This document shows positions 1 to 64,000 of a stretch of 64,000 bases of DNA, one piece after another. The stretch covers positions 1 through 64,000 of IMG/VR virus record IMGVR_UViG_3300045539_000120, one strand, 5' to 3'. The translations under genes were made by a program, and so were the position numbers. Positions within the stretch are counted from its first letter, which is position 1. Each line of letters begins with the position of its first letter. This stretch comes from a virus. The notes below the pieces were generated by a model, which had not been told where the DNA came from, did not search any database, and saw only the letters and a program-made list of their open reading frames with translations.

Positions 1-110
1 ACCCTAACAAACTTGCTTTAATTGCGTTTTTTCCAGGATTTAACTTGGAAGCTTCATTTAAAGTAATTGTACTCATAATATAATTTTTTTTATTTAATTT
101 ATATATATCT

Positions 111-302
111 TTAATTTTCAATCCAAATATGCATATCAATCTCAAGTATATTTGATTTGCCAGGGATATATTCCGGATTGTTAATGGTTTTCCATTTCAT
201 TCCACATCTTTTACATGTGCATTTTGTTGGCATCCATCCAAAATTATAGGAATATTTATGTCCTCTAATCTTGCAAATAATTTTGGCTATCGTGTTTTTC
301 AT
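111..302 (-). CDS. small Cys-rich (zinc-ribbon-like) hypothetical protein
   Basis: ORF track; CxxC...CxxC spacing (CKIRGH...CTCKRCG); no recognisable family. Confidence 0.3.
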   Translation of the reverse strand: MKNTIAKIICKIRGHKYSYNFGWMPTKCTCKRCGMKWKTINNPEYIPGKSNILEIDMHIWIEN

Positions 303-699
303 CTAATTCCTTTATTTTACCAACAACCTCTGCTATTTTTGCATTAAATAGTTCTGTCTTCTTTCTATACTCTTCGCGAATCCATTCCTCTTTGCCATTT
401 TCAAACATTGTCTTATTAACCAGTTTGCATATTTTGTTGTAAATTTCATTTTGCACAATTACAGGACCTTTATGGTCTGGCGTATAAAAAATACCTTTAA
501 TATCAAAATCTTCAAACGTTAAAAATAACTCAACAGATCTTGAATAAATTGCATAAACTTTCGCTTGGACAGCAACTTGGACAAATGGTCCAAGTTTCTT
601 AATTGATGCTCTACTTCCATCTGCCAATTTAGGTTGGTCAAGTCTAATATGATATACATCATGTAAATAATTCTCTACTATAAATTCTGGATAGGTCAT
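265..699 (-). CDS. hypothetical protein
   Basis: 144-aa ORF in the co-oriented minus-strand gene series. Confidence 0.35.
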   Translation of the reverse strand: MTYPEFIVENYLHDVYHIRLDQPKLADGSRASIKKLGPFVQVAVQAKVYAIYSRSVELFLTFEDFDIKGIFYTPDHKGPVIVQNEIYNKICKLVNKTMFENGKEEWIREEYRKKTELFNAKIAEVVGKIKELDEKHDSQNYLQD

Positions 700-700
700 A

Positions 701-907
701 TTATTTTAGATATTTTCGTTTGAATTTGGTTTCACTCCTATTTAAAACAATAATGTATTTTTGACCTGATTTGGTTTTATACACTTGAAATCTTTCAGCA
801 TTTTCAAAATGCCATTCATTGGTATAACTATGGTCTTTAATTCTTTCCTCCACTCCTCCACATGAAATTATGGTAAAAGTAAATAAGAGTGCTATTAAGT
901 ATTTCAT
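701..907 (-). CDS. putative small lipoprotein (start moved to internal Met, MKYLIALLFTFTIISCGG)
   Basis: signal-peptide-like hydrophobic N-terminus ending in SCGG lipobox; internal start removes overlap with upstream gene ending at 909. Confidence 0.35.
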   Translation of the reverse strand: MKYLIALLFTFTIISCGGVEERIKDHSYTNEWHFENAERFQVYKTKSGQKYIIVLNRSETKFKRKYLK

Positions 908-908
908 A

Positions 909-1463
909 TTATTCTTGATTAAGGTCTTCAATATTTTTAAGTTGTTGCTCCAATTCACTCACATGCCACTCGTAATCAAATAATTCATCAATAGATAATT
1001 TCCCAGCCTTATGTGATTTGTATGCCCTAGATAATTCCTTGCGTGCGCGCTGCAGCATCTTATTGATGTGCGTTGCAGATTCATGAACAGATTCAATTTT
1101 TTGTACATTCACCTCTTTTTTGGTTTTAGTACAAATATTAAATTCAAATTTATTAAAAAAATTCAAAAACCCTTTAAATGTGATTCTATCGTTATCCATT
1201 CCTATATGTATTAATTCTATAAGATTTATATTAGGATCTATGATTTGTTTCACTAACCACCCCTTATATTCATTTATATTTGCACCATGCAGTTCATATG
1301 TTTTGGATTCAATCCATCCTAAAACTATAATTCTATAACATGCATCTTCAAAAAAGTTTGATTTTGCAAATGAGAAACAAGTTAGAACCTGCTCATATGT
1401 TTCACAACTATTAATAATAGATTTAATCTTGTCTAATTTTTCTTGGATTTTCATCTGTTTCAT
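909..1463 (-). CDS. hypothetical protein
   Basis: 184-aa ORF, tightly packed with neighbours. Confidence 0.4.
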   Translation of the reverse strand: MKQMKIQEKLDKIKSIINSCETYEQVLTCFSFAKSNFFEDACYRIIVLGWIESKTYELHGANINEYKGWLVKQIIDPNINLIELIHIGMDNDRITFKGFLNFFNKFEFNICTKTKKEVNVQKIESVHESATHINKMLQRARKELSRAYKSHKAGKLSIDELFDYEWHVSELEQQLKNIEDLNQE

Positions 1464-1467
1464 TTTT

Positions 1468-1641
1468 TTAATTATCTAAAATATCTAACATTTCATCGAT
1501 GTGATTTACACAATCTTCAATACTCCTACCACAACCATATGCCTCATCACAATCCTCTGTGTTAGAGAAAATAAACTTAGATTCAGGATGTGCAGGATTA
1601 TAACAATCATTCGCCTCAATTTTGTAATTTTTGTAAGTCAT
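1468..1641 (-). CDS. small hypothetical protein (57 aa, below ORF-track cutoff)
   Basis: ATG at 1641 lies 8 nt downstream of the conserved intergenic element copy at 1645-1722; ORF runs to TAA at 1468. Confidence 0.3.
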   Translation of the reverse strand: MTYKNYKIEANDCYNPAHPESKFIFSNTEDCDEAYGCGRSIEDCVNHIDEMLDILDN

Positions 1642-1644
1642 AGT

Positions 1645-1722
1645 GTATCTGTTTTAATTATAATGTAAATATAACTATAATATTTGATATAAAAAAATCC
1701 TAGTCAAAAAGTTATTAACAAT
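1645..1722 (-). promoter_or_regulatory. conserved intergenic element copy (candidate phage promoter/leader)
   Basis: ctgttttaattataatgtaaatataactataatatttga...aaagttattaacaat; immediately 5' of a minus-strand ATG. Confidence 0.5.
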
Positions 1723-2025
1723 TTAACTAGGATTCCATTCTTTTTTATAAATTAGTTCCCAATGCGCTCGATATTCTCGAACATTCATCATTTTAATTGT
1801 GTAATTTGAGTACATACCATCTTCATAAATACTGACAAATATTGCCATTGATGATGGTGTAACATGGTGTAATTTTGCCCATTTAAAAAGTGCTTTAATA
1901 TTACCCTTCTGTCTCATCTTTTTGGCAAAAGTCTTAAAGTCACAATCCCATCTAGTAGGATAGTAGCTCAGAATACCCGGGATACCAAATCCTATATAAC
2001 CAATATTAAATACAATTTGACTCAT
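1723..2025 (-). CDS. hypothetical protein
   Basis: 100-aa ORF; its stop lies beside the element copy. Confidence 0.4.
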   Translation of the reverse strand: MSQIVFNIGYIGFGIPGILSYYPTRWDCDFKTFAKKMRQKGNIKALFKWAKLHHVTPSSMAIFVSIYEDGMYSNYTIKMMNVREYRAHWELIYKKEWNPS

Positions 2026-3149
2026 TAGTGAGAATCTCCAATGTTATTTTTCTCACCAAATATTAAGTACTCTGGGTTTATAACCTTTGCAACCTTATTT
2101 CTTGCACCAGTAATATGTTTAATTACAATTCCTTCATGTGGTACCTTAGTGCCTTCAATAAAGTTATTGAATGTAAATTTATCTTGTACCTCTTGATTCC
2201 ATAATCCATTATATAATATTTCAACATGTGGAAGTTCTAGAACATCTTCTATGATGTATTCGGTCATCTCAGGGTCAACATAAGTTCCATTGATTGTTAA
2301 ATCAAATGCCGCAAATTCAATTGTATCTAAACCATATTCATAGTTCTTTTGAATTCCTGCACCATAAATTTCACCATACAGAACAAAACCAGAACCAATT
2401 TCCTCAACACTTCTACCTTTCACAGCAGTCCAAAGTTTTTCTTTGATACCAAGAGTTTCGTTAATAGTTCTCCAAACATCAGTTGAATAGAACCCTTGTG
2501 TGTCAGATCCTTTTTCACAGTTATGAGATCCGTAAATATATTCATAATCAATCCACTCATTGGCAATTCCTAAGAATTTTCTTGCCCGATCCCAGAATGA
2601 CAATTTAGATTTCTTTACAATACCATAACGTGCATTTGTACCATGTAATTTTCTGGAGATTTGAACTCCATCTTCTTCAGTAAATAAACCTGCAACATTT
2701 TTCAAGTTTGGAAACTTGTAGTACACATGAAAGTTTTGATTATCTCTCCATTTGATTTTTCTACCAGAAGCCAATTGAATTTGTTTTACGGGTGGTTCGA
2801 ATTTAGTGATACCTAACTCTTCCATTAAGTCTCTACCTTCTCTGATACTTGAAGCTTTGATATGTATTACTGGAATGATTAAACATTCAGAATAAACACC
2901 ACGCAACTTTACAGTACGTACCCTGCTTCCTTTTCTCAAGTATGAAGTAACACCCATCTTTTCAGAAAGTGCCTCTGGGATAACTGCATCTGTTGTTGCA
3001 ATTACAGTTAAGGACCCTTCTTTAAATTCACCTTTCTTTGTGATGGCATTCCATCCTCCAGCAACGACCAATTCAATGTTATCTGCTCCTTCGATTGCTC
3101 TTACTTCGTTTATTTTTGCTACATAGCAAACTGAATTTTGATTTTCCAT
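2025..3149 (-). CDS. ATP-dependent RNA ligase (Rnl-type nucleotidyltransferase)
   Basis: covalent nucleotidyltransferase motif I KLHGTN (K-x-H/D-G) and an N-terminal domain typical of phage/bacterial RNA ligases; sits beside a tRNA array and a PNK-like kinase. Confidence 0.6.
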   Translation of the reverse strand: MENQNSVCYVAKINEVRAIEGADNIELVVAGGWNAITKKGEFKEGSLTVIATTDAVIPEALSEKMGVTSYLRKGSRVRTVKLRGVYSECLIIPVIHIKASSIREGRDLMEELGITKFEPPVKQIQLASGRKIKWRDNQNFHVYYKFPNLKNVAGLFTEEDGVQISRKLHGTNARYGIVKKSKLSFWDRARKFLGIANEWIDYEYIYGSHNCEKGSDTQGFYSTDVWRTINETLGIKEKLWTAVKGRSVEEIGSGFVLYGEIYGAGIQKNYEYGLDTIEFAAFDLTINGTYVDPEMTEYIIEDVLELPHVEILYNGLWNQEVQDKFTFNNFIEGTKVPHEGIVIKHITGARNKVAKVINPEYLIFGEKNNIGDSH

Positions 3150-3166
3150 TTCTATATTTTTTTAAT

Positions 3167-3307
3167 TTATCTGTCTGCTAATCTTTTAAATACTGCTGCA
3201 ACTTCTGGCTCTTCTAATTTCTTTTTCAAAGATTGCCATTTTTCCTCCAAGAATTGGTTGTACTCTTGTTCAGTTTTAAATCCCATCTTTTTCCAATCCA
3301 TTTTCAT
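3167..3307 (-). CDS. small hypothetical protein (46 aa)
   Basis: ATG directly downstream of the element copy at 3310-3400; below ORF-track cutoff. Confidence 0.3.
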   Translation of the reverse strand: MKMDWKKMGFKTEQEYNQFLEEKWQSLKKKLEEPEVAAVFKRLADR

Positions 3308-3309
3308 AA

Positions 3310-3400
3310 TATTGTTTGTTTTAATTATAATGTAAATATAACTATAATATTTGAACTATGAAAACTTTTTTGAATTTATTTCCAAAAAGTTATTAACAAT
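3310..3400 (-). promoter_or_regulatory. conserved intergenic element copy (candidate phage promoter/leader)
   Basis: attgtttgttttaattataatgtaaatataactataatatttgaactatgaaaactttttt...aaaagttattaacaat. Confidence 0.5.
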
Positions 3401-3403
3401 TTG

Positions 3404-3890
3404 TAGTCAGGACAGGAATCGAACCTGCAACGCAAAACTTAATTCGTCTTAGCCTACTTTCACCTGACTTCCGTTCTAATGGAGGCATCGCACCTCAAAG
3501 ACTGTTCATAAACTAGTTTAATTAGCGTAGTCAGGACAGGATTCGAACCTATATGAGTTTCTTTCACCTCCACTCCATATAGAGTTGCGTCTCTCCAATT
3601 CCGCCACCTGACCTTTTGCAATTATGGTTGATTAGACCTCATGAAGTTTATTGCCCTCCAAGCCCAGTTTCCGTAACGGCGCAACTGAATTTCAAAACCC
3701 GCTCTTGCCTCACGCCCAAGAGTATGTCGGTACGTTTTACAGATACGCACATCATCTGAGTAATCAACTCATTGTAGTTAGGGTAGGATTCGAACCTACG
3801 ACATTTGCAACCAAAGGGATGTGATAGACCGCTTTCACATTACGCAATACCTAACTTCCATAAACCTAGCCTGACCTTCCAGACAGTACA
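3404..3890 (-). tRNA. array of at least 4 tRNA-like genes; several are non-canonical (e.g. a ~66-nt element at 3404-3470 with a perfect 7-bp acceptor stem and T-arm but a shortened D/anticodon region)
   Basis: repeated minus-strand T-loop signatures (RC of ggaatcgaacc / ggattcgaacc) with complementary acceptor strands (AGTCAGG/CCTGACT; GGTCAGG/CCTGACT; AGTTAGG/CCTAACT); anticodon arms could not be folded canonically by hand. Confidence 0.4.
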
Positions 3891-3934
3891 TGTCAAAATT
3901 AATTTGGCGCCTTGTTATGTAGTAGGTTCTTATT

Positions 3935-4534
3935 TTATATCATTACATCAATAAATTGTTTCTTCCAATCTAACCAAGGTTCCTTTGTCACCTTGAAATG
4001 GGTTAAATATTTCCAATGCATAAATAGTTTACGTTCATTCCAATCTTCATATTTCTTAATCAGATCACTTTGTTTATCTAGTTCAGTTTTATAAGTATCT
4101 GCCTTTTCAGAAAGTTTAGTAAAAACATCATCTATTTTTGCCAATCGGTTTACTGCCTTTTCAGTTGGTAAACCTTGTACCGATAACGAAACTATCAATT
4201 CTTTAAGATTAACTATTTTACTAATCATAGAATTTAATGTTGGAACACATGCATTATATGAAGTCTTTGCAGATTCTAAATGTCTTTTAAAACCATCAAA
4301 GTTCTCTTGTAATTCTCTGTCCTCTAAATCCTCTTTAAATAAAGATTCGGGATCGATTCCAAAGTATTTGTCAAAATCGTCTCCACCTGGAAGTGGCGCT
4401 TTAACTGCCAAACCTGCAATGTCCATATCTTTAACTTCATTAAGAACCGCAACATAACAATTACCTCGTTGAGTTTCTAAAAGTTCTTTAACCTGTTTTT
4501 CGTTATATAGTTTCATATTATAATTTAATTTCAA
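3935..4534 (-). CDS. hypothetical protein
   Basis: 199-aa ORF. Confidence 0.45.
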   Translation of the reverse strand: MKLNYNMKLYNEKQVKELLETQRGNCYVAVLNEVKDMDIAGLAVKAPLPGGDDFDKYFGIDPESLFKEDLEDRELQENFDGFKRHLESAKTSYNACVPTLNSMISKIVNLKELIVSLSVQGLPTEKAVNRLAKIDDVFTKLSEKADTYKTELDKQSDLIKKYEDWNERKLFMHWKYLTHFKVTKEPWLDWKKQFIDVMI

Positions 4535-4913
4535 AACGTTCTTTCATCTTTACTAATGTTTCTTTTGGAACATTGTGTGAATTTATTCCTCCATGCCTGT
4601 TTTCTACAACTATAGAATGTACTCTATATCCATATTTTTTGGCTAAATCATAGTAGGCCTGCATTTCCCATTCTTGCGTAAATGTGTTTGATACTACTAC
4701 ACTATGCTCATATTTCATAAGAAACTCTACCTCTTCTTGACACCAATCATGGGCTTCTTTAATCAGAGAAAAGTCAAATTTGTAATTTCCATCTCCGTCT
4801 ATAAAATACATATCGGCCTCTTTGTGACAATAATCTTTATCACCAACTAACATTTTTGCCAATGTAGATTTTCCAGCTCCTGGTAATCCTCTTAATAAAA
4901 ATAGTTCTTTCAT
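4518..4913 (-). CDS. P-loop kinase, polynucleotide-kinase-like (AAA_33-type)
   Basis: Walker A GLPGAGKSTLAK at the N-terminus; small size and adjacency to RNA ligase and tRNAs. Confidence 0.5.
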   Translation of the reverse strand: MKELFLLRGLPGAGKSTLAKMLVGDKDYCHKEADMYFIDGDGNYKFDFSLIKEAHDWCQEEVEFLMKYEHSVVVSNTFTQEWEMQAYYDLAKKYGYRVHSIVVENRHGGINSHNVPKETLVKMKERFEIKL

Positions 4914-4914
4914 T

Positions 4915-5160
4915 TTAGTATCTTTTATAATTTATAATGATGGACCATTTAGGCCAGTTTTGATTGGTTTGATTTTCAAGTGTTTTACTACTTACAAATT
5001 CATATCCATTTTCTTTGTTAATAACCGATTGCCAATCATAATTAGGGTCATCTACAGAGAATAAAACTCTAACGTTTTCTTTATTCATAATATTGTTGTT
5101 TCTGTGATTCGTAATATTCCTCTTCAGTGATCGGTCTTTTATCATATATTGCACTAGCAA
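4915..5160 (-). CDS. hypothetical protein
   Basis: 81-aa ORF. Confidence 0.35.
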   Translation of the reverse strand: MLVQYMIKDRSLKRNITNHRNNNIMNKENVRVLFSVDDPNYDWQSVINKENGYEFVSSKTLENQTNQNWPKWSIIINYKRY

Positions 5161-5229
5161 CTAAAAATCCCATAGTGAACGCAGTTATTGCAACTACTAT
5201 AATAATCCACTTAGTATCATCGCTTTCCA

Positions 5230-5616
5230 TTAGTTGATTTGAGCAAATACAGATTCATTAACAAATTGACTATCTTCATTTAAGATGTCTAATTCGTTTT
5301 CAGTCATTTCACGATCTCCGTAATCTGCAGATTCAATGTATGCATCACAAAAATCTCCATAATCTTCCATGTCAATTCCTCCAACCATTACGTTACTAAT
5401 CTTAGAATAATCTAATTTTATATCTTCAGTTACCATTCTATTTAATTCATTTAGGTCAGAAAGAGAACATTGAAATCTTGTTCCTTGGTTTGAATAAACC
5501 GTTTCTACCACAGCGGAAGTTGAATTTTCTTGCAATATATTAACGACAGTGTTTGCGCTAATAATTATACCATCGATCTTAAGATTTTGTCCTTTGTAAA
5601 CTTTGTAATTTTTCAT
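5230..5616 (-). CDS. hypothetical protein
   Basis: 128-aa ORF preceded by an element copy. Confidence 0.4.
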   Translation of the reverse strand: MKNYKVYKGQNLKIDGIIISANTVVNILQENSTSAVVETVYSNQGTRFQCSLSDLNELNRMVTEDIKLDYSKISNVMVGGIDMEDYGDFCDAYIESADYGDREMTENELDILNEDSQFVNESVFAQIN

Positions 5617-5618
5617 AT

Positions 5619-5708
5619 TTGTAGTGTTTTAATTATAATGTAAATATAACTATAATATTTGAACCATGAAAACTTTTTTACACTTATTTTTCAAAAGTTA
5701 TTAACAAT
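5619..5708 (-). promoter_or_regulatory. conserved intergenic element copy
   Basis: gtgttttaattataatgtaaatataactataatatttgaaccatgaaaactttttt...caaaagttattaacaat; the TAA inside ATTGTTAATAAC serves as stop codon of the upstream gene 5701-6309. Confidence 0.5.
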
Positions 5709-6309
5709 CTTCTAAACTATCTGGATAATATAAAAGAGTTGGATTTTTTCTTTGGATATCAATTTCAGGATATTTCTCACTAAACGCTTTAACATCAAAT
5801 CGAGATGTGATTAAATGATTTCCATTTTTAGTTCTGATGTTAGCAATGATTTTAGCGCCAAACGGTCTACATTTAGTATTAATAAATAATTGAACTTCTC
5901 TATCGAATTGTTCATCTTTAGTATCAATATCTACAATCCATCTTTTCTCTTGTGTTTTGATTTGACCAACTACAGAATCAAATAAACCCTTTTGATTTGT
6001 GTTACCATCCTGGATTCTTTGTGCGAGTGCAACCATCATATTAAGTGACACATCAAAGTGATTTTGTTTTTGAACATGAATATATGCGCGAGCCTTAAAC
6101 ATCTCACACAGGTCCTGTATTTCACTCCACCTGCGTTCTAGATGTTCAATACTCTCAATACAATAAGTCTTAATAGTTCTTACTGATTGGTGATTATCTC
6201 TCTCCTCGACTGGCTGATCTTTCTTGCGTTTAAACACATAAAGCATATAAAAGTCTCCTTTGTTTTCAAAGTTTAGGAGAGGTTTGATTATTTCTAGGTT
6301 GTTTATCAT
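5701..6309 (-). CDS. hypothetical protein
   Basis: 202-aa ORF. Confidence 0.45.
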   Translation of the reverse strand: MINNLEIIKPLLNFENKGDFYMLYVFKRKKDQPVEERDNHQSVRTIKTYCIESIEHLERRWSEIQDLCEMFKARAYIHVQKQNHFDVSLNMMVALAQRIQDGNTNQKGLFDSVVGQIKTQEKRWIVDIDTKDEQFDREVQLFINTKCRPFGAKIIANIRTKNGNHLITSRFDVKAFSEKYPEIDIQRKNPTLLYYPDSLEDC

Positions 6310-6310
6310 T

Positions 6311-6619
6311 TTAATAAGCTATTTTATCCTTTGGAACTTCAATTCCATTTAGTGCATTCAATAAAACTTGAATTCCTTCTTCAGTGTTTGGTCTAATAGT
6401 TCCGGCACATTTCATAGAGAATTGTTCATCACTAATATCAGTTCTACCCGTTGAAGTAGCAGATACAGATTTCATAAACCATGGGTTTCGACTAGGTCTC
6501 ATTGTTAAAATGGCGTACCATTTGTTATTACTACATTGTACAAGGGTACCTTCAACACTTGTGGTTGATTTTAAAGGTTTACTTTTAATTACTGTAATCT
6601 CTACTTTTTCAGTTGACAT
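6311..6619 (-). CDS. hypothetical protein
   Basis: 102-aa ORF. Confidence 0.4.
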   Translation of the reverse strand: MSTEKVEITVIKSKPLKSTTSVEGTLVQCSNNKWYAILTMRPSRNPWFMKSVSATSTGRTDISDEQFSMKCAGTIRPNTEEGIQVLLNALNGIEVPKDKIAY

Positions 6620-6701
6620 ATATTGTTTGTTTTAATTATAATGTAAATATAACTATTATATTTGACATAGTAAACATTTATTTAATAAAGTTATTAACAA
6701 T
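6620..6701 (-). promoter_or_regulatory. conserved intergenic element copy
   Basis: tattgtttgttttaattataatgtaaatataactattatatttgacatagtaaacatttatttaataaagttattaacaat. Confidence 0.5.
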
Positions 6702-7247
6702 TTCATCGTAGACGTTTGATTGTTTAATACCTTCACTGCTTCTTGGTGTTAGGACGAAGTTTTCTAGTCCATAACCTCCATTTGCTTGAGGACTCATATT
6801 TAAGTCATCAACCGCAACCCATTCTTTTACGTTTGGATTTAATTCTAAATATTGAAGAATTTCAAGGATTCTTTTGCGTTCTAACCATCCTTTCCACATA
6901 AACAGATCATTTGCCATAGGATCGAATTCATGTAGGTTTGGTGTAATTGCAATAGGTCTTTTTGAGATACCTTGCGCCTCGTAATAATCTCCAAGTTCCT
7001 CTAAGGTTGCATGCAATTTCCAATCAGAACTTACAACTATTTCAGCACCTGTAACTTCAAGTACTTTATTTAATATCTTAATTGCTTTTTTATCAAAATC
7101 ATCAAAACGTATTTCAACAGGTGCATCCTTTAAATTTGGACTGGATTCCGGATTTTGGGATCTATATTTAGACCATTTCTTATTTCTACCTCCCCAATTA
7201 TTTAAGAGACAAATCACACCATCGTTATCTAAGAATATTACCTTCAT
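6678..7247 (-). CDS. HAD-superfamily phosphatase-like protein (start moved to internal Met MKVIFLDNDGV)
   Basis: DxDG-type motif FLDNDGV at the proposed N-terminus; the longer ORF-track start at 7364 would overlap the upstream gene by 113 nt. Confidence 0.4.
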   Translation of the reverse strand: MKVIFLDNDGVICLLNNWGGRNKKWSKYRSQNPESSPNLKDAPVEIRFDDFDKKAIKILNKVLEVTGAEIVVSSDWKLHATLEELGDYYEAQGISKRPIAITPNLHEFDPMANDLFMWKGWLERKRILEILQYLELNPNVKEWVAVDDLNMSPQANGGYGLENFVLTPRSSEGIKQSNVYDEIVNNFIK

Positions 7248-7251
7248 CTTC

Positions 7252-7764
7252 TTATTTCTTTTTAAATTTGTAAAAATCTTCCAACAATTTACGTTCAACT
7301 CCTTTACGGTATTTGCAACCAATAAATGTTGATGTAAAATATCCCATACCTTGTGGAATTTCATGTGCTATTTCTAAAATTGCTCCGGATCTATCAGATG
7401 CTCGGTTCTCAGAATTTGTAGCCAAGATGCATACATCTCTCTCATAAATAAATGCCCACCATTCATTTGCACAACTCCATTCCCTTTCAAACATTTCAGA
7501 TAACCATGCATTTCTTTGATGCACGTGGGCTCTCTCTACTGTTAATGCATCTTTTCTATTTGGAATTCTCGCAAAATCCACGGATGCAAATGAATCTAAT
7601 GCTGCCTGTGTAATACCTATAACCCTCCAACTATCTGTGTAAAATGCACCTTGTGATTGTGAAAATCCTCTAATCAAATAGGTTCTATTTACCCCTGGTG
7701 TATTATATGCCACTTGTGTTGCTTTAAAAATATTAAAGTAGCTTTCAATATGTTCTTGTATCAT
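7252..7764 (-). CDS. hypothetical protein
   Basis: 170-aa ORF directly downstream of an element copy. Confidence 0.45.
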   Translation of the reverse strand: MIQEHIESYFNIFKATQVAYNTPGVNRTYLIRGFSQSQGAFYTDSWRVIGITQAALDSFASVDFARIPNRKDALTVERAHVHQRNAWLSEMFEREWSCANEWWAFIYERDVCILATNSENRASDRSGAILEIAHEIPQGMGYFTSTFIGCKYRKGVERKLLEDFYKFKKK

Positions 7765-7850
7765 TGTGTTGTTTTAATTATAATGTAAATATAACTAAAG
7801 TTTATGACCCGTGAAAACTTTTTTACACTTATTTTCAAAAAAGATAAAAA
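7765..7850 (-). promoter_or_regulatory. conserved intergenic element copy (variant lacking the GTTATTAACAAT module)
   Basis: gttgttttaattataatgtaaatataactaaagtttatgacccgtgaaaactttttt. Confidence 0.45.
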
Positions 7851-7891
7851 AGTCTCTCTATCTCATGATAAATATCAATAAACCAAATCCC

Positions 7892-8029
7892 ATGGCAAAA
7901 GCTGCAACACAATCTAATGTACTTGAAAAACCAAAAAAGGTAAGAAAAGGGGTACATGCAAAAACAAAATCTTCAAAAAACAAGGGTTCTCAAAACTACA
8001 AAAAGATTTACAAAGGTCAAGGTAAATAA
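7892..8029 (+). CDS. small lysine-rich basic protein (45 aa), the only plausible plus-strand gene here
   Basis: MAKAATQSNVLEKPKKVRKGVHAKTKSSKNKGSQNYKKIYKGQGK; followed by a GC-rich non-coding region and a terminator readable on the plus strand; start codon choice uncertain. Confidence 0.25.
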   Translation: MAKAATQSNVLEKPKKVRKGVHAKTKSSKNKGSQNYKKIYKGQGK

Positions 8030-8034
8030 TCCCA

Positions 8035-8291
8035 TTTGGGCGACGTGATGCAGGGGCCTTTTAAATATCCCGACAATATGTGCCTATGATATTCTCCCCT
8101 CGGGAAGGTCTCATTGCTTCATTTGGCATCTAATAAATCAAATAGTCGGTTGGGTATTAATCAAAACATCGGAGGGTTACATGTACTTTAAGGGTTCTGT
8201 ACCCTCTGACCCATTCTGGGGAATAGGCAAGGGAATCCGAAGGGGACCCTTAAAAATAAATTTTCCAAAAATTCCCTGAGCACTCTGACAA
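8035..8291. ncRNA. candidate structured ncRNA (GC-rich, ORF-free island)
   Basis: local GC clearly above the ~30% background; nested helices readable, e.g. GAGGGTTACA...TGTACCCTC, ATTC-TGGG-GAAT, AAGGG...CCCTT; bounded by the terminator at 8292-8330; strand unresolved. Confidence 0.35.
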
Positions 8292-8330
8292 ATAAAAAAG
8301 ACCCTAATTGCTTAAGGTCTTTTGAGTTTA
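8292..8330. terminator. bidirectional intrinsic terminator
   Basis: AAAAAAGACC-ctaattgcttaa-GGTCTTTTGAGTTT: 6-bp stem with A-run on one side and T-run on the other; ends minus-strand gene 8347-8562 and any plus-strand transcript. Confidence 0.6.
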
Positions 8331-8346
8331 GTAGGTAGTTAGATTC

Positions 8347-8562
8347 TTAGATAGAACCTGGGCGTAATACTGTAATTGCTGAAGCAACCATAACAGAATC
8401 CCGAACTGTAAGTGCACCTGCCGCTTGCGCTTGGCCTGCTGCCTGAATTAAAACATTCAATGCTCCTTCTGGAGTAATGTTTTTAATTTCATCAAAGATT
8501 GGAGTGAATCCTTCTTCTTGTTCTACTTCCTGTGAACGTTCTTGTGTAGCTGATTTTGACAT
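8347..8562 (-). CDS. hypothetical protein (Ala/Gln-rich)
   Basis: 71-aa ORF followed by a strong terminator. Confidence 0.45.
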   Translation of the reverse strand: MSKSATQERSQEVEQEEGFTPIFDEIKNITPEGALNVLIQAAGQAQAAGALTVRDSVMVASAITVLRPGSI

Positions 8563-8602
8563 AATTTTTAATTTTGTTTATTGATTATTATATAGGTTCT
8601 TT

Positions 8603-9274
8603 TTATTTTGTTTCAATGATTGGTTTAATAATTAGGAAAGATGCAGTCCATTCATTTGTAATTTCAAACTTAAGTTTATTCTTTTTTACAAATTCTTCTA
8701 CTGCTGGATTTACACCAAATACTCCCGAGTAGCCATCTTCAACGCTACCTGCTTCTCCTTTAATAGACCACTGATAACCATCTGCCCAAACATGAATATC
8801 CTTTTTGTTTTTTAATTTTGGTACAGATTTCCAATCAACAATTAAATAATCATGACCTGACATTAATCCTCCCTGTTTTAATTTTGGCCACCATAATTCA
8901 AGGTCCTGTTTAACATGAGCATAATCGTGGTTTCCATCAATGTAAATATAGTCCAATGAATTATCTTGGAATAAATGTACCATTTCTTCTCCTAACCCTC
9001 TAAGCATAAATGCTCTATCTTCATATCCTCTAATAGATTCCATTGTTTGCGCAAAAGCATCTTGGTGATTTTTATGATTTGATGAGTCTAAATACTCTTC
9101 ATCAGATAATTCTCTCCATGGATCTATAAGATATAATGTACCATTCCATCTTTCTAAAATATTACGTGAAAATTCTCCTTTAAATACTCCAATCTCAACA
9201 CCAACATGTGAATTTGAATTATTTAGAATATTTGAGATAGTTTCAATTCTATCGGTGTTTAATGCTTTTTTCAT
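8603..9274 (-). CDS. class I SAM-dependent methyltransferase-like protein (Methyltransf_24/TylF-like)
   Basis: VGVEIGVFKGEFS (SAM-binding-like) and IYIDGNHDY...DLE...GG...GHDY pattern typical of this fold. Confidence 0.45.
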   Translation of the reverse strand: MKKALNTDRIETISNILNNSNSHVGVEIGVFKGEFSRNILERWNGTLYLIDPWRELSDEEYLDSSNHKNHQDAFAQTMESIRGYEDRAFMLRGLGEEMVHLFQDNSLDYIYIDGNHDYAHVKQDLELWWPKLKQGGLMSGHDYLIVDWKSVPKLKNKKDIHVWADGYQWSIKGEAGSVEDGYSGVFGVNPAVEEFVKKNKLKFEITNEWTASFLIIKPIIETK

Positions 9275-10173
9275 TATAGTGATTTTAACATTGATATTAA
9301 GTTTGGTTGCGGAGACATGTCTGATTTATCCTTACGCGTAGAAGTATGACTTAACATACCTTTCACCTTTCCTTTATAAGCATCTGCTTTAAAATCAAAT
9401 GCAACCTGTGGAGTTTCAGTTTTTAACCATTCAACTAATCCTTTTTTAATGTCTATTCCATTACGTTCTTTAATAAACAAGATTAATTCTCTGAGTGCCT
9501 CTATTTGTGCATCTGAATATTTATGATAATATTGAAACCCTCTAAACTTGAATCCCAAATCACATACTTGGTCCTTGTGAACGATTGCTCCTGTATATGT
9601 TTTAAAAACATCTCCAACCTTTGTTAATGGACCAAAGTTACAAACTTCAATTCCTACTGAATTAACATGCATTGATTGAGAACCATTATCACCAAGGTGA
9701 TTTGCGTAAGCACCATCAGGTAAACATTTTACAATAATACCATCGTATTTGGTTTCTTTACCATTTATAGATGGACCACCTACAATAAATTCAGTTGCAA
9801 TTCTACCTCTAGTATCGTCATTCCACATATCTGATGTTGCAATTGGATTTGGACCACCTGCCGTATGATGTAAAAATAAATACTCTGGTTTATTTGGACC
9901 TGAGTAATATTCATCAGTATCTAAATATGCTAATTCAAATTGAGACACTGTGATTTGTGTATCTAAATTCTTTTCTAATTTTTCTTTGTTGAAAATTGCA
10001 AGTTGTGTGGTTGGACCAACTAATCCATCCATAACAAGTCCTCTACTACCCTGAAAATTCTTTACAGTTTGTTCGGTCGTTGGACCAAATACACCGTCTG
10101 CCTTTAATCCTAATTCTTTTTGAAGTAACTTAACATCTTCGCCAGTGTCTCCTCTCTTTAATAAACTTCTCAT
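9274..10173 (-). CDS. endolysin: N-acetylmuramoyl-L-alanine amidase (PGRP/Amidase_2) with N-terminal peptidoglycan-binding repeats
   Basis: two PG_binding_1-like repeats (LKRGDTGEDVKLLQKELGL..DGVFGPTT; GSRGLVMDGLVGPTT) then FLHHTAG amidase motif. Confidence 0.65.
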   Translation of the reverse strand: MRSLLKRGDTGEDVKLLQKELGLKADGVFGPTTEQTVKNFQGSRGLVMDGLVGPTTQLAIFNKEKLEKNLDTQITVSQFELAYLDTDEYYSGPNKPEYLFLHHTAGGPNPIATSDMWNDDTRGRIATEFIVGGPSINGKETKYDGIIVKCLPDGAYANHLGDNGSQSMHVNSVGIEVCNFGPLTKVGDVFKTYTGAIVHKDQVCDLGFKFRGFQYYHKYSDAQIEALRELILFIKERNGIDIKKGLVEWLKTETPQVAFDFKADAYKGKVKGMLSHTSTRKDKSDMSPQPNLISMLKSL

Positions 10174-10592
10174 GCTATTATTTTATTTAAATTATCAATA
10201 CATTCCTGTATTTGGTTATATATTATCTCTTGATTTTTATGTTCTAGGGTGCATTTATAAACAACCTTATTAGATTGTAAATGTCGTAATTCACATCTTA
10301 ATGTGTATTTTGGGTTTTTAATTAATAATGGTTGTAGATGAGTAACTGCCCAAATTTGGGTCTTTGCTTCTCCTGCAAATGCATGTGTAGTTTTAATGTG
10401 AGCTATTAATGAATATTCTTCACTTTTAATATTGGCAAACTCTTGAAGTTCTTTAGTACCATTTGTAATTAAATAGAGTCGGTGGGCTATATTGTAATCT
10501 GAAGTAAGGACCTCTTTAAGGGTCCCTACTTCTAATTTTTTATTTAAATATAGACTTCTTAGTCGTACTTTTCCAACTATTAATTCGGTCAT
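10170..10592 (-). CDS. hypothetical protein
   Basis: 140-aa ORF. Confidence 0.4.
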   Translation of the reverse strand: MTELIVGKVRLRSLYLNKKLEVGTLKEVLTSDYNIAHRLYLITNGTKELQEFANIKSEEYSLIAHIKTTHAFAGEAKTQIWAVTHLQPLLIKNPKYTLRCELRHLQSNKVVYKCTLEHKNQEIIYNQIQECIDNLNKIIA

Positions 10593-10609
10593 TCTTTTTG
10601 TATTAAACG

Positions 10610-10840
10610 TTAATCTAAACTAATACTTCGATTTTTATCGTCAGACGATACATTTGTTCGATATGCGTATAAAGGACCCTTTCCTCCAACTGTCGACGAA
10701 CTTGTATTTATTGTTTCAGATATTCCTTTAAATGATTCAATAGATTCCTCGACGATTACTGTTTCTATTTCAGGTAAACTTTCATCCATCGATATTATAT
10801 CGATTTCAATAGATTCTACTTCATCTTCTAAACCATCCAT
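10610..10840 (-). CDS. acidic hypothetical protein
   Basis: 76 aa, D/E-rich. Confidence 0.3.
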   Translation of the reverse strand: MDGLEDEVESIEIDIISMDESLPEIETVIVEESIESFKGISETINTSSSTVGGKGPLYAYRTNVSSDDKNRSISLD

Positions 10841-10908
10841 TAATGTAGCATCCCATTCTGAAATTTCATCATCGCTATATGTAAATTCTATAGATTCCTC
10901 TATACTAT

Positions 10909-11424
10909 CTACTTTTTTTTTGGGTGATTAATCTCTTCAGAAATCACATCTAAATCGTTTGTTGTAATGTCATCAGACTCTTGTTCTGGTTTAATATAAT
11001 CTACAAGCGATTTAATAAATCCTAATGCAACTAAAGGTAAGATAGCTCCTGAAACTGCTGCTAATAATCTTTTTTGTGCTAATGGTTCCCATTCAACTAA
11101 ATTAAATAACTCTACCCATCCATTATATTCTTTAAGATTAATAAATGCATAATACATATTTCCTTGCATTTGCATTAGTGTAATTGTAATGAATAACGCC
11201 CATACTAATGTTTTATTCATTTTATCAAGGGTTATCAACGCTGCCAATGATGCGGCTGCACCAACTTCAAATCCAATTGCTAATGAAATTGCTAGCCATT
11301 CTGGATTTGATAATTTGAAAAAGTCAATTACGTGAATTGTTGAGATAACACTCACCAATAAATATAGTGATACAAATGTTCCTATAATAAATCCATTGAC
11401 TAATTTACTCTTTGATGTCTTCAT
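10909..11424 (-). CDS. membrane protein, holin candidate
   Basis: about 4 predicted TM helices; located 0.7 kb from the endolysin. Confidence 0.35.
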   Translation of the reverse strand: MKTSKSKLVNGFIIGTFVSLYLLVSVISTIHVIDFFKLSNPEWLAISLAIGFEVGAAASLAALITLDKMNKTLVWALFITITLMQMQGNMYYAFINLKEYNGWVELFNLVEWEPLAQKRLLAAVSGAILPLVALGFIKSLVDYIKPEQESDDITTNDLDVISEEINHPKKK

Positions 11425-11620
11425 CTTGTTCTTTATTTTTATAAAATACTTTATTAACTAAAAGGTTTGGATCGTTTAAAGCTTCCTCGCGGGGACCACA
11501 TCCACAGTCCTCATATCCTAAGGCTCTAGCGATTCGTTGTGCCGCTTGATCTGCATGTAGAAATTTAGCTACTTTAGCTATATCACTACCAAACCCTTCT
11601 GACTTTTTTTCAATTGCCAT
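11405..11620 (-). CDS. hypothetical protein
   Basis: 71-aa ORF. Confidence 0.35.
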   Translation of the reverse strand: MAIEKKSEGFGSDIAKVAKFLHADQAAQRIARALGYEDCGCGPREEALNDPNLLVNKVFYKNKEQDEDIKE

Positions 11621-11910
11621 TATTTAATACCTTCTAAATCTTTTATTTCTTTTTCGATTTGAGTTTGTCTTTGTACATCTAACATTTTTCTGTCAGTTGC
11701 TTGAATCATTCTCTTTTCAACATTTAATCCTTCGATTTTAATATCGGTTGCAGATGGTAATGAATCAATTACGATTTTTTCAATACGAGCCTCTTTTTTA
11801 AGAGTTGTAACTTCTGAATCAATTGAACATGTTTTTAACCAAGTTAAAATTATAAATGTTAGAATTAATTTAGTACCATGTTTTTCTAAAAATAGATTTA
11901 TCTTTTCCAT
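11620..11910 (-). CDS. membrane-anchored or lipoprotein-like coiled-coil protein, spanin candidate
   Basis: N-terminal hydrophobic segment ending LKTCSI then a charged coiled-coil region. Confidence 0.3.
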   Translation of the reverse strand: MEKINLFLEKHGTKLILTFIILTWLKTCSIDSEVTTLKKEARIEKIVIDSLPSATDIKIEGLNVEKRMIQATDRKMLDVQRQTQIEKEIKDLEGIK

Positions 11911-11954
11911 AATTTGTTTATTTTTAAGTGTTTATTGCTATTATATATTCCTAT

Positions 11955-13043
11955 TTATTTATATCTCTTATTAATCGATAGAATTTTTTCAGGGGTTAAT
12001 GCCTTTAAGAACTCAACATATAATTTGATAGCGTACTTAACATCTTTCTTGTGAGCCATTTCCACTGTGGTATGCATATACTTTAATGGAGTTGCAAGAA
12101 TTGCTGTTGGTGTATTTTCTAAAAAGAAAGCCATTGTATCATTACCCATTGAACCTACTGTTAATTGAACTGGAATCTTTTTATCCTTTGCAACTTCTCT
12201 TAACATTTTATTAATTTCTCTGTGGTTTTGTGCAGTATATTCTAAACATGGACCTTCTCCACCTTTGTTATCTCCATCTTTTGCTTTGTCAATTTTAGGA
12301 GTATTTGTGTTATGGCAAACATCATGTACTAATGCCAAATCTGCCTGAAGTGTCTTTGCAATCATTGAAGCACCATGTAAACCAACCTCTTCTTGTACTG
12401 AATTTACAATATGTAAATTATACGGTAGTTTAATATTTTTATCTACGATAATTCTAAGTGCCTCAGCAATGATATATCCGCCTATTTTATTATCTAATGA
12501 ACGTCCTACATAATAATCACCAATCTCTTCAAGTTGAGTATCGAATGTTATTAAATTACCAATCTCAACCCCTGCCTTTTCAACTGCCTCTTTATCAGAA
12601 AGACCCATATCGACCCATAATTCTTGTTGATCGTATCCCATTGATGTGTATTCTTTTCTAGTATGAATTGCTGGCCATCCAAAAAGTCCGCGTAATTTCT
12701 TACCATCATGTGTATGAATCATTACAGTTTTAGAAGGTGCAATCATATTATCTGAACCACCATGTCTTTTAACTCTAATCATTCCATCACTTTCGATGTA
12801 TGTAATAATCCATGCAATTTCATCGCAGTGAGCTTCAATTACCACTGAAAGTGGAGTACCTGAATTTGTATCATTAACTGATTTTCTATATAAGGTTCCA
12901 TACGCAGTTCCGTATGCATCGATATTTACCGTATCTACTAATGGTCTAATATAATCTATCCATATATTCTGTCCTTCAGTCTCTTGTGCAACTGGAGCAT
13001 ATGCATTTAAATAGTTATGTAAAAATTTCTTGTTTGCTTTCAT
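11955..13043 (-). CDS. M42-family metallo-aminopeptidase-like protein
   Basis: EAHCDEI, DNKIGG and the hallmark QEEVGLHGA motif. Confidence 0.55.
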   Translation of the reverse strand: MKANKKFLHNYLNAYAPVAQETEGQNIWIDYIRPLVDTVNIDAYGTAYGTLYRKSVNDTNSGTPLSVVIEAHCDEIAWIITYIESDGMIRVKRHGGSDNMIAPSKTVMIHTHDGKKLRGLFGWPAIHTRKEYTSMGYDQQELWVDMGLSDKEAVEKAGVEIGNLITFDTQLEEIGDYYVGRSLDNKIGGYIIAEALRIIVDKNIKLPYNLHIVNSVQEEVGLHGASMIAKTLQADLALVHDVCHNTNTPKIDKAKDGDNKGGEGPCLEYTAQNHREINKMLREVAKDKKIPVQLTVGSMGNDTMAFFLENTPTAILATPLKYMHTTVEMAHKKDVKYAIKLYVEFLKALTPEKILSINKRYK

Positions 13044-13044
13044 A

Positions 13045-13716
13045 TTAAAAATTTGTTTTGGTTGTATTTTTGCCTTTATTTATTGATTTGTGAAATTCTA
13101 TTATTTTGTTCATTGCCTCTTCTGCTGAATCTACTATTCTAAATAAATCAAAATCTTTGTCACTCATTTTACCATCCGCTAAGACCGTATTTCTAAGCCA
13201 ATCAACAAGACCTGTCCAATATTCTTTTCCTACCAAAACTATTGGGTATTTTACATTATGTCCACATTGTGCTAATGTAATTGCTTCAAACATCTCATCC
13301 AAAGTTCCTACACCTCCTGGGAAAATTACAAATCCTTGAGAGTATTTAAGAAACATTACCTTTCTCGTAAAGAAATATCTATTTTCAACTCCTTTATCAA
13401 CGTATGGATTCATACCTGCTTCGAATGGTAATTCAATTCCAATTCCAATAGATTTTCCACCAACTTCTTTAGCTCCTTGATTTGCAGCTTGCATGATTCC
13501 AGGACCTCCTCCTGTAATTACACCGAATCCTTCTCTACTTATAAGTGCTCCAAACTTTCTTGCTTCATTATACCATCTGGTATTTACTTCCGTTCTTGCA
13601 CTTCCAAAAATTGAAATACATGGAATATTTAAATCATTAAATGTATCGAATCCTTTTGTAAATTCTGCCTGAATCCTTAGGATTTGCCAGGTATCTTCTG
13701 CCTTATTATTTCTCAT
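13045..13716 (-). CDS. LOG-family protein (nucleotide 5'-monophosphate nucleosidase / cytokinin riboside 5'-monophosphate phosphoribohydrolase-like)
   Basis: GGGPGIM and PGGVGTLDE motifs. Confidence 0.7.
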   Translation of the reverse strand: MRNNKAEDTWQILRIQAEFTKGFDTFNDLNIPCISIFGSARTEVNTRWYNEARKFGALISREGFGVITGGGPGIMQAANQGAKEVGGKSIGIGIELPFEAGMNPYVDKGVENRYFFTRKVMFLKYSQGFVIFPGGVGTLDEMFEAITLAQCGHNVKYPIVLVGKEYWTGLVDWLRNTVLADGKMSDKDFDLFRIVDSAEEAMNKIIEFHKSINKGKNTTKTNF

Positions 13717-14470
13717 TATATTGTTTTAAACGTTTCATGAATTCTTTAAAATAGTATTTCATATCATTATATGTCATTGTGAATATCTGTGGCTTTTCAT
13801 CTATTTCATTAGCCATCCATACTTCGCATCCTGTGGGTACAATTCCAGTTCTTTCATAAAATGCAACCGAATAACCTGCAACTTGACAAAAATAATCTTC
13901 TATCCACTCATCTCTCTTTGGTTTTCTACTATTTTTATAATCAATAATTAGTACTTTGTTTCCGACCATTTCCGAAGCATTATCGAGAGTACCTGCATAA
14001 CCTCGCTTAGACCATATAAATTTCTCTGCTGCCAATACTTTAACTACTCTATCAAAAAAATCTTCATGGTGATTCCAAAACTTCATAAAGAATTCCCATC
14101 CAGCCTTTAACCAAACATCTCCACTGGGATCCTCGTTAAATTGATTGACCTCTTCGTCAGTTGATGTAATAACATGTAGTTGTGATAAACGCTCTGTGGG
14201 TGTACCCTTTATGCCTTTATATAATTCAATAAGACGATGCATTATAGTTCCTCGGTTCATTGACAGATTTGAGATTCTATCTGCCTCTTCATGGCCTATT
14301 TTATTTCGCCATTCATCAAGACCACCTTTGTCCTTTGTTTCACCAAGAATTGTTGTCATGCTTGGAAAGATTCCAATTACAATATCATCTACTGTTACTT
14401 TATAATGCCTTAATCCGTTTACATCAACTCGCTCAATATGTTCGCTCATGCAAATGCTGAAATTAACCAT
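13706..14470 (-). CDS. PD-(D/E)XK nuclease-like protein (YqaJ/lambda-exonuclease-like)
   Basis: IIDYKNSRKPK ... YFCQVAGYSV resembles the D..(D/E)xK...QxxxY core; weak. Confidence 0.35.
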   Translation of the reverse strand: MVNFSICMSEHIERVDVNGLRHYKVTVDDIVIGIFPSMTTILGETKDKGGLDEWRNKIGHEEADRISNLSMNRGTIMHRLIELYKGIKGTPTERLSQLHVITSTDEEVNQFNEDPSGDVWLKAGWEFFMKFWNHHEDFFDRVVKVLAAEKFIWSKRGYAGTLDNASEMVGNKVLIIDYKNSRKPKRDEWIEDYFCQVAGYSVAFYERTGIVPTGCEVWMANEIDEKPQIFTMTYNDMKYYFKEFMKRLKQYNEK

Positions 14471-14871
14471 CTTGCAAGAAATACTAATGTGGTAACAATT
14501 CCGGCAAATGCTGTATTTCGTAAAAATGACATTGAATTAAAGTAATCATTTTCTGGATAGAGAACTACTAGAAATTGATCTGTATTTTGGATTTTACTTA
14601 TTTCAGGATATGATAAATCTGAAAGACCATATTTTACTAAAATTTCATTAATAGGTCCTAACTCTTGAAATACCATTGATTGTTGTATCATTTCGGGTTG
14701 AGTTCTAAACTCTTCTTTAATTGATACTACACCATAAATTCTGCCAATCCAATCTATTCTTAGATTTGCAGTGTTTAATTCAGGTTCAATACTTTTTACA
14801 GCTTTGTAATATTTTCTTGTAATCCATGCCTCTTTAATAAAACGGGGCCAAAATAATAGTATGTCTTTCAT
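14446..14871 (-). CDS. hypothetical protein with C-terminal hydrophobic segment
   Basis: 141-aa ORF. Confidence 0.4.
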   Translation of the reverse strand: MKDILLFWPRFIKEAWITRKYYKAVKSIEPELNTANLRIDWIGRIYGVVSIKEEFRTQPEMIQQSMVFQELGPINEILVKYGLSDLSYPEISKIQNTDQFLVVLYPENDYFNSMSFLRNTAFAGIVTTLVFLARWLISAFA

Positions 14872-15109
14872 ATTAATATGTGTATTTAGTAGTTATATTA
14901 AAAAATGAGAATTTGTTTCATAAAAAAATGGGACCGAAGTCCCATTAGATTAAATAGATAAAAGGTCACCGCTATCACCTTTAGTGGTAGTTTTAGGAAT
15001 TACTTCCAAGGTTTTGAATTCTTTAATGTCTTGTTCTAAAAGACTCAACGACTGTTGCATCGTTACCGCACGAAACTACTTATACCTTAACGCGAAGCGG
15101 TTTTAAGAA

Positions 15110-15186
15110 TGGCGGTTCCAGTGGGATTCGAACCCACGACCTCCGCCGTGACAGGGCGGCGTTGTAACCAACTCTACTATGGAACC
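15110..15186 (-). tRNA. tRNA-Asp(GTC), CCA encoded
   Basis: hand-folded cloverleaf: acceptor GGTTCCA/TGGAACC, anticodon loop CTGTCAC, T-loop GGTTCGAATCC, 3' GCCA. Confidence 0.8.
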
Positions 15187-15195
15187 AATTTAAAG

Positions 15196-15269
15196 TAGTC
15201 AATAATGGACTCGAACCATTGACCTCCTCGGTATCAGCGAGGCGCTCTAACCAACTGAGCTAAATGACT
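15196..15269 (-). tRNA. tRNA-Ile(GAT)
   Basis: acceptor AGTCATT/ATTGACT (one mismatch), D-arm GCTCAGTTGGTTAGAGC, anticodon loop CTGATAC. Confidence 0.75.
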
Positions 15270-15699
15270 ATATATTCTTACCTCGATATGTTGAAGTTTG
15301 ACTATGGCAATTTGGACATAATATCCTTAGATTATCTAATTTATGATTAGTTCTATTGCCATCAATATGGTCTAATTCTAAAGATATATGATTATCCATC
15401 CACATACCTATATTACATATCTCACATTTATGTTCTTTAATACCTTCTCTTATCAACCTAATTCTTAATTTATTAGTTTGATAACTAGGGTGGTTTCCAA
15501 TTAAAATATCACTTAATTCTATTTTTGAACCATTGTGTCTTTTATTAGTACCCTTTCCTGATTGATTAGGATTATATACGTTTAAATCGATCGCTTTCTT
15601 TTTAAATGTATTAAAATGCATCTTTAATATAGCGGCTGCTTCGCTCATAGATTTTGCATTCTTGCACACATCTATTATTTGTTCATTTGTATTTTCCAT
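15268..15699 (-). CDS. HNH homing endonuclease
   Basis: CEICN...HIDGNRTNHKLDNLRILCPNCH HNH motif; inserted between tRNA genes. Confidence 0.75.
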   Translation of the reverse strand: MENTNEQIIDVCKNAKSMSEAAAILKMHFNTFKKKAIDLNVYNPNQSGKGTNKRHNGSKIELSDILIGNHPSYQTNKLRIRLIREGIKEHKCEICNIGMWMDNHISLELDHIDGNRTNHKLDNLRILCPNCHSQTSTYRGKNI

Positions 15700-15750
15700 A
15701 TTATATATATCTAAACACTAGTGACAAATTTTCCAACGTGTTAATTATAG

Positions 15751-15834
15751 TACCCAGGGCCAGACTCGAACTGGCACGGACATACTGTCCACAAGAGTTT
15801 AAGTCTTGCGTGGCTACCATTACACCACCTGGGC
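15751..15834 (-). tRNA. tRNA-Leu(TAA), type II with long variable arm
   Basis: acceptor GCCCAGG/CCTGGGT, anticodon loop CTTAAAC, variable hairpin GGACAGTATGTCC. Confidence 0.75.
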
Positions 15835-15921
15835 AGTTTTAATATTTAACAGGATAACCTTTTGTTGAGTTTACAGATTCAAGTTTTTAATTTGCTGAAT
15901 GTATCCTTCAATAAATATTAG

Positions 15922-15995
15922 TGGAGGTGACAGGAATCGAACCTGCGACCCTCTGCGTGCAAGGCAGATGCTCTAGCCAACTGAGCTACACCCCC
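15922..15995 (-). tRNA. tRNA-Ala(TGC)
   Basis: acceptor GGGGGTG/CACCTCC with G3-U70, anticodon loop CTTGCAC. Confidence 0.8.
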
Positions 15996-16059
15996 AATAC
16001 AGGTTCCATTTTCTTTAACAGATGAGTATACCAATTCCTCCACTCCTTAATAAATTAGG

Positions 16060-16145
16060 GAGGTAGGACTCGAACCTACAACGTCTTTCGACTTCTGTTT
16101 CCTTATAGAATTTGATTGCTGTAAGGAACCTTTAATGTTTAGTAT
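16060..16145 (-). tRNA. degenerate tRNA-like element (possible pseudogene)
   Basis: T-arm GTAGGTTCGAGTCCTAC present but no complementary 5' acceptor strand found within 100 nt; sits in a ~380-bp ORF-free tract. Confidence 0.25.
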
Positions 16146-16375
16146 GTTAAAGAACTTCGATAGTATATATCATTTAAAAATTTGCAATATGAGAAACTAG
16201 CCTATTCCATTTAAAACTCATATCACTTCGGGATCCAACCGCTTTAGTCTCAGGTTCAGTGTTAGAACCACTACTTATCGTTATTGACTAGTGACCTTTA
16301 TCTATATATTTGTCCACCACTTTAGCGTCAGAGTGAATAAGTCGTAACGCCTACTCGAACAGTTTTTTAAATTAA

Positions 16376-16552
16376 TTAGACTTTTTTAGCGTCTGATACA
16401 GAAACTCTTACATCTTGCGCAAGGGTCTTGATAGTTTGCATTGCTTTACGAACTCTTGTTCCAGCAGCACCATTTCCTTTTTCTTCAAACTTAGCTGCAT
16501 CTTCTCTAACTGAATCAACTGCTGCTACGATTTGGTTTAATAAATCTTCCAT
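16376..16552 (-). CDS. histone H1-like small DNA-binding protein (58 aa, below ORF-track cutoff)
   Basis: MEDLLNQIVAAVDSVREDAAKFEEKGNGAAGTRVRKAMQTIKTLAQDVRVSVSDAKKV; the KGN-AAGTR-RK core matches Bacteroidota Hc1/H1-like proteins. Confidence 0.5.
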   Translation of the reverse strand: MEDLLNQIVAAVDSVREDAAKFEEKGNGAAGTRVRKAMQTIKTLAQDVRVSVSDAKKV

Positions 16553-16615
16553 TGTTTTTGTTTTAAATTATTAATTATTACTATTGTTATATTGGTGAAA
16601 CTTATATTGTTTCAG

Positions 16616-16840
16616 TTATTTTTCAGTAAATTTTGATAATGTTTCGCCATCAATTAAAATTGCAAGAATTGGATCCTCTTTTGTTGATGTAATATACTTT
16701 ATATATGCTACTGGATTTTTCACATTATCATATACTTTGATTCGACTTCCATAATGTACCTCTACGCTATGTCCACCTGGTGTTGTTGATAGGGAATTTG
16801 TTCTAAATTCCTGGCTAACAAATACTTTACTTTTTCCCAT
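16616..16840 (-). CDS. hypothetical protein
   Basis: 74-aa ORF. Confidence 0.35.
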   Translation of the reverse strand: MGKSKVFVSQEFRTNSLSTTPGGHSVEVHYGSRIKVYDNVKNPVAYIKYITSTKEDPILAILIDGETLSKFTEK

Positions 16841-17066
16841 TTTCTATTACTATTTTGATTCTATTAAATAATTTTTCTAAATCTTCTATGGAATCTACTG
16901 ACCAACCTTCTGTTTTTAAAACAAAGAAACAATCTCCATCTCTGTCTATTCCTAATGAACTTTGGGCTTTAACCTCTATAAATTCATATTCATTACTAGA
17001 TAAACAATTAGCATCTTGTGAAAATCTAAACTTTGCCTCTTCTAATATTAAACCTTGCTCTTCCAT
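16827..17066 (-). CDS. hypothetical protein
   Basis: 79-aa ORF. Confidence 0.35.
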   Translation of the reverse strand: MEEQGLILEEAKFRFSQDANCLSSNEYEFIEVKAQSSLGIDRDGDCFFVLKTEGWSVDSIEDLEKLFNRIKIVIENGKK

Positions 17067-17077
17067 GATTATTGTAT

Positions 17078-17677
17078 CTAAATTGTATGGTTTGTTTCAC
17101 TAATTATTTTATTTATAAAGAAATTATTGTCAAATTCAGGACGTTCTGGATGCCACTGTATTGCATAGATCCTTCTTTCAATATCTTCTATTCCTTCTAC
17201 TATATTTCCACAACTAACACTCCTATATGTTATTCTAAAATTATCTGCAATTATTGAACAATGTTGATGGTGTCTACTATTTACCATAAATGAACCTCCA
17301 TCCTCATCTTCAACTAAATGGTATTGTGAAGCTCTTTCACCATGGTCATTGTCATCTTCAAATGAATCCAACCTATGGGATTCTTCTGCCTTTTCATTTA
17401 AACTATTTACCATTCCTCCGAAATAAACATTTAATATTTGCATACCTCGACAAACTCCAAATATTGGTTGTCCATTTTCAAGTGCACTTCTAATCCAATT
17501 AAATTCTAATCTGTCTCGCTTTTTATTTACACCAATATCTGCACCTCCACATAATAGTAATGGTTGGTTAATTGTGGTAATTTCAGGGGTCAATACGGTA
17601 TATTTAAGGCCATGTTGATTTAACCATTGTATATAAAGTTCCAATTCAGATGAACCTCTCGGTGGTGCTATAAACAT
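17078..17677 (-). CDS. class I glutamine amidotransferase-like protein (peptidase C26 / gamma-glutamyl hydrolase-like)
   Basis: catalytic Cys context GVCRGMQ and His context IQWHPE. Confidence 0.7.
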   Translation of the reverse strand: MFIAPPRGSSELELYIQWLNQHGLKYTVLTPEITTINQPLLLCGGADIGVNKKRDRLEFNWIRSALENGQPIFGVCRGMQILNVYFGGMVNSLNEKAEESHRLDSFEDDNDHGERASQYHLVEDEDGGSFMVNSRHHQHCSIIADNFRITYRSVSCGNIVEGIEDIERRIYAIQWHPERPEFDNNFFINKIISETNHTI

Positions 17678-17889
17678 TACTTCTTCTTTTTATCGTCACC
17701 TGGTGACTTTAAAATTCTTAAATAGAAATCAGTATCTTTAATACATTCCTCGCAATATGGTGCATAATATTCTCCTTTATCTTCAGGAACTCCTCTATGC
17801 ATTTTTCTTACTACAGTGTACATTTCCTTTGTAATAAATTCATCTAAACAATTTGCACATACCGTGGTTGATACTACTCTTTTTGCCAT
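17677..17889 (-). CDS. zinc-ribbon hypothetical protein
   Basis: CANC...CEEC pairs. Confidence 0.35.
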   Translation of the reverse strand: MAKRVVSTTVCANCLDEFITKEMYTVVRKMHRGVPEDKGEYYAPYCEECIKDTDFYLRILKSPGDDKKKK

Positions 17890-17900
17890 TTTAAATATTT

Positions 17901-18140
17901 TTATTTTGCGTAATTTCTATCTAATAAATCATGCCATGTTAATACTCCAACTAAATGTGGAAGTGAATATGAATCAGTGTTCATTTCCCAATCTCCATCA
18001 AAATTAGTAAATTGAATCATATAACAATCTTCTAAAATTGTTATTAAACATTTATCATTTGCCCATTTATTAGGGCAAACATTTTTGAATGAGTTTCTAC
18101 CTAAGAAACTTTCCACATAAGGATTAACAATCTCTTCCAT
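17901..18140 (-). CDS. hypothetical protein
   Basis: 79-aa ORF. Confidence 0.35.
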   Translation of the reverse strand: MEEIVNPYVESFLGRNSFKNVCPNKWANDKCLITILEDCYMIQFTNFDGDWEMNTDSYSLPHLVGVLTWHDLLDRNYAK

Positions 18141-19419
18141 TTTCGTATATTGCTTTAACTGTTGGAAATCTTAAACTTGTTCCACCATTTTGGTTGTGAG
18201 TTTCTTCGAAATATTGGACACATATTTGTTTTCCAAGAATTTCACTAGGATTTTCGAAATAATATCTTTTTTGTTCGTGTGTAAATCCACTACCTACTTG
18301 TACTCTACTTCCTTTATGTTCTATCACAACATTTTTCATCATTAACTCTTCAACTTCTTTTCCATCTACGATAACTCTGTTTAATGCATTTTCAATATCG
18401 ACAACCACATATTCTGCATCAAAGAATTGTTTAACCTTTAAGATATCATTGCTACGTTTTCCTTGGTAAGTTGCATCTCTACGTAACATTAATCCTTCCC
18501 AACCATTTTCTTTAGCTAATTGACTATAGTATGTTATCATTCTCTCATCAATTAGGATTTGTTGGTCTAAACATCCAATATTTTTAAATTCTTTTTCAAA
18601 GAATAAATTATCTAATTGCACATTTCTAATTGAAAATGGAGTTGTTCCTTCCTTTGTAACAAATTCATCCATCGATAATATATCAAACATATAAAAGAAT
18701 GGATTCTCAATCGTATGGTCTTTACGTTTAATTTCTTTAATGATACCTTGGAAATTCTCATTTCCATTTGCATCCATCATACAAATTTCTCCATCAATTA
18801 CCATATTCTTTAGACCTAATGAAATTATTTCAGCATCTAAATTTTTAAGTGTTAGAAATTCATTTCCTCCACGTGAAAAATACGTAGGTTCACCTTCCGC
18901 ATCGATAATACAAATACATCTACAACCATCTAATTTTCTACTAACATACCAAACATCTTTGTCCATGTCAACTTTCTTAGCGGTTTTTTCATCGTATGAA
19001 TTTGCCAAAGCAACATCAAATGTTGGAATCAAGTTTGGAATAACTTTATTAACCATTGAAGCAGTAGAACGTGTTTTTAAATTTCTATCAATAATAGAGA
19101 AAATTAAATCCTCGTGCTTTTTGTTTGCTTCTACAAATCCATTTACTAAACTAATTGCCAAGTGACCTGTGATAAATCGTATTGATAAATCATCTAACAA
19201 TTTAAAAAGATCGCTATAACCATATTTGATTAAGTTTGAATTCTTTTTGCAATTAGCAGAAGTTACTCCATATTGTTTAAACGTATTGTAAGTATATTCT
19301 AAAGCATTACGAACTGCTTCATTTTCTGAGTATTGTTTTAACACATTTAATTTATCAGTGTTTGAGTTTGTAGAATTTTGTGCATCTACGAATTCTTGTA
19401 TTTGTTCTAAATTTGTCAT
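18124..19419 (-). CDS. ATP-dependent DNA ligase
   Basis: adenylation motif I RKLDGCR (KxDGxR), motif IV-like EGLMLR, motif V-like LKVK. Confidence 0.6.
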   Translation of the reverse strand: MTNLEQIQEFVDAQNSTNSNTDKLNVLKQYSENEAVRNALEYTYNTFKQYGVTSANCKKNSNLIKYGYSDLFKLLDDLSIRFITGHLAISLVNGFVEANKKHEDLIFSIIDRNLKTRSTASMVNKVIPNLIPTFDVALANSYDEKTAKKVDMDKDVWYVSRKLDGCRCICIIDAEGEPTYFSRGGNEFLTLKNLDAEIISLGLKNMVIDGEICMMDANGNENFQGIIKEIKRKDHTIENPFFYMFDILSMDEFVTKEGTTPFSIRNVQLDNLFFEKEFKNIGCLDQQILIDERMITYYSQLAKENGWEGLMLRRDATYQGKRSNDILKVKQFFDAEYVVVDIENALNRVIVDGKEVEELMMKNVVIEHKGSRVQVGSGFTHEQKRYYFENPSEILGKQICVQYFEETHNQNGGTSLRFPTVKAIYENGRDC

Positions 19420-19502
19420 AATTTGTTTGTTTTAATTATAATGTAAATATAACTATTAACTTTGACCCGTGAAACATTTATTTGATAAAGTTATTAACAA
19501 TG
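19420..19502 (-). promoter_or_regulatory. conserved intergenic element copy
   Basis: atttgtttgttttaattataatgtaaatataactattaactttgacccgtgaaacatttatttgataaagttattaacaat. Confidence 0.5.
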
Positions 19503-20041
19503 TTCTTTATATTCATTAGATGTTTATTTAATTCAGGATTTGAAGATTTCTTAACATTCCATATTTGGTACATTTTAATCCTATTGAATTTGAATATTTG
19601 AGGGAACACCATCACTCTTAAACGTATCCAGAGTATATTCAGGGACTTCCACATTAATGATTTGGGTGAAGTTGATGTAACAATTACTCCAAGTTTCTTG
19701 TCCTCTAGGAGACCCTTACCATCCTTAAATGCAAAGTTATTAATGAAAACTTGGTCAATAAATCCTTCGATTAGTGGAGATAATGAGAGCCATCTACTTG
19801 GTGAGATTATCCAAATATGTTGTGATGTTTTTATTAGGTGTCGATATGATTTTGCGAAAGCATTATCGTTTATTTTAGAAAGATCTCCGACGAACGATGA
19901 TGGATTATAACCATCAAGATAGAGATCCACTACTTGGACATAATGTCCCTCCTTATTATAGCACATCCTAATCGTTTTTAAGAGTTTGGTATTCTCAAAT
20001 GAAGTACGATCTGGATGTGCTATAACTATAAGGCAATTCAT
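19478..20041 (-). CDS. flavodoxin-like NAD(P)H-dependent oxidoreductase (NQO1/azoreductase-like)
   Basis: N-terminal MNCLIVIAHPDRTSFEN pattern typical of the Flavodoxin_2 family. Confidence 0.5.
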   Translation of the reverse strand: MNCLIVIAHPDRTSFENTKLLKTIRMCYNKEGHYVQVVDLYLDGYNPSSFVGDLSKINDNAFAKSYRHLIKTSQHIWIISPSRWLSLSPLIEGFIDQVFINNFAFKDGKGLLEDKKLGVIVTSTSPKSLMWKSLNILWIRLRVMVFPQIFKFNRIKMYQIWNVKKSSNPELNKHLMNIKNIVNNFIK

Positions 20042-20367
20042 TATTTTTTTAGGTAGTTTCTATAGCTAATTGTTCTTTTTGCAATAATTTCAAGGCGAGA
20101 TTCTGGATTCATTTCCATAATTCTTTCAACAGATTCAAAATAACTTCCTTTTCTCCATGAAGATTCCTTTTTAGATACTATGGTTTTATTCAATTGATAG
20201 ATTCGAATATAACGACTTCCGGTTGTTTCTCTTCTTCGAACATAACCACTTTCATAACTTAGATAATCACATTTAGCAATTGGGTCATGAAAACATTGAG
20301 TTCCATTGTTTGCTTGGCGTTGACTCGTTACTTCGATTAATCCTAATACATTTAATTTACTTGTCAT
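20041..20367 (-). CDS. hypothetical protein
   Basis: 108-aa ORF. Confidence 0.4.
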   Translation of the reverse strand: MTSKLNVLGLIEVTSQRQANNGTQCFHDPIAKCDYLSYESGYVRRRETTGSRYIRIYQLNKTIVSKKESSWRKGSYFESVERIMEMNPESRLEIIAKRTISYRNYLKK

Positions 20368-20368
20368 A

Positions 20369-20432
20369 ATTTGTTTGTTTTAATTATAATGTAAATATAA
20401 CTATAATATTTGACCCGTGAAAACTTTTTTGC
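20369..20432 (-). promoter_or_regulatory. conserved intergenic element copy (no GTTATTAACAAT module)
   Basis: ttgtttgttttaattataatgtaaatataactataatatttgacccgtgaaaactttttt. Confidence 0.45.
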
Positions 20433-20546
20433 AATTATTTTTTATTTTTTTTATTGATAATATTTCCATTATCATCTACCTCAGGTGCTGCCCGAATTGC
20501 AAGTACAATCCATATTATATATATGACAGCTATTAATAAAATACCC

Positions 20547-20885
20547 TTAAGCATTAAATATTTTTACAATAATCTTTACACAAATCATTTTAAATTTAGA
20601 AGGTTTATGTCCCCATAGGATTTGCTCTTCCACATCACATACCCAATCATATAGTGGAGTACTTAGATATAAAATATCCCAATTTACGAATCGTACCTTA
20701 GTACGTTCTGCTCCATTTGGTAATCTAAACTCAATTGACAATAATGAATATGGTCTATGGTCTTTAACTATTTCACAAAGTGAAAATCCCCAACATTCAT
20801 CTCCATCGTGCAAATAAATGTCAAGTAAATTAAACTTAAGATTCCATTTTCTAGTTGCCCATGATATTTTCTGTAGTAGTCCCAT
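20547..20885 (-). CDS. hypothetical protein
   Basis: 112-aa ORF. Confidence 0.4.
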   Translation of the reverse strand: MGLLQKISWATRKWNLKFNLLDIYLHDGDECWGFSLCEIVKDHRPYSLLSIEFRLPNGAERTKVRFVNWDILYLSTPLYDWVCDVEEQILWGHKPSKFKMICVKIIVKIFNA

Positions 20886-20887
20886 AA

Positions 20888-21574
20888 TTATTTGAATTTA
20901 TTTATATATATTCTAATTAGCATTACAACATCCATTGCATCTTCAAGTGCATTATGTGTTACAACACCATCAATTCCAGCACGTTGCTTACATTGGTCTA
21001 AACTTGGAATTGATTCGTCATTAATCCAATCCACAAATAAGATGCCTGGATCTAGAACTCTACTACGAATTGAAAATACTTGTTTCCATCTCGGCAACTT
21101 CTCTAAGAATTTCTTGTCAAATCCTGCAAAGTTCTTACCTGCGCAGTTCAGGTAGGTTTTTACCATATTTGAACCTAAAATTGGATATGGAATACCATCA
21201 ACTATTTTCATTTGTTTATTTAAAAAGTTAGGGTCTAAATCAACCAAACCATTTCTGAAACAAAATTGATACAGTGCCTCTACAACCTCATCTTCATGAT
21301 AAAACTTGGCTCCAAATGATTCCTCAACTTCTTGCTTTAATTCATCGGTTTTTGATTCAGAATAATCCTTCATTGCTTGGATTAAATCTTTGTTTAAATT
21401 GAGTGCAAAGATACTGCCATACACACTTTCGCGCTTAATAACAGCATGAAACTTTGGTAATTCTTCGAATGGAAGAGGATTTAAAGTGTCTTCAATTACT
21501 GCTCCTATTGAAAGGATTTGATTAAGATCTGCGTCTAATCCGGTGGTCTCGATATCTATTGAAATATACTTCAT
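20888..21574 (-). CDS. DEDDh-family 3'-5' exonuclease (DnaQ-like)
   Basis: Exo I SIDIETTGLD and Exo III HNALEDAMD motifs. Confidence 0.7.
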   Translation of the reverse strand: MKYISIDIETTGLDADLNQILSIGAVIEDTLNPLPFEELPKFHAVIKRESVYGSIFALNLNKDLIQAMKDYSESKTDELKQEVEESFGAKFYHEDEVVEALYQFCFRNGLVDLDPNFLNKQMKIVDGIPYPILGSNMVKTYLNCAGKNFAGFDKKFLEKLPRWKQVFSIRSRVLDPGILFVDWINDESIPSLDQCKQRAGIDGVVTHNALEDAMDVVMLIRIYINKFK

Positions 21575-21575
21575 A

Positions 21576-21833
21576 TTATTTATTTTCTGGGTTCATAGCT
21601 TTATAATTAGCCAATACATATTTTTGAACTCTTTTGGATGCCTTAGAAGTTCCATTTAAAATTGCTTCGTGTGCTTCTTTAAAACTCAAATTAACATATC
21701 TCAAATGTCTGTATAATTCTCGATGAATTGGATATGGTTGATTTGACCATCCATTTCCATTTTCAGATATGTACATTCCTTGTACTTCTCTAATATCAGA
21801 AAAATCTAGTTTTGTTCCTGTATAAAATGGCAT
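21576..21833 (-). CDS. hypothetical protein
   Basis: 85-aa ORF. Confidence 0.35.
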   Translation of the reverse strand: MPFYTGTKLDFSDIREVQGMYISENGNGWSNQPYPIHRELYRHLRYVNLSFKEAHEAILNGTSKASKRVQKYVLANYKAMNPENK

Positions 21834-21856
21834 AATTTTTTATTTTAAGTTATATC

Positions 21857-22243
21857 TTAAATCTTAGAAAAGTTTAAAAATTCTGTTGCTTTTCTCGCAT
21901 CGTTAAAAATCTTTAGTGCAGATTTAAATGATACCTTTCTACCTGAATTTGTTGTCAATAACTGAATTCCGGAATCTTTGAAATCATAGTCAGTTCCCCA
22001 TACTAAATAGTAATTAGATACCACATTACCATTTTTTAGATTGTAAGATCTTTTATAAGTAATCTCTCCTAAATTACTCCATTTTTCAGAAACATAAGGT
22101 TTCATTGTTGAAGTAACTAATGCAATTACCTTTGGTAAATCCTTACCATCTTCTGTTCTTTGGAAGCTCATTAAAACTTCTACCTTTCCTAAATCTTTGT
22201 GATTAAAAAATCTTTCCATGTTTATTTTTTTAAGGGGTTCCAT
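21857..22243 (-). CDS. hypothetical protein
   Basis: 128-aa ORF. Confidence 0.4.
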   Translation of the reverse strand: MEPLKKINMERFFNHKDLGKVEVLMSFQRTEDGKDLPKVIALVTSTMKPYVSEKWSNLGEITYKRSYNLKNGNVVSNYYLVWGTDYDFKDSGIQLLTTNSGRKVSFKSALKIFNDARKATEFLNFSKI

Positions 22244-22264
22244 TCATCGTTCCAATAAATAAAA

Positions 22265-22495
22265 TCAGAACAGTTCTTCGTGTTTTTCATATTTATATTT
22301 ACCTTTAATAGTTTCATTTAGCGCTTTACCAATTGAATCCGTATTTATCAATTTCAAATAATCCTCAAGAGTAACATCAAAATATGTGTACGTTACTCCA
22401 TGAATAAACGTTACCATAAGATTATTATCACTAGTAGAATAGTATAACGATTCTATTGTTGAAGATTTTACCAATGTTGTTTGTGATTTTATCAT
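22265..22495 (-). CDS. KTSC-domain protein
   Basis: IESLYYSTSDNNLMVTFIHGVTYTYFDVTLEDYLKLINTDSIGKALNETIKGKY matches the KTSC pattern. Confidence 0.45.
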   Translation of the reverse strand: MIKSQTTLVKSSTIESLYYSTSDNNLMVTFIHGVTYTYFDVTLEDYLKLINTDSIGKALNETIKGKYKYEKHEELF

Positions 22496-22674
22496 TATTC
22501 TGCGATTGATTTTAAATGTTTTTCCTTTAATACCTTAACTAAATCATTGTAAGTTTCTACTGCAGTGTTTGCGTCAACACTCTTTGCTCTAATTAATTGC
22601 AAAGTCTTTGCATCTCTAATCATAATAACATCTACGTCTAATTCTACCGATAATCCTCCTACTAAATTTTTCAT
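22495..22674 (-). CDS. small hypothetical protein (59 aa)
   Basis: ATG just downstream of a variant element copy; 1-nt TAATG overlap with the next gene. Confidence 0.35.
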   Translation of the reverse strand: MKNLVGGLSVELDVDVIMIRDAKTLQLIRAKSVDANTAVETYNDLVKVLKEKHLKSIAE

Positions 22675-22740
22675 GTTGTTTGTTTTAAATTGATATGTAA
22701 ATATAACTATAATATTTGACCTGTGAAAACTTTTTATAAA
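22675..22740 (-). promoter_or_regulatory. conserved intergenic element copy (variant)
   Basis: ttgtttgttttaaattgatatgtaaatataactataatatttgacctgtgaaaactttt. Confidence 0.45.
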
Positions 22741-23156
22741 CTATTATCTAATTCTTTTTTAATTTCATTTAAGGATTTTTGAATATTTCCCGTTATATCA
22801 TTTTCCATTTTTACTCTCATACCTTCCATTTTATTATCGAAAACATCTAAAGTTTTATTTAGTGTTCTACCTCCAATTGGGATTGTATAACTATAAACAT
22901 GATTTATAATTTGAATAGAACTGGAACCAATGATTACAAAGATTTCCTCACTGTCTAATTTGATATATCTTTTACCGCTTAAGGGCGACATTAGGAGAAT
23001 TGCTCCTGGTTTTTCAATTAACTTTTTACAAATTAAATAGGCTGAAGTTTGTTGATTATTAACTTCTCCTTTATACGCTGAATCAAATGTTGATTTTCTC
23101 CAGATATAAAATTTCTGCTTAATTCTTTTTAATTTGTGATTTAATGTTGCTTTCAT
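22734..23156 (-). CDS. hypothetical protein
   Basis: 140-aa ORF. Confidence 0.4.
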   Translation of the reverse strand: MKATLNHKLKRIKQKFYIWRKSTFDSAYKGEVNNQQTSAYLICKKLIEKPGAILLMSPLSGKRYIKLDSEEIFVIIGSSSIQIINHVYSYTIPIGGRTLNKTLDVFDNKMEGMRVKMENDITGNIQKSLNEIKKELDNSL

Positions 23157-23160
23157 TTTT

Positions 23161-23367
23161 TTAAATTTTAGTTAGTGGAATCCATTTACCTTCTTTAAAT
23201 TTGTGAGGTACACCATCAATTGTTTTAAATGTACTATGCAAATTTACTTGATTATCGTCAATCTTTGCCTTGCTTAAAGTATTTTCAAAATCTTCAGCGG
23301 TAGTTCTGCGTCTTACTATCGAAGGATCTACCTTCTTTTTTCTTCTTGGTCCATTATAGTATGCCAT
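23161..23367 (-). CDS. hypothetical basic protein (start moved to internal Met to avoid 80-nt overlap)
   Basis: MAYYNGPRRKKK... start. Confidence 0.3.
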   Translation of the reverse strand: MAYYNGPRRKKKVDPSIVRRRTTAEDFENTLSKAKIDDNQVNLHSTFKTIDGVPHKFKEGKWIPLTKI

Positions 23368-23401
23368 ACTGATATTATATAAAATATTAAAGTTTTGTTT
23401 C

Positions 23402-24046
23402 TTATTCGTGGTGGTCCTTAAATGCAAACATGGATTTAACAGGTTGTTTTTGCATGATTGAAAGAACCTCACGTAATTCAATTGGTTTTAAATCATTACC
23501 ATCAACTCCGACATCCATCATTCTCCCTGGACCTAGTCTTCTACCTTTTGGTAAATGAACATGGCCATGTAAATGCATAACCCCTTGTCCCATATCTTGC
23601 CAACTTGCCATTGGATAGTGGCTTAATATAAATCTGTTCTTTTGTGCAGGAAGGTTCTTAGAAATTGCCTGTATTACCACAGTAACATATAGGTAATGAT
23701 TAACACTTAAGAAATTATCTCTAACATCTTCCTTGTTATTTTCAATATGATGGTCATGATTTCCTAGGATTAGGTGAATATTTTTACAAACTATTCGGTT
23801 TCTAAACTCAGATATTTTCTCAATTCCACCAAAACTCCAGTCACCTAGGTGAATCAATATGTCATTCTCTCCTACTGTATTGTTTATATTATCTACCAGA
23901 ACTTGATTCATCTGGTGTAACGTATTGAACTCACGTGTTCCTCTTGAACCATCCCATTGGGAGATACCTCCACATATATTGGTGTGGTTATAATGTGTAT
24001 CACTTGTAAAAAATACCCTTTGTCCTTTTTCTACTACTATTTTCAT
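23402..24046 (-). CDS. calcineurin-like metallophosphoesterase
   Basis: SDTHYNH, HLGDWSFGG and LGNHDHH motifs. Confidence 0.75.
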   Translation of the reverse strand: MKIVVEKGQRVFFTSDTHYNHTNICGGISQWDGSRGTREFNTLHQMNQVLVDNINNTVGENDILIHLGDWSFGGIEKISEFRNRIVCKNIHLILGNHDHHIENNKEDVRDNFLSVNHYLYVTVVIQAISKNLPAQKNRFILSHYPMASWQDMGQGVMHLHGHVHLPKGRRLGPGRMMDVGVDGNDLKPIELREVLSIMQKQPVKSMFAFKDHHE

Positions 24047-24048
24047 AA

Positions 24049-24273
24049 CTATCTTTCTAAAATTACATATTCCCCAAACGCATTATCAAATGTTTGTACT
24101 AAATATTCATAATCACCACTCATCATATCTGCGATAAGAGCATCTCCTCGGTCTAACCATCCTAATTGGGTTGCAAATCTTTTAGCGTAAGCCATAAGCG
24201 CATATGCATTTCCATCAGGTCCTGTTAAATCTATAACGATTTGGTCATTTGTTTTTTGTTTACTTCGTATCAT
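24049..24273 (-). CDS. hypothetical protein (start moved to MIRSKQ, directly after the element copy)
   Basis: the ORF-track N-terminal extension runs into the conserved intergenic element. Confidence 0.4.
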   Translation of the reverse strand: MIRSKQKTNDQIVIDLTGPDGNAYALMAYAKRFATQLGWLDRGDALIADMMSGDYEYLVQTFDNAFGEYVILER

Positions 24274-24275
24274 AA

Positions 24276-24364
24276 TATTGTTTGTTTTAATTATAATGTA
24301 AATATAACTATAATATTTGAACCATGAAAACTTTTTTACACTTATTTTCAAAAAGTTATTAACA
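24276..24364 (-). promoter_or_regulatory. conserved intergenic element copy
   Basis: attgtttgttttaattataatgtaaatataactataatatttgaaccatgaaaacttttttacacttattttcaaaaagttattaacag. Confidence 0.5.
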
Positions 24365-24416
24365 GAAAAAAGTCCCTTATTAATAAGGGACTTTGATATA
24401 TCTTTTATTTATTGAA

Positions 24417-25262
24417 TTATTTGATACCAATCATGGAATTTGTTTTGTCACCTAGCATTGTTTCAGGTAATTTACCATTCCATTTGTTAATCCATTCTAA
24501 TTGAAGTAGCATTGGTGTGATGGTTTTTTGTTTTAAACTATTTGCCTCAGCCTCAGCTCTTGCAGATGCCAACATTGCAGCGGCATTACCGTTTGCAGTC
24601 GCAACTTTAATTTTAGCTTGTGCCTCTGCTGTTTTAACTTCATTTTCTGCTCTTAATGCTGACTGTACTGCATTGTTCTTAGCTTCAATTGATCGTTTAA
24701 ATGTCTCTGGATAAATTAAGTTTGATGTAAATTGATTAATAACGAATCCCTCTTTAAGTAATTGTCCTTCAAGTAATCTTCGTACTTCTACTTCAAACAC
24801 TGCACGATTTGAAATTAATTCGTCTGCTGTATATTTATTAGTAGCTAAACGGAATGCATCATAAACTGCTGTTTTTAAGAATCCTTCCTCGATTTCTGGA
24901 AGAGATCTACGATATTTAGCAAAAATTGCTGGTACTTTTTCTGACCTAACAGAGTAATTCATAATTGGAGAAACGCTAAATTCAGAACCATCCTTTGAGT
25001 TTACAATAAATGAATTATCTACTTCTTCGGTTTTCTTATATTCTTTATGTTGAATATAAGTTGGAAACTCATAAATTTTTGTTGAAATTGGATTAAAAAA
25101 TACAACTCCAGTACATGCCGTAACATCATCTACCCCTTTACCACTTCCATAAAGGTTAACCTTTACGCCAACATGTCCTGCATCAATACGCTCACATGAA
25201 AATACTAAAAATACTGATAAAAATACTACCGAAATAATTGCAATAATTGATTTAATTGTCAT
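24417..25262 (-). CDS. SPFH/band-7 (stomatin/prohibitin-like) membrane protein
   Basis: N-terminal TM segment then an Ala/Glu-rich coiled region (AEAQAKIKVATANGNAAAMLASARAEAEA) typical of SPFH C-termini. Confidence 0.5.
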   Translation of the reverse strand: MTIKSIIAIISVVFLSVFLVFSCERIDAGHVGVKVNLYGSGKGVDDVTACTGVVFFNPISTKIYEFPTYIQHKEYKKTEEVDNSFIVNSKDGSEFSVSPIMNYSVRSEKVPAIFAKYRRSLPEIEEGFLKTAVYDAFRLATNKYTADELISNRAVFEVEVRRLLEGQLLKEGFVINQFTSNLIYPETFKRSIEAKNNAVQSALRAENEVKTAEAQAKIKVATANGNAAAMLASARAEAEANSLKQKTITPMLLQLEWINKWNGKLPETMLGDKTNSMIGIK

Positions 25263-25482
25263 TTTGTTTTGTTTTTGAATTGTTAAACATTGAATAAATA
25301 GCGTATCCTATAGCACCGATACATGTTGTGTAAATAAAGAAACCTGCAAAAAAGCTTATATCACTTGGATATGTCATTAAATAATTTGCAAGATCTATTG
25401 CCTTAATCGTTACGACTCCAATAATAAACCAAATATAAAATTTGAGGAATCGTTCATAAAAATCTTTTAATTTTTCTTTCAT
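25252..25482 (-). CDS. small membrane protein
   Basis: two hydrophobic helices. Confidence 0.35.
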   Translation of the reverse strand: MKEKLKDFYERFLKFYIWFIIGVVTIKAIDLANYLMTYPSDISFFAGFFIYTTCIGAIGYAIYSMFNNSKTKQNDN

Positions 25483-25483
25483 T

Positions 25484-25565
25484 AATTTGTTTGTTTTAAT
25501 TATAATGTAAATATAACTATTATATGTGAACCGTGAAAACTTATTTTTATAAAGTTATTAACAAT
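25484..25565 (-). promoter_or_regulatory. conserved intergenic element copy
   Basis: taatttgtttgttttaattataatgtaaatataactattatatgtgaaccgtgaaaacttatttttataaagttattaacaat. Confidence 0.5.
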
Positions 25566-25568
25566 GTT

Positions 25569-26204
25569 CTAGTCCCACCATCGTTCAATATTTTGTTCCA
25601 TTATTTTGAATAACAATTTTCTTGCTCGATCGTGATTAATGTAACCTATATTCATAGCAATAACTTGTTTGTCATCTTCACGCCCTTCACGACCAAATGG
25701 ACCTTCTCCACCTAAAACTCGTTTATAGATTAATGGATATTTTTTAAAGAAATCTTCAAAGTTCTCTTCTAATAATTTAGATTCCCATGTACTATAACCT
25801 TCTTTTCCTGGTACATCTTCAAACCAATGCTTTGTTTTATGATAGTCAGAGTATTCACTGCTATAAGTTTCCTCTTGTACCAATTTCATAAGTCGGACGC
25901 ATGTCATCATGATTTCAGCATCCCTTTTGGCTCTGGTATGAATATCTCGACTTCCGATATATTCCGATTGAGCCTTGATTTTATGTGACAAGATTTCAAA
26001 GATATAGTGAGAATCCCAGTGTCTGTCTTTCCAAATGATAGGAAACCAATACCAAATATTCTTTACTCCCTGTTTAAGGTACTTATGATAATATCTACCA
26101 TCATTATCCCACCATAGCGGAATGCACTTTAGTTTTCTTACGAGCCATGATTCTTTTTCACGCGCTTCTGCCCACTGGTCAAATATGTCTTTTTCTGGTT
26201 CCAT
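25569..26204 (-). CDS. hypothetical protein
   Basis: 211-aa ORF. Confidence 0.45.
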   Translation of the reverse strand: MEPEKDIFDQWAEAREKESWLVRKLKCIPLWWDNDGRYYHKYLKQGVKNIWYWFPIIWKDRHWDSHYIFEILSHKIKAQSEYIGSRDIHTRAKRDAEIMMTCVRLMKLVQEETYSSEYSDYHKTKHWFEDVPGKEGYSTWESKLLEENFEDFFKKYPLIYKRVLGGEGPFGREGREDDKQVIAMNIGYINHDRARKLLFKIMEQNIERWWD

Positions 26205-26209
26205 ATTAA

Positions 26210-26917
26210 TTATATAAATGTGATTTCGTTTGTTTCAGGATTCCAATCAAATGTTACTGGTTTGTTATTATATTCATATCTCTCGTTTAATATAGATGCA
26301 TTAAAGAAATGTGTTCCATTATGAAACTTATAACCATATCCACCATGAATGTGTCCAAATACATGAATCTTAGGTGGTTGTTCATCTACCTTTTCTCTAA
26401 GTAATGCACATCCTAAATGAGGTTCATTGTATGGAGGACCACTAACATCTAAATGGTCTTGTGGTGGTCCATGTGTAATAAGAATATCAGTATCTTTAGG
26501 AATTGCTTCCCATTTTGACATTAATCCTGGACCACCCTTTGGTAAGTTAAATGCCCAACTATAAAATTCAGGTTGCCAAGGACTACCGTAAATAACTGTT
26601 TGCTGATCGTCTTGATCCCATAGATCTAATCTGTTATCTTGAAGATATTCAATGTTCTTAAAAGAAGTATAAATCTCACTTGCCATTTCTGGGTCATTTT
26701 CAAAGATTCTGTCATGATTCCCAGCAATAAACACCTTCGTATCGTATTGGTTTAAACTGTCGAACCATTTACAGAATTGATGAATATCCACTGGATTTCT
26801 ACCAGAATTCATGATATCTCCGGCATGAATTAATAGGTCTCCTCCTGGTAAATCTTTTGGATCGTAAGATAACTCATCATGTTTTGTGTGAGTGTCAGAA
26901 ATTAGTGTAATTCTCAT
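26210..26917 (-). CDS. calcineurin-like metallophosphoesterase
   Basis: SDTHTKH, HAGDIMNSG, AGNHD and GHIHGG motifs. Confidence 0.75.
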   Translation of the reverse strand: MRITLISDTHTKHDELSYDPKDLPGGDLLIHAGDIMNSGRNPVDIHQFCKWFDSLNQYDTKVFIAGNHDRIFENDPEMASEIYTSFKNIEYLQDNRLDLWDQDDQQTVIYGSPWQPEFYSWAFNLPKGGPGLMSKWEAIPKDTDILITHGPPQDHLDVSGPPYNEPHLGCALLREKVDEQPPKIHVFGHIHGGYGYKFHNGTHFFNASILNERYEYNNKPVTFDWNPETNEITFI

Positions 26918-26974
26918 TTGCTTAAATATTTACATCTATTATATTTGTATTTTAACCTTTGTTTCTAAAGATTA

Positions 26975-27250
26975 TTAACATTTACAAATTTTAATATTAA
27001 TATCTTTAAGGAATTCATGTATTTTAAAAAGTGATGGTTTTGCGTTCTCATGTTCTAATGTAAACCACCAACCTTTACCTTCACTATCAGTGATACTTAT
27101 AGTACCCGATATGAATTCATATACCCTTTCTACTGTAATATTCTGCATTACAGTTTGACCATATTGATCTTTAACATGAAGTGCATCATTGTCTTTAACT
27201 AATTTAAGACAATCTCCTTCGTAATTTATAAGTCCTATTGAATTTTTCAT
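26975..27250 (-). CDS. hypothetical protein
   Basis: 91-aa ORF. Confidence 0.4.
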   Translation of the reverse strand: MKNSIGLINYEGDCLKLVKDNDALHVKDQYGQTVMQNITVERVYEFISGTISITDSEGKGWWFTLEHENAKPSLFKIHEFLKDINIKICKC

Positions 27251-27251
27251 A

Positions 27252-27749
27252 TTATTCTACGTCTTTTAATTCTGTTCTTAATCTACCAATTGCAGACTCC
27301 ATTGTATTATAGAGTGGGATATTATATCTGCTGCAAACTATATCTACATTACCTTTACGATAAAATCCATCTGGACAACATACTATTATTTTACATGAAG
27401 TAGCATACAATCCAAGTTCTAATAAACTAATTGGACTCTTTGTTTCTGGTGAAAAGTACATGAAAATAATGTCAGCTTTGTCAAGGTGGTCTAATTCCCA
27501 ATTAACTTGTTCACTAAATTGAGGACTGGATTCTGTTTGTTCCCAACTAGAATCCCAATCATTGCGTCTAGGATTTAAGAATATCAATTCTTCGCGATCT
27601 TTAAATATTTGTGGAATTACAGCTTGCCAATCTTCGGCTTTACCCATTTCTATAGAACCCGCTAAGAAAATAGTGGTATTATTACTTAGTGCTTCTTTAT
27701 ATGGTGGTTTAATTACTTTCATTTTTGTTTGTGTATTATATTTGTACAA
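27252..27749 (-). CDS. nucleoside 2-deoxyribosyltransferase-like protein (Rcl/NDT family)
   Basis: IFLAGSIEMG N-terminal motif and overall length and architecture. Confidence 0.5.
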   Translation of the reverse strand: MYKYNTQTKMKVIKPPYKEALSNNTTIFLAGSIEMGKAEDWQAVIPQIFKDREELIFLNPRRNDWDSSWEQTESSPQFSEQVNWELDHLDKADIIFMYFSPETKSPISLLELGLYATSCKIIVCCPDGFYRKGNVDIVCSRYNIPLYNTMESAIGRLRTELKDVE

Positions 27750-27994
27750 TTTCCTTTATGTGAACCCCATTGAAAGTTACCCATTCCAACTACAATATAT
27801 TCACAACCTTCAAGAGTGTATGTCCTATAAGTTCTATCAGAATATTGTGAAGTACTATCTAATTCGTAACGACTAGCACTAGTATTTTGATGTGGGTCTT
27901 TATAATTTTCTGGTTTGCAGCTAGTAACCATAAAGATTACTAGTGCAGCCAAGATTATTATTATTAATGGTATGGGTGAGTTTTGTCTATTCAT
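27719..27994 (-). CDS. small secreted or lipoprotein-like protein
   Basis: hydrophobic N-terminus ending VTSCKP. Confidence 0.35.
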   Translation of the reverse strand: MNRQNSPIPLIIIILAALVIFMVTSCKPENYKDPHQNTSASRYELDSTSQYSDRTYRTYTLEGCEYIVVGMGNFQWGSHKGNCTNIIHKQK

Positions 27995-29493
27995 TATAGA
28001 TTAGTTAAACGTTTTCTAATTTCTGTCAAAGTAGTTTGGTTTTCTAATTGGCCATTGATATAGATAGTTTTTAACATTCCTTTACTCTCATCTTCCCATG
28101 AGCATTGATCGACTAGCATATAACAATCGTTAATACTTTTATTAAAAATTTTAGCAACATGCAATAAACCTTTTGCAGATTTCTTAACACCATCATCTGT
28201 GATTGGATCTTTAAAGATTTCACGACCTTCGATTGTGTAAGCTGGACTTCCAGATTCTGCTGGATGTTTAACTTCTACATAGGTGGCTTTCATTGCAAAA
28301 CCAAATGTATCTCTAGTGTTATATTGGTATGTAAAACTTCCAACACCTAATACAATATTTGTACTTGCAAAACCTTTTGCCTCTAATCTTGTGAAGATTT
28401 GTTCAGCACGGTCTAATGTAATACTGTCTCCGTAGATTGCTCCAATATGAGGGTCTAATACTTTATAACCTTGGTCGTTAATAGTTCCACCAAATACATC
28501 CCAAAGTAATTCAATAACTCCTTTATCTTGTGGCATTGTTCCAGGAATACTGTACTCACAACCACAAATAATATCTACTGGATCACCAGAGTCAGGTCTA
28601 ATAACTACTTTACCATCACGGGCTAAAATCTCTTCTTTCAAAGTAACGATATGTTCGGTACAAACTTTCCATAAATCCCAAGTATCTGATACAATTGAAA
28701 GAATTCCTGTTGGATATGTTTCCATCAAGTTTCTAAATGTTCCAACCTCATCTTCTTTACTTCCAGCACACATCACTGAGTGTTCAGTCGCATTCACAGA
28801 TCCAGATACAAATCCAGTTTCATTATAGAATTTACGTGCTCCAAAGATTGCTGGTAAACTGTCTGAACCTGAGAAACTTGTCAAGTGACCTAATCCTGAA
28901 CTAATAGTTGCATCAATAGAATCCATACCTCTCATTGAGAAATCATGTGCTTGCCAATCTACGAACCAACCTTTTTCAGCATCAGTTTTTTCTTGCCATG
29001 AAGTAAATAATTTACGATATGCATGCGCAATAGTTGCAGAAGTCATTGGTTTCCATAACAGGTTAGAAATAACTGTTTCTAAATAATTTGTAATCCAATA
29101 GAAATCCGGATGTGTATTATAAATTGTCAATACTGGAACTCTCATTGGTACTAAACTACCTTCTTCAATTGATTTAACAACGATAGGCAAATAACCTAAA
29201 TCATGTAAAGCTTCGAAGTGAGATACGTCATAGTCTGTATTTAAATACATTGACAATTCATTTTTCATTTCTCCACAAACTTCATCTTTAGGTTTACTAA
29301 AGAAATCTTTTTCAAAAGCTTCGTGAATTTGTTTAACTACCATTTGTTGTCCAAATGATACTAATTGATCGCAACCTTGGGGTGCGTACTTATTACTACG
29401 AGGAGTAAAGTTAGAATAAACCAACGTTGTTCCTTTTGGATATTGTTGGTGATGTCCTGTTTTGTAACCGTCTGTTAAGAATAATGGATTCAT
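27994..29493 (-). CDS. nicotinamide phosphoribosyltransferase-family protein (NadV/NAMPT-like; could be a Namat-type enzyme)
   Basis: N-terminal NPLFLTDGYKTGHHQQYP signature and ~500-aa length. Confidence 0.75.
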   Translation of the reverse strand: MNPLFLTDGYKTGHHQQYPKGTTLVYSNFTPRSNKYAPQGCDQLVSFGQQMVVKQIHEAFEKDFFSKPKDEVCGEMKNELSMYLNTDYDVSHFEALHDLGYLPIVVKSIEEGSLVPMRVPVLTIYNTHPDFYWITNYLETVISNLLWKPMTSATIAHAYRKLFTSWQEKTDAEKGWFVDWQAHDFSMRGMDSIDATISSGLGHLTSFSGSDSLPAIFGARKFYNETGFVSGSVNATEHSVMCAGSKEDEVGTFRNLMETYPTGILSIVSDTWDLWKVCTEHIVTLKEEILARDGKVVIRPDSGDPVDIICGCEYSIPGTMPQDKGVIELLWDVFGGTINDQGYKVLDPHIGAIYGDSITLDRAEQIFTRLEAKGFASTNIVLGVGSFTYQYNTRDTFGFAMKATYVEVKHPAESGSPAYTIEGREIFKDPITDDGVKKSAKGLLHVAKIFNKSINDCYMLVDQCSWEDESKGMLKTIYINGQLENQTTLTEIRKRLTNL

Positions 29494-29575
29494 ATATTGT
29501 TTGTTTTAATTATAATGTAAATATAACTATTATATTTGACATGGTAAACATTTATTTAATAAAGTTATTAACAAT
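29494..29575 (-). promoter_or_regulatory. conserved intergenic element copy
   Basis: tattgtttgttttaattataatgtaaatataactattatatttgacatggtaaacatttatttaataaagttattaacaat (near-identical to the 6620 copy). Confidence 0.5.
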
Positions 29576-29576
29576 T

Positions 29577-29780
29577 TTAATTTTTTCTAATTCCTGTTAC
29601 CATTACATATTTAAACGTTCCATTTGATAAAAACGTATGTTGAATAAATGTTACCTCGTATGTTGCGGCTTTTTCCATTGTTATTAATTCATCTATTAAT
29701 GGTTTTTCAACTTCGCAAATAAAATCATGTTCGCAAACACCTTTATTCATTAGGATAAATCTACACTTCGTCATTGTCAA
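29577..29780 (-). CDS. hypothetical protein
   Basis: 67-aa ORF. Confidence 0.3.
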   Translation of the reverse strand: MTMTKCRFILMNKGVCEHDFICEVEKPLIDELITMEKAATYEVTFIQHTFLSNGTFKYVMVTGIRKN

Positions 29781-30564
29781 TATTTTTAGATGGGTTTAAC
29801 AATCCTCTAATAAAAAATCTGTCCTGGGTAAATGTTGGAGTTTCAATAACTTGCCATTTGTTTCTGGTAAAAGTTCCGTTATCATTTGTTGTTGTAACTT
29901 CAACTTTAGCAATCGCTCCTCCTCTTTTCTTACGGAAATCATAATCATTCCAATTAATTCCTTTTTGGAAGATAAATTCTTGCATTTGATCAGTTTTAAC
30001 TCCATGCAGTTCTTTAGTACTATAAAGGCTTTGTGCAACTGAAGAGATACTATTTCTTACAGCATCTTGCTGTCTCCAGATAAAATAGTTTTCTACCTCA
30101 TCAATAAATGGAATTTGAAATGCTCTAGCATCGAATTCTGCCATTCTCATTGCTTTAATATGCTCAGGTTCCAGAAATATTTGACTATTTCTCATCATCC
30201 TCATCATTCGGAGTCTGTTAAATTCTGAGGTTGCCATAGATGCAGCAACACTTACCATTTTCTGCAGATTATTGTCGAACCAAGCATGAGTTCCTAAGTC
30301 ATCAAAGTCTGTTAGGACTAAACTAATCTCATCTGATTGTACATAACCAAATTTAGCACCTTGAATATTCTTACAAAGATATGCAGTAGTTGCATTCATA
30401 TCTTCAATAAGACCCTCATCAAATGGTCTTGTTAATCCTTTAGTGTAAGTGTGGAATGCCTTACCATCAATTCTAATAATTGTGTAAGTTCTTCGTGGAA
30501 GTTTGATTCTAGTTCTATCCTCATAGAACTCTTTCATTCTGTCGCCAAGTGCGTCATTTTTCAT
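29761..30564 (-). CDS. Thg1-like protein (tRNA-His guanylyltransferase family, 3'-5' nucleotide addition enzyme)
   Basis: TIIRIDGKAFHTY, RPFDEGLIEDM and YVQSDEISLVL align with the conserved Thg1/TLP catalytic core (VVRLDGRNFH..., SDEYSFVF). Confidence 0.55.
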   Translation of the reverse strand: MKNDALGDRMKEFYEDRTRIKLPRRTYTIIRIDGKAFHTYTKGLTRPFDEGLIEDMNATTAYLCKNIQGAKFGYVQSDEISLVLTDFDDLGTHAWFDNNLQKMVSVAASMATSEFNRLRMMRMMRNSQIFLEPEHIKAMRMAEFDARAFQIPFIDEVENYFIWRQQDAVRNSISSVAQSLYSTKELHGVKTDQMQEFIFQKGINWNDYDFRKKRGGAIAKVEVTTTNDNGTFTRNKWQVIETPTFTQDRFFIRGLLNPSKNIDNDEV

Positions 30565-30644
30565 AATATATGTTATTGTGCAACCTTCGTGTGTTGGATG
30601 CTGGTTATGGTTATTATATAAGTATTACTTATTTTGTTTCAACA

Positions 30645-30893
30645 TTATACATAACATGCAAAATATTCATCTTCTAGCATCCAATTAAGTTGTGCTAATT
30701 TAATAGCATCTTCTTCGCTTAATATTTCAATTACATCTTCGGCATTAATACTATAAATAATATCATGTTCGGCTGCACAAATGACATTTTTTTCGGTGTA
30801 TTTTGCTAAAATTTGTAATCCTTGAAAGGCATTATCACCTTCCCATTTAGATTGTGTTTCTTCAAAAATCTCTTCTAATCTTTCTAGTGTCAT
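30645..30893 (-). CDS. hypothetical acidic protein
   Basis: 82-aa ORF. Confidence 0.35.
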   Translation of the reverse strand: MTLERLEEIFEETQSKWEGDNAFQGLQILAKYTEKNVICAAEHDIIYSINAEDVIEILSEEDAIKLAQLNWMLEDEYFACYV

Positions 30894-30895
30894 AT

Positions 30896-31369
30896 TTATT
30901 TAATTTGATTTTTAACTAAATTTAATGCTTGTCCTAAAAGGTTTAAACCTAACCAATAAGATGGGTCATCAATTCCTTCTGCATTTTCATCAAGTCCAAT
31001 ACCCCAAATATTATCTAATGGAGATGCTTCAACAAAAAAGCGATCACCTGTGTTTAACATTTCGTATCTTAATTCAGGATTTTGTTTGAATTTTGCCAAG
31101 TTTCCTTCATAAACAATTGCCAAACAATTTTTATCCCAAGTTGCTTTATCAAAATTTTGGATTTGTCTACCATATTTCTTTTGCTCTCTTGGATTCGTTT
31201 CTTGCATAATTTGTTCTGCAATATCTTCATCTCCAAATAACAATGCTTTTTGATGCATCATATATTGTTCACAAGAATTATATTCAATATTGTCAATTGT
31301 CATTGGCGCTTTATGCCATTGTGAGTAAATTCCATTCCAGAAAAATACATGTTTGTCTGTGATTTTCAT
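30896..31369 (-). CDS. NADAR-domain protein (YbiA-like)
   Basis: VFFWNGIYSQW...EQYMMHQKALLFGD...IWGIG pattern of NADAR/DUF1768. Confidence 0.65.
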   Translation of the reverse strand: MKITDKHVFFWNGIYSQWHKAPMTIDNIEYNSCEQYMMHQKALLFGDEDIAEQIMQETNPREQKKYGRQIQNFDKATWDKNCLAIVYEGNLAKFKQNPELRYEMLNTGDRFFVEASPLDNIWGIGLDENAEGIDDPSYWLGLNLLGQALNLVKNQIK

Positions 31370-31372
31370 TTC

Positions 31373-31945
31373 TTATGGTTTATAAATTACTACTGACACT
31401 TTCATGTCTTTTAGTTCTGTTTGAATAATCTTTTTAATTCTGTTCCAATCTCCACCCGCTAATCCTGCACCAATCTTTGGCAATCCAATATGTTTACCAC
31501 TAAATACATTATTGATTTTTCTCATACAAAGGGTTAGTGCTTCGTAATCCAAAGGTTTTGAAACTCCATCGGTATGATTCTTACCATAACGAAATTGGGT
31601 GTATGAATTCACAACCGATAATTCAGGTTCATTCAATTTATTGTCAGCATCCTCTAAAGACCAAATAGCATTTTCTCCAATAACGAATTCTTGCCAATCA
31701 ATACAACCAAGTTTTTCAATTGTTGCACCCCAAAGTTCCATTTCAAATTTATCAACTCCAAATGCCTTTGCCATTTGAGGTGCAATTCCAGCTCCCATAT
31801 TTGAAAGACAATTACAACCATGCGTAATTACATCAAAAGTACCTTGCTTTGCTAATGTAATTAAATCACCTTCAATTTCTTGATATGTTGTTTGTTCATT
31901 AGTTTCTATCGCCGATTTTATAAAATCATTAAGTTGTCTTTTCAT
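31373..31945 (-). CDS. macro-domain protein (ADP-ribose binding/processing)
   Basis: ITHGCNCLSNMGAGIAPQMAKAFG matches the macrodomain N.xN..L..G.G core. Confidence 0.6.
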   Translation of the reverse strand: MKRQLNDFIKSAIETNEQTTYQEIEGDLITLAKQGTFDVITHGCNCLSNMGAGIAPQMAKAFGVDKFEMELWGATIEKLGCIDWQEFVIGENAIWSLEDADNKLNEPELSVVNSYTQFRYGKNHTDGVSKPLDYEALTLCMRKINNVFSGKHIGLPKIGAGLAGGDWNRIKKIIQTELKDMKVSVVIYKP

Positions 31946-32457
31946 TATGCAAATCTAAATTGTTTTAAAAACTCTCTTAAGAATACGATTCTTCGAGCCT
32001 CTTGTTCATCAAATTTCATCATCCAATCCCAGTAGCTTGTTGCTTCTGGAGTTCCATCGACATAAAAAGTTCCATCATATTCTGGCCAAGTAACTTTGTC
32101 AAATACTCTGTCATCAACTAAAAAAACTACTGCAGTTAATTGGTCACCTAAATCTGGTTCAAAGAAACTACGAAATTGAACACCTTCGTCTGATAATAAT
32201 TGTCTATGATTATTTAAAGAACCGATATGGTCATGACCTAGCACAAACCTAGTGTTTGTTGTTCCTCCATTTAAAATGATAAAAGTTTTGTCTTCTTTGG
32301 CCCATTTCTGGTATTCTGGAGTTTCAAAAAACTCTAATCCATATTCTACAACAGCATGTCCAAACTGAATGCCTTGTTGGATTGGGCTTATGTTGTAAGG
32401 CACCAATCCATACATTCTATATGTTCTATTGCTCATTAGTAGTTTCCTCTGGAGCAC
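31945..32457 (-). CDS. hypothetical protein
   Basis: 170-aa ORF between macro-domain and PRS-like genes. Confidence 0.45.
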   Translation of the reverse strand: MLQRKLLMSNRTYRMYGLVPYNISPIQQGIQFGHAVVEYGLEFFETPEYQKWAKEDKTFIILNGGTTNTRFVLGHDHIGSLNNHRQLLSDEGVQFRSFFEPDLGDQLTAVVFLVDDRVFDKVTWPEYDGTFYVDGTPEATSYWDWMMKFDEQEARRIVFLREFLKQFRFA

Positions 32458-32568
32458 CTAGATCTGCCTCTACTTCAACTGATTGCAACTCATATCTTGA
32501 ACCTAAGATCGCATCTTGTACTAATACTAAACGGTCCACTGTTTCTGTTTTAATTTCTTTATTCATTT

Positions 32569-32784
32569 TTATATTAATTTTAAGTGTTTTAATTCCTCTA
32601 TTGCATCGTCAAATGCTTCTTGCCAAGTTCGGTGTAAATACCAATTTTTAATTTCGATTCTTTCGTAGTTTCCAAAATGTGTATACTTAAATATATCATA
32701 TGCATACTTAGGGGCACTCGTCTGGTCTAAACTTATTTCTATAATGTAACCACGTTCCGTATATAATGAATCAATGGTGTACAT
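32569..32784 (-). CDS. hypothetical protein
   Basis: 71-aa ORF. Confidence 0.4.
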   Translation of the reverse strand: MYTIDSLYTERGYIIEISLDQTSAPKYAYDIFKYTHFGNYERIEIKNWYLHRTWQEAFDDAIEELKHLKLI

Positions 32785-33680
32785 TATATTACCTTGAATG
32801 TTGTTGCGTTTGTTTTTTCTTCGTACTCATTATCTGCAATATCTCTGTGAGAATTTGTAGTATAAATATGTTCAAAGTATTGTGATAATTCTTTGAATCC
32901 AGCACTGAAAATACCATGTGTAACTATTAAATAAATCTTAGCACTTATTCTTTCATTCTTGATTGCTTTAGCTAATTCTATAAAAGTTCTACCGCCGTCA
33001 CATATATCGTCAATGATTACATATTTCATACCATCGTTAGCAGAGTTAGGGTCTCCAATAGATCCTGGTAAGTTTGGCAATTCAGTTTTAAGAATTTTAC
33101 CAGTTCTCATGTCTCGCACTTTATTTGCCGTAACAATATTTTGGATTTGAAACTTCTTAGCAACGTCGAAGATTTTCTTGTATGCTCCAGCATCTGGGCT
33201 TACTAAGCAAATTCTTTCTTGAGCATCTTTTCTATTATCAATTTCAGTAAGTGCATATTTAACTACAGTGTGATTATCTAATTTTTCATAGTTATTCAAA
33301 CATGCTTCTAAAACATCTGAATGTGGATCTAATGTAATTACCGTTACAAAATTTAAGGAATTAATAATTGGACAAATTACTTGTTTCAAATAATTAACTC
33401 CACCTTCAACAAATTTACGATCTGAACGAGCACCCATAAAGTATGGAACGTAAAGAGCAATTTCTCGATTTGGTTTAATATTTCTGATTGCTGCCGTTGC
33501 ACAAATAATTAATTCTAAATCTTTAAAACTATTTAAACGTGAACTAATTTTCACAGCATCTTCATATATTAATAAGTCATTCCATTCTATAAGGTCTACT
33601 GTTTGTTGACCATCTGGAAATTGACTAATTTTGTACTTGATTTGTGATTTTTCCGGATTAACTAAATCTAATGTTATCAT
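32784..33680 (-). CDS. ribose-phosphate pyrophosphokinase-like protein (PrsA-family; possibly ADPR-PP synthetase type)
   Basis: PRTase nucleotide loop VIIDDICDGGRTF and PRS-like N-terminal domain. Confidence 0.65.
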   Translation of the reverse strand: MITLDLVNPEKSQIKYKISQFPDGQQTVDLIEWNDLLIYEDAVKISSRLNSFKDLELIICATAAIRNIKPNREIALYVPYFMGARSDRKFVEGGVNYLKQVICPIINSLNFVTVITLDPHSDVLEACLNNYEKLDNHTVVKYALTEIDNRKDAQERICLVSPDAGAYKKIFDVAKKFQIQNIVTANKVRDMRTGKILKTELPNLPGSIGDPNSANDGMKYVIIDDICDGGRTFIELAKAIKNERISAKIYLIVTHGIFSAGFKELSQYFEHIYTTNSHRDIADNEYEEKTNATTFKVI

Positions 33681-33681
33681 T

Positions 33682-33771
33682 ATGTGTTTGTTTTAATTTA
33701 TATGTAAATATAACTAAAAGTTTCTATATAAAAAAATATTTAACTACTTATTTTTAAAACTTATTAACAAT
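33682..33771 (-). promoter_or_regulatory. conserved intergenic element copy (variant)
   Basis: tatgtgtttgttttaatttatatgtaaatataactaaaag...aaaacttattaacaat. Confidence 0.45.
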
Positions 33772-34134
33772 TATTCTGCCAGTAATCTGTGTTCCATTAA
33801 GAGTATCTTGAGTTGCCCAATCAATAAGATCGCTTCGCATTATTTCATCACAGATTTCTCTTTTAATAGCAACCTTAATAGTATCTAACGCAAAATTGGT
33901 ACCTTTTGCAACATCAGCACCATACAACATTTGCATATTAGACATATTCTTTGTACTTCTGATTTCGATAGGATTTCCTACTTTAATATCGTATTTAAAT
34001 ACCTTTCCTGTTTCAAATTGGTTTGCATTCTTACCTTTCATAAAAATACTGAATGGAAATAGGTGTCTAAGGGCAGATTTAATTGCTTCAATTGTACTTT
34101 TAAAATCTACCTTTTTATTTAATATTGATTCCAT
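33754..34134 (-). CDS. hypothetical protein
   Basis: 126-aa ORF. Confidence 0.4.
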   Translation of the reverse strand: MESILNKKVDFKSTIEAIKSALRHLFPFSIFMKGKNANQFETGKVFKYDIKVGNPIEIRSTKNMSNMQMLYGADVAKGTNFALDTIKVAIKREICDEIMRSDLIDWATQDTLNGTQITGRIIVNKF

Positions 34135-34136
34135 AA

Positions 34137-34562
34137 TTAACTTCTATAAATACATTCTTTATTCTTATAAATACTTAATACACTTCCTTGGCCATGTGTG
34201 ATTGCAAATTGGTACCCATAGAAATCATAAACCATTGAAGAGAAGTTCTCTGTTAGACCATCGATTGGGTCTATTTCAACTCCTTCTTTTGATGCAATTT
34301 CCCACATTAAATTCAAGATATGCAAGGTACTATCAGTATATGTTGAGTAATGTCTCTTGTCATATTTCTTCTGCTTCTCTAATATTGTTAACATTAAGTC
34401 GTCAAATGTTGCATCATCACAAACTCCCCATCTTTCTATAATACCTTTGGCTCTTGCCTGTTCGATAGCATCCCGCTGTGCAAGTTTATTAAAGTAATTT
34501 TCCATACTTTTTTGTCCTTCGGGACTCTTCATATATTCTAATGCTTCTTTCATTTTACTCAT
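34137..34562 (-). CDS. hypothetical protein
   Basis: 141-aa ORF. Confidence 0.4.
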   Translation of the reverse strand: MSKMKEALEYMKSPEGQKSMENYFNKLAQRDAIEQARAKGIIERWGVCDDATFDDLMLTILEKQKKYDKRHYSTYTDSTLHILNLMWEIASKEGVEIDPIDGLTENFSSMVYDFYGYQFAITHGQGSVLSIYKNKECIYRS

Positions 34563-34696
34563 TATCTGTATTTTTATATGTTGGTGTTAAAAGCAATGCC
34601 CATAATGGTGTTGCTGAACTTGTGAAATAACATGCGAACCCTATTAAGCCGAAGAATGCAATGTATATTAGTGTTATTGAAAAATGTTTCATAATT

Positions 34697-35239
34697 TTAT
34701 TTTGTTGAATGTTTCCAATCTATTTTAGGGCAATATTTGTTATAAGATGCTTTAACAAATTCTACAATTATATTTGGTTGTTTTTCTGTAGGTTCGTCCC
34801 AAATTCTATAACCGTTTGCATCGTATTTAATGTTACGATTTTTCCATTTCATTTTAAGGTATTGTATTCCTTGATAGATTCCAATTGTAATTGCAGCGCC
34901 CCAACCTATAGTTCCTGTGACAAATAATTGCATATACAAAGTATCTTTACCCGGAAGACTTATGAAAATAGGTGCTAATACAGCTATCATGCATGTTAGC
35001 ATAAATAATAAGAACCATAAAATGAATCCCATACCTGCTCGTTCTCCCGTTGAATGATATCTGCTTCTATCTAATCTTTCCATGATAATCATTGGAAGAG
35101 ATAAAATAGAATAAGGTACAATAAGTAACCACATTAGGACTAATTTCCAGAAGTATGGACATAATGAATATGGCATTCTATTTGTTCCATAGAACCATCT
35201 ATATAATTGTGCTGTGTTTGAATTGATGTTTAATTTCAT
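34697..35239 (-). CDS. integral membrane protein
   Basis: about 4 TM helices. Confidence 0.4.
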   Translation of the reverse strand: MKLNINSNTAQLYRWFYGTNRMPYSLCPYFWKLVLMWLLIVPYSILSLPMIIMERLDRSRYHSTGERAGMGFILWFLLFMLTCMIAVLAPIFISLPGKDTLYMQLFVTGTIGWGAAITIGIYQGIQYLKMKWKNRNIKYDANGYRIWDEPTEKQPNIIVEFVKASYNKYCPKIDWKHSTK

Positions 35240-35243
35240 ATTT

Positions 35244-35654
35244 TTAGTTATTAATGATTACGTGAAAACCTTTGTCTGAACTTTCTATTAATTCATCTAC
35301 ATATTCCTGTGCTTCTTCAGTAGATTCGAAGTTAACTCCTAATGAATGTTTATAACTCAAGTACACTGTAACATGCGCCTTGTTATAAATACGTTTATTA
35401 TTCTCATCAATTCGATACCATTGGTAATCATCAAAGTATGATGATTGTATTCGATTCCAAGGACGGTATTCCCTTCCATCGTCATCAACTTTATTGTTCC
35501 AACCGGCAATAATTCCAGGTTTCATACCATACTTAATTCCTAAAAATGTTTTAGGGCTTGGTGGAATAGAAGGGTACCATCGGTAACTTGATTCTTTTTC
35601 GTAGGTCAATGTAATTGATTCTACTTTGTCTAATTCGAAATAATTCTTTGTCAT
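35244..35654 (-). CDS. hypothetical protein
   Basis: 136-aa ORF. Confidence 0.4.
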   Translation of the reverse strand: MTKNYFELDKVESITLTYEKESSYRWYPSIPPSPKTFLGIKYGMKPGIIAGWNNKVDDDGREYRPWNRIQSSYFDDYQWYRIDENNKRIYNKAHVTVYLSYKHSLGVNFESTEEAQEYVDELIESSDKGFHVIINN

Positions 35655-35900
35655 TTAATAAGTATTAGTGATTTGTGTTGTTAGTATATGTGTATCTCTT
35701 TCCTGTGATTCGATTCCTAATGATATGGATTTTCCATAAGCAATTGCTTTAATCTGATCATCTTTTTCATCAAATATAAATCTTACAAATCCGGCTCCTG
35801 TTGCGATTTCATTGTGACCAACCATATCTTTATGTTGGATTGCAGCCGAGAATATGATGGCACATCCATCGACTATTACGTATTTTGCTGAACTTAACAT
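35655..35900 (-). CDS. hypothetical protein
   Basis: 81-aa ORF. Confidence 0.35.
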   Translation of the reverse strand: MLSSAKYVIVDGCAIIFSAAIQHKDMVGHNEIATGAGFVRFIFDEKDDQIKAIAYGKSISLGIESQERDTHILTTQITNTY

Positions 35901-35901
35901 A

Positions 35902-36240
35902 TTACTTAACTTCTATAATGTTAGGATATGAACTCAAAAAACCAATACGGTAACCTGATGTTTTAAAGGTATATGTAGAATCTTGTTTAAGTTTACCATA
36001 CACATCGCTTGAATAAAAATTACCGCGGAAAAGATCATCTTCTAATTTGAATGTACCTTTATCGGTATAAACTAAATAGAACGATTCAATGTCTTTTCCA
36101 ACTGATTCTGTGATTCTTTCTTTACCTTCAACTTTTACGTTTATGGTATTTACGTTACCATATCCGGTAATTCCAAAACCAATCGCTCCGATAATAATTG
36201 CTACTACTAAAATTTGAATTAATCCAATTGAATTTCTCAT
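35902..36240 (-). CDS. hypothetical protein with N-terminal TM or signal anchor
   Basis: 112-aa ORF. Confidence 0.4.
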   Translation of the reverse strand: MRNSIGLIQILVVAIIIGAIGFGITGYGNVNTINVKVEGKERITESVGKDIESFYLVYTDKGTFKLEDDLFRGNFYSSDVYGKLKQDSTYTFKTSGYRIGFLSSYPNIIEVK

Positions 36241-36244
36241 AATG

Positions 36245-36335
36245 TTTTGTTTTAAATTGTTTGTTTTAATTATAATGTAAATATAACTATTAAATTTGAC
36301 CCGTGAAAACTTATTTGCAAAAAGTTATTAACAAT
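36245..36335 (-). promoter_or_regulatory. conserved intergenic element copy
   Basis: ttgttttaaattgtttgttttaattataatgtaaatataactattaaatttgacccgtgaaaacttatttgcaaaaagttattaacaat. Confidence 0.5.
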
Positions 36336-36338
36336 TTT

Positions 36339-36704
36339 TTATAGTGTTAACATTGGAAAATCTATTAATTCGATTAGTTTTATTACCTTTGAAGTATCTT
36401 GTTTTATTACTAGGTGTTGGAACCTTTCGTAGAATCTTACATCTTCTGCGTGGAATTCATGAACATACCATCCATGTGATTGCAATCTAATAATATCCTC
36501 TTTAGTAAACCATTTCCATAGGGATTCTAAACTATCAGTCGCAGATAACCATCCTACGATGCTTTCATCGAATTCCATTTGAAGTTCTCTATTTGCACAA
36601 AAATCAAATTTGCCGTGGATTAATCCTGTAAAATCTCCATCATACGCATACCATAATCCTTGTAAGGTTTCTTTATGGCATACTCTATAGTATGTTTGTT
36701 TCAT
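36339..36704 (-). CDS. hypothetical protein
   Basis: 121-aa ORF. Confidence 0.4.
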   Translation of the reverse strand: MKQTYYRVCHKETLQGLWYAYDGDFTGLIHGKFDFCANRELQMEFDESIVGWLSATDSLESLWKWFTKEDIIRLQSHGWYVHEFHAEDVRFYERFQHLVIKQDTSKVIKLIELIDFPMLTL

Positions 36705-36708
36705 ATCT

Positions 36709-36858
36709 TTAGTTTTTATAAAATGCTAATAATTCTTTTGATTTCTTGATTTGTTGTCGCAGTTCTTCCATCTTTGAGTGGGAAAGCTCTGACATTTCAT
36801 ACAATGCTTGCATCATCACTATTTGATTTTCTAACATTAACATTTCTATTCCGTTCAT
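36709..36858 (-). CDS. small hypothetical protein (49 aa)
   Basis: ATG immediately after the element copy at 36859-36950. Confidence 0.3.
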   Translation of the reverse strand: MNGIEMLMLENQIVMMQALYEMSELSHSKMEELRQQIKKSKELLAFYKN

Positions 36859-36950
36859 AATTTGTTTGTTTTAATTATAATGTAAATATAACTAATTCCC
36901 GTGACATAAAAAAATTTAATTGTACTTATTTTCAAAAAGTCTCCGGAACA
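36859..36950 (-). promoter_or_regulatory. conserved intergenic element copy (variant 3' module)
   Basis: aatttgtttgttttaattataatgtaaatataactaattcccgtgacataaaaaaatttaattgtacttattttcaaaaagtctcc. Confidence 0.45.
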
Positions 36951-37183
36951 CCTTATTTTACCCACAGGCTTAAAGACTTTAGTTATATTGTCCACGTGGA
37001 TATTTGTTTCAGATATTAAAATTATCTTTGTAAATAATATATCATGTGCAGGTTAAAATAGGCCAGGTTGCAATCCCTGTATACATTTGTTTGATTATTA
37101 ATTGTTAGATGTTATGTTTTACAATAATATTATTGATGTCCTAGAATCATCCAAATGAACCTATATAATTTACCCAGAAGACA

Positions 37184-37210
37184 TAAAAAAACCAGACTAA
37201 TTTGTCTGGT
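37184..37210 (-). terminator. intrinsic terminator
   Basis: minus strand reads CCAGAC-aaatta-GTCTGG followed by TTTTTTT; 10 nt downstream of the stop of gene 37221-37622. Confidence 0.55.
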
Positions 37211-37220
37211 TAATTTGTAT

Positions 37221-37622
37221 TTATAAACTTTTAAGGATTTCTTTACCCTCGGAATGCTCTTCACATAACGTTGATATCCAACCAGGTCCTCTGACTTGAC
37301 CAAGATTTCCACATTTTTCGCAAGTAATGTAGGACGCAGATTCTGCCAAATGAATGCGCTGCCAAATTTCTTCACTACCACTATTAATATAAAATCGCAG
37401 ACCTCCAAACTTTTCTTTAACTTGACATATTTGTTTGTCCCATCCAAGTTCTATAAGATCTTCAATTAATCTTTTAATAATACCATACCATCCCCTATGG
37501 CATGAAAAGAAACCGGCACTTTTGATTGTTGGTCTATTGGAGTAAAATCCATTTTCCAATCCACCAATGCTCTCGAGGAATTCATTCATTTCCTCATCTG
37601 TCATGTAATTATTATTCATCAT
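37221..37622 (-). CDS. hypothetical protein (Cys/His-containing)
   Basis: 133-aa ORF followed by a terminator. Confidence 0.45.
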   Translation of the reverse strand: MMNNNYMTDEEMNEFLESIGGLENGFYSNRPTIKSAGFFSCHRGWYGIIKRLIEDLIELGWDKQICQVKEKFGGLRFYINSGSEEIWQRIHLAESASYITCEKCGNLGQVRGPGWISTLCEEHSEGKEILKSL

Positions 37623-37630
37623 TTCCCATT

Positions 37631-38035
37631 TTATACAGTATGTTCAATTCTTACTCTTATACAGTTCTGTGGCAATCTATGGATATGTCGATAGTTATTT
37701 ATATAACCCATCATATTTGCGCTACCAACTGCATTTGCAGAGTGTATTACAACATCAACAACAGTAGCTCCATCCAACCATTGATTGACCAACCATTTAG
37801 TGCAATCCATTCCAGTCTTCTCTGTAATATTATCATAGTTCAATTCGTAGTTGTGATATACGTTTTTATGCCATTCAGCCATCGCGGTGTCTCCTAAGTC
37901 ATGGTCTAATGAAATTAAATCGATGTTCTCAAGTCCAATTTCAGTAACTTTTTCTACAAATTCATCGTAACTTCTAACAACAACCCAGTCTTTTTCAACT
38001 GGAGTTCTTACATCATCTAAATATACTCTAATCAT
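37631..38035 (-). CDS. hypothetical protein
   Basis: 134-aa ORF. Confidence 0.4.
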   Translation of the reverse strand: MIRVYLDDVRTPVEKDWVVVRSYDEFVEKVTEIGLENIDLISLDHDLGDTAMAEWHKNVYHNYELNYDNITEKTGMDCTKWLVNQWLDGATVVDVVIHSANAVGSANMMGYINNYRHIHRLPQNCIRVRIEHTV

Positions 38036-38318
38036 TTTTTAATTCCTTTAAATAGTTTACCAAATCTTGCAATTTATCAGCGTCCTTTGGATTAAATATA
38101 AATTCATCAAAGGCTCCATAATTACATTGATATCCAAAAATGTATTTTATTCCATGTTTAACTCGTTGCCAAAATGGTTTTTTAGTTAAATGTATATGAA
38201 AATAACATGTTGGATATTTGTGCCCTTCGACCTCATCTTCATCGTATAATATTATGAGTTGGTGGTCGGTCGAGTGACAAGCACAAATTAAAATCTCTTT
38301 ATCTTCTAGTTGTTTCAT
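38028..38318 (-). CDS. hypothetical protein
   Basis: 96-aa ORF. Confidence 0.4.
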   Translation of the reverse strand: MKQLEDKEILICACHSTDHQLIILYDEDEVEGHKYPTCYFHIHLTKKPFWQRVKHGIKYIFGYQCNYGAFDEFIFNPKDADKLQDLVNYLKELKND

Positions 38319-38347
38319 ATCTATTATATGTACAAATGTGATTTTGT

Positions 38348-39088
38348 TTATTTTTTCTCAAATGTAGGTTTTAACCACATACCATCTTTAAAAACAAGAT
38401 TTAAAAATCCTGGAATAACTTGGTCAATATCTACCAATAATCTAAGACTTCTTGGAGTATCGTGTGCCATCATTTTAAATATTTCTTCTCTAATTCTTTG
38501 GCCGCTTACGGTTTGCTCAAGTTTCTTCAGGATGTTTGGTTGTTTCATTGCCTCCCAAATATCATCACTCATAATGAAATCCTTTGTAACTGTAAATCTC
38601 AATGCTCTTAATATTCTTAATGGGTCATCCATTAGGGTAACTTTAGCATCCATTGGAGTACGTAAAATACCAACCTTTAAATCTTCAATACCTCCAAAAA
38701 GATCAATAATGTTTCCATCAATATCTTCTGCTAAGGCATTTAAGGTAAAATCTCTACGAAGTAAATCATCTTCTAAAGTACCTAATTCTAAGATTGGTCT
38801 ACGAGTTCCTTTCGTGTAACCTATTTCCTTACGAGCCATTACAAAATCTGCAACCAGTCCTGCAAATTGATGGTCCTTTGGAAACTTGGCGCGAATTGTA
38901 AAACAATCTGGAGTACTTAAGAATATTTCAAATCCTTGGTCCGTCATCCAGTTCGTCATGATTTGAAAACCATCTTCAACTGTAAATCCTTTGGTATCTT
39001 CTAATACGAATGTGAAATCTATATCTTTGGAATCTACACCAAGGAATTTATCCCTGATGCAACCTCCTACTTTAAATATTTTTGCCAT
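38348..39088 (-). CDS. tRNA nucleotidyltransferase (CCA-adding enzyme / poly(A)-polymerase head-domain family), minimal form
   Basis: VGGCIRDKFLGVDSKDIDF (GGxVRD...DxD) and RRDFTLNALA motifs; start placed at MAKIFKVGG. Confidence 0.7.
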   Translation of the reverse strand: MAKIFKVGGCIRDKFLGVDSKDIDFTFVLEDTKGFTVEDGFQIMTNWMTDQGFEIFLSTPDCFTIRAKFPKDHQFAGLVADFVMARKEIGYTKGTRRPILELGTLEDDLLRRDFTLNALAEDIDGNIIDLFGGIEDLKVGILRTPMDAKVTLMDDPLRILRALRFTVTKDFIMSDDIWEAMKQPNILKKLEQTVSGQRIREEIFKMMAHDTPRSLRLLVDIDQVIPGFLNLVFKDGMWLKPTFEKK

Positions 39089-39095
39089 TTTTATC

Positions 39096-39449
39096 TTAAT
39101 TAAATAAGGTACTTGGTGCACCTACGTTATACATTAAACTTGCGAAGAATTTAAAACCTTTATATGAAGTTCCATCCGCACTTCCAATTGCATTCATTAA
39201 ATCATTACCTACAAATGCCTGAACAAATCCACCTCCTTGATAACCAACCCCCCATTTTGTACAAAGAATCGATGTACCTATTTGGATAATATGATTCTTT
39301 TCAGATTCTGGTAATTCAGATAAATTTAACCATTGAGCATTTTCAGCAAAATAATTAGTTACTACTTCTTTTACGATTTCAATTTGGTCTACTGTGTTCA
39401 TATTGTTTATGTTTTTAATTATAATGTAAATATAACTAAAAAAAGCCAA
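39096..39449 (-). CDS. hypothetical protein
   Basis: 117-aa ORF. Confidence 0.4.
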   Translation of the reverse strand: MAFFSYIYIIIKNINNMNTVDQIEIVKEVVTNYFAENAQWLNLSELPESEKNHIIQIGTSILCTKWGVGYQGGGFVQAFVGNDLMNAIGSADGTSYKGFKFFASLMYNVGAPSTLFN

Positions 39450-39494
39450 ACAAGAAAACGTTTGGCTAATTATTTTATAAAAGTTATTAACAAT
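39401..39494 (-). promoter_or_regulatory. conserved intergenic element copy split by an embedded intrinsic terminator
   Basis: gtttttaattataatgtaaatataact + aaaaaaaGCCAAACaagaaaacGTTTGGC + taattattttataaaagttattaacaat. Confidence 0.5.
39438..39467 (-). terminator. intrinsic terminator inside an element copy
   Basis: minus strand GCCAAAC-gttttctt-GTTTGGC followed by TTTTTTT. Confidence 0.55.
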
Positions 39495-39512
39495 GTGTAA
39501 TTACTAAATAAT

Positions 39513-40394
39513 TTATTGGACATATATTGTCTGTGTATCTTTTTTCCAATATGTAGTTGATATTGGGTTGCCAACATTATTAGTACTTGCTCTATATGAA
39601 TTTACTAAATTGACATTATTTACTTTAATCTCATATAAGTTTGGATTATTAGAGGTTGAACATGTTCTAGGTACACCATTATTTGCAGTATTTTTAATAT
39701 TTAAAGTGCGTAAATCGCAACCATCTAACACTATTACATTTAATATTGGATTTTCAGATAAATCTAAATGTTGTATAGGATTTCCTCCATTTGGATTATT
39801 AAAACCTACGCCTAACCAAAGATCAGTTAATCGTGGGCAATTACTTACGTCTAGACTTGTAATTCTATTTACCCATAAATATATTCTTTCTAGTTTAGTA
39901 TTATATGTTAAATCCAAGCCTATTAATCCTTTTGTTTTTCCATATTCATATGTAGGGTCAGATATCCGTTGGCTATTATTTTGAAAATCAAGTTCTACTA
40001 ATTCGGTATTTTGTGATAAATCCAAGATTGTCAATGGGCATTCGCTTAATCCTAATAATTTTAACTTTTTTAAACTTCTTAAATTAATAGAAGTAAAATC
40101 ATTATCCCATAGTAAAAGAGTTTCCAAGTTTATAAAACTTTCAATTCCAGAAATATTTTCAATTCTCAAATGTTCAAGTCTAATAGATCTTAATAAAGAT
40201 ATATTAGAAGTTAGTACCTTTCCATCTAAAAGATTATCATGTCCTAGCGATATCAATGCTGTTTCAAATTTTAGATCTGGAATTAAAGTCCATTCCGGAA
40301 GTGCAGGAGGAGTAATTATGTATGGCTCCTCGGTAATGCTAGGAGTTGAACATGACACAATTGTAATTGCTAATAGTAACAGTAATTTTTTCAT
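39513..40394 (-). CDS. leucine-rich-repeat lipoprotein
   Basis: lipoprotein signal MKKLLLLLAITIVSCS followed by repeated LxxLxLxxN-type units. Confidence 0.5.
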   Translation of the reverse strand: MKKLLLLLAITIVSCSTPSITEEPYIITPPALPEWTLIPDLKFETALISLGHDNLLDGKVLTSNISLLRSIRLEHLRIENISGIESFINLETLLLWDNDFTSINLRSLKKLKLLGLSECPLTILDLSQNTELVELDFQNNSQRISDPTYEYGKTKGLIGLDLTYNTKLERIYLWVNRITSLDVSNCPRLTDLWLGVGFNNPNGGNPIQHLDLSENPILNVIVLDGCDLRTLNIKNTANNGVPRTCSTSNNPNLYEIKVNNVNLVNSYRASTNNVGNPISTTYWKKDTQTIYVQ

Positions 40395-40466
40395 AATTTT
40401 AATTTTGATTAATAATATTCAAATATAACTAAATAAAATGACATAAAAAAACATTGTTAATAACTT

Positions 40467-40979
40467 TTATTTTCCAATAAAAAGATAATCTTTCCACTCT
40501 TCTGGAATATGGTCAATAGTTTTCATTAACATCAAATAATGTGGTCTCTTTGGATTTGGAATTTCTTTACCATATTCCTCAAGGCTAAGATCTGCCTTTT
40601 CACCATTACATTTTCTGCATGCTGTAACAAGATTCTCCCAACTGTTTGGTCCACCCTTACTTTGTGGAATAACATGGTCAAGTGTTAGTACCTTTCTATT
40701 TGTTTGTCCACAATAAACACATGTCCATTCATCTCTTTTAAATACATTATCTCTGGTTAATGGAACACTCACATGTCTAGTATTTACATACTTAGGAACT
40801 CTAATGATAGATGGTTTGTGTAAAATAACAGTAGGATCGCACATATTAAATGTTGCATCATGGTTTTGAACAATACTAGCGTTTCCCTTATACACAATGA
40901 CAAAGGATCTTAAGCTACTAATAATACTACGAGGAATATAGCTTGAATCTAACACTAATGTTTTTGAATATTTGTCCAT
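40467..40979 (-). CDS. HNH endonuclease
   Basis: CVYCGQ...LTLDHVIPQSKGG...WENLVTACRKCN. Confidence 0.75.
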   Translation of the reverse strand: MDKYSKTLVLDSSYIPRSIISSLRSFVIVYKGNASIVQNHDATFNMCDPTVILHKPSIIRVPKYVNTRHVSVPLTRDNVFKRDEWTCVYCGQTNRKVLTLDHVIPQSKGGPNSWENLVTACRKCNGEKADLSLEEYGKEIPNPKRPHYLMLMKTIDHIPEEWKDYLFIGK

Positions 40980-41095
40980 GTTTTTATTTAATAGTATAAC
41001 ATATTGGTAATAATTTGGGTGTAAGGACGGTACCGCCCCGTCTTCTCAAGATTCACAGTCTTGCACTTCACTAAAAAGCTTCGAACACCATATAA

Positions 41096-41152
41096 TTTGG
41101 GAAACGGTAGGATTCGAACCTACGAAGACCTCCGTTGTCTCATTTCCCCTTT
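41096..41152 (-). tRNA. tRNA-like minihelix (~54 nt: acceptor stem + 4-bp hairpin + canonical T-arm, no D-arm)
   Basis: minus strand GGGAAAT-GAGACAACGGAGGTCTTC-GTAGGTTCGAATCCTAC-C-GTTTCCC-A; 7-bp acceptor with one G-U. Confidence 0.3.
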
Positions 41153-41514
41153 GTACCGACTACAAGTTACGCTCTTGTCTGAAAATACTTATGAGATATT
41201 TTCGATCCTAGATCAAGTCGGCAATTATACTCCATACCCATCACGTTAAGGCTGATTATGGGCGACGCAACCTACGGTCAACTTTCGTTATGGAGTTTGC
41301 GGAAAGCAGAGGTATCGATCCCCATACCATTAAAGGTACGATTCGCTTAGCAAGCGGTCCTGAATCCTATTCAGTTTACTTTCCATTTAGAGAGACTTTG
41401 GGTCTTTCAGGGTTACTGGTTAAATGCAATGAGTGAGCTCTTCCTACTACTAACCCTTTTTCAGAAATTAATACACTCTACCTTTTAACTACAGCTTAAA
41501 CTGTCTCTCTATTG

Positions 41515-41594
41515 TACCCAGGGAGAGACTCGAACTCTCAAGCTTTCGCCACGGCTTCTAAGACCGCTGTGTCTACCAATTCCACCACCAAGGC
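41515..41594 (-). tRNA. tRNA-Leu(TAG), type II
   Basis: T-arm GAGAGTTCGAGTCTCTC, acceptor GCCTTGG/CCTGGGT (one mismatch), anticodon loop CTTAGAA, variable hairpin GCGAAAGC. Confidence 0.6.
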
Positions 41595-41691
41595 ATAAAG
41601 CCAATCCCGTAGATTGGCCGCTCAACTTAAGGTATTGAGTTTGCAAGAATAAATCTCTGACCAGGTCATGCGTCCTTTGGGCGCCGACAGT

Positions 41692-41763
41692 GACCCCGGT
41701 GGGACTCGAACCCACGACTCCCTGATTAAAAGTCAGGTGCTCTACCAACTGAGCTACGAAGTC
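41692..41763 (-). tRNA. tRNA-Lys(TTT)
   Basis: acceptor GACTTCG/CGGGGTC, D-arm GCTCAGTTGGTAGAGC, anticodon loop CTTTTAA. Confidence 0.8.
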
Positions 41764-41820
41764 TTGCCTTTTTTAGAGTTTTTATAGAACTCAAGGATAG
41801 TACAACCTATAAACTAAAGT

Positions 41821-41892
41821 AGCGGGTGAGGGACTCGAACCCCCGACCTTAAGCTTATGAGGCTCACGAGATACCAACTTCTACCAACCCGC
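41821..41892 (-). tRNA. tRNA-Met(CAT)
   Basis: acceptor GCGGGTT/CACCCGC, anticodon loop CTCATAA. Confidence 0.6.
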
Positions 41893-41903
41893 AATATATC
41901 TTG

Positions 41904-41975
41904 TAGTCAATAAAGGACTCGAACCCTTATTCCCGAGTTCGTAGCCCGGTGTTCTATCCATTGAACTAATCGACT
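41904..41975 (-). tRNA. tRNA-Arg(ACG)
   Basis: acceptor AGTCGAT/ATTGACT, anticodon stem CCGGG/CTCGG, loop CTACGAA. Confidence 0.75.
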
Positions 41976-41977
41976 AA

Positions 41978-42054
41978 TGGTGGTCCATTCAGGACTCGAA
42001 CCTGAGACCTACTGATTATGAGTCAGGCGCTCTAACCAACTGAGCTAAAAGACC
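41978..42054 (-). tRNA. tRNA-Met or tRNA-Ile2(CAT), CCA encoded
   Basis: D-arm GCTCAGTTGGTTAGAGC, anticodon loop CTCATAA, 3' ACCA. Confidence 0.65.
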
Positions 42055-42059
42055 ATTAA

Positions 42060-42470
42060 ATAATAAGTTGTTCCATACCGAACTATTAGGAACTATTAGG
42101 GCTTCTCGGACGAGGTGCACAACCCATAACGGCTATGATATGTTCTCTGTTACTTGGCTCCACCTACATGGATTAATCAGGAATCGAACCCACCTAATCG
42201 ATATATGCCTATATCAATGTTCACAGCATATCAACTTATCATTTTGCACAAGCAGAAGGGGTCGAACCTTCATCATCGGTTTTGGAGACCGGTATGCTAC
42301 CATTGCACCATACTTGTATTTTGTGGGAGATTATGGAATCGAACCATACCCTCTTACAGAACGATTTTACAGACCGCTTACATCACCAGATGCTGAAACC
42401 TCCCAAATTTAACTACCACCTGACTCCTTTCGAGCAGTGGAAACTCGTATCATTCAATTTTGGTAGTTAG
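42060..42470 (-). tRNA. tract of tRNA-like elements and fragments with aberrant arms
   Basis: several minus-strand T-loop signatures (RC of ggaatcgaacc, ggtcgaacc, ggaatcgaacc) without canonical full cloverleafs on hand-folding. Confidence 0.3.
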
Positions 42471-42471
42471 C

Positions 42472-42545
42472 TCCCCAGCTAGGACTCGAACCTAGGACCC
42501 CCTGATTAACAGTCAGGTGCTCTAACCAACTGAGCTACTGAGGAA
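42472..42545 (-). tRNA. tRNA-Asn(GTT)
   Basis: acceptor TCCTCAG/CTGGGGA, anticodon loop CTGTTAA, T-arm CTAGGTTCGAGTCCTAG. Confidence 0.8.
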
Positions 42546-42780
42546 TATTGTTGACTAATAAGGATTTGAACCTTAATCCTGTGTCCGCCCTCAGTCACTT
42601 CCGTACTTACTAACTTCTACTGTGCACCATACACCATAATCATTCCGAATGTTTCGAACCATTCAGTCTTAAGATTAATTACTTCTTAAGATTTGTTGCG
42701 ATTAGAGGAATCGAACCTCTCAGTGGTATATCTACCAAATCGTCTCATGAGAACGAACCTACACCGATATCGCAATTTAG
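42546..42780 (-). tRNA. tract of tRNA-like elements
   Basis: includes acceptor+T-arm minihelix TGACTGA...TAAGGTTCAAATCCTTA-TTAGTCA; a perfect 8-bp palindromic hairpin TCTTAAGA-agtaattaa-TCTTAAGA; further T-loop-like motifs. Confidence 0.3.
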
Positions 42781-42782
42781 TG

Positions 42783-42856
42783 TCTTTACATGGGATTCGA
42801 ACCCATACTCTTCGGGCTCAGTGCCCGCGTTCCAAACCAAGTTAAACTACGTAAAG
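42783..42856 (-). tRNA. tRNA-Gln(CTG)-like (4-bp anticodon stem)
   Basis: acceptor CTTTACG/TGTAAAG, anticodon hairpin CGGG-CACTGAG-CCCG, T-arm TGGGTTCGAATCCCA. Confidence 0.4.
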
Positions 42857-42954
42857 CAATCAATTAAAATTACAGAAATTAGTGTCGACAAATTTCTTTA
42901 AGCTATATGTAATCTTAATCGTTAGGAAGATATTGCTGATCAGGCATCTTCTTT

Positions 42955-43062
42955 GTAATTATGATTGGATTCGAACCAATTTCAGCTTTACAATAAAGAG
43001 TATATTTCAACTCAACCTTTGTGAGGTGCCGCCAACCAATGGCCTCATAATCATTTGTGGAT
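42955..43062 (-). tRNA. tRNA-like element with long extra arm and no readable standard anticodon
   Basis: acceptor GATTATG/CATAATT (G-U at bp 1) and T-arm ATTGGTTCGAATCCAAT. Confidence 0.25.
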
Positions 43063-43547
43063 AGAAACCAGACCTATCCTAGAGCTGCAGCTCTGTTATA
43101 ACTTATGCATCATCCTCAATGCTTCAACCCTTTGGCTATTACGGGTGTGGACTCGAACCACATTTTTCAGTTACCTATGCTTTTTCAAACTTGGTTTTAG
43201 TTGCTTTCCTTGCGCAAGGTTCATAACTAATTTCCAGTATCACCACGAGGAGGTGTTTGATTGATACCGCTACGCTTCGTTGGTACTTGCCGTTTCTTAA
43301 GTCGACACTTTCCCCGTTGCACGTTTTATTTAAGTGTACTTCCCTACTAGCGTCCTTGAAGCCAACACTTTTTAATTTGAGCTGCCTTATTACTAAGGTT
43401 TCGGATCGCATCTTTGATTAGGTAGCGAACCTATCATTAACGTCTCAAAGTAATTGTTAGTCTTTTCCTTACCTCTTAATAATTACACTGCCCGTCAGAT
43501 GTTACTGTCTGATGCTTACCAATCATACTGGGGTAATTATTAAATTG

Positions 43548-43619
43548 TAACGCCACGGAGAATCGAACTCCGATTTTTAGGATGAAAACCTAATGTCCTA
43601 ACCGTTAGACGATGGCGTC
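43548..43619 (-). tRNA. tRNA-Glu(TTC)
   Basis: acceptor GACGCCA/TGGCGTT, anticodon stem TTAGG/CCTAA, loop TTTTCAT, T-arm CGGAGTTCGATTCTCCG. Confidence 0.7.
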
Positions 43620-43651
43620 ATTTAAATTATTATCAAGATGTCAAATAACGT

Positions 43652-43727
43652 TTGTTCTAATTTGTTATGTAAATATAACTATAATATTTGAACCATGAAA
43701 ACTTTTTTCCAAAAGTTATTAACAATT
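43652..43727 (-). promoter_or_regulatory. conserved intergenic element copy heading a tRNA operon
   Basis: tgtcaaataacgtttgttctaatttgttatgtaaatataactataatatttgaaccatgaaaacttttttccaaaagttattaacaat; nearest downstream minus-strand feature is tRNA-Glu, no ATG. Confidence 0.5.
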
Positions 43728-43731
43728 TTTG

Positions 43732-43803
43732 AGCGACTAGAGAGAATCGAACTCTCATCTTCAGATTGGAAGTCTGAAGTAATGACCATTATACGATAGT
43801 CGC
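43732..43803 (-). tRNA. tRNA-Gly(TCC)
   Basis: perfect acceptor GCGACTA/TAGTCGC, anticodon loop CTTCCAA. Confidence 0.8.
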
Positions 43804-43812
43804 ATTGTATTG

Positions 43813-43901
43813 TGCAAGAAGCTGGGATCGAACCAGCGGCACGTCCATGTTCCTTCCAACCGAAGTACTGGGGATTGCTCTACCAACTGAGCTATTCTTG
43901 C
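43813..43901 (-). tRNA. tRNA-like gene with canonical acceptor, D- and T-arms but expanded, unfoldable anticodon region (possible Tyr-GTA type or pseudogene)
   Basis: acceptor GCAAGAA/TTCTTGC, D-arm GCTCAGTTGGTAGAGC, T-arm GCTGGTTCGATCCCAGC; 39 nt between D- and T-arms contains CAGTACT. Confidence 0.35.
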
Positions 43902-44044
43902 ATTTGGGTAGGTCAGAGGCCTTCTGCCTACCGAGACCTCGTCGTTGAACTTCTGGAAGCCAGAGCGTACCGAGACACTTTTTAAATAAAAATCAGGATC
44001 GGTTTGTTTTTAGTGCTCTACCAACTGAGCTACTTGCTTTTCAT

Positions 44045-44115
44045 CAAGATACACAAGGTCGGATTCGAACCGACGACCACTGCTTTAAAAGAGCTGTTTG
44101 TTACTGTTTGCTGTA
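44045..44115 (-). tRNA. tRNA-like element (T-arm GTCGGTTCGAATCCGAC)
   Basis: T-arm plus CTTTTAA-like loop, but stems not canonical. Confidence 0.25.
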
Positions 44116-44136
44116 ACGATCCTTATTATTTTATTG

Positions 44137-44209
44137 AGCTTCTGACCGGGTTCGAACCGATGACATCTTCATTACAAGTGAAGTGCTCTACCAACTAAGC
44201 TACAGAAGC
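44137..44209 (-). tRNA. tRNA-Thr(TGT)
   Basis: perfect acceptor GCTTCTG/CAGAAGC, anticodon stem CTTCA/TGAAG, loop CTTGTAA. Confidence 0.8.
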
Positions 44210-44271
44210 AAATTAGAGTTTTCGTATTATTAAAGCCAATACCCGGAATAATCTCTCAACCAAAACACTAG

Positions 44272-44342
44272 TCCCCTCAGGTGGAATCGAACCACCGCCA
44301 ATTGCATGTAAAACAATTACGCTACCATTACGCCATGTGGGG
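44272..44342 (-). tRNA. tRNA-Val(TAC)
   Basis: acceptor CCCCACA/TGAGGGG (one A-A mismatch), anticodon stem ATTGT/GCAAT, loop TTTACAT. Confidence 0.6.
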
Positions 44343-44401
44343 AATTCTAATTCTACGCTCACAATATGTAGTTCTATGAATTAGTAACAGTCTCGTCTGT
44401 G

Positions 44402-44472
44402 TCTAATAGGCAGGATTCGAACCTGCGTACTCCTCAGTCCAAGTGAGGCATGTGACCTAGCTTCGCTACTAG
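44402..44472 (-). tRNA. tRNA-Pro(TGG)-like
   Basis: acceptor CTAGTAG/CTATTAG, perfect anticodon stem CCTCA/TGAGG with loop CTTGGAC; D-arm atypical. Confidence 0.45.
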
Positions 44473-44483
44473 AAATTTAATTT

Positions 44484-44562
44484 GTTGCCTATGAAGGTAC
44501 TGACCCTCCTCCGATGCTGTCAAAGAGCATTGTACCACCTTTATACGAATAGGCAAAAAGTT
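44484..44562 (-). tRNA. tRNA-Gln(TTG)-like with aberrant T-loop (probable pseudogene)
   Basis: acceptor GCCTATT/CATAGGC, anticodon hairpin ATGCT-CTTTGAC-AGCAT; T-loop lacks the TTCGA motif. Confidence 0.3.
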
Positions 44563-44566
44563 TCAG

Positions 44567-44639
44567 TGGACCCTACAGGAATCGAACCTGTTCCTCTAGT
44601 TCTTCAGACTAGCGTACGCACCAGCTATACCAAAGGTCC
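44567..44639 (-). tRNA. tRNA-Phe(GAA)
   Basis: acceptor GGACCTT/AGGGTCC, anticodon stem CTAGT/ACTAG, loop CTGAAGA. Confidence 0.75.
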
Positions 44640-44655
44640 ATCTATTATTACCAAT

Positions 44656-44750
44656 ATGTCAAATAACGTTTGTTTTAATTTCTTATACAAATATAACTAT
44701 TACATTTGAAATAAAAAAACTTTTAATGTTAAATTTATGTTAACATTTTT
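44656..44750 (-). promoter_or_regulatory. degenerate element copy heading a tRNA operon
   Basis: atgtcaaataacgtttgttttaatttcttatacaaatataactattacatttga...; shares an extra 5' segment (tgtcaaataacgtttgtt) with the 43652 copy. Confidence 0.4.
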
Positions 44751-44751
44751 G

Positions 44752-44822
44752 AGTTCAGTATTGGAATCGAACCAATATCTCAGAGTTTGCAATCCTGCGC
44801 CTAACCATTCGGCCAACCGAAC
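44752..44822 (-). tRNA. tRNA-Cys(GCA)
   Basis: acceptor GTTCGGT/ACTGAAC, anticodon loop TTGCAAA (as in E. coli tRNA-Cys), T-arm ATTGGTTCGATTCCAAT. Confidence 0.6.
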
Positions 44823-45125
44823 TTGTAAAATCAAAAAAGGACCAATCATTTCTGAAAGGTCCTTTTGAATATATTATATGTTAATAGCGCTTAGCTCATA
44901 CTAACATTTCTTTTTTCAAAAAGACCAACTTGCTTCCATTCATTATAAAAGGGACATATCGTGCCAACCATTCCTAGGACCGGTTGAAAACTATTTATAT
45001 GTTGCTGAGTTGTTTGCATTTTAATTGTTTTGTTCTTAATAAACAAGAGCGTTAATGTTCTTGTGTTAATTATATATCTATATATCTTTTTGTTTCAGTG
45101 AATTCACACTTTATTTAAATTATTT

Positions 45126-45413
45126 TCAAAAAAGTTCATTTCCATGATTCTTTATTATCTTTATGATAATATCTCCATGACATGGGCCTGGTTTGCACCA
45201 ACATCCAAGTGTCTTTCCTTTTAATTCTTGTAAACTTTCCATCAGTTCACTATTTGAAAGTAGATATTTTTCATATGCACTTATTGCTTCCTTTATTGTG
45301 TTTACTTTAAATTCTGCAAGTGTTCCATCTTTATGCGAATATGGATTTCCCCAAATACTTGGCCTTCCGATATAAACATCGTATGGTTCTTTATTTATAT
45401 GTACTACTTTCAT
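45126..45413 (-). CDS. DUF4326-like protein
   Basis: GRPSIWGNPY ... CWCKPGPCHGD pattern. Confidence 0.5.
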   Translation of the reverse strand: MKVVHINKEPYDVYIGRPSIWGNPYSHKDGTLAEFKVNTIKEAISAYEKYLLSNSELMESLQELKGKTLGCWCKPGPCHGDIIIKIIKNHGNELF

Positions 45414-45416
45414 TTG

Positions 45417-45490
45417 TGATTCGGACAGGATTCGAACCTGTGGCCTACGGTTTAGAAAACCGTTGCTCTATCCGGCTGAGCTACCGAACC
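45417..45490 (-). tRNA. tRNA-Arg(TCT)
   Basis: acceptor GGTTCGG/CCGAATC, anticodon stem ACGGT/ACCGT, loop TTTCTAA. Confidence 0.8.
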
Positions 45491-45500
45491 TAATTGTTAA

Positions 45501-45902
45501 TTATATATCAATTGCCATCTTTGTTTCAAGCGCCTTGATATGTTTACAGTGTCCTCTTCTAAATGAAGATGCTGGACAATTACAATTCCACTGCTCTCTT
45601 TTATAAGTAACTAAATATTCAGACTTGCCATTTGACGATGGTACCTTAAATTCAAGTTCTTTCTGAGATATTTCAGGTGATTTTAAGGGTTGCTTATATT
45701 TGTCAACTGTTATATCATCACTAAATTCTATATCATCTCGGGTTGTTCCTTCATCAACAGGGATCCATCCTGGACAGATATATAGACCATTTAATGTTCT
45801 TACAATTCCAAAATCCTTAAACACAGGGTGTCTTGCTATTTTATACTTACTCATACGTTTGTTTTTTATTATATACAAATATAAACAAAAAAAGCCAAAC
45901 AA
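45501..45902 (-). CDS. SWIM-type zinc-finger hypothetical protein
   Basis: WNCNCPASSFRRGHCKHIKALE (CxCx...CxH). Confidence 0.4.
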   Translation of the reverse strand: MFGFFCLYLYIIKNKRMSKYKIARHPVFKDFGIVRTLNGLYICPGWIPVDEGTTRDDIEFSDDITVDKYKQPLKSPEISQKELEFKVPSSNGKSEYLVTYKREQWNCNCPASSFRRGHCKHIKALETKMAIDI

Positions 45903-45916
45903 AAAAATGTTTGGCT
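45887..45916 (-). terminator. intrinsic terminator
   Basis: minus strand GCCAAAC-attttttt-GTTTGGC then TTTTTTT; same stem as the terminator at 39445. Confidence 0.5.
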
Positions 45917-45941
45917 ACTTATTTTCAAATAAAATTAATTT

Positions 45942-46112
45942 TTATTTTACTGAATCAATTTTAACTGTAGCAGAATCTGTTTGAACTAATGTACTATCAG
46001 TTTGAACTAATGTACTGTCAGTTGTTGTAGTTTCTTCAGTTGTTGCTGAATTGTTTTTGCAAGAAGTCAATGTTGCGATAGCTATTAAAGCTAATAAAAA
46101 TACTTTTTTCAT
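45942..46112 (-). CDS. small lipoprotein with tandem DSTLVQT repeat (56 aa)
   Basis: MKKVFLLALIAIATLTSCKNN lipobox; below ORF-track cutoff. Confidence 0.35.
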   Translation of the reverse strand: MKKVFLLALIAIATLTSCKNNSATTEETTTTDSTLVQTDSTLVQTDSATVKIDSVK

Positions 46113-46177
46113 GTTTGAATTGTTTTGATTAATTTATTATTTGATAATTATATATTTAAATTTAAAAAGGTTTCAAT

Positions 46178-46675
46178 TTATTTTTTAATTTCTTTCATTT
46201 TTTCTATAGCCCAATCGACTCCTTCATCTCCACCCCATAGTAACCAAGCAACGTATCCTCGGTCTTTCCATGGAGTGTCTTTATATTCGGGTGCAATTGT
46301 AGAATTTTTGCGATGTCTATTAAATTGTGCAATACGTGAAACTACATCTGCTGAAAGTTTTTCACCTTTAGATAATTGGCTTGCACGTTGCCATCCTACT
46401 GGAGTACCTGCATCAACTTCATCTCTACCATATTCGTCTCGCCATTCAATTGCCTGTTTTGCATTTTTCTTTGCGGCTGCAGGATAATCGCCATACGTTT
46501 CTTCTGCCTCATTTAAGGACTCTTCAACTTTTATTTCAATAGGGGAATTATCATGGCCACATTCATGGCAAATAAATGGATCTTCTCCACCATCTTCTAA
46601 TCTCCATTTCCAACCACAATTATCGCACTGTACTTGATTTGCTGAAAATTCGTCAAATAATTTTATTTTTTTCAT
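46178..46675 (-). CDS. hypothetical protein with zinc-ribbon; shares its N-terminus with the next two genes
   Basis: MKKIKLFDEF...CDNCGW...CHECGH. Confidence 0.45.
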   Translation of the reverse strand: MKKIKLFDEFSANQVQCDNCGWKWRLEDGGEDPFICHECGHDNSPIEIKVEESLNEAEETYGDYPAAAKKNAKQAIEWRDEYGRDEVDAGTPVGWQRASQLSKGEKLSADVVSRIAQFNRHRKNSTIAPEYKDTPWKDRGYVAWLLWGGDEGVDWAIEKMKEIKK

Positions 46676-46688
46676 AATTTAATACACT

Positions 46689-47702
46689 CTATTTTACCGA
46701 AATAGGATCTAAACTTGATTTATATTCTTCAGGATATTCACTAGCCATCATGCTTCTATGTTTATTTACAATTTCTTGTAATTCTTCTTCGCATTCTTTA
46801 GATATATCAATACCTAATGCCATTTTTTGAAATGATTTGTAAATTGAAAGAAACATTGATGGTCCAATTCCTGGAGCTCCATTAATTTCTGGTACCCATA
46901 AAGCACCTGATTTATCTAGGATTAAATCAATATTATAAAATTCAAGTTTAACACTCTTATTAAGTTCGTCCATGATTTCATTGATTCTATCAATATGTTC
47001 AAATGTTTCTAGGTTCTGATCAAAATAAACAAGGTCTATTTTCTCATCTATTCCTTTTTTACCAACTGACATATCATTATTCGCATTAGTAATTCTTTCA
47101 GCGATATGAATAACCTTTTTATCCATTATAAATGCACGAAATTCACGATCTATTTCTTTACCTTCTTGCCAAACATCAAACGTTGATTTACTCTTTTTAG
47201 CATCATCGTATGTATCAAATTTCTCAATACCTTGTGCACTGAAACCTTGTGATGGTTTTGCAATTATTGGCAAATCTAAGTTTTCAATATCATCTAATGA
47301 ATATACCGTCTTTGGAATAAAATTAGTATTTGGGAAAGTTTTATAAAATAATTTTTTATCAGCACTTAATTGCAAATCTTCAATTTTATTATAAACCTTT
47401 GCTTGCATATCAGATACAAAATTATGATCCGTAGAAGTAAAGTTTAAAAGTGGAACATTGTATTTAATTTTATTAAATCTTCTATTGCCTGGTATTCTGT
47501 CTTCTCTATTATATTCATCACTTCCATCAATCAAAACCATGTGGATATATTTGTCATAAAGTGTTGCCATTAATTCTTTGGTAAAATCTTCAGTTTTAGA
47601 AGTTAAACCAATAGTTCCTCTTAATGTGATTTGTAATTGTGGGATTTGGTCGTCGATGTATCTTTCATTTAAGAACTCCTCGAATAATTTGATTTTTTTC
47701 AT
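46689..47702 (-). CDS. ATP-grasp-fold ligase-like protein (paralog A)
   Basis: PIIAKPSQGFSAQGIEKF (nucleotide-binding loop-like) and EINGAPG near the C-terminus; N-terminus MKKIKLFEEF. Confidence 0.5.
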   Translation of the reverse strand: MKKIKLFEEFLNERYIDDQIPQLQITLRGTIGLTSKTEDFTKELMATLYDKYIHMVLIDGSDEYNREDRIPGNRRFNKIKYNVPLLNFTSTDHNFVSDMQAKVYNKIEDLQLSADKKLFYKTFPNTNFIPKTVYSLDDIENLDLPIIAKPSQGFSAQGIEKFDTYDDAKKSKSTFDVWQEGKEIDREFRAFIMDKKVIHIAERITNANNDMSVGKKGIDEKIDLVYFDQNLETFEHIDRINEIMDELNKSVKLEFYNIDLILDKSGALWVPEINGAPGIGPSMFLSIYKSFQKMALGIDISKECEEELQEIVNKHRSMMASEYPEEYKSSLDPISVK

Positions 47703-48646
47703 TATAATTTGATTTCAAAATTTTTAGTTTTGTCTGAGGCTGTAACCTCATCCATGTATTTACTTAGTTTATCTATTTCGGTATTAGATTCTTTAGATAG
47801 ATCTTTTTTATAAAAATCTTTAAAGATTAATTTATATAATTCATTAGGTACGTTAAAAGGTGAACCTGGGTGACTGTTTCCTTCAATTACATATATTTTA
47901 CCATCTTTGTCTTCCATAATATCGAAACAAACAAATGGTAAATCTTTGAATATTTCAGCAAATTCGGAAACAACATCACTAAAGTTTTTTGGTAATTTAT
48001 TAATGTCCTTTTTAATGTACTTAAACATCATTCGATCTTCACCGTTACCATTCCCTGATTTAGCTTTATCATTTACTGGATTTCTTTCCATCCAAAAGAA
48101 TGGAGTTCCTTTAAATAACATAACTCTATGTTCTGATTTTTTATCAACGTACACAGAATAAACATTAAATTTTGAATGATCTGCAGCATCCCAATCTTTT
48201 TGATTTTTAAAGATTTGAATACCTAATCCAGAATGTCCTTTTGCTGGTTTTGCAATTAGGGGAAATCCAATCTTTAAAGCATCTTCAGTATTATATGCAG
48301 TTTTCGGTATGTTATCATTTCCATTTACTCGTTTATGGAATTCTTTCTTAGAACCAACGATTGGATAAAATTCCGGAAGATTATATACATTTTCTTTTTT
48401 AATTCTACCAGAATCTAATAAATCTTGAGAAATTGTCTTATTGTAAGTTAATACTGGAAATTCTTTGTCAATATTAATTTTATCGTAATTTTCTGGAGTA
48501 ATCCATTTGTAAATTGAAGAATCTTTAAAATCCTTATGATTATACCACTTTTGATCTGGTCCATCCATTGTGATATAAATTTTGTGCAAATCAGAATTAT
48601 TTTCTTTCTCTGTAATAAACTCCTCAAATAATTTAATTCTTTTCAT
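47702..48646 (-). CDS. ATP-grasp-fold ligase-like protein (paralog B)
   Basis: PLIAKPAKGHSGLGIQIF and VIEGNSHPG; N-terminus MKRIKLFEEF. Confidence 0.5.
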   Translation of the reverse strand: MKRIKLFEEFITEKENNSDLHKIYITMDGPDQKWYNHKDFKDSSIYKWITPENYDKINIDKEFPVLTYNKTISQDLLDSGRIKKENVYNLPEFYPIVGSKKEFHKRVNGNDNIPKTAYNTEDALKIGFPLIAKPAKGHSGLGIQIFKNQKDWDAADHSKFNVYSVYVDKKSEHRVMLFKGTPFFWMERNPVNDKAKSGNGNGEDRMMFKYIKKDINKLPKNFSDVVSEFAEIFKDLPFVCFDIMEDKDGKIYVIEGNSHPGSPFNVPNELYKLIFKDFYKKDLSKESNTEIDKLSKYMDEVTASDKTKNFEIKL

Positions 48647-48661
48647 TTATTATATATTTAT

Positions 48662-49225
48662 TTATATACCTTTAAATTCTGCAAATGGCTTGATATCGCT
48701 TCTACCTGATTCAGAGTATATTTTATATGCATTTCTTTTATCACTGCTTGATAAATCATTGTACATTTTCAAGATTTCCTTTTCTTGTTGAGATCCTTTA
48801 TTATACACATTAGAACTATCAGAGTACATGTATGTGCTATCAAAACCTTTGAAATTTAATTCCCATCGTTCTAGTGGAGTTAAACCCTTATTAGTTAATA
48901 TGGTATGAATATCAGATTCTGACATTTTCTTTTTATTTAGATACCATTCCCAACTTCCTAAAAATCTACCAATTTTAAATGCATGCAAGGTATCTCCTGT
49001 TGTAGTTTTAATTTCGAATTTGATTCCTTTTTTATCATCTGAAATATCTTCCACTGAAGATATCCACTTATCATCAAACGTTGGAGCTAAATGTTTAGCT
49101 CTAATTGTTACATCACTTTCCAAATCATCTCTAAGTTTTTCGATATTGTTTCCAAGTTTATCACCATTCTTACTATAATCAGAATATGTTTGGTATGCTT
49201 CGAATGTCATTACTATTTTGCTCAT
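48662..49225 (-). CDS. hypothetical protein
   Basis: 187-aa ORF. Confidence 0.45.
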   Translation of the reverse strand: MSKIVMTFEAYQTYSDYSKNGDKLGNNIEKLRDDLESDVTIRAKHLAPTFDDKWISSVEDISDDKKGIKFEIKTTTGDTLHAFKIGRFLGSWEWYLNKKKMSESDIHTILTNKGLTPLERWELNFKGFDSTYMYSDSSNVYNKGSQQEKEILKMYNDLSSSDKRNAYKIYSESGRSDIKPFAEFKGI

Positions 49226-49275
49226 AATTCTTGTATTTATTTAATCTATTTATCTTTATTTTATAGTACAAATAT

Positions 49276-49325
49276 AATAAAAAATCCTGAGATAAAAAAA
49301 TCTCAGGATTAAAGTTATTAACAAT
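49276..49325 (-). terminator. intrinsic terminator followed by an isolated GTTATTAACAAT module
   Basis: 11-bp perfect stem AATCCTGAGAT-aaaaa-ATCTCAGGATT with flanking A/T runs; then aaagttattaacaat. Confidence 0.5.
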
Positions 49326-49537
49326 TAAATTGTTTCGTGATTTTTAATTTTATGTTGCTTTTTATAATGCTCAATGAAAAAATCTCCAACTCCAATTTCA
49401 TCTATAACATATTCATTTGGAATTAATGGTTTTCTAGCATTACCATTTATAATTCGGTCTGGATTTTGTTCAGTTTCAAATACAGTCATGTACTTTTTCT
49501 TTGAACTTTCAGATTTTCGGTATACAACAACTACCAT
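49325..49537 (-). CDS. hypothetical protein
   Basis: 70-aa ORF. Confidence 0.35.
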   Translation of the reverse strand: MVVVVYRKSESSKKKYMTVFETEQNPDRIINGNARKPLIPNEYVIDEIGVGDFFIEHYKKQHKIKNHETI

Positions 49538-50133
49538 TATGCTACAGATTCTTCGATGATTGCCTTACCTCTACGGATTCTATTTTTAATGGTCTGCAAT
49601 GGAAGGTTGTGCTTTTCAGCAATATCTTCATATTTCATATCATTAATAAGACGGTCAACTACGATTCCTTTGTACATTTCCTTAAGAGAATCAATTGCTT
49701 TTAAAGCATTACCATATTTTAACATTAACTCATCTTCCTCTTCAAGAAAATCTTGTTCTGTTTTCATTTCGTAATCGTCAAATGCTCCTTGTAAACCATT
49801 TGTAAATTCTCCAGCTTCATTGATTTCAACTCCAAATTCTGATAAAGCATCTAAAGATGTTTTCTTGTTTCTACTGTTGATATGTCCTAATGCATCGTTA
49901 AATGCAATTCTATATAACCAAGTGGTGATTTGATATTGTGGATCGTATTGGTCAATTTTTGTCCACAATTTTGTTAATGTATTAATAGCAATATCCTCAG
50001 ACATTTCTCTGTCCTTTACAATTTTGTTAATATAGGAAGTTAATCCCGGTTTAACTTTGTAAAATAAAGCTGTGAAATCTGCGTCTGAACGTGTTTGTAA
50101 AAAGTTTTCTGTTAATTCTCTGTAACTTGCCAT
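49537..50133 (-). CDS. sigma-70-family (ECF-like) RNA polymerase sigma factor
   Basis: region-2-like TWLYRIAFNDALGHINS and region-4 HTH IAEKHNLPLQTIKNRIRRGK. Confidence 0.7.
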   Translation of the reverse strand: MASYRELTENFLQTRSDADFTALFYKVKPGLTSYINKIVKDREMSEDIAINTLTKLWTKIDQYDPQYQITTWLYRIAFNDALGHINSRNKKTSLDALSEFGVEINEAGEFTNGLQGAFDDYEMKTEQDFLEEEDELMLKYGNALKAIDSLKEMYKGIVVDRLINDMKYEDIAEKHNLPLQTIKNRIRRGKAIIEESVA

Positions 50134-50144
50134 AAATTTGTTTT

Positions 50145-50237
50145 TATTTGTTTGTTTTAATTATAATGTAAATATAACTATAATGTTTGATATAAAAAAA
50201 CTTTTTTGCAATTATTTTCAAAAAGTTATTAACAATT
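50145..50237 (-). promoter_or_regulatory. conserved intergenic element copy
   Basis: tttgtttgttttaattataatgtaaatataactataatgtttgatataaaaaaacttttttgcaattattttcaaaaagttattaacaat. Confidence 0.5.
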
Positions 50238-50757
50238 ACTGATTAACCTCATCAAGTAATTCTATAATTTTGGAAACCTCAATAGGTTTAAAATCCCAAA
50301 GGTCACACGCACAATTAATTACGCGAGTTTTATGATTAGTTTTATGTTCTTTTGCAGGATATCCAATAATGGAATAGGTTCCTTTTGATTTTCTTGGCCA
50401 TTCACTTAATGGCCAATAGGACATAACCACGTTTGCCTCTGGATGTTCCTCGATTGCATTGTATAGGAAATCAATATCTACAATACCTGACATTTCGGCA
50501 ATATCTCTGGCCGCGTTATCATGCTCTCCTGATATAACTATAATATTTCCATTTAGAGATTTAACAACAACCTCTAGGGTTTCAGGATCCCATGCAAAAT
50601 TTCCAAGCACATATACAATATCATCAATACCAACTACCGAATTCCAAATATTTATTAGTTGGAGATCCATATCGTCAGTATCAATGAATGGCCTTTTATA
50701 CGCCCTTATGGCGCCTTTTCTACCAAATTGTTGGTTTGACGTTACGAATACTTTCAT
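50236..50757 (-). CDS. metallophosphoesterase-like protein
   Basis: DIVYVLGNF and ISGEHDN motifs (weaker than the other two MPEs). Confidence 0.45.
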   Translation of the reverse strand: MKVFVTSNQQFGRKGAIRAYKRPFIDTDDMDLQLINIWNSVVGIDDIVYVLGNFAWDPETLEVVVKSLNGNIIVISGEHDNAARDIAEMSGIVDIDFLYNAIEEHPEANVVMSYWPLSEWPRKSKGTYSIIGYPAKEHKTNHKTRVINCACDLWDFKPIEVSKIIELLDEVNQ

Positions 50758-51294
50758 TTATACTATTGCAAATTTTACATTAAAATTATCCCACAGATTT
50801 TGTAGGAATTTTTGTTCGTTTACTGCAGTAGAACCATTTACGATTTTACCATCAGGTGATGTGTCAATAAACATATACATAACAAAATCGTATGCCGTTG
50901 AATAAATTACAGATTGTCCAAATCCTTCACGAAGTGCAGAACCTCTATCACCTTTTTTAAATTCAATTGCAATAATAACTCCATCACTTTCAATTGTCAT
51001 GTCTGGTCTATTTGCAGTTCCCATAAATTGAATGTTTTTTACGGTAGTGTTTACATTACCTTCCCATTTAATCATGGTTCTTGCCTTTTCTCTAGCAAGA
51101 CCTCTACTAAAGCCTTTCTTTTCTACAACGTATTCCGTTATTTGGTCAAGCAGGTGAGGATAAATAAATTGCTTTATTTTATCCTCGCTCTGTGACTTAT
51201 AATTAATTGTTTCGAAAATATCACGCGTAGTGATTCCACCTTGGATAGCTTCTAATAGATCTATTCTTTTCTTAGATTTACTTGCTAATTTCAT
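50758..51294 (-). CDS. hypothetical protein (possible restriction-endonuclease-like fold)
   Basis: DMTIESDGVIIAIEFKKGD pattern. Confidence 0.3.
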   Translation of the reverse strand: MKLASKSKKRIDLLEAIQGGITTRDIFETINYKSQSEDKIKQFIYPHLLDQITEYVVEKKGFSRGLAREKARTMIKWEGNVNTTVKNIQFMGTANRPDMTIESDGVIIAIEFKKGDRGSALREGFGQSVIYSTAYDFVMYMFIDTSPDGKIVNGSTAVNEQKFLQNLWDNFNVKFAIV

Positions 51295-51308
51295 TTGATT
51301 TATTTTTT

Positions 51309-51815
51309 TTAAATCTGTTCTACCTCTACTGTAGGTTTTTCAGCATTTTCGATTTCAATATCTAATTCTGCTAATGCGACATGTCTTTCTTGAATAACTG
51401 TGTTGTTATCTGCCATTTCTTTCAAAGCATCGGTGATTTGAGCACCTACGTTTGTTAATAATTTTGTAAATCTACGTGCAGATTCAATTCCTACTCCATT
51501 GATATTTGTTAATACAGTGTACAATGTATTTAATTGCATACTATTTAAAGAAATTTCAGTACTTTTTTCTTTAGAGTTTGTGTTGATTTTCTTTTGATCG
51601 TTTAAAGTATCGTAAAGATTAATCAAAAATGCAGCATTCTTAATATTCCAACCATAACTCTTGTCGATTTGAGTAAGAATAGCATTTAAATTACTTGCGT
51701 TTTCAATATCTACTGAATATTCTCTAGTTGCAAGTTCCGTTTGTAATTCGTTTACTTCAATTTCTAATTGAGCACGTAAATCCTTTAATTCATTAGTTGA
51801 TTTTGCTTTTGCCAT
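51309..51815 (-). CDS. hypothetical coiled-coil protein
   Basis: 168-aa ORF. Confidence 0.4.
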   Translation of the reverse strand: MAKAKSTNELKDLRAQLEIEVNELQTELATREYSVDIENASNLNAILTQIDKSYGWNIKNAAFLINLYDTLNDQKKINTNSKEKSTEISLNSMQLNTLYTVLTNINGVGIESARRFTKLLTNVGAQITDALKEMADNNTVIQERHVALAELDIEIENAEKPTVEVEQI

Positions 51816-51832
51816 TTGTATTTTATTTATTG

Positions 51833-52312
51833 TTAAAAATTTTGATTTGTTATTATACAGTCGTAATTCAAAAAGTTTCCGAATTGCTCATTATCTGCCT
51901 GAATTCTTCTTTCGATTGTATCATCTTTGTCGTTACGTTGATATAATCTAGCTCTTCTGGTTTCCTCAGGGATGTCTAGGTAGATTACAAATAATCTGTT
52001 GCGGTATACATCATCTAGTAATTCAACAGCCTCAGCATTAAGTATCATTACATCACATCGTTCGAATTCGTCAACAGTTAAACCATATCTCCAATCGTTA
52101 AATGCTTGCCATTCTACAAATTGTCCATTGTCAATATTTAATTGAAATTCTTCTTGAGATAGGAAGTAGTAATCTTCTCCATGGATTTCTCCAGGTCGAG
52201 GTGGTCTGGTAGTGCATGAAACACCATACTCAAACCCTCTATTCATAAATCGTTTTCTTAGATAATCTTTGCCGGAAGTCGCGGCTCCTACTAATGCAAT
52301 TTTGCCTTTCAT
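51833..52312 (-). CDS. guanylate-kinase-like nucleoside monophosphate kinase
   Basis: VSCTTRPPRPGEIHGEDYYFLSQEEF closely matches the GMP-kinase substrate-binding motif. Confidence 0.55.
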   Translation of the reverse strand: MKGKIALVGAATSGKDYLRKRFMNRGFEYGVSCTTRPPRPGEIHGEDYYFLSQEEFQLNIDNGQFVEWQAFNDWRYGLTVDEFERCDVMILNAEAVELLDDVYRNRLFVIYLDIPEETRRARLYQRNDKDDTIERRIQADNEQFGNFLNYDCIITNQNF

Positions 52313-52347
52313 TTATGTGTTTTTAGAATATTATATAACCCTTTTAA

Positions 52348-52800
52348 TTAGAACGGCCCTTCGGCAACTTGCATACATGTGATACCATTGTCTCTCCACA
52401 TTTTAACTACCTTGTCTCTATCATCAAAAACACACATAACGTTATGTCCATCTTGAATCAAATCATCTAACCACATTTTTTTAAGTTTATCATCAGGCGT
52501 AAAACTTCCGTTTTTACGCATTTTCAAAAATGCAGGTTTAATTCCAAATGTTGCTAACCAATCAATGGTAACTTCTCTACTAATATCATCTCTACCACTA
52601 AAGATTCCAACTGTAAAACCTGCAAGTTGTAATGCCTTGAATGTATTAATTACTGGCCAGTTTGGTTTATCCAATCCAATATTTACTGGATTAAAAAAAG
52701 CTTTCCAATTCATTTTTCCATCAGGAAATGTGGCCAATGCTCGTCTTTCATCGATAAGGGCAAGTGTACCATCTAAATCGAAAATTACAGTCTGTGTCAT
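52348..52800 (-). CDS. HAD-superfamily phosphatase (PNK 3'-phosphatase-like)
   Basis: N-terminal VIFDLDGTL motif. Confidence 0.55.
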   Translation of the reverse strand: MTQTVIFDLDGTLALIDERRALATFPDGKMNWKAFFNPVNIGLDKPNWPVINTFKALQLAGFTVGIFSGRDDISREVTIDWLATFGIKPAFLKMRKNGSFTPDDKLKKMWLDDLIQDGHNVMCVFDDRDKVVKMWRDNGITCMQVAEGPF

Positions 52801-52801
52801 T

Positions 52802-53017
52802 TTATTTCTTTGTTGATGTTGTTGTTTTAAATAATAATGAAAATAAGAAATTTAATCCTAACGCTTGCCAAAATCCAATTTCATGGGTTCCGTCAACCGC
52901 GGGCACTAAACATCCATTCCATAATAATTGTACTGGCCATGCCAATACTATAGCTGCAAATGCTATTAAAAATATTGAAGCTAAAAATAATCCTAATCCT
53001 TGTGTTACCTTTTCCAT
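52802..53017 (-). CDS. small membrane protein
   Basis: two TM helices. Confidence 0.35.
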   Translation of the reverse strand: MEKVTQGLGLFLASIFLIAFAAIVLAWPVQLLWNGCLVPAVDGTHEIGFWQALGLNFLFSLLFKTTTSTKK

Positions 53018-53157
53018 AATTGTTTTATTGTGTTATTACTATATACTTTACTGTTTCTATTTCTTTGGTTATTCCAGAGGCAACCAATACCTTTACTTCT
53101 TCTAAATCGTGAGCTGCCATTAAATTTAATGTTTGCTCCATATAAATTAATTTCATA

Positions 53158-53388
53158 TTAATATCCTCTTTCCATTCGTTGAACTAACTCATGATGCTCA
53201 TGCTCAGAGTATAAATTAAGATTCAACCATTTATTTTCATTTATATTAAATAAATGTGTTTTAGTTTCTTCAGCATCCCACTCTTTACAAAATTCATACT
53301 CCTCTTTGGTTAAATACTCTGCGGTGTTTATTAAAGATTGAAATTTAATGTAATCCTGATTTGCCTGGTAATCTTGTTCGTTTGTCAT
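53158..53388 (-). CDS. hypothetical protein
   Basis: 76-aa ORF. Confidence 0.4.
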   Translation of the reverse strand: MTNEQDYQANQDYIKFQSLINTAEYLTKEEYEFCKEWDAEETKTHLFNINENKWLNLNLYSEHEHHELVQRMERGY

Positions 53389-53389
53389 G

Positions 53390-53470
53390 ATTTGTTTGTT
53401 TTAATTATAATGTAAATATAACTATAATATTTGACCTGTGAAAACTTATTTGCAAAAAGTTATTAACAAT
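53390..53470 (-). promoter_or_regulatory. conserved intergenic element copy
   Basis: atttgtttgttttaattataatgtaaatataactataatatttgacctgtgaaaacttatttgcaaaaagttattaacaat. Confidence 0.5.
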
Positions 53471-53612
53471 CTTCGGACTTACCCTTGTGTTTTGTCTTTT
53501 TAAAATATTTCTTTTTATTTCTATGAGGTGTTGGCATTTTTAATGCATCAAACCATTCAGTAAGTGTTAAATTAATTTTAGTTAATTTTCTGTTATGTGG
53601 GTTTTGTTCCAT
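53463..53612 (-). CDS. small basic hypothetical protein (49 aa)
   Basis: flanked by two element copies; its stop codon is the TAA inside the GTTATTAACAAT module. Confidence 0.25.
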   Translation of the reverse strand: MEQNPHNRKLTKINLTLTEWFDALKMPTPHRNKKKYFKKTKHKGKSEDC

Positions 53613-53700
53613 GTTTTTAGTATTTAATTATAATGTAAATATAATCAATTCCGGTGACATAAAAAAACTTTTAATACTTTTTTATTAAATATTTTTCATA
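53612..53700 (-). promoter_or_regulatory. conserved intergenic element copy (variant)
   Basis: tttttagtatttaattataatgtaaatataatcaattccggtgacataaaaaaactttt. Confidence 0.4.
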
Positions 53701-54273
53701 ACTTCCTTTAACTGATTTATTTGGAAAATAATACGTCTTAAATAATTTTCCATTAAGTGTTATAACCTTTGAAAAACCAGTTGGAATGCTTGCTCCTGTG
53801 GGTAATCTAGATGATTTTGAGAAATCAACGTAAATTGTAATTGTAACTATATTATTGATGGCAAGTTCCTTCTCGTATGCTTCAAGTTCCTTCCAAGGTC
53901 CACGGTTAAGGTCTTTATGTTGCAATGCACAATTTACATAAGAAAATGTTCTTTTTAAATCATTTAAGTTACAATTAAATGCAGCAGCAGGAGCCATGTG
54001 TCCCTTGTCCCATTGATTATTAAAATAGTCAGCATCATCTGATGTGTGTATTGTTGGCTCTTTATAAAATGTTAATCCACTTCTACTATAATATTTCTTA
54101 GATAATTTATTGCATGTTATTTTATATTCAATTTGAGTAGGTTGTTCCAACTCCTGTGAATAAATGATATGATATGTTTGGTTTTTAATATCTACGTTTG
54201 GAAGCGAAGTATTAAATGCTAAAAAAAGGCATGTAAACAATAATGTAAACATGCCAATTAAAATCTTCTTCAT
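53671..54273 (-). CDS. secreted DNA/RNA non-specific endonuclease (NUC/EndoG-like)
   Basis: signal peptide MKKILIGMFTLLFTCLFLA and active-site-like NQWDKGHMAPAA. Confidence 0.6.
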   Translation of the reverse strand: MKKILIGMFTLLFTCLFLAFNTSLPNVDIKNQTYHIIYSQELEQPTQIEYKITCNKLSKKYYSRSGLTFYKEPTIHTSDDADYFNNQWDKGHMAPAAAFNCNLNDLKRTFSYVNCALQHKDLNRGPWKELEAYEKELAINNIVTITIYVDFSKSSRLPTGASIPTGFSKVITLNGKLFKTYYFPNKSVKGSYEKYLIKKY

Positions 54274-54276
54274 AGA

Positions 54277-54594
54277 CTATTTATCATTAGTGGAAGTGGT
54301 ACATGTAACTGTCCAATTAGGTTGACCGGGTGAAGTTCCTGGAGTACTCCAATCGATATATGGTTGTAAAATAGGTTGGTGCCATGGATTTGTTTGATTT
54401 GGATAATTTGGAATGTAACTACCTGATTCTTTTTCTTTTAATAAGGTAACTGCCTCTAGTTTTGTAATATTACCATCATTTGCAAGATCTGAAATAATTT
54501 CAGTTTTCCCATGTTTATTATTTAAAATAGCATCTGCCATTTCAATGGTGATATGTCCTTCTGTTAATAATCTTTCAATAATACGATCTTTCAT
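54277..54594 (-). CDS. hypothetical protein
   Basis: 105-aa ORF. Confidence 0.4.
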   Translation of the reverse strand: MKDRIIERLLTEGHITIEMADAILNNKHGKTEIISDLANDGNITKLEAVTLLKEKESGSYIPNYPNQTNPWHQPILQPYIDWSTPGTSPGQPNWTVTCTTSTNDK

Positions 54595-54672
54595 GTCTAA
54601 GTATTTTTATTTATAATTATACTAAATGGGTTGGTTTTGTTTCATAAAAAAACCCAGAAATTCTGGGTTTTG

Positions 54673-54757
54673 CGGAGGATGTAGGATTCGAACCTACGGT
54701 ACCTTGCGGTACAACAGTTTTCAAGACTGCCGCGATCGACCACTCTGCCAATCCTCC
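54673..54757 (-). tRNA. tRNA-Ser(TGA), type II
   Basis: perfect acceptor GGAGGAT/ATCCTCC, anticodon loop CTTGAAA, variable hairpin GTACC-gcaa-GGTAC, T-arm GTAGGTTCGAATCCTAC. Confidence 0.8.
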
Positions 54758-54803
54758 AATATCATTATATATCTATTATATAAATGTTTTTATTTTAGTT
54801 TCT

Positions 54804-57500
54804 TTATTGTTTAGAAACATCAATAATTTTAATTGCTCTATCAAATCTTGCTTCCAAGTCTTGTATTGCATCTATCAATGGCTGTAAATCAATTGATTCG
54901 CCAGCGGCTTTAGTATCTTTATTTATTTTATCTGCTGTTTTCTTAACTCCTATTACTGTTTCTTTAACTGTGTCCATTACACCAGAAACAACGTCTCCAA
55001 TTCCACTGGTAGCCTTTCCTTGTGTTTCAACTGATTTTTCAAGATTTTCCACAGTTCCAGATAATTGTTTAACTGCTTCTAATAATTTATCGGCTAAAAC
55101 TGACATTGCAGATTCTCCTTTATTTTTGGCAAGATCAGTTAATGCAGTAAACATACTCGTAGTTGCATTAATTGCTGGAATATTCATAACCTTACTAGAA
55201 TCGGCAATCATCTTATATGATTTTCCTATTTTAACGCTTGCATCTGCACGTGCATTAAAATCATCAACATCAACTTCATCATTAAAGTTAATAGCAGCTT
55301 CAAACGCTTTCATAACTCCACCTGCTGCAAGGTTAATTGCAGAGAACCCTTTACCAACTTCGGTTAATGGTTTTGCTAAGTTTTGTATATTTGGACCTAA
55401 TAATGCAATTTTTTCAAGTAATTCAATTGGCGATGGAGTATCTCCTCCAAATAATTTTCCGATTCCTTCGAATAATCCTCCAATTGCAGTTCCAATTCCA
55501 CCCACAACACTTGCTCCACCTATTGCTGCAGAGAATATTAACCATGCTCCTCCTAATGCTGCAACACCAACTGCAAGACCAAGCATATTTTCAATTCCTA
55601 TTTCATTTTTAAATCTTGCAAAAACATCTACGATACCATTTATTGGTGCTAATAATACTTCGGTTATTCCCTTTGCAACAGTAACCAATGATGGCATGGC
55701 AGGGGCTAACGCTGATAAAATCCAACCAACTGCAACTATAGTGATTGCTGCTACAATAATTCCAAGTGCTCCTAATAATAAGGTCACTGGTGTTAGTGCA
55801 GTAACCGCAATTCCCATTACCACTATGGCGGCACCCATAACTCCAAGAGCAAGAGCAACATTCATGGTCCAATCCTGCGGAGGTGCAATCATCGCTGATG
55901 GTAAAAGTTGAAATAACCACGCGACTGCTACTACTGCGAATGCAGCAACAACTACACCAACAAGAGCCTTTAACATATCGCCTATTCCCATTTTTCCAAC
56001 TGTTTTGCTAGATAGCCAAAGAATTGTACCAAATATAACAACTGACAATCCGGCCTTTAACGTCCATCCTGGTTCAGGTGCTACAAAATCAATTCCGCCT
56101 AATGCTTGAAAAATCCATGCAGTTGCAAGAACTCCAAATGCAACTATTGGAATAGCAAGTGTCATAAATAACATTTCTTTAATATTCATTCCTCCAATTG
56201 CCTTCGATATAATATAGAATGGAATTGCAAATATTAATAGTGCAAATCCTGCTTTAAGAACCCACATTGGATCTGGAGCAACCCATGTACTAACATCTCC
56301 TAATAATCCAAATATAAATGCCGTAGCAACAATTCCAATTGCCATCAATGGAATGGCTATTGAACCAAATATAAGTTCTTTAATACTTGCTCTTTTAACT
56401 GCTTTCAATATAAAGTAAAATCCTATTGCAAATAATCCAATTGCGAATGCAGATTTTAAAGTCCACATTGGATCTGGAGCAACCCATGTACTAACATCTC
56501 CTAACATTCCAAATATAAGTGCAACTCCAAGAATTGATACTGCCATTAATGGAATAGCAACTGATGCAAAAATAATATCTTTTAAACTTGCTCTTTTAAT
56601 TGCTTTTAATATAAAACTGAATCCAATTGCAAATAATCCAATAGCCAATCCAGCTCTTAAAGTCCATCCTAAATCCGGAGCAACCGGATTACTTGGCATT
56701 AACATAAATGCATAAGCAACTCCAACAACTCCTATGGCAATTGCTACCATAGATAAACTTACCATACCTAATGTCATTAATCCCTTCTTATCGGCTGTTA
56801 AACCACTCTTAGTTAATGATCGAGTTATCATTCCAAATGACAATGATAAAAAGATAAAAGCGATTCCTATCAATGCAGCTGTTGCAAATTGTGCAAACGA
56901 AATTGGCTTTACCATAGAAAGAATATATGAAGCAGCAGTAGTTCCAGCTGCCATTATCACCATGGCAAGTCCAACACCTGCAAGTAATTTACTCATACTT
57001 GGAGTATCTCCATTTCCTACTCCTGATACCTTTCCAATTATCCTATCAGTTAGGCCAGGTCCTTTAAACGCTTCACTTATTTTAACAAACATAGGTACTA
57101 ACATTACGAATAATACTCCAAGTGCTAGGGCCGTTAATATTTGTATAGCGCTAACAGGTTGCATATATCCTAGAATTCCAGAAGCAGCAACTAAAGCACC
57201 TGCCATTATTACGATTGCAACACCAGTTTTGGCAGCACCCATAATACCTGGCATTTTAGTTTTTCCTCCACCTCCAGAACCACCTTCTTTTTGATCAGCT
57301 TGTTGTTTTAATAAACCTTTAATATCTAATAAAACATCAGTTTGTTTTTTTAATTCCTTTACTGTATCTATTGCATAAGTACTAAGACTTATAACAACGG
57401 CGTTAATTTGCATTAAAATACTAGCGGATGCCTCGGAAGCTTCTGCTATTCTTTGTAATGGCGATGCTAAAATTGAAAGTTGTTTTGTATTATTAGTCAC
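54804..57500 (-). CDS. tape-measure-like protein with highly hydrophobic tandem internal repeats
   Basis: 898 aa; Gly-rich linker GGSGGGGKTK; at least 4 repeats of ~71 aa (AP(D/E)P(M/G)WTLKAGxAxxxFAIxFxxIxKAxxxxxIKExxF...), coiled-coil C-terminus; position downstream of the sheath-tube genes; could instead be a membrane protein. Confidence 0.45.
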   Translation of the reverse strand: MTNNTKQLSILASPLQRIAEASEASASILMQINAVVISLSTYAIDTVKELKKQTDVLLDIKGLLKQQADQKEGGSGGGGKTKMPGIMGAAKTGVAIVIMAGALVAASGILGYMQPVSAIQILTALALGVLFVMLVPMFVKISEAFKGPGLTDRIIGKVSGVGNGDTPSMSKLLAGVGLAMVIMAAGTTAASYILSMVKPISFAQFATAALIGIAFIFLSLSFGMITRSLTKSGLTADKKGLMTLGMVSLSMVAIAIGVVGVAYAFMLMPSNPVAPDLGWTLRAGLAIGLFAIGFSFILKAIKRASLKDIIFASVAIPLMAVSILGVALIFGMLGDVSTWVAPDPMWTLKSAFAIGLFAIGFYFILKAVKRASIKELIFGSIAIPLMAIGIVATAFIFGLLGDVSTWVAPDPMWVLKAGFALLIFAIPFYIISKAIGGMNIKEMLFMTLAIPIVAFGVLATAWIFQALGGIDFVAPEPGWTLKAGLSVVIFGTILWLSSKTVGKMGIGDMLKALVGVVVAAFAVVAVAWLFQLLPSAMIAPPQDWTMNVALALGVMGAAIVVMGIAVTALTPVTLLLGALGIIVAAITIVAVGWILSALAPAMPSLVTVAKGITEVLLAPINGIVDVFARFKNEIGIENMLGLAVGVAALGGAWLIFSAAIGGASVVGGIGTAIGGLFEGIGKLFGGDTPSPIELLEKIALLGPNIQNLAKPLTEVGKGFSAINLAAGGVMKAFEAAINFNDEVDVDDFNARADASVKIGKSYKMIADSSKVMNIPAINATTSMFTALTDLAKNKGESAMSVLADKLLEAVKQLSGTVENLEKSVETQGKATSGIGDVVSGVMDTVKETVIGVKKTADKINKDTKAAGESIDLQPLIDAIQDLEARFDRAIKIIDVSKQ

Positions 57501-57550
57501 GTGAACTTTATTTTTTTATATAAGACATATCTAGCATTATATATCTAAAT

Positions 57551-57580
57551 AAAAAGGATCCCACTCGGGGATCCTTTTTT
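57551..57580. terminator. bidirectional palindromic hairpin
   Basis: AAAAA-GGATCCC-actcg-GGGATCC-TTTTTT (two BamHI sites). Confidence 0.5.
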
Positions 57581-57851
57581 ATAGCTTCGGCATTTTCATG
57601 CTAGGCATTTTCATGCTAGGCATTTTCATGTTATTCATCATTCCTGCTGTTGAATCATTTTGCCCTTCGTTCTGTTTATTCTCCGCCTTAATATGTTCTA
57701 TTAAGTCTTTCACCAAATAATGGAATTCATAATATTCCAAATTCTCAAGTTCGCTTGGTTGTATATGTAATTTAAGATAAATATGAAATTTAGTCTTAAA
57801 GAAGTTCTCCAGCGATATCTTGAACAATGAAAAGAGATTTGATGCCGTCAC
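57579..57851 (-). CDS. hypothetical protein with C-terminal MKMPS tandem repeats
   Basis: 3 x 16-bp DNA repeat ggcattttcatgctag at 57590-57637. Confidence 0.3.
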   Translation of the reverse strand: MTASNLFSLFKISLENFFKTKFHIYLKLHIQPSELENLEYYEFHYLVKDLIEHIKAENKQNEGQNDSTAGMMNNMKMPSMKMPSMKMPKL

Positions 57852-58764
57852 GAAAGCTAATGGGAACCTCTTCCTCCTCGTCCCCTAATTGCACTAACAT
57901 ATTTGGTTGAATTCCTATTTTCATTTTTTCAGCAAGTGTATATACTAAATTGTATTTTTTACTTGACCATCCATTCAATTCAATTTCGAAATCAAATAAC
58001 GTTTTATCGTTAAATCCTCTCCAATCATGATGCAAATAAGGTATGATTTGTAAAATAGACTGATCTATCTTTTCTCCCTTTTGTTGTCTTTCCTTAATGT
58101 ATGCTGTGATTTTTTGCATAACTCCAATAACAGGTGGTCTCATTGAAATGTTTCCAAAAGACTTTGTTTCAACAATAAAAGATCTTACATCATTATCATA
58201 ATATTTATCTAATTCTGCTGGAATTTGAAAATATTGAAAATAATCCTTTTTAATTTCAACTTGGTGCTTTTCACCTTTCTTACTTCTATGGTCAATTTTT
58301 AAACTTGACTCTGGTTCTGGAAATGTTAATTCTCTAATTGATAAAATAATATAAAATCTATCTTCTTCTAAAATATCTTTATAAGATAATCTTTTAGCCG
58401 CACATGTGATTCTTATACATGATTCTACAATTTGATTTAATTTTTCATCAATATCTAATACATTGGTTTCATCGATTGTTGAAAAGTGTCTAACTTCTCC
58501 AACCTTTGCAGAACGTATTGAAATTTCAGTTCCTTCTGGATAAAACATACCACCTGATGGTAATGAAATTACAGGGATATCATGATATCCTAAGTGAAAA
58601 TCTGCTCCTTCAGCTCGTTGTGCACTAAAACGTTCCATGTTAACTTTACCTAAATTAACAGGTTGCTCCTGTACTTCTTCAACATACTGTACATTCTCAT
58701 CAGATTGAACAATATTCTTATATTGTTCCTCTAAGTTTAAATCATTTTCTTTCTCGTTACTCAT
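57796..58764 (-). CDS. hypothetical protein (tail-module position)
   Basis: 322-aa ORF between the tube and tape-measure-like genes. Confidence 0.4.
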   Translation of the reverse strand: MSNEKENDLNLEEQYKNIVQSDENVQYVEEVQEQPVNLGKVNMERFSAQRAEGADFHLGYHDIPVISLPSGGMFYPEGTEISIRSAKVGEVRHFSTIDETNVLDIDEKLNQIVESCIRITCAAKRLSYKDILEEDRFYIILSIRELTFPEPESSLKIDHRSKKGEKHQVEIKKDYFQYFQIPAELDKYYDNDVRSFIVETKSFGNISMRPPVIGVMQKITAYIKERQQKGEKIDQSILQIIPYLHHDWRGFNDKTLFDFEIELNGWSSKKYNLVYTLAEKMKIGIQPNMLVQLGDEEEEVPISFRDGIKSLFIVQDIAGELL

Positions 58765-58767
58765 AAA

Positions 58768-58983
58768 TTATTTGTCTTTAAGTTTTCTGATGTCAATTTT
58801 TTCAAAAGGCTTGTCATCTTTTACCTTATTTTCTATTTCCTGTCTGATTATTTCTCTAATAAATGCTGAAATTGAAATTGGTCTTTCACCTGTTTCTATT
58901 GCTTCATTTAAAATAATTCTATTAATTAAAGATACTTCCTCTTCTGACAGAAGAACTTGTAACTTTTTTGTAAGTTTATCCAT
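58768..58983 (-). CDS. hypothetical protein
   Basis: 71-aa ORF. Confidence 0.35.
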   Translation of the reverse strand: MDKLTKKLQVLLSEEEVSLINRIILNEAIETGERPISISAFIREIIRQEIENKVKDDKPFEKIDIRKLKDK

Positions 58984-59077
58984 TTAGCTTTGATATATTA
59001 TATTATCATTATATTATGTTTTTGTTTCATAAAAAATGGGGGATAATTTTGCAACTATCCCCCATTTATGAAATAAT

Positions 59078-59632
59078 TTATGCTAAGTCTTCTTTCCAAG
59101 CATCGCATCTCCAACCCATTTCTAATGTAGCTGCTTCTGATGAATCGTATCCTAAGTCATTTGTGAAACCTACTGCTGTAGAAATTAAACAATCTTCTAA
59201 AGTTACAGTTCTAAAAATATCTCCTGCTCTATTAAATTGTACAACTACGATAGTTCCAACGTAATCTTTCTTAAGTCCCATTGAACCATTTGTTGGGTCA
59301 TATTGCTTGTGGTACCATTGTCTCATTGATTTATAAAGGTAAGCTTGGTTAGCCTCATTTAAGTTTAATGAAAAGTTAATTGTTACATCAACTGCGGTTC
59401 CGTCAGGCATACCAGCAAATGATCTGGTTGCGAATTTATACTTTTGCTCGATTGGACCAACTTCTTTGTGTAAATCCAATCCTCCGATTGAATTAATATG
59501 TTGAAGCATTAAAGGCGCATCCGATACTCCAGCTGGAGGTAAAATCGTAACTTCGAATAAATTACCTTGTACAGGTTCGAAGTTTCTACCTTTTCTAGAT
59601 GTTTGATCTTGTGAATAATGTGGTAAAGCCAT
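59078..59632 (-). CDS. tail tube protein candidate
   Basis: 184-aa ORF directly after the sheath gene (conserved sheath-tube order); no diagnostic motif. Confidence 0.45.
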   Translation of the reverse strand: MALPHYSQDQTSRKGRNFEPVQGNLFEVTILPPAGVSDAPLMLQHINSIGGLDLHKEVGPIEQKYKFATRSFAGMPDGTAVDVTINFSLNLNEANQAYLYKSMRQWYHKQYDPTNGSMGLKKDYVGTIVVVQFNRAGDIFRTVTLEDCLISTAVGFTNDLGYDSSEAATLEMGWRCDAWKEDLA

Positions 59633-59665
59633 GTTTATTAATGTTTTATTTTTTTATATATCTTA

Positions 59666-62599
59666 TTAACCTAGGTTACCAGATTGTATTTCTCCTGTAT
59701 TTAAAATTGTAGTTCTATGAACAACGATTTCTAAACCTTTAACTGGTTCTACATAGGTATCAATGATTCCGATGTTATTATCGATAACTTCATTTGTGTT
59801 ATTGGTATTATCCATAACATTTTTAAATTCGTAAACTCCACCATCTTGTTTAATACCTGACATGAAAGAATCTGCAAGCGTTTTAATTTCTAATCTTGTT
59901 TGTACGTTATTAAATTCGAATACGTAATCTTTTAAAATATCTGCCATACCATCTTGGATATAAATAAGTGCTTCTCTAACGTGAGCTGAAGAAAGTGCTG
60001 ATTTAATAGATTGTTGTGCAGTTTTATTTCCTAAGATTGTTAATCCTACTCCTCTTTGGAATACGATAGGATTGATTCCGAATGGTTCTAGGTTATCTCT
60101 ATCATCTTTGTCAAATGAATATTCAACACCTTTAACGTTGGTACCTGCGACAACTCCACGTCTTGGTCCAGCAACAATTGACCATGGAAGGGCATTTGTA
60201 TATTTGTCTAAGAAGTTATTTGAAACATAAGCCGCAGCTGGTACAATGATATCTTTACCATTGTCAGATACAATTAATCCAGGACCATAGTAAAATGCGT
60301 AATTTGCACCTGCATTAATACTAGGTAATGAATAAACCTTAGTTGGATTTTTATCTTGATTTCCTCCAGTAGAAACATACAATGAATTAAATACTCCATT
60401 CTCATCAGTGAATGATGGATCTGTTGATTTTTTAAAATCTTCGATTGTTGGTGCATTTAAAATAGCAGATGCATTTTGTCTGTCTTTTGCTAATTGAGAA
60501 AGATTTGATTTATTATTAATTCCATTTAAATCAAAAGAAGTAAAGGTATCAACAACATATCTAAAATCGATAATATCTTTGTCGATTAAAGCGTCATATA
60601 ATCCATTTCCACCTGAAAGAACTGATAAATAATCGCTGATGTTTTTAACAGCAACTTCAGATTTTCCTAATACGAATGTTTTGTAAACATTAGAAGCATT
60701 TTCAAATGATTTAATAATTCTATCATTGTAATCTGGTGTAATGTCTGTGAATATTTCAAATATTGTATTTAATCCTACAATTTTCTTTGAAATTCTATTA
60801 ACTCTAGCAATTCTACCAGTTGTTGTTGAATCTACATAATCTCCAGGAATAATTTCAAAAGAAAATCCTGTTAAAGGAAGTGCTGACGTTAAGTATGTTA
60901 CAATGAAACTTGTACTATTACCTAAACCTGGAGTAACTACTCCACCATAATAATCTCCAAATGCATATAAACCAACTCTACCGTTTGAAACATGTAAGAA
61001 TTCTAAAGTATCTCCAATTGATGGCGATGCATCAATATATGTTGTACTGATATTTGCGTCACACTCTATTGTTAAAGTACCTAATGCAACTGGATTTCCT
61101 AAGATAACACCGTTATCAGCAAAAAGATTAAAGTTAGCTGATCCTGCGTTTGATACTGCGAATGTTCCAGAACCTACCGCAGTAAGAACCGTTCCAACAC
61201 CTGCTACAAAAGCAACAGTAAATGCAGTATTTGCAATACCAGTTCCTGCTAATAAAAACGAACCTGTTAATATTGGAGTAACTAATAGTGGATCTGTATA
61301 ATTATTAAAAACTAATGGATTTGAGTTTGTAATTGTTAAAACCGTATTTCCAGCTGAAAGTACTTTACTATCATCAGTCAATAAACCGAATGTAGTAGAT
61401 GCTGTATTGTTATAAGTATTTGGTGTTGCTGGAGTTGTTTCAACCCATGTTGTATTTGTAATGGTTGTATATTCTCCAGTAGAAAGAGCTAATAATGAAT
61501 CTTCACCTTCAATTGCGTTGTTAGCTTCGCCGAATGTAATATCGGTAATAGTTATTGTATCTGTTGATACTGCAACACTTTCAATTCCTGTAAATGTAAT
61601 TGGATTTTGTCCAACTTCTACAATTTGTTTTACTGAATGTGATAATAATTCATAATCTTGATCTACGTCAACAATATGTCCAACAAAATCAATTTTAGTT
61701 CCATTATCATTAAGTACTGCATCTTCATCAACTGCACAGAATAAACCTGTTCTTCTTGCTTCTGCATTAATAATTGATTCAATATATAAGTTTCTACCTT
61801 CAAGATCTTTAAATCCTGGTAGGATAGAACCAGTGTATTGCGCAATTAAACTAACTTGTCTTAAATTTGCAAATTCATTTAATTTGGTTTTATCTAAACC
61901 TTCTGTTGTAAAATATTCAGAGTAGATTGGGTCAACTGCCATTATTGCAGCATCAAATTCTCCTTTAAATACAAAAACATCTAGCATAAAATCTGCCATT
62001 TTGTCGAAGTCATTTAAATATTCTGGAACGTTTCCTTGACCGTACCATTCTCTAGCTGTTAAATCAAATTCTTTAACAGAAGCAGCTTGTCTTACTATAA
62101 TAGTAATTGAATCTTGTTTAATGTTAACAAAGTTTAATAAATTGTTATCGCCATTTCCAATAGTATTTAATGTATTGGTATCTGATGGTGTCATGAATTT
62201 ATCATTATCGAAGAATTTATCATAATCTTCAGAACCTTCAACTGCAGTGTTACCTTGTATTGAACCCTGTGTCGAAAGAGATTGATAATTTGCATAATCA
62301 ATTTCTGATGTAAATTTACCTAAATTCAATGCTAAGATAGGACCTCTTGAAAGAGCTTCTAAACATGATCTGTGGAAAAACATTCCCTTTTTTTCTAATC
62401 CCTTGTCAATTGAACCAAAAACATTGTTAAATGTTTCTTGTGAATCAATTAAAACTGGAGTATTGTAAGGTCCTTTTTTAGAGTGACCTACTACTAATCT
62501 AAGAGTCTCTACGTTAATATTAGCCGTTTGAGATTTATCAAACTCTAGTCTATAAACTCCTGAGCTCTTAAAATTCAATAATTGAGGACTTAATGCCAT
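59666..62599 (-). CDS. contractile tail sheath protein (unusually large, 977 aa)
   Basis: N-terminal SSGVYRLEFDKSQ (sheath S-x-GVY-x-E-x-D-x-S signature) and C-terminal FGINPIVFQRGVGLTILGNKT (sheath C-domain signature). Confidence 0.65.
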   Translation of the reverse strand: MALSPQLLNFKSSGVYRLEFDKSQTANINVETLRLVVGHSKKGPYNTPVLIDSQETFNNVFGSIDKGLEKKGMFFHRSCLEALSRGPILALNLGKFTSEIDYANYQSLSTQGSIQGNTAVEGSEDYDKFFDNDKFMTPSDTNTLNTIGNGDNNLLNFVNIKQDSITIIVRQAASVKEFDLTAREWYGQGNVPEYLNDFDKMADFMLDVFVFKGEFDAAIMAVDPIYSEYFTTEGLDKTKLNEFANLRQVSLIAQYTGSILPGFKDLEGRNLYIESIINAEARRTGLFCAVDEDAVLNDNGTKIDFVGHIVDVDQDYELLSHSVKQIVEVGQNPITFTGIESVAVSTDTITITDITFGEANNAIEGEDSLLALSTGEYTTITNTTWVETTPATPNTYNNTASTTFGLLTDDSKVLSAGNTVLTITNSNPLVFNNYTDPLLVTPILTGSFLLAGTGIANTAFTVAFVAGVGTVLTAVGSGTFAVSNAGSANFNLFADNGVILGNPVALGTLTIECDANISTTYIDASPSIGDTLEFLHVSNGRVGLYAFGDYYGGVVTPGLGNSTSFIVTYLTSALPLTGFSFEIIPGDYVDSTTTGRIARVNRISKKIVGLNTIFEIFTDITPDYNDRIIKSFENASNVYKTFVLGKSEVAVKNISDYLSVLSGGNGLYDALIDKDIIDFRYVVDTFTSFDLNGINNKSNLSQLAKDRQNASAILNAPTIEDFKKSTDPSFTDENGVFNSLYVSTGGNQDKNPTKVYSLPSINAGANYAFYYGPGLIVSDNGKDIIVPAAAYVSNNFLDKYTNALPWSIVAGPRRGVVAGTNVKGVEYSFDKDDRDNLEPFGINPIVFQRGVGLTILGNKTAQQSIKSALSSAHVREALIYIQDGMADILKDYVFEFNNVQTRLEIKTLADSFMSGIKQDGGVYEFKNVMDNTNNTNEVIDNNIGIIDTYVEPVKGLEIVVHRTTILNTGEIQSGNLG

Positions 62600-62653
62600 A
62601 ATTTTAAATGTATTTTTTTTCTTTTATTATATATCCTTTTTAATTGTGATTAT

Positions 62654-64000
62654 TTACAGCAAATCATAAATATCGTACTGTAAATCGCCTTGAATATCAT
62701 TATCTTTATAAAGTATTCTTTCCATTAGGAGATGCTTTTCAGGTTCTATTATATCTAATAATTCCTCGACGTAATCTGCATAATCACTTGTTCCAAAAAA
62801 TTCAGTTCCTGTGATGCACGTCATGATTGTATCATCATTACCCATCTGCGCTCCATAACTTCCATTTCTTAATGTACCAAATAAACTTGCCTCCTGTACT
62901 GTTATAATATCGTTAACAATAATACGATTCATTTCAATTAATTTCTTAAAGTTTTGACAGAACACTGATTTATTATCTGATTTTAATCTTATACCTGGTT
63001 TTAATGCTCTAGAATCATGTCTATGTTTAAACCTAAGAACCATCTCATCTTCAAAATCATTTCTACCTGGAAATACAGTACTTAAGTATTGTAATAAAAT
63101 ACTTCCGTATGTATTGTACTCTATAATCATCTTAACATTTTCTGAATTAAATACATCAATTGCTAATGTATAAAGTACCTTGGCGAAATCTTCAATCGAA
63201 TGTTCATTACTTCTAAACACTGCAACTTGGTTTAATCTAAAGAAATCATACATTGCTCCTGGACTAACAAAGTTTTCAATATCCCTATCATCCATTGCCT
63301 CTACTTCAAATACGTTAATTACTGAATAATCACCGCCATTTCCTTCTGCAATATCTACCGAAAATAAATAATACTTATTTGATTCAGAAGAAGAGTCAAC
63401 ATCAAAGTCTGGGTCAAATGATAAAAATCCTTCGGTTGCTATATGAATATTATCAAAATCCTCTAAATCATGATAAACAAATTTCTTAGCATTTTTTCTT
63501 ATATTTTTCATAGTACCTGGACTTAATAATAAACTCGATGAACTTGTAAATTCATTTCCATATTGTCTATTAAAAGCATCTTCCGAACCTAAGTTTCCAA
63601 GTTCTCTTTTGTACCATGCATCATCTCGGTCTGGATGTTGCCACCAATCTATTCTTGTTGCTTTATATTCGTTATTACCCTTTTCGGCATCAGCATAAAT
63701 TTCATAGAATTTATTAAATCCATTTGGTGTAGATGTGATATTAATTCTTGAGATTTTAGATGCAGATAACGTTGGATAAACGTTTTCATAGAATGAATCC
63801 ACAATAGTCGGATGGACGTGAGCAAACTCATCTAAGTATAAATTATGAATCGTAAAACCAATACCAGATTTTGCGGTTGTTGATTGTCCTACTAAACGAC
63901 ATCCATTGTCTGAACGAACATTCATTACATCATACTTAATAATACCGGGTTTCATGAAAAATGGAAGGTTTTCAATTACAACCTTTGCCTTGTCAATAAT
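62654..64000 (-). CDS. terminase large subunit (partial; frame stays open to the window edge)
   Basis: ATPase-end motifs LYLDEFAH (Walker B) and ITSTPNG, then a nuclease-domain-like region with acidic clusters; no in-frame stop upstream of the listed Met, so the N-terminus lies beyond 64000. Confidence 0.7.
   Translation of the reverse strand: MIDKAKVVIENLPFFMKPGIIKYDVMNVRSDNGCRLVGQSTTAKSGIGFTIHNLYLDEFAHVHPTIVDSFYENVYPTLSASKISRINITSTPNGFNKFYEIYADAEKGNNEYKATRIDWWQHPDRDDAWYKRELGNLGSEDAFNRQYGNEFTSSSSLLLSPGTMKNIRKNAKKFVYHDLEDFDNIHIATEGFLSFDPDFDVDSSSESNKYYLFSVDIAEGNGGDYSVINVFEVEAMDDRDIENFVSPGAMYDFFRLNQVAVFRSNEHSIEDFAKVLYTLAIDVFNSENVKMIIEYNTYGSILLQYLSTVFPGRNDFEDEMVLRFKHRHDSRALKPGIRLKSDNKSVFCQNFKKLIEMNRIIVNDIITVQEASLFGTLRNGSYGAQMGNDDTIMTCITGTEFFGTSDYADYVEELLDIIEPEKHLLMERILYKDNDIQGDLQYDIYDLL

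What the first reader, a model, noticed from the sequence alone, without database searches (positions are those of the whole stretch)
38348..39088. Minimal CCA-adding enzyme in a phage whose tRNA genes mostly lack encoded CCA
The protein has the GGxVRD...DxD and RRDFTLNALA motifs of class II tRNA nucleotidyltransferases at a compact ~245 aa (head and neck only). Of the tRNAs I folded, only Asp(GTC) and the second Met/Ile(CAT) encode CCA. The rest need CCA addition or repair, and a phage-supplied enzyme would protect against host 3'-end attack.
Basis: partly seen in the sequence, partly recalled or inferred. Interest (0 to 1): 0.55.

Follow-up and report, generated by a model that had tools for sequence, protein, structure and literature searches.

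The report
Compact phage tRNA CCA-adding enzyme
A large marine phage carries a half-size version of the enzyme that builds the CCA end of tRNAs, next to its own CCA-less tRNA genes and RNA-repair genes; the family is already annotated in many phages, so this is a new member of a known kind, though no biochemical study of the half-size form turned up.

Summary
Window 38348..39088 (-) encodes a 246-aa protein with every class II tRNA-nucleotidyltransferase core motif. These are GGxxRD/DxD, a third Asp, a full-length flexible loop, RRDFTLNALA, motif C, DDPLR (EDxxR type) and motif E. The predicted structure (pLDDT 96) covers only the head and neck of solved CCA-adding enzymes.

The short form is not a fragment. 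It matches PHROG 24229 end to end, and about 120 of the top 150 cluster representatives are 225-280 aa. Named phages already carry it as "tRNA nucleotidyltransferase", for example Cellulophaga phi17:2 gp032 and Synechococcus S-CBWM1.

All 24 keep C74, and Bacteroidota host tRNA genes show the same pattern (150 of 162), so this is a habit of the presumed host phylum (Bacteroidota) rather than a phage peculiarity.

The window also holds Thg1, RNA ligase, a kinase, phosphoesterases and a cREC gene two ORFs downstream. This fits a tRNA maturation and repair role. CCA specificity, and how tRNA is held without body and tail, are inferred, not shown.

Verdict: new member of a known kind, moderate interest. 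A tRNA-tail-cleaving immune nuclease (Cas12a3) was described recently, which makes the counter-defence idea testable.

The parts
38348..39088 (-). CDS of the compact class II tRNA nucleotidyltransferase (246 aa, head + neck + 18-residue C-terminal cap; stop TAA 38348-38350)
   Evidence: ORF list; Pfam PF01743 E 5e-18; PHROG 24229 E 2.5e-57; AF2 pLDDT 96.1; fold matches to class II CCA/A-adding enzymes
39017..39067 (-). Motif A, GGCIRDKFLGVDSKDID (residues 8-24): Gly-Gly turn and the two metal-binding Asp (D22, D24)
   Evidence: G8 G9 R12 D22 are invariant and D24 is at least 90% conserved in 63 compact homologues; coordinates checked
38846..38848 (-). D81, the third catalytic carboxylate (in ADFVMAR)
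   Evidence: Invariant in alignment A1. It aligns with the corresponding strand of solved CCA-adding enzymes.
38729..38833 (-). Flexible-loop region and motif B (residues 86-120, RKEIGYTKGTRRPILELGTLEDDLLRRDFTLNALA); RRD reads the ribose
   Evidence: R112 D113 N117 are invariant. The loop aligns with the Bacillus stearothermophilus CCA-adding enzyme with only a one-residue length difference, so there is no deletion relative to that enzyme. The role of the loop in A76 addition comes from PMC3925840.
38666..38713 (-). Motif C (residues 126-141, NIIDLFGGIEDLKVGI)
   Evidence: D129 and G133 invariant
38591..38632 (-). Motif D (residues 153-166, MDDPLRILRALRFT): the Asp/Arg amino-acid template that reads CTP and ATP (EDxxR type; family consensus EDPLR)
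   Evidence: D155 R158 R161 R164 invariant; the role of the Asp/Arg pair comes from PMC3925840
38468..38509 (-). Motif E (residues 194-207, VSGQRIREEIFKMM)
   Evidence: E202 is invariant and R198 is at least 90% conserved; aligned to motif E of solved enzymes
38363..38383 (-). Family-specific C-terminal motif GMWLKPT (residues 236-242), followed by a short basic tail. It sits where cellular enzymes continue into the body domain.
   Evidence: Consensus G[LM]WLxPT in A1, with L239 at least 90% conserved. The last 18 residues have pI 9.5, against 5.3 for the whole protein.
38028..38318 (-). 96-aa ORF between the nucleotidyltransferase and cREC; no family hit
   Evidence: No Pfam hit. Homologues lie just downstream of the NTase in 17 of 83 related loci.
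37631..38035 (-). cREC (cyclic-phosphate-processing receiver domain) protein, a predicted 2',3'-cyclic end or cADPR phosphoesterase
   Evidence: Pfam PF20274 E 2.8e-22. Same arrangement in locus L004. Within 3 kb of the NTase in 15 of 83 related loci. Predicted function from PMC7824862.
41514..45490 (-). Main tRNA array, 18 genes, starting 2.4 kb upstream of the enzyme gene. 17 end in discriminator-C and then non-C; one, Met(CAT) 41978..42054, has CCA.
   Evidence: ARAGORN; Rfam; 3' ends
15110..15995 (-). Second tRNA cluster (Asp with CCA; Ile, Leu and Ala with C74 only)
29761..30564 (-). Thg1-like 3'-5' nucleotidyltransferase (tRNA 5'-end repair or G-1 addition)
   Evidence: Pfam PF04446 E 5.8e-30
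2025..3149 (-). RNA ligase (PHA02142 OB domain + RNA_ligase)
   Evidence: Pfam. Its homologue lies directly upstream of the NTase, after Metallophos and AAA_33 genes, in locus L001.
4518..4913 (-). AAA_33 P-loop kinase (polynucleotide-kinase-like)
   Evidence: Pfam PF13671 E 1.7e-13
6678..7364 (-). HAD phosphatase of the 'Swiss Army Knife' RNA-repair type
   Evidence: Pfam PF18143 E 1.8e-19
26210..26917 (-). Metallophosphoesterase
   Evidence: Pfam PF00149 E 6e-17

Best explanation
The gene encodes an active, stand-alone class II CTP/ATP:tRNA nucleotidyltransferase made of the catalytic head and the nucleotide-selecting neck, capped by a short conserved C-terminal motif.

Proposed mechanism:
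- D22, D24 and D81 hold the two metal ions.
- The RRD motif reads the ribose.
- The D155/R158 pair of the EDxxR-type motif acts as the protein template for CTP and then ATP.
- The full-length flexible loop permits the final A76 step.

During infection the enzyme completes or rebuilds the 3' end of the phage's roughly two dozen CCA-less tRNAs, and probably of host tRNAs as well. It would add C75-A76 if processing leaves the encoded C74, or C74-C75-A76 if the cut falls after the discriminator.

It works alongside a phage RNA end-healing and sealing kit: cREC, metallophosphoesterases, HAD phosphatases, a kinase, RNA ligase and Thg1. That kit keeps tRNAs usable when host nucleases attack them.

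Shown here: family membership, intact catalytic and template motifs, head-plus-neck architecture, conservation of the short form, CCA-less tRNA genes, and the gene context. Inferred: the CCA product, tRNA as the substrate, and the counter-defence role.
For: Family and motifs:
- Pfam head domain E 5e-18.
- The best NCBIfam hits are CCA tRNA nucleotidyltransferase equivalogs.
- PHROG 24229 at E 2.5e-57.
- A profile of 63 compact homologues hits solved CCA-adding enzymes at E 6e-43 to 8e-35, and E. coli PAP at 2e-29.
- All motif A-E residues are invariant or nearly so.
- The loop shows no deletion relative to the B. stearothermophilus CCA enzyme.

Architecture:
- The AF2 model has pLDDT 96.1.
- It matches class II structures with a query-normalised TM-score (TMq) of about 0.7 but a target-normalised one (TMt) of 0.36-0.5.
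- The short form is conserved to its last residues. 117 of 150 representatives are 225-280 aa and most align to both ends of the query.

Copy number: there is one copy in the window and one in the complete phi17:2 genome, so no CC-adding plus A-adding pair.

Substrates at hand:
- 22 of 24 tRNA genes lack C75-A76.
- Relatives show 107 of 121 tRNAs with C74 only.
- In S-CBWM1 the compact gene sits directly upstream of a 36-tRNA array in which 19 lack even C74. Full CCA synthesis would be needed there.

Repair context:
- cREC lies two genes downstream.
- Thg1, RNA ligase, a kinase, HAD and Metallophos genes are all in the window.
- L001 has the order Metallophos, kinase, RNA ligase, NTase.
- At least one repair gene lies within 10 kb in 57 of 83 close loci.
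- The same reading was given for jumbo phages in PMC7824862.
Against: - No biochemical data exist for any compact member that I could find.
[quoted passage not shown] This protein lacks both domains and is acidic (pI 5.3), so tRNA affinity and correct termination after A76 are open questions.
- Sequence scores do not cleanly separate CCA-adding from A-adding or poly(A) activity.
- The presumed host phylum does not template CCA either. It must have its own enzyme, so the need for a phage copy is not obvious.
- No neighbouring gene is strictly conserved with the enzyme.
Confidence: 0.7

Rival explanations
1. It has only a partial activity: A-adding or CA-adding. It tops up ends that already carry C74 or C74-C75 and leaves full synthesis to the host enzyme.
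For: All 24 tRNA genes here, and 107 of 121 in close relatives, already encode C74. The enzyme lacks the domains that reposition tRNA during the addition steps. Class II enzymes with split activities exist (S. pombe cca1/cca2, A. aeolicus).
Against: Compact homologues also occur in phages whose tRNAs mostly lack C74 (S-CBWM1: 19 of 36). C74 is a Bacteroidota host trait and is not tied to the enzyme. [quoted passage not shown]
Confidence: 0.15
2. It needs a partner. The core is catalytic, but another phage or host protein, or a dimer of the enzyme itself, supplies tRNA binding in place of the missing body and tail.
For: The protein is acidic and lacks the known tRNA-binding domains. Small conserved ORFs of unknown function flank it, such as the 96-aa ORF at 38028..38318.
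Against: No neighbour is conserved across the family: the best is present in 17-25 of 83 loci. The C-terminal cap is conserved and confidently modelled as part of one compact fold.
Confidence: 0.15
3. It is a poly(A) polymerase or another untargeted RNA-tailing enzyme that marks host or phage RNAs, not a tRNA enzyme.
For: The same Pfam head domain is shared with PcnB. NCBIfam pcnB scores 83.5 bits, close to the CCA models at 87-103 bits. Without the body and tail, chain-length control might be lost.
Against: The family profile prefers CCA-adding structures by more than 10 orders of magnitude in E-value. Many loci, though not all, place the gene next to tRNA arrays and tRNA or RNA repair genes. 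The pcnB cut-off is 305 bits and the PAP C-terminal RNA-binding region is missing.
Confidence: 0.07
4. It is an inactive remnant of a full-length gene.
For: It is about half the length of cellular enzymes.
Against: All catalytic residues are invariant. The length and C-terminus are conserved across at least 117 clusters at 50% identity and thousands of metagenomic copies.
Confidence: 0.02

Closest known systems
PHROG 24229 / GenBank-annotated compact phage 'tRNA nucleotidyltransferase' (e.g. Cellulophaga phage phi17:2 gp032, Synechococcus phage S-CBWM1 gp018, Microbacterium phage Cece gp237)
   Same: Same length (about 245 aa), same motifs, end-to-end alignment at 34-47% identity, large tRNA-rich phage genomes, and frequent RNA-repair or NAD-salvage neighbours.
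   Different: Only 46% identical to the best deposited phage. The window has no nucleotide-level match to deposited phages. It belongs to an uncultured aquatic clade whose contigs reach 477 kb.
Cellular class II CCA-adding enzymes (B. stearothermophilus 1MIV, T. maritima 3H37, Planococcus 6IBP, Arabidopsis 9KMA, human TRNT1)
   Same: The head and neck fold and motifs A-E, including the flexible loop and the EDxxR-type nucleotide template.
   Different: [quoted passage not shown] It ends in a family-specific G[LM]WLxPT cap and is acidic overall.
E. coli multifunctional CCA addition/repair protein (NCBIfam NF008137)
   Same: Nucleotidyltransferase core. The functional logic pairs CCA synthesis with 3'-end healing phosphoesterase activity (the HD-domain activities are from my own knowledge of Yakunin et al. 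2004).
   Different: Here any end-healing activities would be supplied in trans by separate genes (cREC, Metallophos, HAD) rather than by a fused HD domain. The score is 87.5 bits against a cut-off of 451.
Longer phage tRNA nucleotidyltransferases (PHROG 2244, 392-position profile)
   Same: Same head and neck, matched at E 2e-41.
   Different: The query covers only profile positions 3-197 of 392, so those enzymes keep a C-terminal half that this one lacks.

Membership tests
Class II tRNA nucleotidyltransferase / poly(A) polymerase superfamily (Pfam PF01743 head) | Motif A: GGxxRD followed by DxD metal-binding carboxylates | tested here: met
   GGCIRD...DID at residues 8-24. G8 G9 R12 D22 are invariant and D24 is at least 90% conserved. 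PF01743 scores 66 bits against a cut-off of 23.
Class II tRNA nucleotidyltransferase / poly(A) polymerase superfamily (Pfam PF01743 head) | Third catalytic carboxylate on the adjacent strand | tested here: met
   D81 is invariant in 63 homologues
Class II tRNA nucleotidyltransferase / poly(A) polymerase superfamily (Pfam PF01743 head) | Motif B (RRD) for ribose recognition | tested here: met
   RRDFTLNALA at residues 111-120; R112 D113 N117 invariant
Class II tRNA nucleotidyltransferase / poly(A) polymerase superfamily (Pfam PF01743 head) | Motif D (EDxxR) amino-acid template for CTP/ATP, in the neck | tested here: met
   DDPLR in this protein and EDPLR in the family consensus; D155 and R158 invariant
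Class II CCA-adding enzyme (canonical cellular form) | Four-domain 'seahorse' architecture: head, neck, body, tail | tested here: not met
   The model and alignments cover only about the first 220-300 residues of 340-580-residue structures. TMq is about 0.7 and TMt 0.36-0.5. NCBIfam equivalog scores of 88-103 bits fall far below cut-offs of 290-451.
Class II CCA-adding enzyme (canonical cellular form) | Full-length flexible loop needed for A76 addition | tested here: met
   Residues 86-105 align to B. stearothermophilus CCA with a one-residue length difference. The loop's role comes from PMC3925840. It was not compared residue by residue with a CC-adding enzyme.
Class II CCA-adding enzyme (canonical cellular form) | Adds exactly C-C-A to tRNA 3' ends | not testable with these tools
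   Needs an in vitro assay or complementation
PHROG 24229 (compact phage tRNA nucleotidyltransferase) | End-to-end match to the 245-position profile | tested here: met
   E 2.5e-57; residues 3-219 matched to profile positions 5-217. Length and C-terminal motif are shared with 63 representatives.
Bacterial poly(A) polymerase PcnB | Score above the NCBIfam pcnB cut-off; C-terminal RNA-binding region | tested here: not met
   TIGR01942 scores 83.5 bits against 305.65, and NF008634 scores 52.5 against 702. No sequence continues beyond the neck.
A-adding tRNA nucleotidyltransferase | Equivalog score; C-terminal region reported to inhibit CC addition | tested here: not met
   NF041569 scores 49.6 bits against a cut-off of 1440. 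The body and tail are absent.

The most novel reading that the evidence does not exclude
A 246-aa head-plus-neck protein performs complete and accurately terminated CCA synthesis on tRNA with no body or tail domain. If so, elbow anchoring is dispensable for class II specificity. Phages would then deploy this minimal enzyme to rebuild tRNA tails removed by tail-cleaving defences such as Cas12a3, for which the Cas12a3 paper says viral means of resistance are 'yet unknown'.
Probability: 0.3. Interest if true: 0.6.

Novelty: new member of a known kind. Interest (0 to 1): 0.4.

Why it matters
The annotation itself is routine, because the family is named in PHROGs and in many GenBank phage records. 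Two points give it some value.

1. The compact head-plus-neck form is a large, conserved viral clade, with thousands of metagenomic copies, and I found no biochemical or structural study of it. Current models of class II CCA addition assign tRNA binding to the missing body and tail. A working minimal enzyme would therefore test those models and would give a very small CCA-adding tool.

2. tRNA 3'-tail cleavage has just been shown to be a bacterial anti-phage strategy. The nuclease is Cas12a3, and one orthologue comes from a Bacteroidetes bacterium (PMC12851939). No viral counter-measure is known. A phage CCA-adding enzyme sitting among tRNA-repair genes is an obvious, directly testable candidate.

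The side observation also matters. Bacteroidota and their phages template exactly C74 but not C75-A76, which points to a phylum-specific 3'-processing rule. I did not find that rule described.

Tried and rejected
1. Is the C74-only pattern a special adaptation to the compact enzyme, making it a 'CA-adding' system? Rejected. A scan for the Bacteroidota 16S probe site CF319a returned 120 rRNA loci whose tRNA genes show the same pattern: 150 of 162 with C74 only, 12 with CCA, none without C74. The Synechococcus phage S-CBWM1 has the compact enzyme, yet most of its tRNAs lack C74.

2. Is there an obligate adjacent partner gene that replaces the body and tail? None is conserved. The best neighbours occur in 17-25 of 83 loci.

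3. Do domain fusions give functional hints? Eight long proteins (478-2190 aa) contain the module. Pfam found only GNAT, topoisomerase I and phage L5 gp82 domains beside it, with no RNA-related domains; I take these to be merged gene calls (not checked).

4. A nucleotide search of the window against deposited phages found no match.

5. The search for related loci with the single protein P0155 found nothing. It worked once an alignment was used as the query.

6. Literature searches for biochemistry of a compact or truncated phage CCA-adding enzyme found none. Searches for a description of C74-only templating also found none.

7. Is there a second class II enzyme that would form a CC-adding plus A-adding pair? 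None in the window or in the complete phi17:2 genome.

8. Model coordinates are not exposed, so I could not examine the surface charge or the packing of the C-terminal cap.
Full report
**The feature.** Window 38348..39088 on the minus strand is an ORF of 246 codons beginning MAKIFKVGG and ending in TAA. A longer GTG start at 39121 is possible. It would overlap the upstream ORF, and the 63 diverse homologues aligned all start within about a dozen residues of the ATG. The ATG is preceded by the A-rich stretch taagataaaaATG.

GGCIRDKFLGVDSKDID occupies residues 8-24 and RRDFTLNALA occupies residues 111-120.

**Family assignment.**
- Pfam places residues 5-143 in the PolyA_pol head domain (E 5e-18, 66 bits against a cut-off of 23).
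- Residues 171-220 match the neck model PolyA_pol_RNAbd only weakly (E 1e-3, below cut-off).
- The best NCBIfam hits are CCA tRNA nucleotidyltransferase equivalogs at 88-103 bits. PcnB follows at 83.5 bits. All fall far below their cut-offs because the models are 400-470 positions long and only the first half is matched.
- PHROGs gives the clearest answer. PHROG 24229, a 245-position profile named tRNA nucleotidyltransferase, matches at E 2.5e-57 over nearly its whole length. PHROG 2244, a 392-position profile, matches only through its first 197 positions.

**The compact form is a family trait.** A tblastn search of deposited phages found 485 records, with the best at 46% identity. The compact gene is already annotated as tRNA nucleotidyltransferase in several of them. 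Examples are Cellulophaga phages phi17:2 and phi4:1, Microbacterium phages such as Cece, Arthrobacter phages, and Synechococcus phages B3, B23 and S-CBWM1.

- The large protein collection holds 6231 relatives at E <= 1e-10. The top 120 are 78-100% identical and 231-257 aa long, many from marine and other aquatic metagenomes, on contigs up to 477 kb.
- In the exhaustive search of 50%-identity representatives, 117 of the best 150 are 225-280 aa, and most of these align to the query from about residue 1-7 to about residue 240-246.
- An alignment of 63 such representatives (36-57% identical to the query) has these invariant residues: G8, G9, R12, D22, D81, G103, D108, R112, D113, N117, D129, G133, D155, R158, R161, R164 and E202.
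- D24, R111, F114, T115, R198 and L239 are conserved in at least 90% of the sequences. There is also a family-specific C-terminal motif, G[LM]WLxPT.

These positions correspond to motifs A-E of class II enzymes. They comprise the two metal-binding Asp plus a third carboxylate, the RRD ribose sensor, motif C, the EDxxR-type Asp/Arg template that reads CTP and ATP, and motif E (roles as reviewed in PMC3925840). The stretch between D81 and RRD, which contains the flexible loop needed for A76 addition, aligns with the B. stearothermophilus CCA-adding enzyme with a one-residue length difference.

**Structure.** AlphaFold2, given the 63-sequence alignment, produced a model with mean pLDDT 96.1 and pTM 0.90. 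Foldseek against the PDB returned only class II enzymes at the top, at E 8e-17 to 5e-10:
- CCA-adding enzymes: Arabidopsis, Planococcus, B. stearothermophilus, T. maritima and human.
- The A. aeolicus A-adding and CC-adding enzymes.
- E. coli PAP.

About 240 columns aligned in each case. TM-scores were about 0.7 when normalised on the query but 0.36-0.5 when normalised on the targets. Sequence alignments end at about residue 220-300 of chains 390-580 residues long. The protein is therefore head plus neck plus an 18-residue cap. [quoted passage not shown]

The protein is also acidic. Its pI is 5.3 overall: 4.7 for the head, 6.5 for the neck and 9.5 for the C-terminal cap.

**The tRNA genes.** ARAGORN finds 24 tRNA genes, all on the same strand as the enzyme. 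Eighteen of them form an array at 41514..45490, which starts 2.4 kb upstream of the enzyme gene. Rfam confirms 22 of the 24.

All 24 nevertheless have C directly after the discriminator. Rfam's tRNA model ends at the discriminator and ARAGORN's calls run one base further in the 22 CCA-less genes, so the two tools agree on the register. Chance gives about 1e-19.

The same pattern holds in relatives:

| Source | tRNAs | C74 only | CCA | Other |
|---|---|---|---|---|
| L001 | 12 | 11 | 1 | 0 |
| L003 | 19 | 17 | 1 | 1 |
| 80 IMG/VR loci (enzyme 61-89% identical) | 121 | 107 | 11 | 3 odd |
| Cellulophaga phage phi17:2 (ARAGORN calls) | 23 | 22 | 1 | 0 |

In those 80 loci, position 75 is A or T in 94% of the CCA-less genes.

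I first asked whether this marked a special substrate for a reduced enzyme. It does not.
- A scan of bacterial genomes for the Cytophaga-Flavobacteria 16S probe site CF319a returned 120 rRNA loci, almost all from Bacteroidota. Their 162 tRNA genes, mostly Ile and Ala, split into 150 with C74 only, 12 with CCA and none without C74.
- Synechococcus phage S-CBWM1 has a 248-aa compact enzyme immediately upstream of a 36-tRNA array. That array has 19 tRNAs without C74, 14 with C74 only and 3 with CCA.
- More distant compact-enzyme phages are mixed: 123 with C74 only, 42 with CCA and 5 with neither.

C74-only templating is thus a trait of the Bacteroidota and of phages that match them. Two further points fit a Bacteroidota host, probably a flavobacterium: the lipoprotein-type signal on the LRR protein at 39513..40394, and the affinity to Cellulophaga phages. 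That host assignment is an inference.

Ardell and Hou reported that Bacteroidetes/Chlorobi tRNA genes mostly do not template CCA (PMC5143459). That paper does not use the terms 'C74', 'position 74' or 'partial', so it does not appear to discuss the retained C74. The consequence for the finding is that the host must possess its own essential CCA-adding enzyme. The phage copy supplements or replaces it rather than filling a gap.

**Genomic context.** The window is phage. It carries a tail sheath (59666..62599) and a T4-type large terminase (62654..63955), and nearly all ORFs are on one strand. It is rich in RNA-end repair and NAD-related genes:

| Gene | Window coordinates |
|---|---|
| cREC (two ORFs downstream of the enzyme) | 37631..38035 |
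| Thg1 | 29761..30564 |
| NADAR | 30896..31369 |
| NAMPT | 27994..29493 |
| PRPP synthetase-like | 32784..33680 |
| Metallophosphoesterases | 26210..26917 and 23402..24046 |
| HAD 'Swiss Army Knife' phosphatase | 6678..7364 |
| Probable HAD_PNKP | 52348..52800 |
| AAA_33 kinase | 4518..4913 |
| RNA ligase | 2025..3149 |

In a relative with an 80% identical enzyme, the gene order is Metallophos, AAA_33 kinase, RNA ligase, nucleotidyltransferase (L001). Another relative repeats the NTase, small ORFs, cREC arrangement (L004). S-CBWM1 has a metallophosphoesterase directly upstream.

Across 83 close loci, 57 have at least one recognisable repair gene within 10 kb and 37 have one within 3 kb. Across 80 distant loci, 28 have one within 10 kb; that is a lower bound, because plain tblastn was used. 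No single neighbour is conserved throughout.

This matches the description by Iyer and colleagues of jumbo-phage RNA repair, which lists CCA-adding enzymes, Thg1, RNA ligases and cREC together (PMC7824862).

**Most likely function.** The protein is an active class II tRNA nucleotidyltransferase whose most probable product is CCA. Four points support this:
- The catalytic and template residues are intact.
- The flexible loop is full length.
- No second enzyme is present to form a CC-adding plus A-adding pair, neither in the window nor in the complete phi17:2 genome.
- In S-CBWM1, many tRNAs would need all three nucleotides.

[quoted passage not shown] 2011, cited in PMC3925840). An enzyme without that region is therefore not expected to be restricted to A. 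Whether it terminates correctly and binds tRNA well without the body and tail is unknown.

The rivals are a partial activity, dependence on a partner or on dimerisation, untargeted tailing, and inactivity. They are listed with their tests in the Rival explanations section.

**Counter-defence idea.** Cas12a3 nucleases, including one from a Bacteroidetes bacterium, cleave tRNA 3' tails 2-4 nucleotides from the end after RNA target recognition. [quoted passage not shown] A CCA-adding enzyme could restore tails cut within CCA. It could not restore a lost discriminator, so only partial rescue would be expected.

**Verdict.** The protein is a new, divergent member of an already annotated phage family and not a new kind of system.

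Interest is moderate at 0.4. The compact architecture is uncharacterised biochemically as far as I could find, and it now has a testable link to tRNA-tail-targeting immunity.

Noticed in passing
window tRNA genes (3527..54757, - strand); loci L001, L003, L007, L009-L088; Bacteroidota rRNA loci L089-L208: Nearly all CCA-less tRNA genes of this phage, its relatives and Bacteroidota genomes encode exactly one C after the discriminator and then a non-C. Position 75 is C in about 2% of cases. The counts are 22/22 here, 107/110 in related phages and 150/150 in Bacteroidota Ile/Ala genes. This suggests a phylum-specific 3'-processing or RNase P rule. I found no description of it.
   Followed up: yes
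window 29761..30564 (-), with NADAR 30896..31369, NAMPT 27994..29493, nucleoside 2-deoxyribosyltransferase-like 27252..27749, PRPP synthetase-like 32784..33680: A Thg1-like 3'-5' nucleotidyltransferase (tRNA 5'-end repair) sits inside an NAD-salvage / ADP-ribose-processing gene block. Together with the CCA enzyme, the phage could repair both ends of a tRNA.
   Followed up: partly
window 37631..38035 (-): A cREC (cyclic-phosphate-processing receiver) domain protein lies two genes downstream of the nucleotidyltransferase, and this arrangement recurs in some relatives. It would be a trans-acting counterpart of the phosphoesterase domain that is fused to the E. coli CCA enzyme.
   Followed up: partly
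window 40467..40979 (-): An HNH endonuclease gene lies between the enzyme region and the tRNA array. Endonuclease genes also interrupt the tRNA arrays of S-CBWM1 (L289) and L003, which suggests homing-endonuclease traffic around phage tRNA clusters.
   Followed up: no
window 39513..40394 (-): A leucine-rich-repeat protein carries a lipoprotein-type signal (MKKLLLLLAITIVSCS). It is an unusual cargo next to the enzyme gene and a hint to a Bacteroidota host.
   Followed up: no
window 42323..42404, 42782..42857, 3527..3613, 43812..43901, 41819..41893 (all -): Several tRNA calls look odd. Tyr(GTA) 42323 and Gln(CTG) 42782 are called by ARAGORN but do not reach the Rfam gathering score. Pro(TGG) 3527 is 87 nt and Tyr(GTA) 43812 is 90 nt. 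Met(CAT) 41819 has a U1-U72 mismatch and a GCGGG start, which resembles an initiator tRNA.
   Followed up: no
L001 592..959 (+): A related phage contig (270 kb) encodes a tmRNA (tag AVELSTMTFEDAMSFVGADYAVAA) inside its tRNA array, upstream of the repair cassette and the enzyme.
   Followed up: no
proteins P0215, P0218, P0232, P0238 (1433-2190 aa), P0201, P0208, P0227: The compact module also appears inside very long predicted proteins, beside GNAT and topoisomerase I domains. These are probably merged gene calls, for example in recoded phages or giant viruses. This was not checked.
   Followed up: partly
window 46689..48646 (-): Two adjacent ATP-grasp-like proteins (weak hits to D-Ala-D-Ala ligase C-terminal and sugar-transfer ATP-grasp domains) lie just beyond the tRNA array. 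Their function is unknown.
   Followed up: no
window 38348..39088 (-): The enzyme is acidic overall (pI 5.3). Only its last 18 residues are basic (pI 9.5). This is unexpected for a protein that must hold tRNA without extra binding domains.
   Followed up: partly

What the first reader, a model, noticed from the sequence alone, without database searches (positions are those of the whole stretch)
41060..41510. ~450-bp ORF-free, GC-elevated tract upstream of the tRNA array containing a D-armless tRNA-like minihelix
No ORF of 60 aa or more lies in the tract on either strand, except a 62-aa plus-strand ORF (41061-41249) in the GC-rich part. At 41096-41152 the minus strand forms a 7-bp acceptor stem (GGGAAAT/GTTTCCC, one G-U) enclosing only a 4-bp hairpin (AGAC-aacggag-GTCT) and a perfect T-arm (GTAGGTTCGAATCCTAC). 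That is a ~54-nt tRNA-like molecule lacking a D-arm. The remaining ~350 nt (41152-41510) have higher GC than background and no coding signal. Candidates are a structured ncRNA, a tRNA-derived decoy or a group-I-intron-like remnant. A GGACGG-taccgcc-CCGTC hairpin lies at 41027-41048.
Basis: seen in the sequence. Interest (0 to 1): 0.65.

Follow-up and report, generated by a model that had tools for sequence, protein, structure and literature searches.

The report
Unannotated RNA genes ending a phage tRNA array
The "empty" GC-rich tract is the tail end of a phage's tRNA gene array, packed with RNA genes that standard finders miss: three oddly shaped tRNAs, a conserved 50-nt mini-tRNA without D or anticodon arm, and a member of a widespread pseudoknotted RNA family that is absent from Rfam and has no known function.

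Summary
The tract has no credible ORF, is GC-elevated (40-44% against 25-36% in flanking genes), and contains the minihelix described.

It is not upstream of the array and not one RNA. It is the 3' continuation of a minus-strand tRNA array, tiled by six units:
- **X125 (41389-41510).** A 122-nt pseudoknotted RNA with no Rfam match. The family occurs in at least 110 uncultured phage contigs, usually wedged between tRNAs. All four helices covary.
- **(8/4) tRNA-Ser(GCU) (41300-41384).** A kind already described in phages.
- **76-nt unit (41223-41298).** No homologue found.
- **tRNA(CAU) (41154-41222).** Atypical shape, supported by covariation.
- **Minihelix (41099-41148).** Conserved in 15 other contigs; 6 of its 8 terminal pairs changed on both sides. 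Its small hairpin is homologous to the tRNA-Ser long variable arm.
- **Divergent tRNA-His(GUG) (41018-41089).** His is the only amino acid missing from the window's called tRNAs.

Tight spacing suggests release by tRNA processing enzymes; this is inferred. The functions of X125 and the minihelix are unknown. tmRNA, group I intron and HDV-like readings are rejected.

The parts
41389..41510 (-). X125 RNA, measured from P1 to P1 (covariance-model match 41386-41513). A pseudoknotted structured RNA from a family embedded in phage tRNA arrays. P1 is 41503-41510 with 41389-41396. P2 is 41484-41494 (UA bulge at 41490-41491) with 41416-41424. P4 is 41463-41466 with 41441-41444. Pseudoknot P3 is 41451-41456 with 41410-41415.
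   Evidence: The model R1 scores it at 141.8 bits. On alignment A3 (32 sequences), 95.4% of cells are paired, 18 pairs changed on both sides, and 0/500 shuffles reach the observed values. An independent set A8 (55 distinct sequences) gives 96.8% paired. There is no Rfam match.
41300..41384 (-). (8/4) tRNA-Ser(GCU). It has an 8-bp acceptor stem, a 4-bp T stem, a 6-bp D stem with a 3-nt loop, a long variable arm, T loop AUCGAUA and discriminator G.
   Evidence: Relaxed ARAGORN calls it. Homologues occur in 31 IMG/VR contigs and carry only Ser anticodons. RNAalifold predicts the 8/4 fold, with 18 of 29 pairs compensatory. The kind is described in Mukai et al. 2017. blastn matches Acinetobacter T4-like phages.
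41223..41298 (-). 76-nt unit with an 8-bp terminal stem (ACUCCAUA/UAUGGAGU). Status unknown: either a lineage-specific insertion or a degenerate tRNA.
   Evidence: The fold is weak (z = -0.9). No homologue was found in any fetched locus. The relatives L095 and L124 have tRNA-Ser followed directly by tRNA(CAU).
41154..41222 (-). tRNA(CAU), Met or Ile2 type, with atypical architecture. It has a 4-bp D stem with a 3-nt loop, an 8-bp anticodon stem, a 2-nt variable region and T loop AGCGUAA.
   Evidence: Rfam gives 16.8 bits and relaxed ARAGORN calls it. The minimum-energy fold is the cloverleaf (z = -2.5). On nine orthologues, 99.5% of cells are paired and 9 pairs changed on both sides.
41099..41148 (-). 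Conserved tRNA-like minihelix. It has an 8-bp terminal helix (G-1:C73 plus the 7-bp acceptor), a small hairpin (AGAC-AACGGAG-GUCU) homologous to the tRNA-Ser long variable arm, and a canonical T arm. It has no D arm and no anticodon arm.
   Evidence: Rfam gives 21.2 bits. Sixteen contigs carry it (the window plus 15 others), with 8 distinct sequences. The terminal helix is 100% paired and 6 of 8 pairs changed on both sides. In full-length tRNA-Ser(UGA) genes the same GAGAC-N7-9-GUC motif is the variable arm.
41018..41089 (-). Divergent tRNA-His(GUG). G-1:C73 is present and the anticodon arm is perfect. The acceptor stem has two mismatches, the D loop lacks GG and the T loop is GGCGGUA.
   Evidence: Rfam gives 28.1 bits against a cut-off of 29, and relaxed ARAGORN calls it. 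It is identical in L146, 98.6% identical in L206 and 95.8% in L095, where U5-A68 is restored. The syntenic genes in L107, L111, L124 and L160 are canonical tRNA-His. His is the only amino acid missing from the 24 called tRNAs.
41514..41594 (-). tRNA-Leu(UAG), the upstream neighbour. X125's P1 starts 3 nt after its 3' end.
38348..39121 (-). Context only: a phage tRNA nucleotidyltransferase (CCA-adding enzyme) gene about 2 kb downstream. None of the tract's RNA genes encodes CCA.
   Evidence: Pfam PolyA_pol hit. It is 46% identical to annotated phage tRNA nucleotidyltransferases.

Best explanation
The tract is the 3'-terminal part of a polycistronic, minus-strand phage tRNA array. A promoter-like site lies at 45529-45500, and no terminator-like site lies within the tract. 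It is tiled end to end by six RNA units separated by only 3-10 nt.

**Shown**
1. X125 is a compact RNA. A terminal stem P1 encloses P2 and P4. The loop of P4 (GAAAAA-GGGUUA-GUAGUA) forms a 6-bp pseudoknot with UAACCC immediately 3' of P2. The conserved joiners are AGUGAAG and UGAAAGACCCGAA in the family consensus; in the window they read AGUUUAAG and UGAAAGACCCAAA. The family occupies 'tRNA slots' in the arrays of many large uncultured phages, next to tRNAs of many different identities.
2. The Ser and CAU units are conserved tRNA genes with non-canonical shapes. The His unit is a divergent derivative of a canonical tRNA-His at the same syntenic position; its status is the least certain of the three.
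3. The minihelix is a conserved derivative of tRNA-Ser that keeps the acceptor stem, variable arm and T arm but has lost the D and anticodon arms.

**Inferred**
- All units are co-transcribed and cut out by the host tRNA-maturation machinery. RNase P acting at the next tRNA's 5' end would define each 3' boundary. Trimming of the preceding tRNA's 3' end would define each 5' boundary.
- The tRNAs and the minihelix then receive CCA from the phage-encoded nucleotidyltransferase.
- The three tRNAs decode, supplying His, AGY-Ser and a third CAU species.
- The minihelix cannot reach a codon. It most likely acts as a non-decoding tRNA mimic: a substrate or competitor for factors that read the acceptor/T/variable-arm face, such as CCA-adding enzyme, SerRS, HisRS or tRNA-directed nucleases.
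- X125 is a stable, protein- or ligand-binding or catalytic RNA that uses the tRNA array as its expression and processing vehicle. Its molecular function is not known.
For: **Tiling and strand**
- Searches place the units on the minus strand.
- A promoter-like site precedes the first tRNA, and no terminator-like site lies in the tract.

**X125**
- Patterns hit 53 contigs and at least 119 contigs.
- 60 of 69 newly fetched loci match the model.
- Covariation supports P1, P2, P4 and the pseudoknot.
- Spacing is 1-7 nt after the upstream tRNA and 4-10 nt before the next one. Flanking identities are varied.
- A minimal ~99-nt form keeps the core.

**tRNA-Ser (8/4):**, and the literature.

**tRNA(CAU):**

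**Minihelix**
-.
- Its sequence is almost invariant between contigs whose neighbouring tRNA-His genes differ substantially.

**tRNA-His**
-.

**Other**
- A CCA-adding enzyme gene lies nearby.
- The tract is identical in three independent assemblies.
- T4 offers a precedent: stable RNAs rnaD and rnaC abut the last tRNA of its cluster.
Against: - No expression or end-mapping data exist. Co-transcription and RNase P-dependent release are inferred from spacing alone.
- tRNA-His has two adjacent acceptor mismatches. It has also lost G18G19 and T54/Psi55/A58, so it could be a decaying copy.
- The 76-nt unit has no homologue and only a weak fold.
- Only 8 distinct minihelix sequences exist, and its discriminator (C or U) is not the G73 of tRNA-Ser.
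- About a third of X125 copies have no detected tRNA within 30 nt. Some of those flanks may hold atypical tRNAs that ARAGORN misses.
- No protein family is shared by more than 11 of 53 X125 loci, so no partner is indicated.
Confidence: 0.8

Rival explanations
1. The tract is a graveyard of decaying tRNA pseudogenes and spacer DNA at the end of the array. It would be GC-rich only through tRNA ancestry and would contain no functional RNA.
For: - All four tRNA-like units fall below the default ARAGORN and Rfam thresholds.
- Their T and D loops are non-canonical.
- tRNA-His has two acceptor mismatches.
- The 76-nt unit has no homologue.
- Relaxed ARAGORN also makes about 20 spurious calls elsewhere in the window.
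Against: - X125, tRNA-Ser, tRNA(CAU) and the minihelix show compensatory double substitutions with 95-100% pairing.
- The minihelix is more conserved than its neighbouring canonical tRNAs.
- The (8/4) tRNA-Ser family carries only Ser anticodons.
- This reading remains plausible only for the 76-nt unit and, less so, for tRNA-His.
Confidence: 0.08
2. X125 is a self-cleaving ribozyme of a new class. Like the theta (HDV-like) ribozymes found next to phage tRNAs, it would cut at one of its own ends to help mature the adjacent tRNA.
For: - It abuts tRNAs tightly on both sides, by 1-7 nt and 4-10 nt.
- It has a compact pseudoknotted fold with highly conserved unpaired segments.
- Theta ribozymes set a precedent for ribozymes next to phage tRNAs.
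Against: - The helix order P1-P2-P4-[P3]-P4'-P2'-P3'-P1' does not match the HDV nested double pseudoknot.
- No ribozyme family in Rfam matches the tract at E up to 10, or four other members' loci at E up to 1.
- The flanking tRNA ends can be made by ordinary RNase P and 3' trimming.
- Many copies lack a detected tRNA on one side.
Confidence: 0.12
3. The minihelix, and possibly X125, are anti-defence decoys. They would mimic the acceptor/T-arm face of tRNAs to soak up host tRNA-targeting nucleases or other tRNA-binding immune effectors.
For: - The minihelix keeps exactly the acceptor, T-arm and variable-arm parts of a tRNA and drops the decoding parts.
- It is under strong purifying selection.
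- From general knowledge, phage tRNA arrays are thought to counter tRNA-cleaving defences.
- Several tRNAs of this clade have altered T loops.
Against: - There is no direct evidence, and no defence or anti-defence gene is linked to it.
- From general knowledge, most known tRNA-targeting defence nucleases cut anticodon loops, which the minihelix lacks.
Confidence: 0.15
4. The tract is one long structured RNA (tmRNA, group I intron remnant or similar) or encodes the 62-aa plus-strand protein.
For: - The GC elevation is continuous.
- Relaxed ARAGORN gives a permuted 'tmRNA' and an intron-containing tRNA call.
- The ORF 41061-41249 exists.
Against: - Default ARAGORN finds no tmRNA.
- Rfam finds nothing but tRNA-like matches.
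- The whole-tract fold is no better than shuffles (z = -0.5).
- Each unit occurs separately and in other orders in other phages.
- The ORF lies antisense to three RNA units whose variation is compensatory at the RNA level.
Confidence: 0.02

Closest known systems
Phage T4 stable RNAs rnaC and rnaD (species 1 and 2 RNAs) in the T4 tRNA cluster
   Same: They are small stable RNAs of 119-139 nt and unknown function. They sit on the tRNA strand, directly abutting the last tRNA at the 3' end of a phage tRNA cluster (gaps of 1 and 6 nt). A homing endonuclease gene lies in the cluster. rnaC ends in a tRNA-like T arm.
   Different: There is no sequence or structure homology: the X125 model finds nothing in the T4 region. 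X125 has a covariation-supported pseudoknot and occurs in at least 110 uncultured phage contigs, at any position within arrays.
(8/4) tRNA-Ser / allo-tRNAs (Mukai et al. 2017, PMC5389517)
   Same: The unit at 41300-41384 has the defining 8-bp acceptor plus 4-bp T stem, a long D stem, a long variable arm, a Ser anticodon and G73. The paper reports this class in bacteriophage tRNA clusters.
   Different: The differences are minor. The anticodon stem of the window copy has only 3 clean pairs. Only this one unit of the tract belongs to the class. The window's tRNA-His keeps G-1:C73 and a 7/5 layout, unlike the (8/4) tRNA-His of that paper.
Theta (minimal HDV-like) ribozymes next to phage tRNAs (Kienbeck et al. 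2024, PMC10879173)
   Same: They are small structured RNAs placed immediately beside tRNA genes in phage genomes and are proposed to act in tRNA maturation.
   Different: X125's helix topology is not the HDV nested double pseudoknot. No HDV-family Rfam match occurs in the tract. Catalysis is untested.
D-armless mitochondrial tRNAs and synthetic acceptor/T-arm minihelices
   Same: The minihelix has a 12-13 bp acceptor/T coaxial helix with a canonical T loop and no D arm. HisRS charges 13-bp minihelices that carry G-1:C73, and serine identity rests mainly on the variable arm (PMC9976931).
   Different: D-armless mt-tRNAs keep a 5-bp anticodon arm and decode. Here the only extra hairpin has 3-4 bp, has A at 'position 33', and is homologous to the variable arm, so decoding is implausible. 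The two reviews and four full-text searches consulted turned up no natural phage or bacterial counterpart.
GOLLD / ROOL large RNAs
   Same: They are phage-borne structured RNAs of unknown function, typically next to tRNA genes. A GOLLD copy lies in the same array as an X125 copy in a related contig.
   Different: They are 400-800 nt, not 97-130 nt. Rfam gives no GOLLD match in the window.

Membership tests
Canonical tRNA (Rfam RF00005 / default ARAGORN) | Score at or above the curated threshold (29 bits) or a default ARAGORN call | tested here: not met
   His scores 28.1 bits, the minihelix 21.2 and CAU 16.8. tRNA-Ser(GCU) is not reported by Rfam. Default ARAGORN calls none of them.
Canonical tRNA (Rfam RF00005 / default ARAGORN) | 7/5 acceptor/T branch, D loop with G18G19, T loop with T54-Psi55-C56...A58 | tested here: not met
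   tRNA-Ser is 8/4 with T loop AUCGAUA. tRNA(CAU) has a 3-nt D loop and T loop AGCGUAA. tRNA-His has D loop UUUUAGUGA and T loop GGCGGUA. Only the minihelix has a canonical T loop.
(8/4) tRNA-Ser (allo-tRNA group) | 8-bp acceptor stem plus 4-bp T stem (12-bp branch) | tested here: met
   RNAalifold on 19 homologues pairs columns 1-8 with 82-89 and columns 67-70 with 78-81.
(8/4) tRNA-Ser (allo-tRNA group) | Long variable arm, serine anticodon, G73/U73 discriminator | tested here: met
   The variable-arm stem covaries. The anticodon is GCU, and family members carry only GCU, UGA, CGA or GGA. The discriminator is G at 41300.
(8/4) tRNA-Ser (allo-tRNA group) | Serylation and use in translation | not testable with these tools
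   This needs aminoacylation assays or tRNA sequencing.
D-armless decoding tRNA (mitochondrial type) | Anticodon arm of about 5 bp with a 7-nt loop, U33 and a usable anticodon | tested here: not met
   The hairpin has 3-4 bp. Its loop is R-A-M-G-G-(U)-R-G with A at position 33, and is 8 nt in L124. It aligns with the variable arm of full-length tRNA-Ser genes.
Acceptor/T-arm minihelix (minimal substrate of RNase P, CCA-adding enzyme and some aaRS) | Continuous 12-13 bp acceptor/T helix closed by a canonical T loop | tested here: met
   The 8-bp plus 5-bp helices are 98% paired across 8 distinct sequences, and the loop is UUCGAAU.
Acceptor/T-arm minihelix (minimal substrate of RNase P, CCA-adding enzyme and some aaRS) | Actual processing, CCA addition or charging | not testable with these tools
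   This needs biochemical assays.
tmRNA | tRNA-like domain plus tag reading frame, detected by ARAGORN or Rfam | tested here: not met
   There is no tmRNA in the window and no tmRNA family match in the tract. Only a dubious permuted call appears at relaxed settings.
Group I intron | Match to an Rfam intron model / P3-P9 core | tested here: not met
   No match at E up to 10 in 40900-41700.
HDV-like / theta ribozyme | Nested double pseudoknot in the order P1-P2-P3-P3'-P1'-P4-P4'-P2' | tested here: not met
   The covariation-supported order in X125 is P1-P2-P4-P3-P4'-P2'-P3'-P1'. No HDV family match occurs in the tract.
T4 rnaC / rnaD | Sequence or structure homology | tested here: not met
   The X125 model run with filters off on the T4 tRNA region gives a best score of 12.7 bits, not at rnaC or rnaD. 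The positional analogy does hold.
X125 family (defined here) | Full-length match to covariance model R1, with P1, P2, P4 and pseudoknot P3 all formable | tested here: met
   The window copy scores 141.8 bits over model positions 1-127. It was part of the seed alignment, so the match is partly by construction. Independent members score 25-153 bits.

The most novel reading that the evidence does not exclude
X125 is a new functional RNA class: a self-processing ribozyme, a ligand- or protein-binding module, or a tRNA-machinery effector. Large phages would insert it into tRNA operons so that RNase P and 3' trimming release it. The minihelix would be the first natural non-mitochondrial 'armless' tRNA mimic: CCA-tailed, perhaps charged by SerRS or HisRS, and used for something other than decoding (decoy, sponge or amino-acid donor).
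Probability: 0.3. Interest if true: 0.85.

Novelty: new variant of a known kind. Interest (0 to 1): 0.68.

Why it matters
**Annotation.** Phage tRNA arrays are usually annotated only with what tRNAscan or ARAGORN call. Here the 'gaps' are full of conserved RNA genes.
- Every other inter-tRNA gap tested in this array (six, 95-689 nt) is also conserved in relatives, wholly or in blocks.
- This affects estimates of phage tRNA repertoires. In this window, His is supplied only by a gene below detection thresholds.

**New material for RNA biology.**
- X125 is a widespread pseudoknotted RNA with a well-supported structure, no Rfam entry and no known function.
- The minihelix is a naturally selected construct of acceptor stem, variable arm and T arm. 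It resembles the minimal substrates that biochemists built to study RNase P, CCA-adding enzyme, SerRS and HisRS.

**Testability.** Both are short and cheap to test in vitro. Both could bear on how phages manipulate or protect the host tRNA machinery.

Tried and rejected
1. **tmRNA.** Default ARAGORN finds none, and Rfam has no tmRNA match in the tract.
2. **Group I intron or intron-containing tRNA.** Only a spurious relaxed ARAGORN call appears.
3. **One long structured RNA.** The whole-tract fold has z = -0.5.
4. **HDV-like or theta ribozyme for X125.** The topology is incompatible.
5. **Y RNA-like, GOLLD or other Rfam families.** None matches the tract or four other family members' loci.
6. 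**Homology to T4 rnaC/rnaD.** None found.
7. **Cultured-phage relatives.** blastn of X125 against 50,697 GenBank phage records gives nothing significant. The closest CCA-enzyme relatives are only 46% identical.
8. **Cellular genomes.** Five pattern hits in MAG contigs do not match the X125 model.
9. **Protein partner by neighbourhood.** No ORF family is shared by more than 11 of 53 X125 loci.
10. **Minihelix as an attP-like tRNA 3' fragment.** Rejected, because the 5' strand covaries with the 3' strand.
11. **Shine-Dalgarno mimic in the minihelix loop.** GGAGG is present in four of the eight distinct sequences but broken in L124, L222, L287, L295 and L300.
12. **Alternative pairing of GGGUU with GACCC in X125.** Rejected, because changes in the 5' strand are compensated only in the AACCC partner.
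13. **A second X125 copy at 46668-46691.** This is a chance 24-nt match inside a coding region.
14. **Near-identical contigs.** L138-L140 gave no variation in the tract.
15. **Prior catalogues.** The supplements of Fremin et al. 2023 are not held, so I could not check whether X125 is among their unnamed candidates.
Full report
**Setting**

The window comes from an AT-rich, large uncultured phage. ARAGORN finds 24 tRNA genes, 19 of them in one minus-strand array at 41514-45490, and Rfam confirms 22 of the 24. Relatives found through the neighbouring CCA-adding enzyme gene are IMG/VR contigs, most of those that look complete being 160-430 kb. The closest cultured-phage homologues of that enzyme are only 46% identical.

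Because the tRNAs are on the minus strand, the finding's tract (41060-41510) lies at the 3' end of the array, not upstream of it. It sits between tRNA-Leu(UAG) at 41514-41594 and an HNH endonuclease gene at 40467-40979. A sigma-70-like promoter (TTGAAA-18-TATAAT) lies at 45529-45500, just 5' of the first tRNA. No terminator-like site lies in the tract.

**Checking the observation**

- **ORFs.** The only ORF of 60 aa or more within the tract is the 62-aa plus-strand ORF 41061-41249.
- **GC content.** It is 0.40-0.44 in the tract, against 0.25-0.36 in the flanking genes.
- **Minihelix.** It is exactly as described. The acceptor register differs by one base. The tRNA-conform register is GGAAAUG/CGUUUCC, directly stacked on the T stem. 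An additional G-1:C73 pair gives an 8-bp helix.
- **Assembly.** The tract is 100% identical in three independent assemblies (NCBI GCA_050043635.1, ENA ERZ27272076, JGI 3300034022), so it is not an artefact.

**Anatomy of the tract**

Default tools call nothing here. With a permissive E-value, Rfam reports three tRNA-like matches on the minus strand:
- 41018-41088: 28.1 bits against a cut-off of 29, anticodon GUG.
- 41099-41147: 21.2 bits, with the D and anticodon arms deleted.
- 41154-41222: 16.8 bits, anticodon CAU.

ARAGORN at 80% thresholds calls His(GUG), Met(CAU) and also Ser(GCU) at 41299-41384. Relaxed ARAGORN is noisy, with 31 extra calls in the window. Even so, three tiled same-strand calls in 514 nt never occurred in 200 shuffles, where the mean was 0.13. 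With a 76-nt unit (41223-41298) and a 122-nt element I call X125 (41389-41510), the tract is tiled completely by RNA-sized units with 3-10 nt spacers.

**X125**

*Distribution*
- A 21-nt degenerate pattern from its core hit 53 IMG/VR contigs.
- A covariance model built from 32 sequences scores the window copy at 141.8 bits.
- The model finds full-length matches of 25-153 bits in 60 of 69 newly fetched loci.

*Structure*
- P1 is a terminal stem of 8-9 bp.
- P2 has a UA bulge, and P4 has 4 bp.
- A 6-bp pseudoknot, P3, joins the P4 loop (GGGUUA) to UAACCC immediately 3' of P2.
- On the seed alignment, 95.4% of cells are paired and 18 pairs changed on both sides. 0/500 column shuffles reach the observed values, and sliding the partners drops pairing to 40-52%.
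- RNAalifold independently recovers P1, P2 and P4.
- On the independent set of 55 distinct sequences, P1, P2a and P3 are 96.8% paired, with 138 double-change cells.
- Minimal forms of about 97-100 nt (for example L032:16222-16320) replace the middle domain with a single hairpin. They keep P1, AGUGAAG, CUG/CAG, the loop GAAAAA-GGGUUN-NUAGUA, the pseudoknot and YGAAAGACCCGAA.

*Context*
- In two separate samples, 21/53 and 21/60 copies have a tRNA ending 1-7 nt upstream.
- 23/53 and 34/60 have a tRNA starting 4-10 nt downstream.
- The flanking identities are many. X125 therefore behaves as an independent cassette occupying a tRNA slot.

*What it does not match*
- It has no Rfam match, either in the window at E up to 10 or at other members' loci at E up to 1.
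- blastn against GenBank phages finds nothing.
- No protein gene is consistently linked.
- Its helix order is incompatible with HDV-like or theta ribozymes.
- It is not homologous to T4 rnaC/rnaD, although those RNAs are the closest positional analogue.
- Fremin et al. 2023 list 8,495 unnamed candidate RNAs from IMG/VR. I could not check whether X125 is among them.

**tRNA-Ser(GCU), 41300-41384**

- blastn linked it to unannotated DNA in the tRNA regions of Acinetobacter T4-like phages.
- A pattern search found 31 IMG/VR contigs.
- The aligned genes carry only serine anticodons: GCU, UGA, CGA and GGA.
- RNAalifold predicts an 8-bp acceptor, a 5-6-bp D stem, a long variable arm and a 4-bp T stem. 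18 of 29 pairs are compensatory.
- This is the (8/4) tRNA-Ser that Mukai et al. 2017 reported in bacteriophage tRNA clusters. It is a new member of a known kind.

**tRNA(CAU), 41154-41222**

- Orthologues in L095, L107, L111, L124, L146, L176, L177 and L181 give 99.5% pairing, with 9 pairs changed on both sides.
- The shape is unusual: a 1-nt connector, a 4-bp D stem with a 3-4-nt loop, an 8-bp anticodon stem and a 2-nt variable region.
- The T loop drifts from canonical UUCAACU (L124) to AUCGUUA and then AGCGUAA (window).
- It is a third CAU species beside two canonical ones. Whether it is Met or Ile2 cannot be told from sequence.

**The minihelix, 41099-41148**

*Conservation*
- Pattern scans of IMG/VR and JGI metagenomes found it in 15 further contigs, giving 8 distinct sequences.
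- The 8-bp terminal helix, including the -1:73 pair, is paired in 100% of cells. Six of its eight pairs changed on both sides, for example GGGAAAUG/CGUUUCCC, AAUCAACG/CGUUGAUU and GGAAGAUG/CAUCUUCC.
- It is nearly invariant between contigs whose adjacent tRNA-His genes differ substantially. It is therefore selected, not decaying.

*Origin*
- The relaxed pattern also retrieved full-length tRNA-Ser(UGA) genes. In them, GAGAC-N7-9-GUC followed by the same T arm is the long variable arm.
- The minihelix's acceptor and T-arm sequence is identical to tRNA-Ser genes of other phages.
- The element is thus a tRNA-Ser derivative that kept the acceptor, variable arm and T arm and lost the D and anticodon arms.

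*Position*
- It always starts 4-5 nt after a tRNA 3' end.
- In 10 other contigs and in the window, tRNA-His follows, 10-12 nt downstream by ARAGORN's coordinates. In L222, L287, L295, L296 and L300 it does not.
- L095 lacks it altogether, and L146 and L107 hold unrelated inserts in that slot.

*Function*
- With a 3-4-bp side hairpin it cannot span the distance from acceptor end to codon, so decoding is implausible.
- Serine identity rests mainly on the variable arm. HisRS charges 13-bp minihelices that carry G-1:C73 (PMC9976931).
- Six of the eight sequences have G-1:C73 and the other two have A-1:U73. Charging by either enzyme is conceivable but untested.

**tRNA-His, 41018-41089**

- It has G-1:C73 and a perfect anticodon arm.
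- Against it: two adjacent acceptor mismatches (U5-U68, C6-U67), no G18G19, and T loop GGCGGUA.
- It is identical in L146 and 95.8% identical in L095, where one change restores U5-A68.
- The syntenic genes in L107, L111, L124, L160 and L222 are canonical tRNA-His. The window's gene is therefore a derived form.
- His is the only amino acid without a called tRNA in the window, which argues for function. Decay cannot be excluded; I put it at about 0.3.

**The 76-nt unit, 41223-41298**

It has an 8-bp terminal stem but a weak fold (z = -0.9) and no homologue. Relatives join tRNA-Ser directly to tRNA(CAU). Its status is unknown.

**Mechanism**

*Shown:* the modular, conserved RNA structures and their tight packing between tRNAs.

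*Inferred:*
- The units are co-transcribed from the array promoter.
- RNase P releases each unit at the 5' end of the next tRNA, and 3' trimming of the preceding tRNA defines the other end.
- The phage nucleotidyltransferase adds CCA, since none of these genes encodes it.
- The Ser, CAU and probably His units decode.
- The minihelix acts as a non-decoding tRNA mimic.
- X125 is a stable functional RNA of unknown activity.

**Novelty and scores**

The (8/4) tRNA-Ser is already known. Atypical phage tRNAs, and stable RNAs in phage tRNA clusters (T4 rnaC/rnaD, GOLLD), are known kinds. X125 as a family and the conserved armless tRNA-Ser-derived minihelix appear undescribed. They are absent from Rfam 15 and from the reviews and searches I could make. 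I rate the finding a new variant of a known kind, with interest 0.68.

Noticed in passing
window 42552-42597 (-): A second acceptor/T-arm minihelix: UGACUGA, 15 nt, UAAGG-UUCAAAU-CCUUA, UUAGUCA. It lies 7 nt upstream of tRNA-Asn. Its sequence is unrelated to the first minihelix. The surrounding gap is conserved in L095, L148 and L222.
   Followed up: partly
window 41595-41689 (-): The 95-nt 'spacer' between tRNA-Lys and tRNA-Leu is 81-98% identical in 15 related loci. It is probably another unannotated RNA unit.
   Followed up: partly
window 42858-43546 and 44823-45415 (-): These two long tRNA-free stretches inside the array are conserved in relatives: the first in blocks of about 50-210 nt, the second over nearly its whole length in L095 and L222. 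The only Rfam hint is a weak HDV-F-prausnitzii match at 43204-43267 (18.5 bits, E = 4).
   Followed up: no
window 44012-44081 (-): A sub-threshold match to the tRNA-like module of the YrlA (Y RNA-like) family: 35 bits against a cut-off of 69. It lies in the gap between tRNA-Tyr and tRNA-Thr. Relaxed ARAGORN calls a tRNA-Lys-like gene at 44051-44127.
   Followed up: no
window 42695-42775 (-): A tRNA-sized unit with acceptor UUGCGAU/AUCGCAA, T arm AGAGG-UUCGAUU-CCUCU and a CUCAUGA loop. Neither tool called it. It is conserved in several relatives.
   Followed up: no
L108:758-1169 (-): A GOLLD RNA (Rfam RF02032, 257 bits) lies in the same tRNA array as an X125 copy in a related phage contig. A tmRNA lies in an overlapping stretch of what appears to be the same phage (L015:592-959).
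   Followed up: partly
L140, after window position 43068: One of the near-identical assemblies carries a 37-nt insertion containing a T-arm-like GGTTCGAATCC. This points to very recent gain or loss of tRNA-like pieces within the array.
   Followed up: no
window 41090-41094 and the same position in relatives: The leader ..UAUAU directly 5' of G-1 of tRNA-His is conserved in all relatives, whether or not the minihelix precedes it. It may relate to the unusual -1 cleavage by RNase P.
   Followed up: no
window 41017-41384 and relatives: Several tRNAs of this phage clade have independently lost the T54/Psi55 consensus (AUCGAUA, AUCGUUA/AGCGUAA, GGCGGUA) and have shrunken D loops. Orthologues in other contigs are canonical. 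This suggests relaxed or altered constraints on the tRNA elbow.
   Followed up: partly
L086, L100, L101, L102, L106 (also L092, L094, L133): The closest relatives by CCA-enzyme identity carry a variant of X125 with a longer, different P1 (UUACCAA/UUGGUAA) and an insertion before GAAAGACC. The variant is not flanked by tRNAs upstream. In L086, L100, L101, L102 and L106 an odd 'tRNA-Pro(AGG)' call lies 43 nt downstream.
   Followed up: partly
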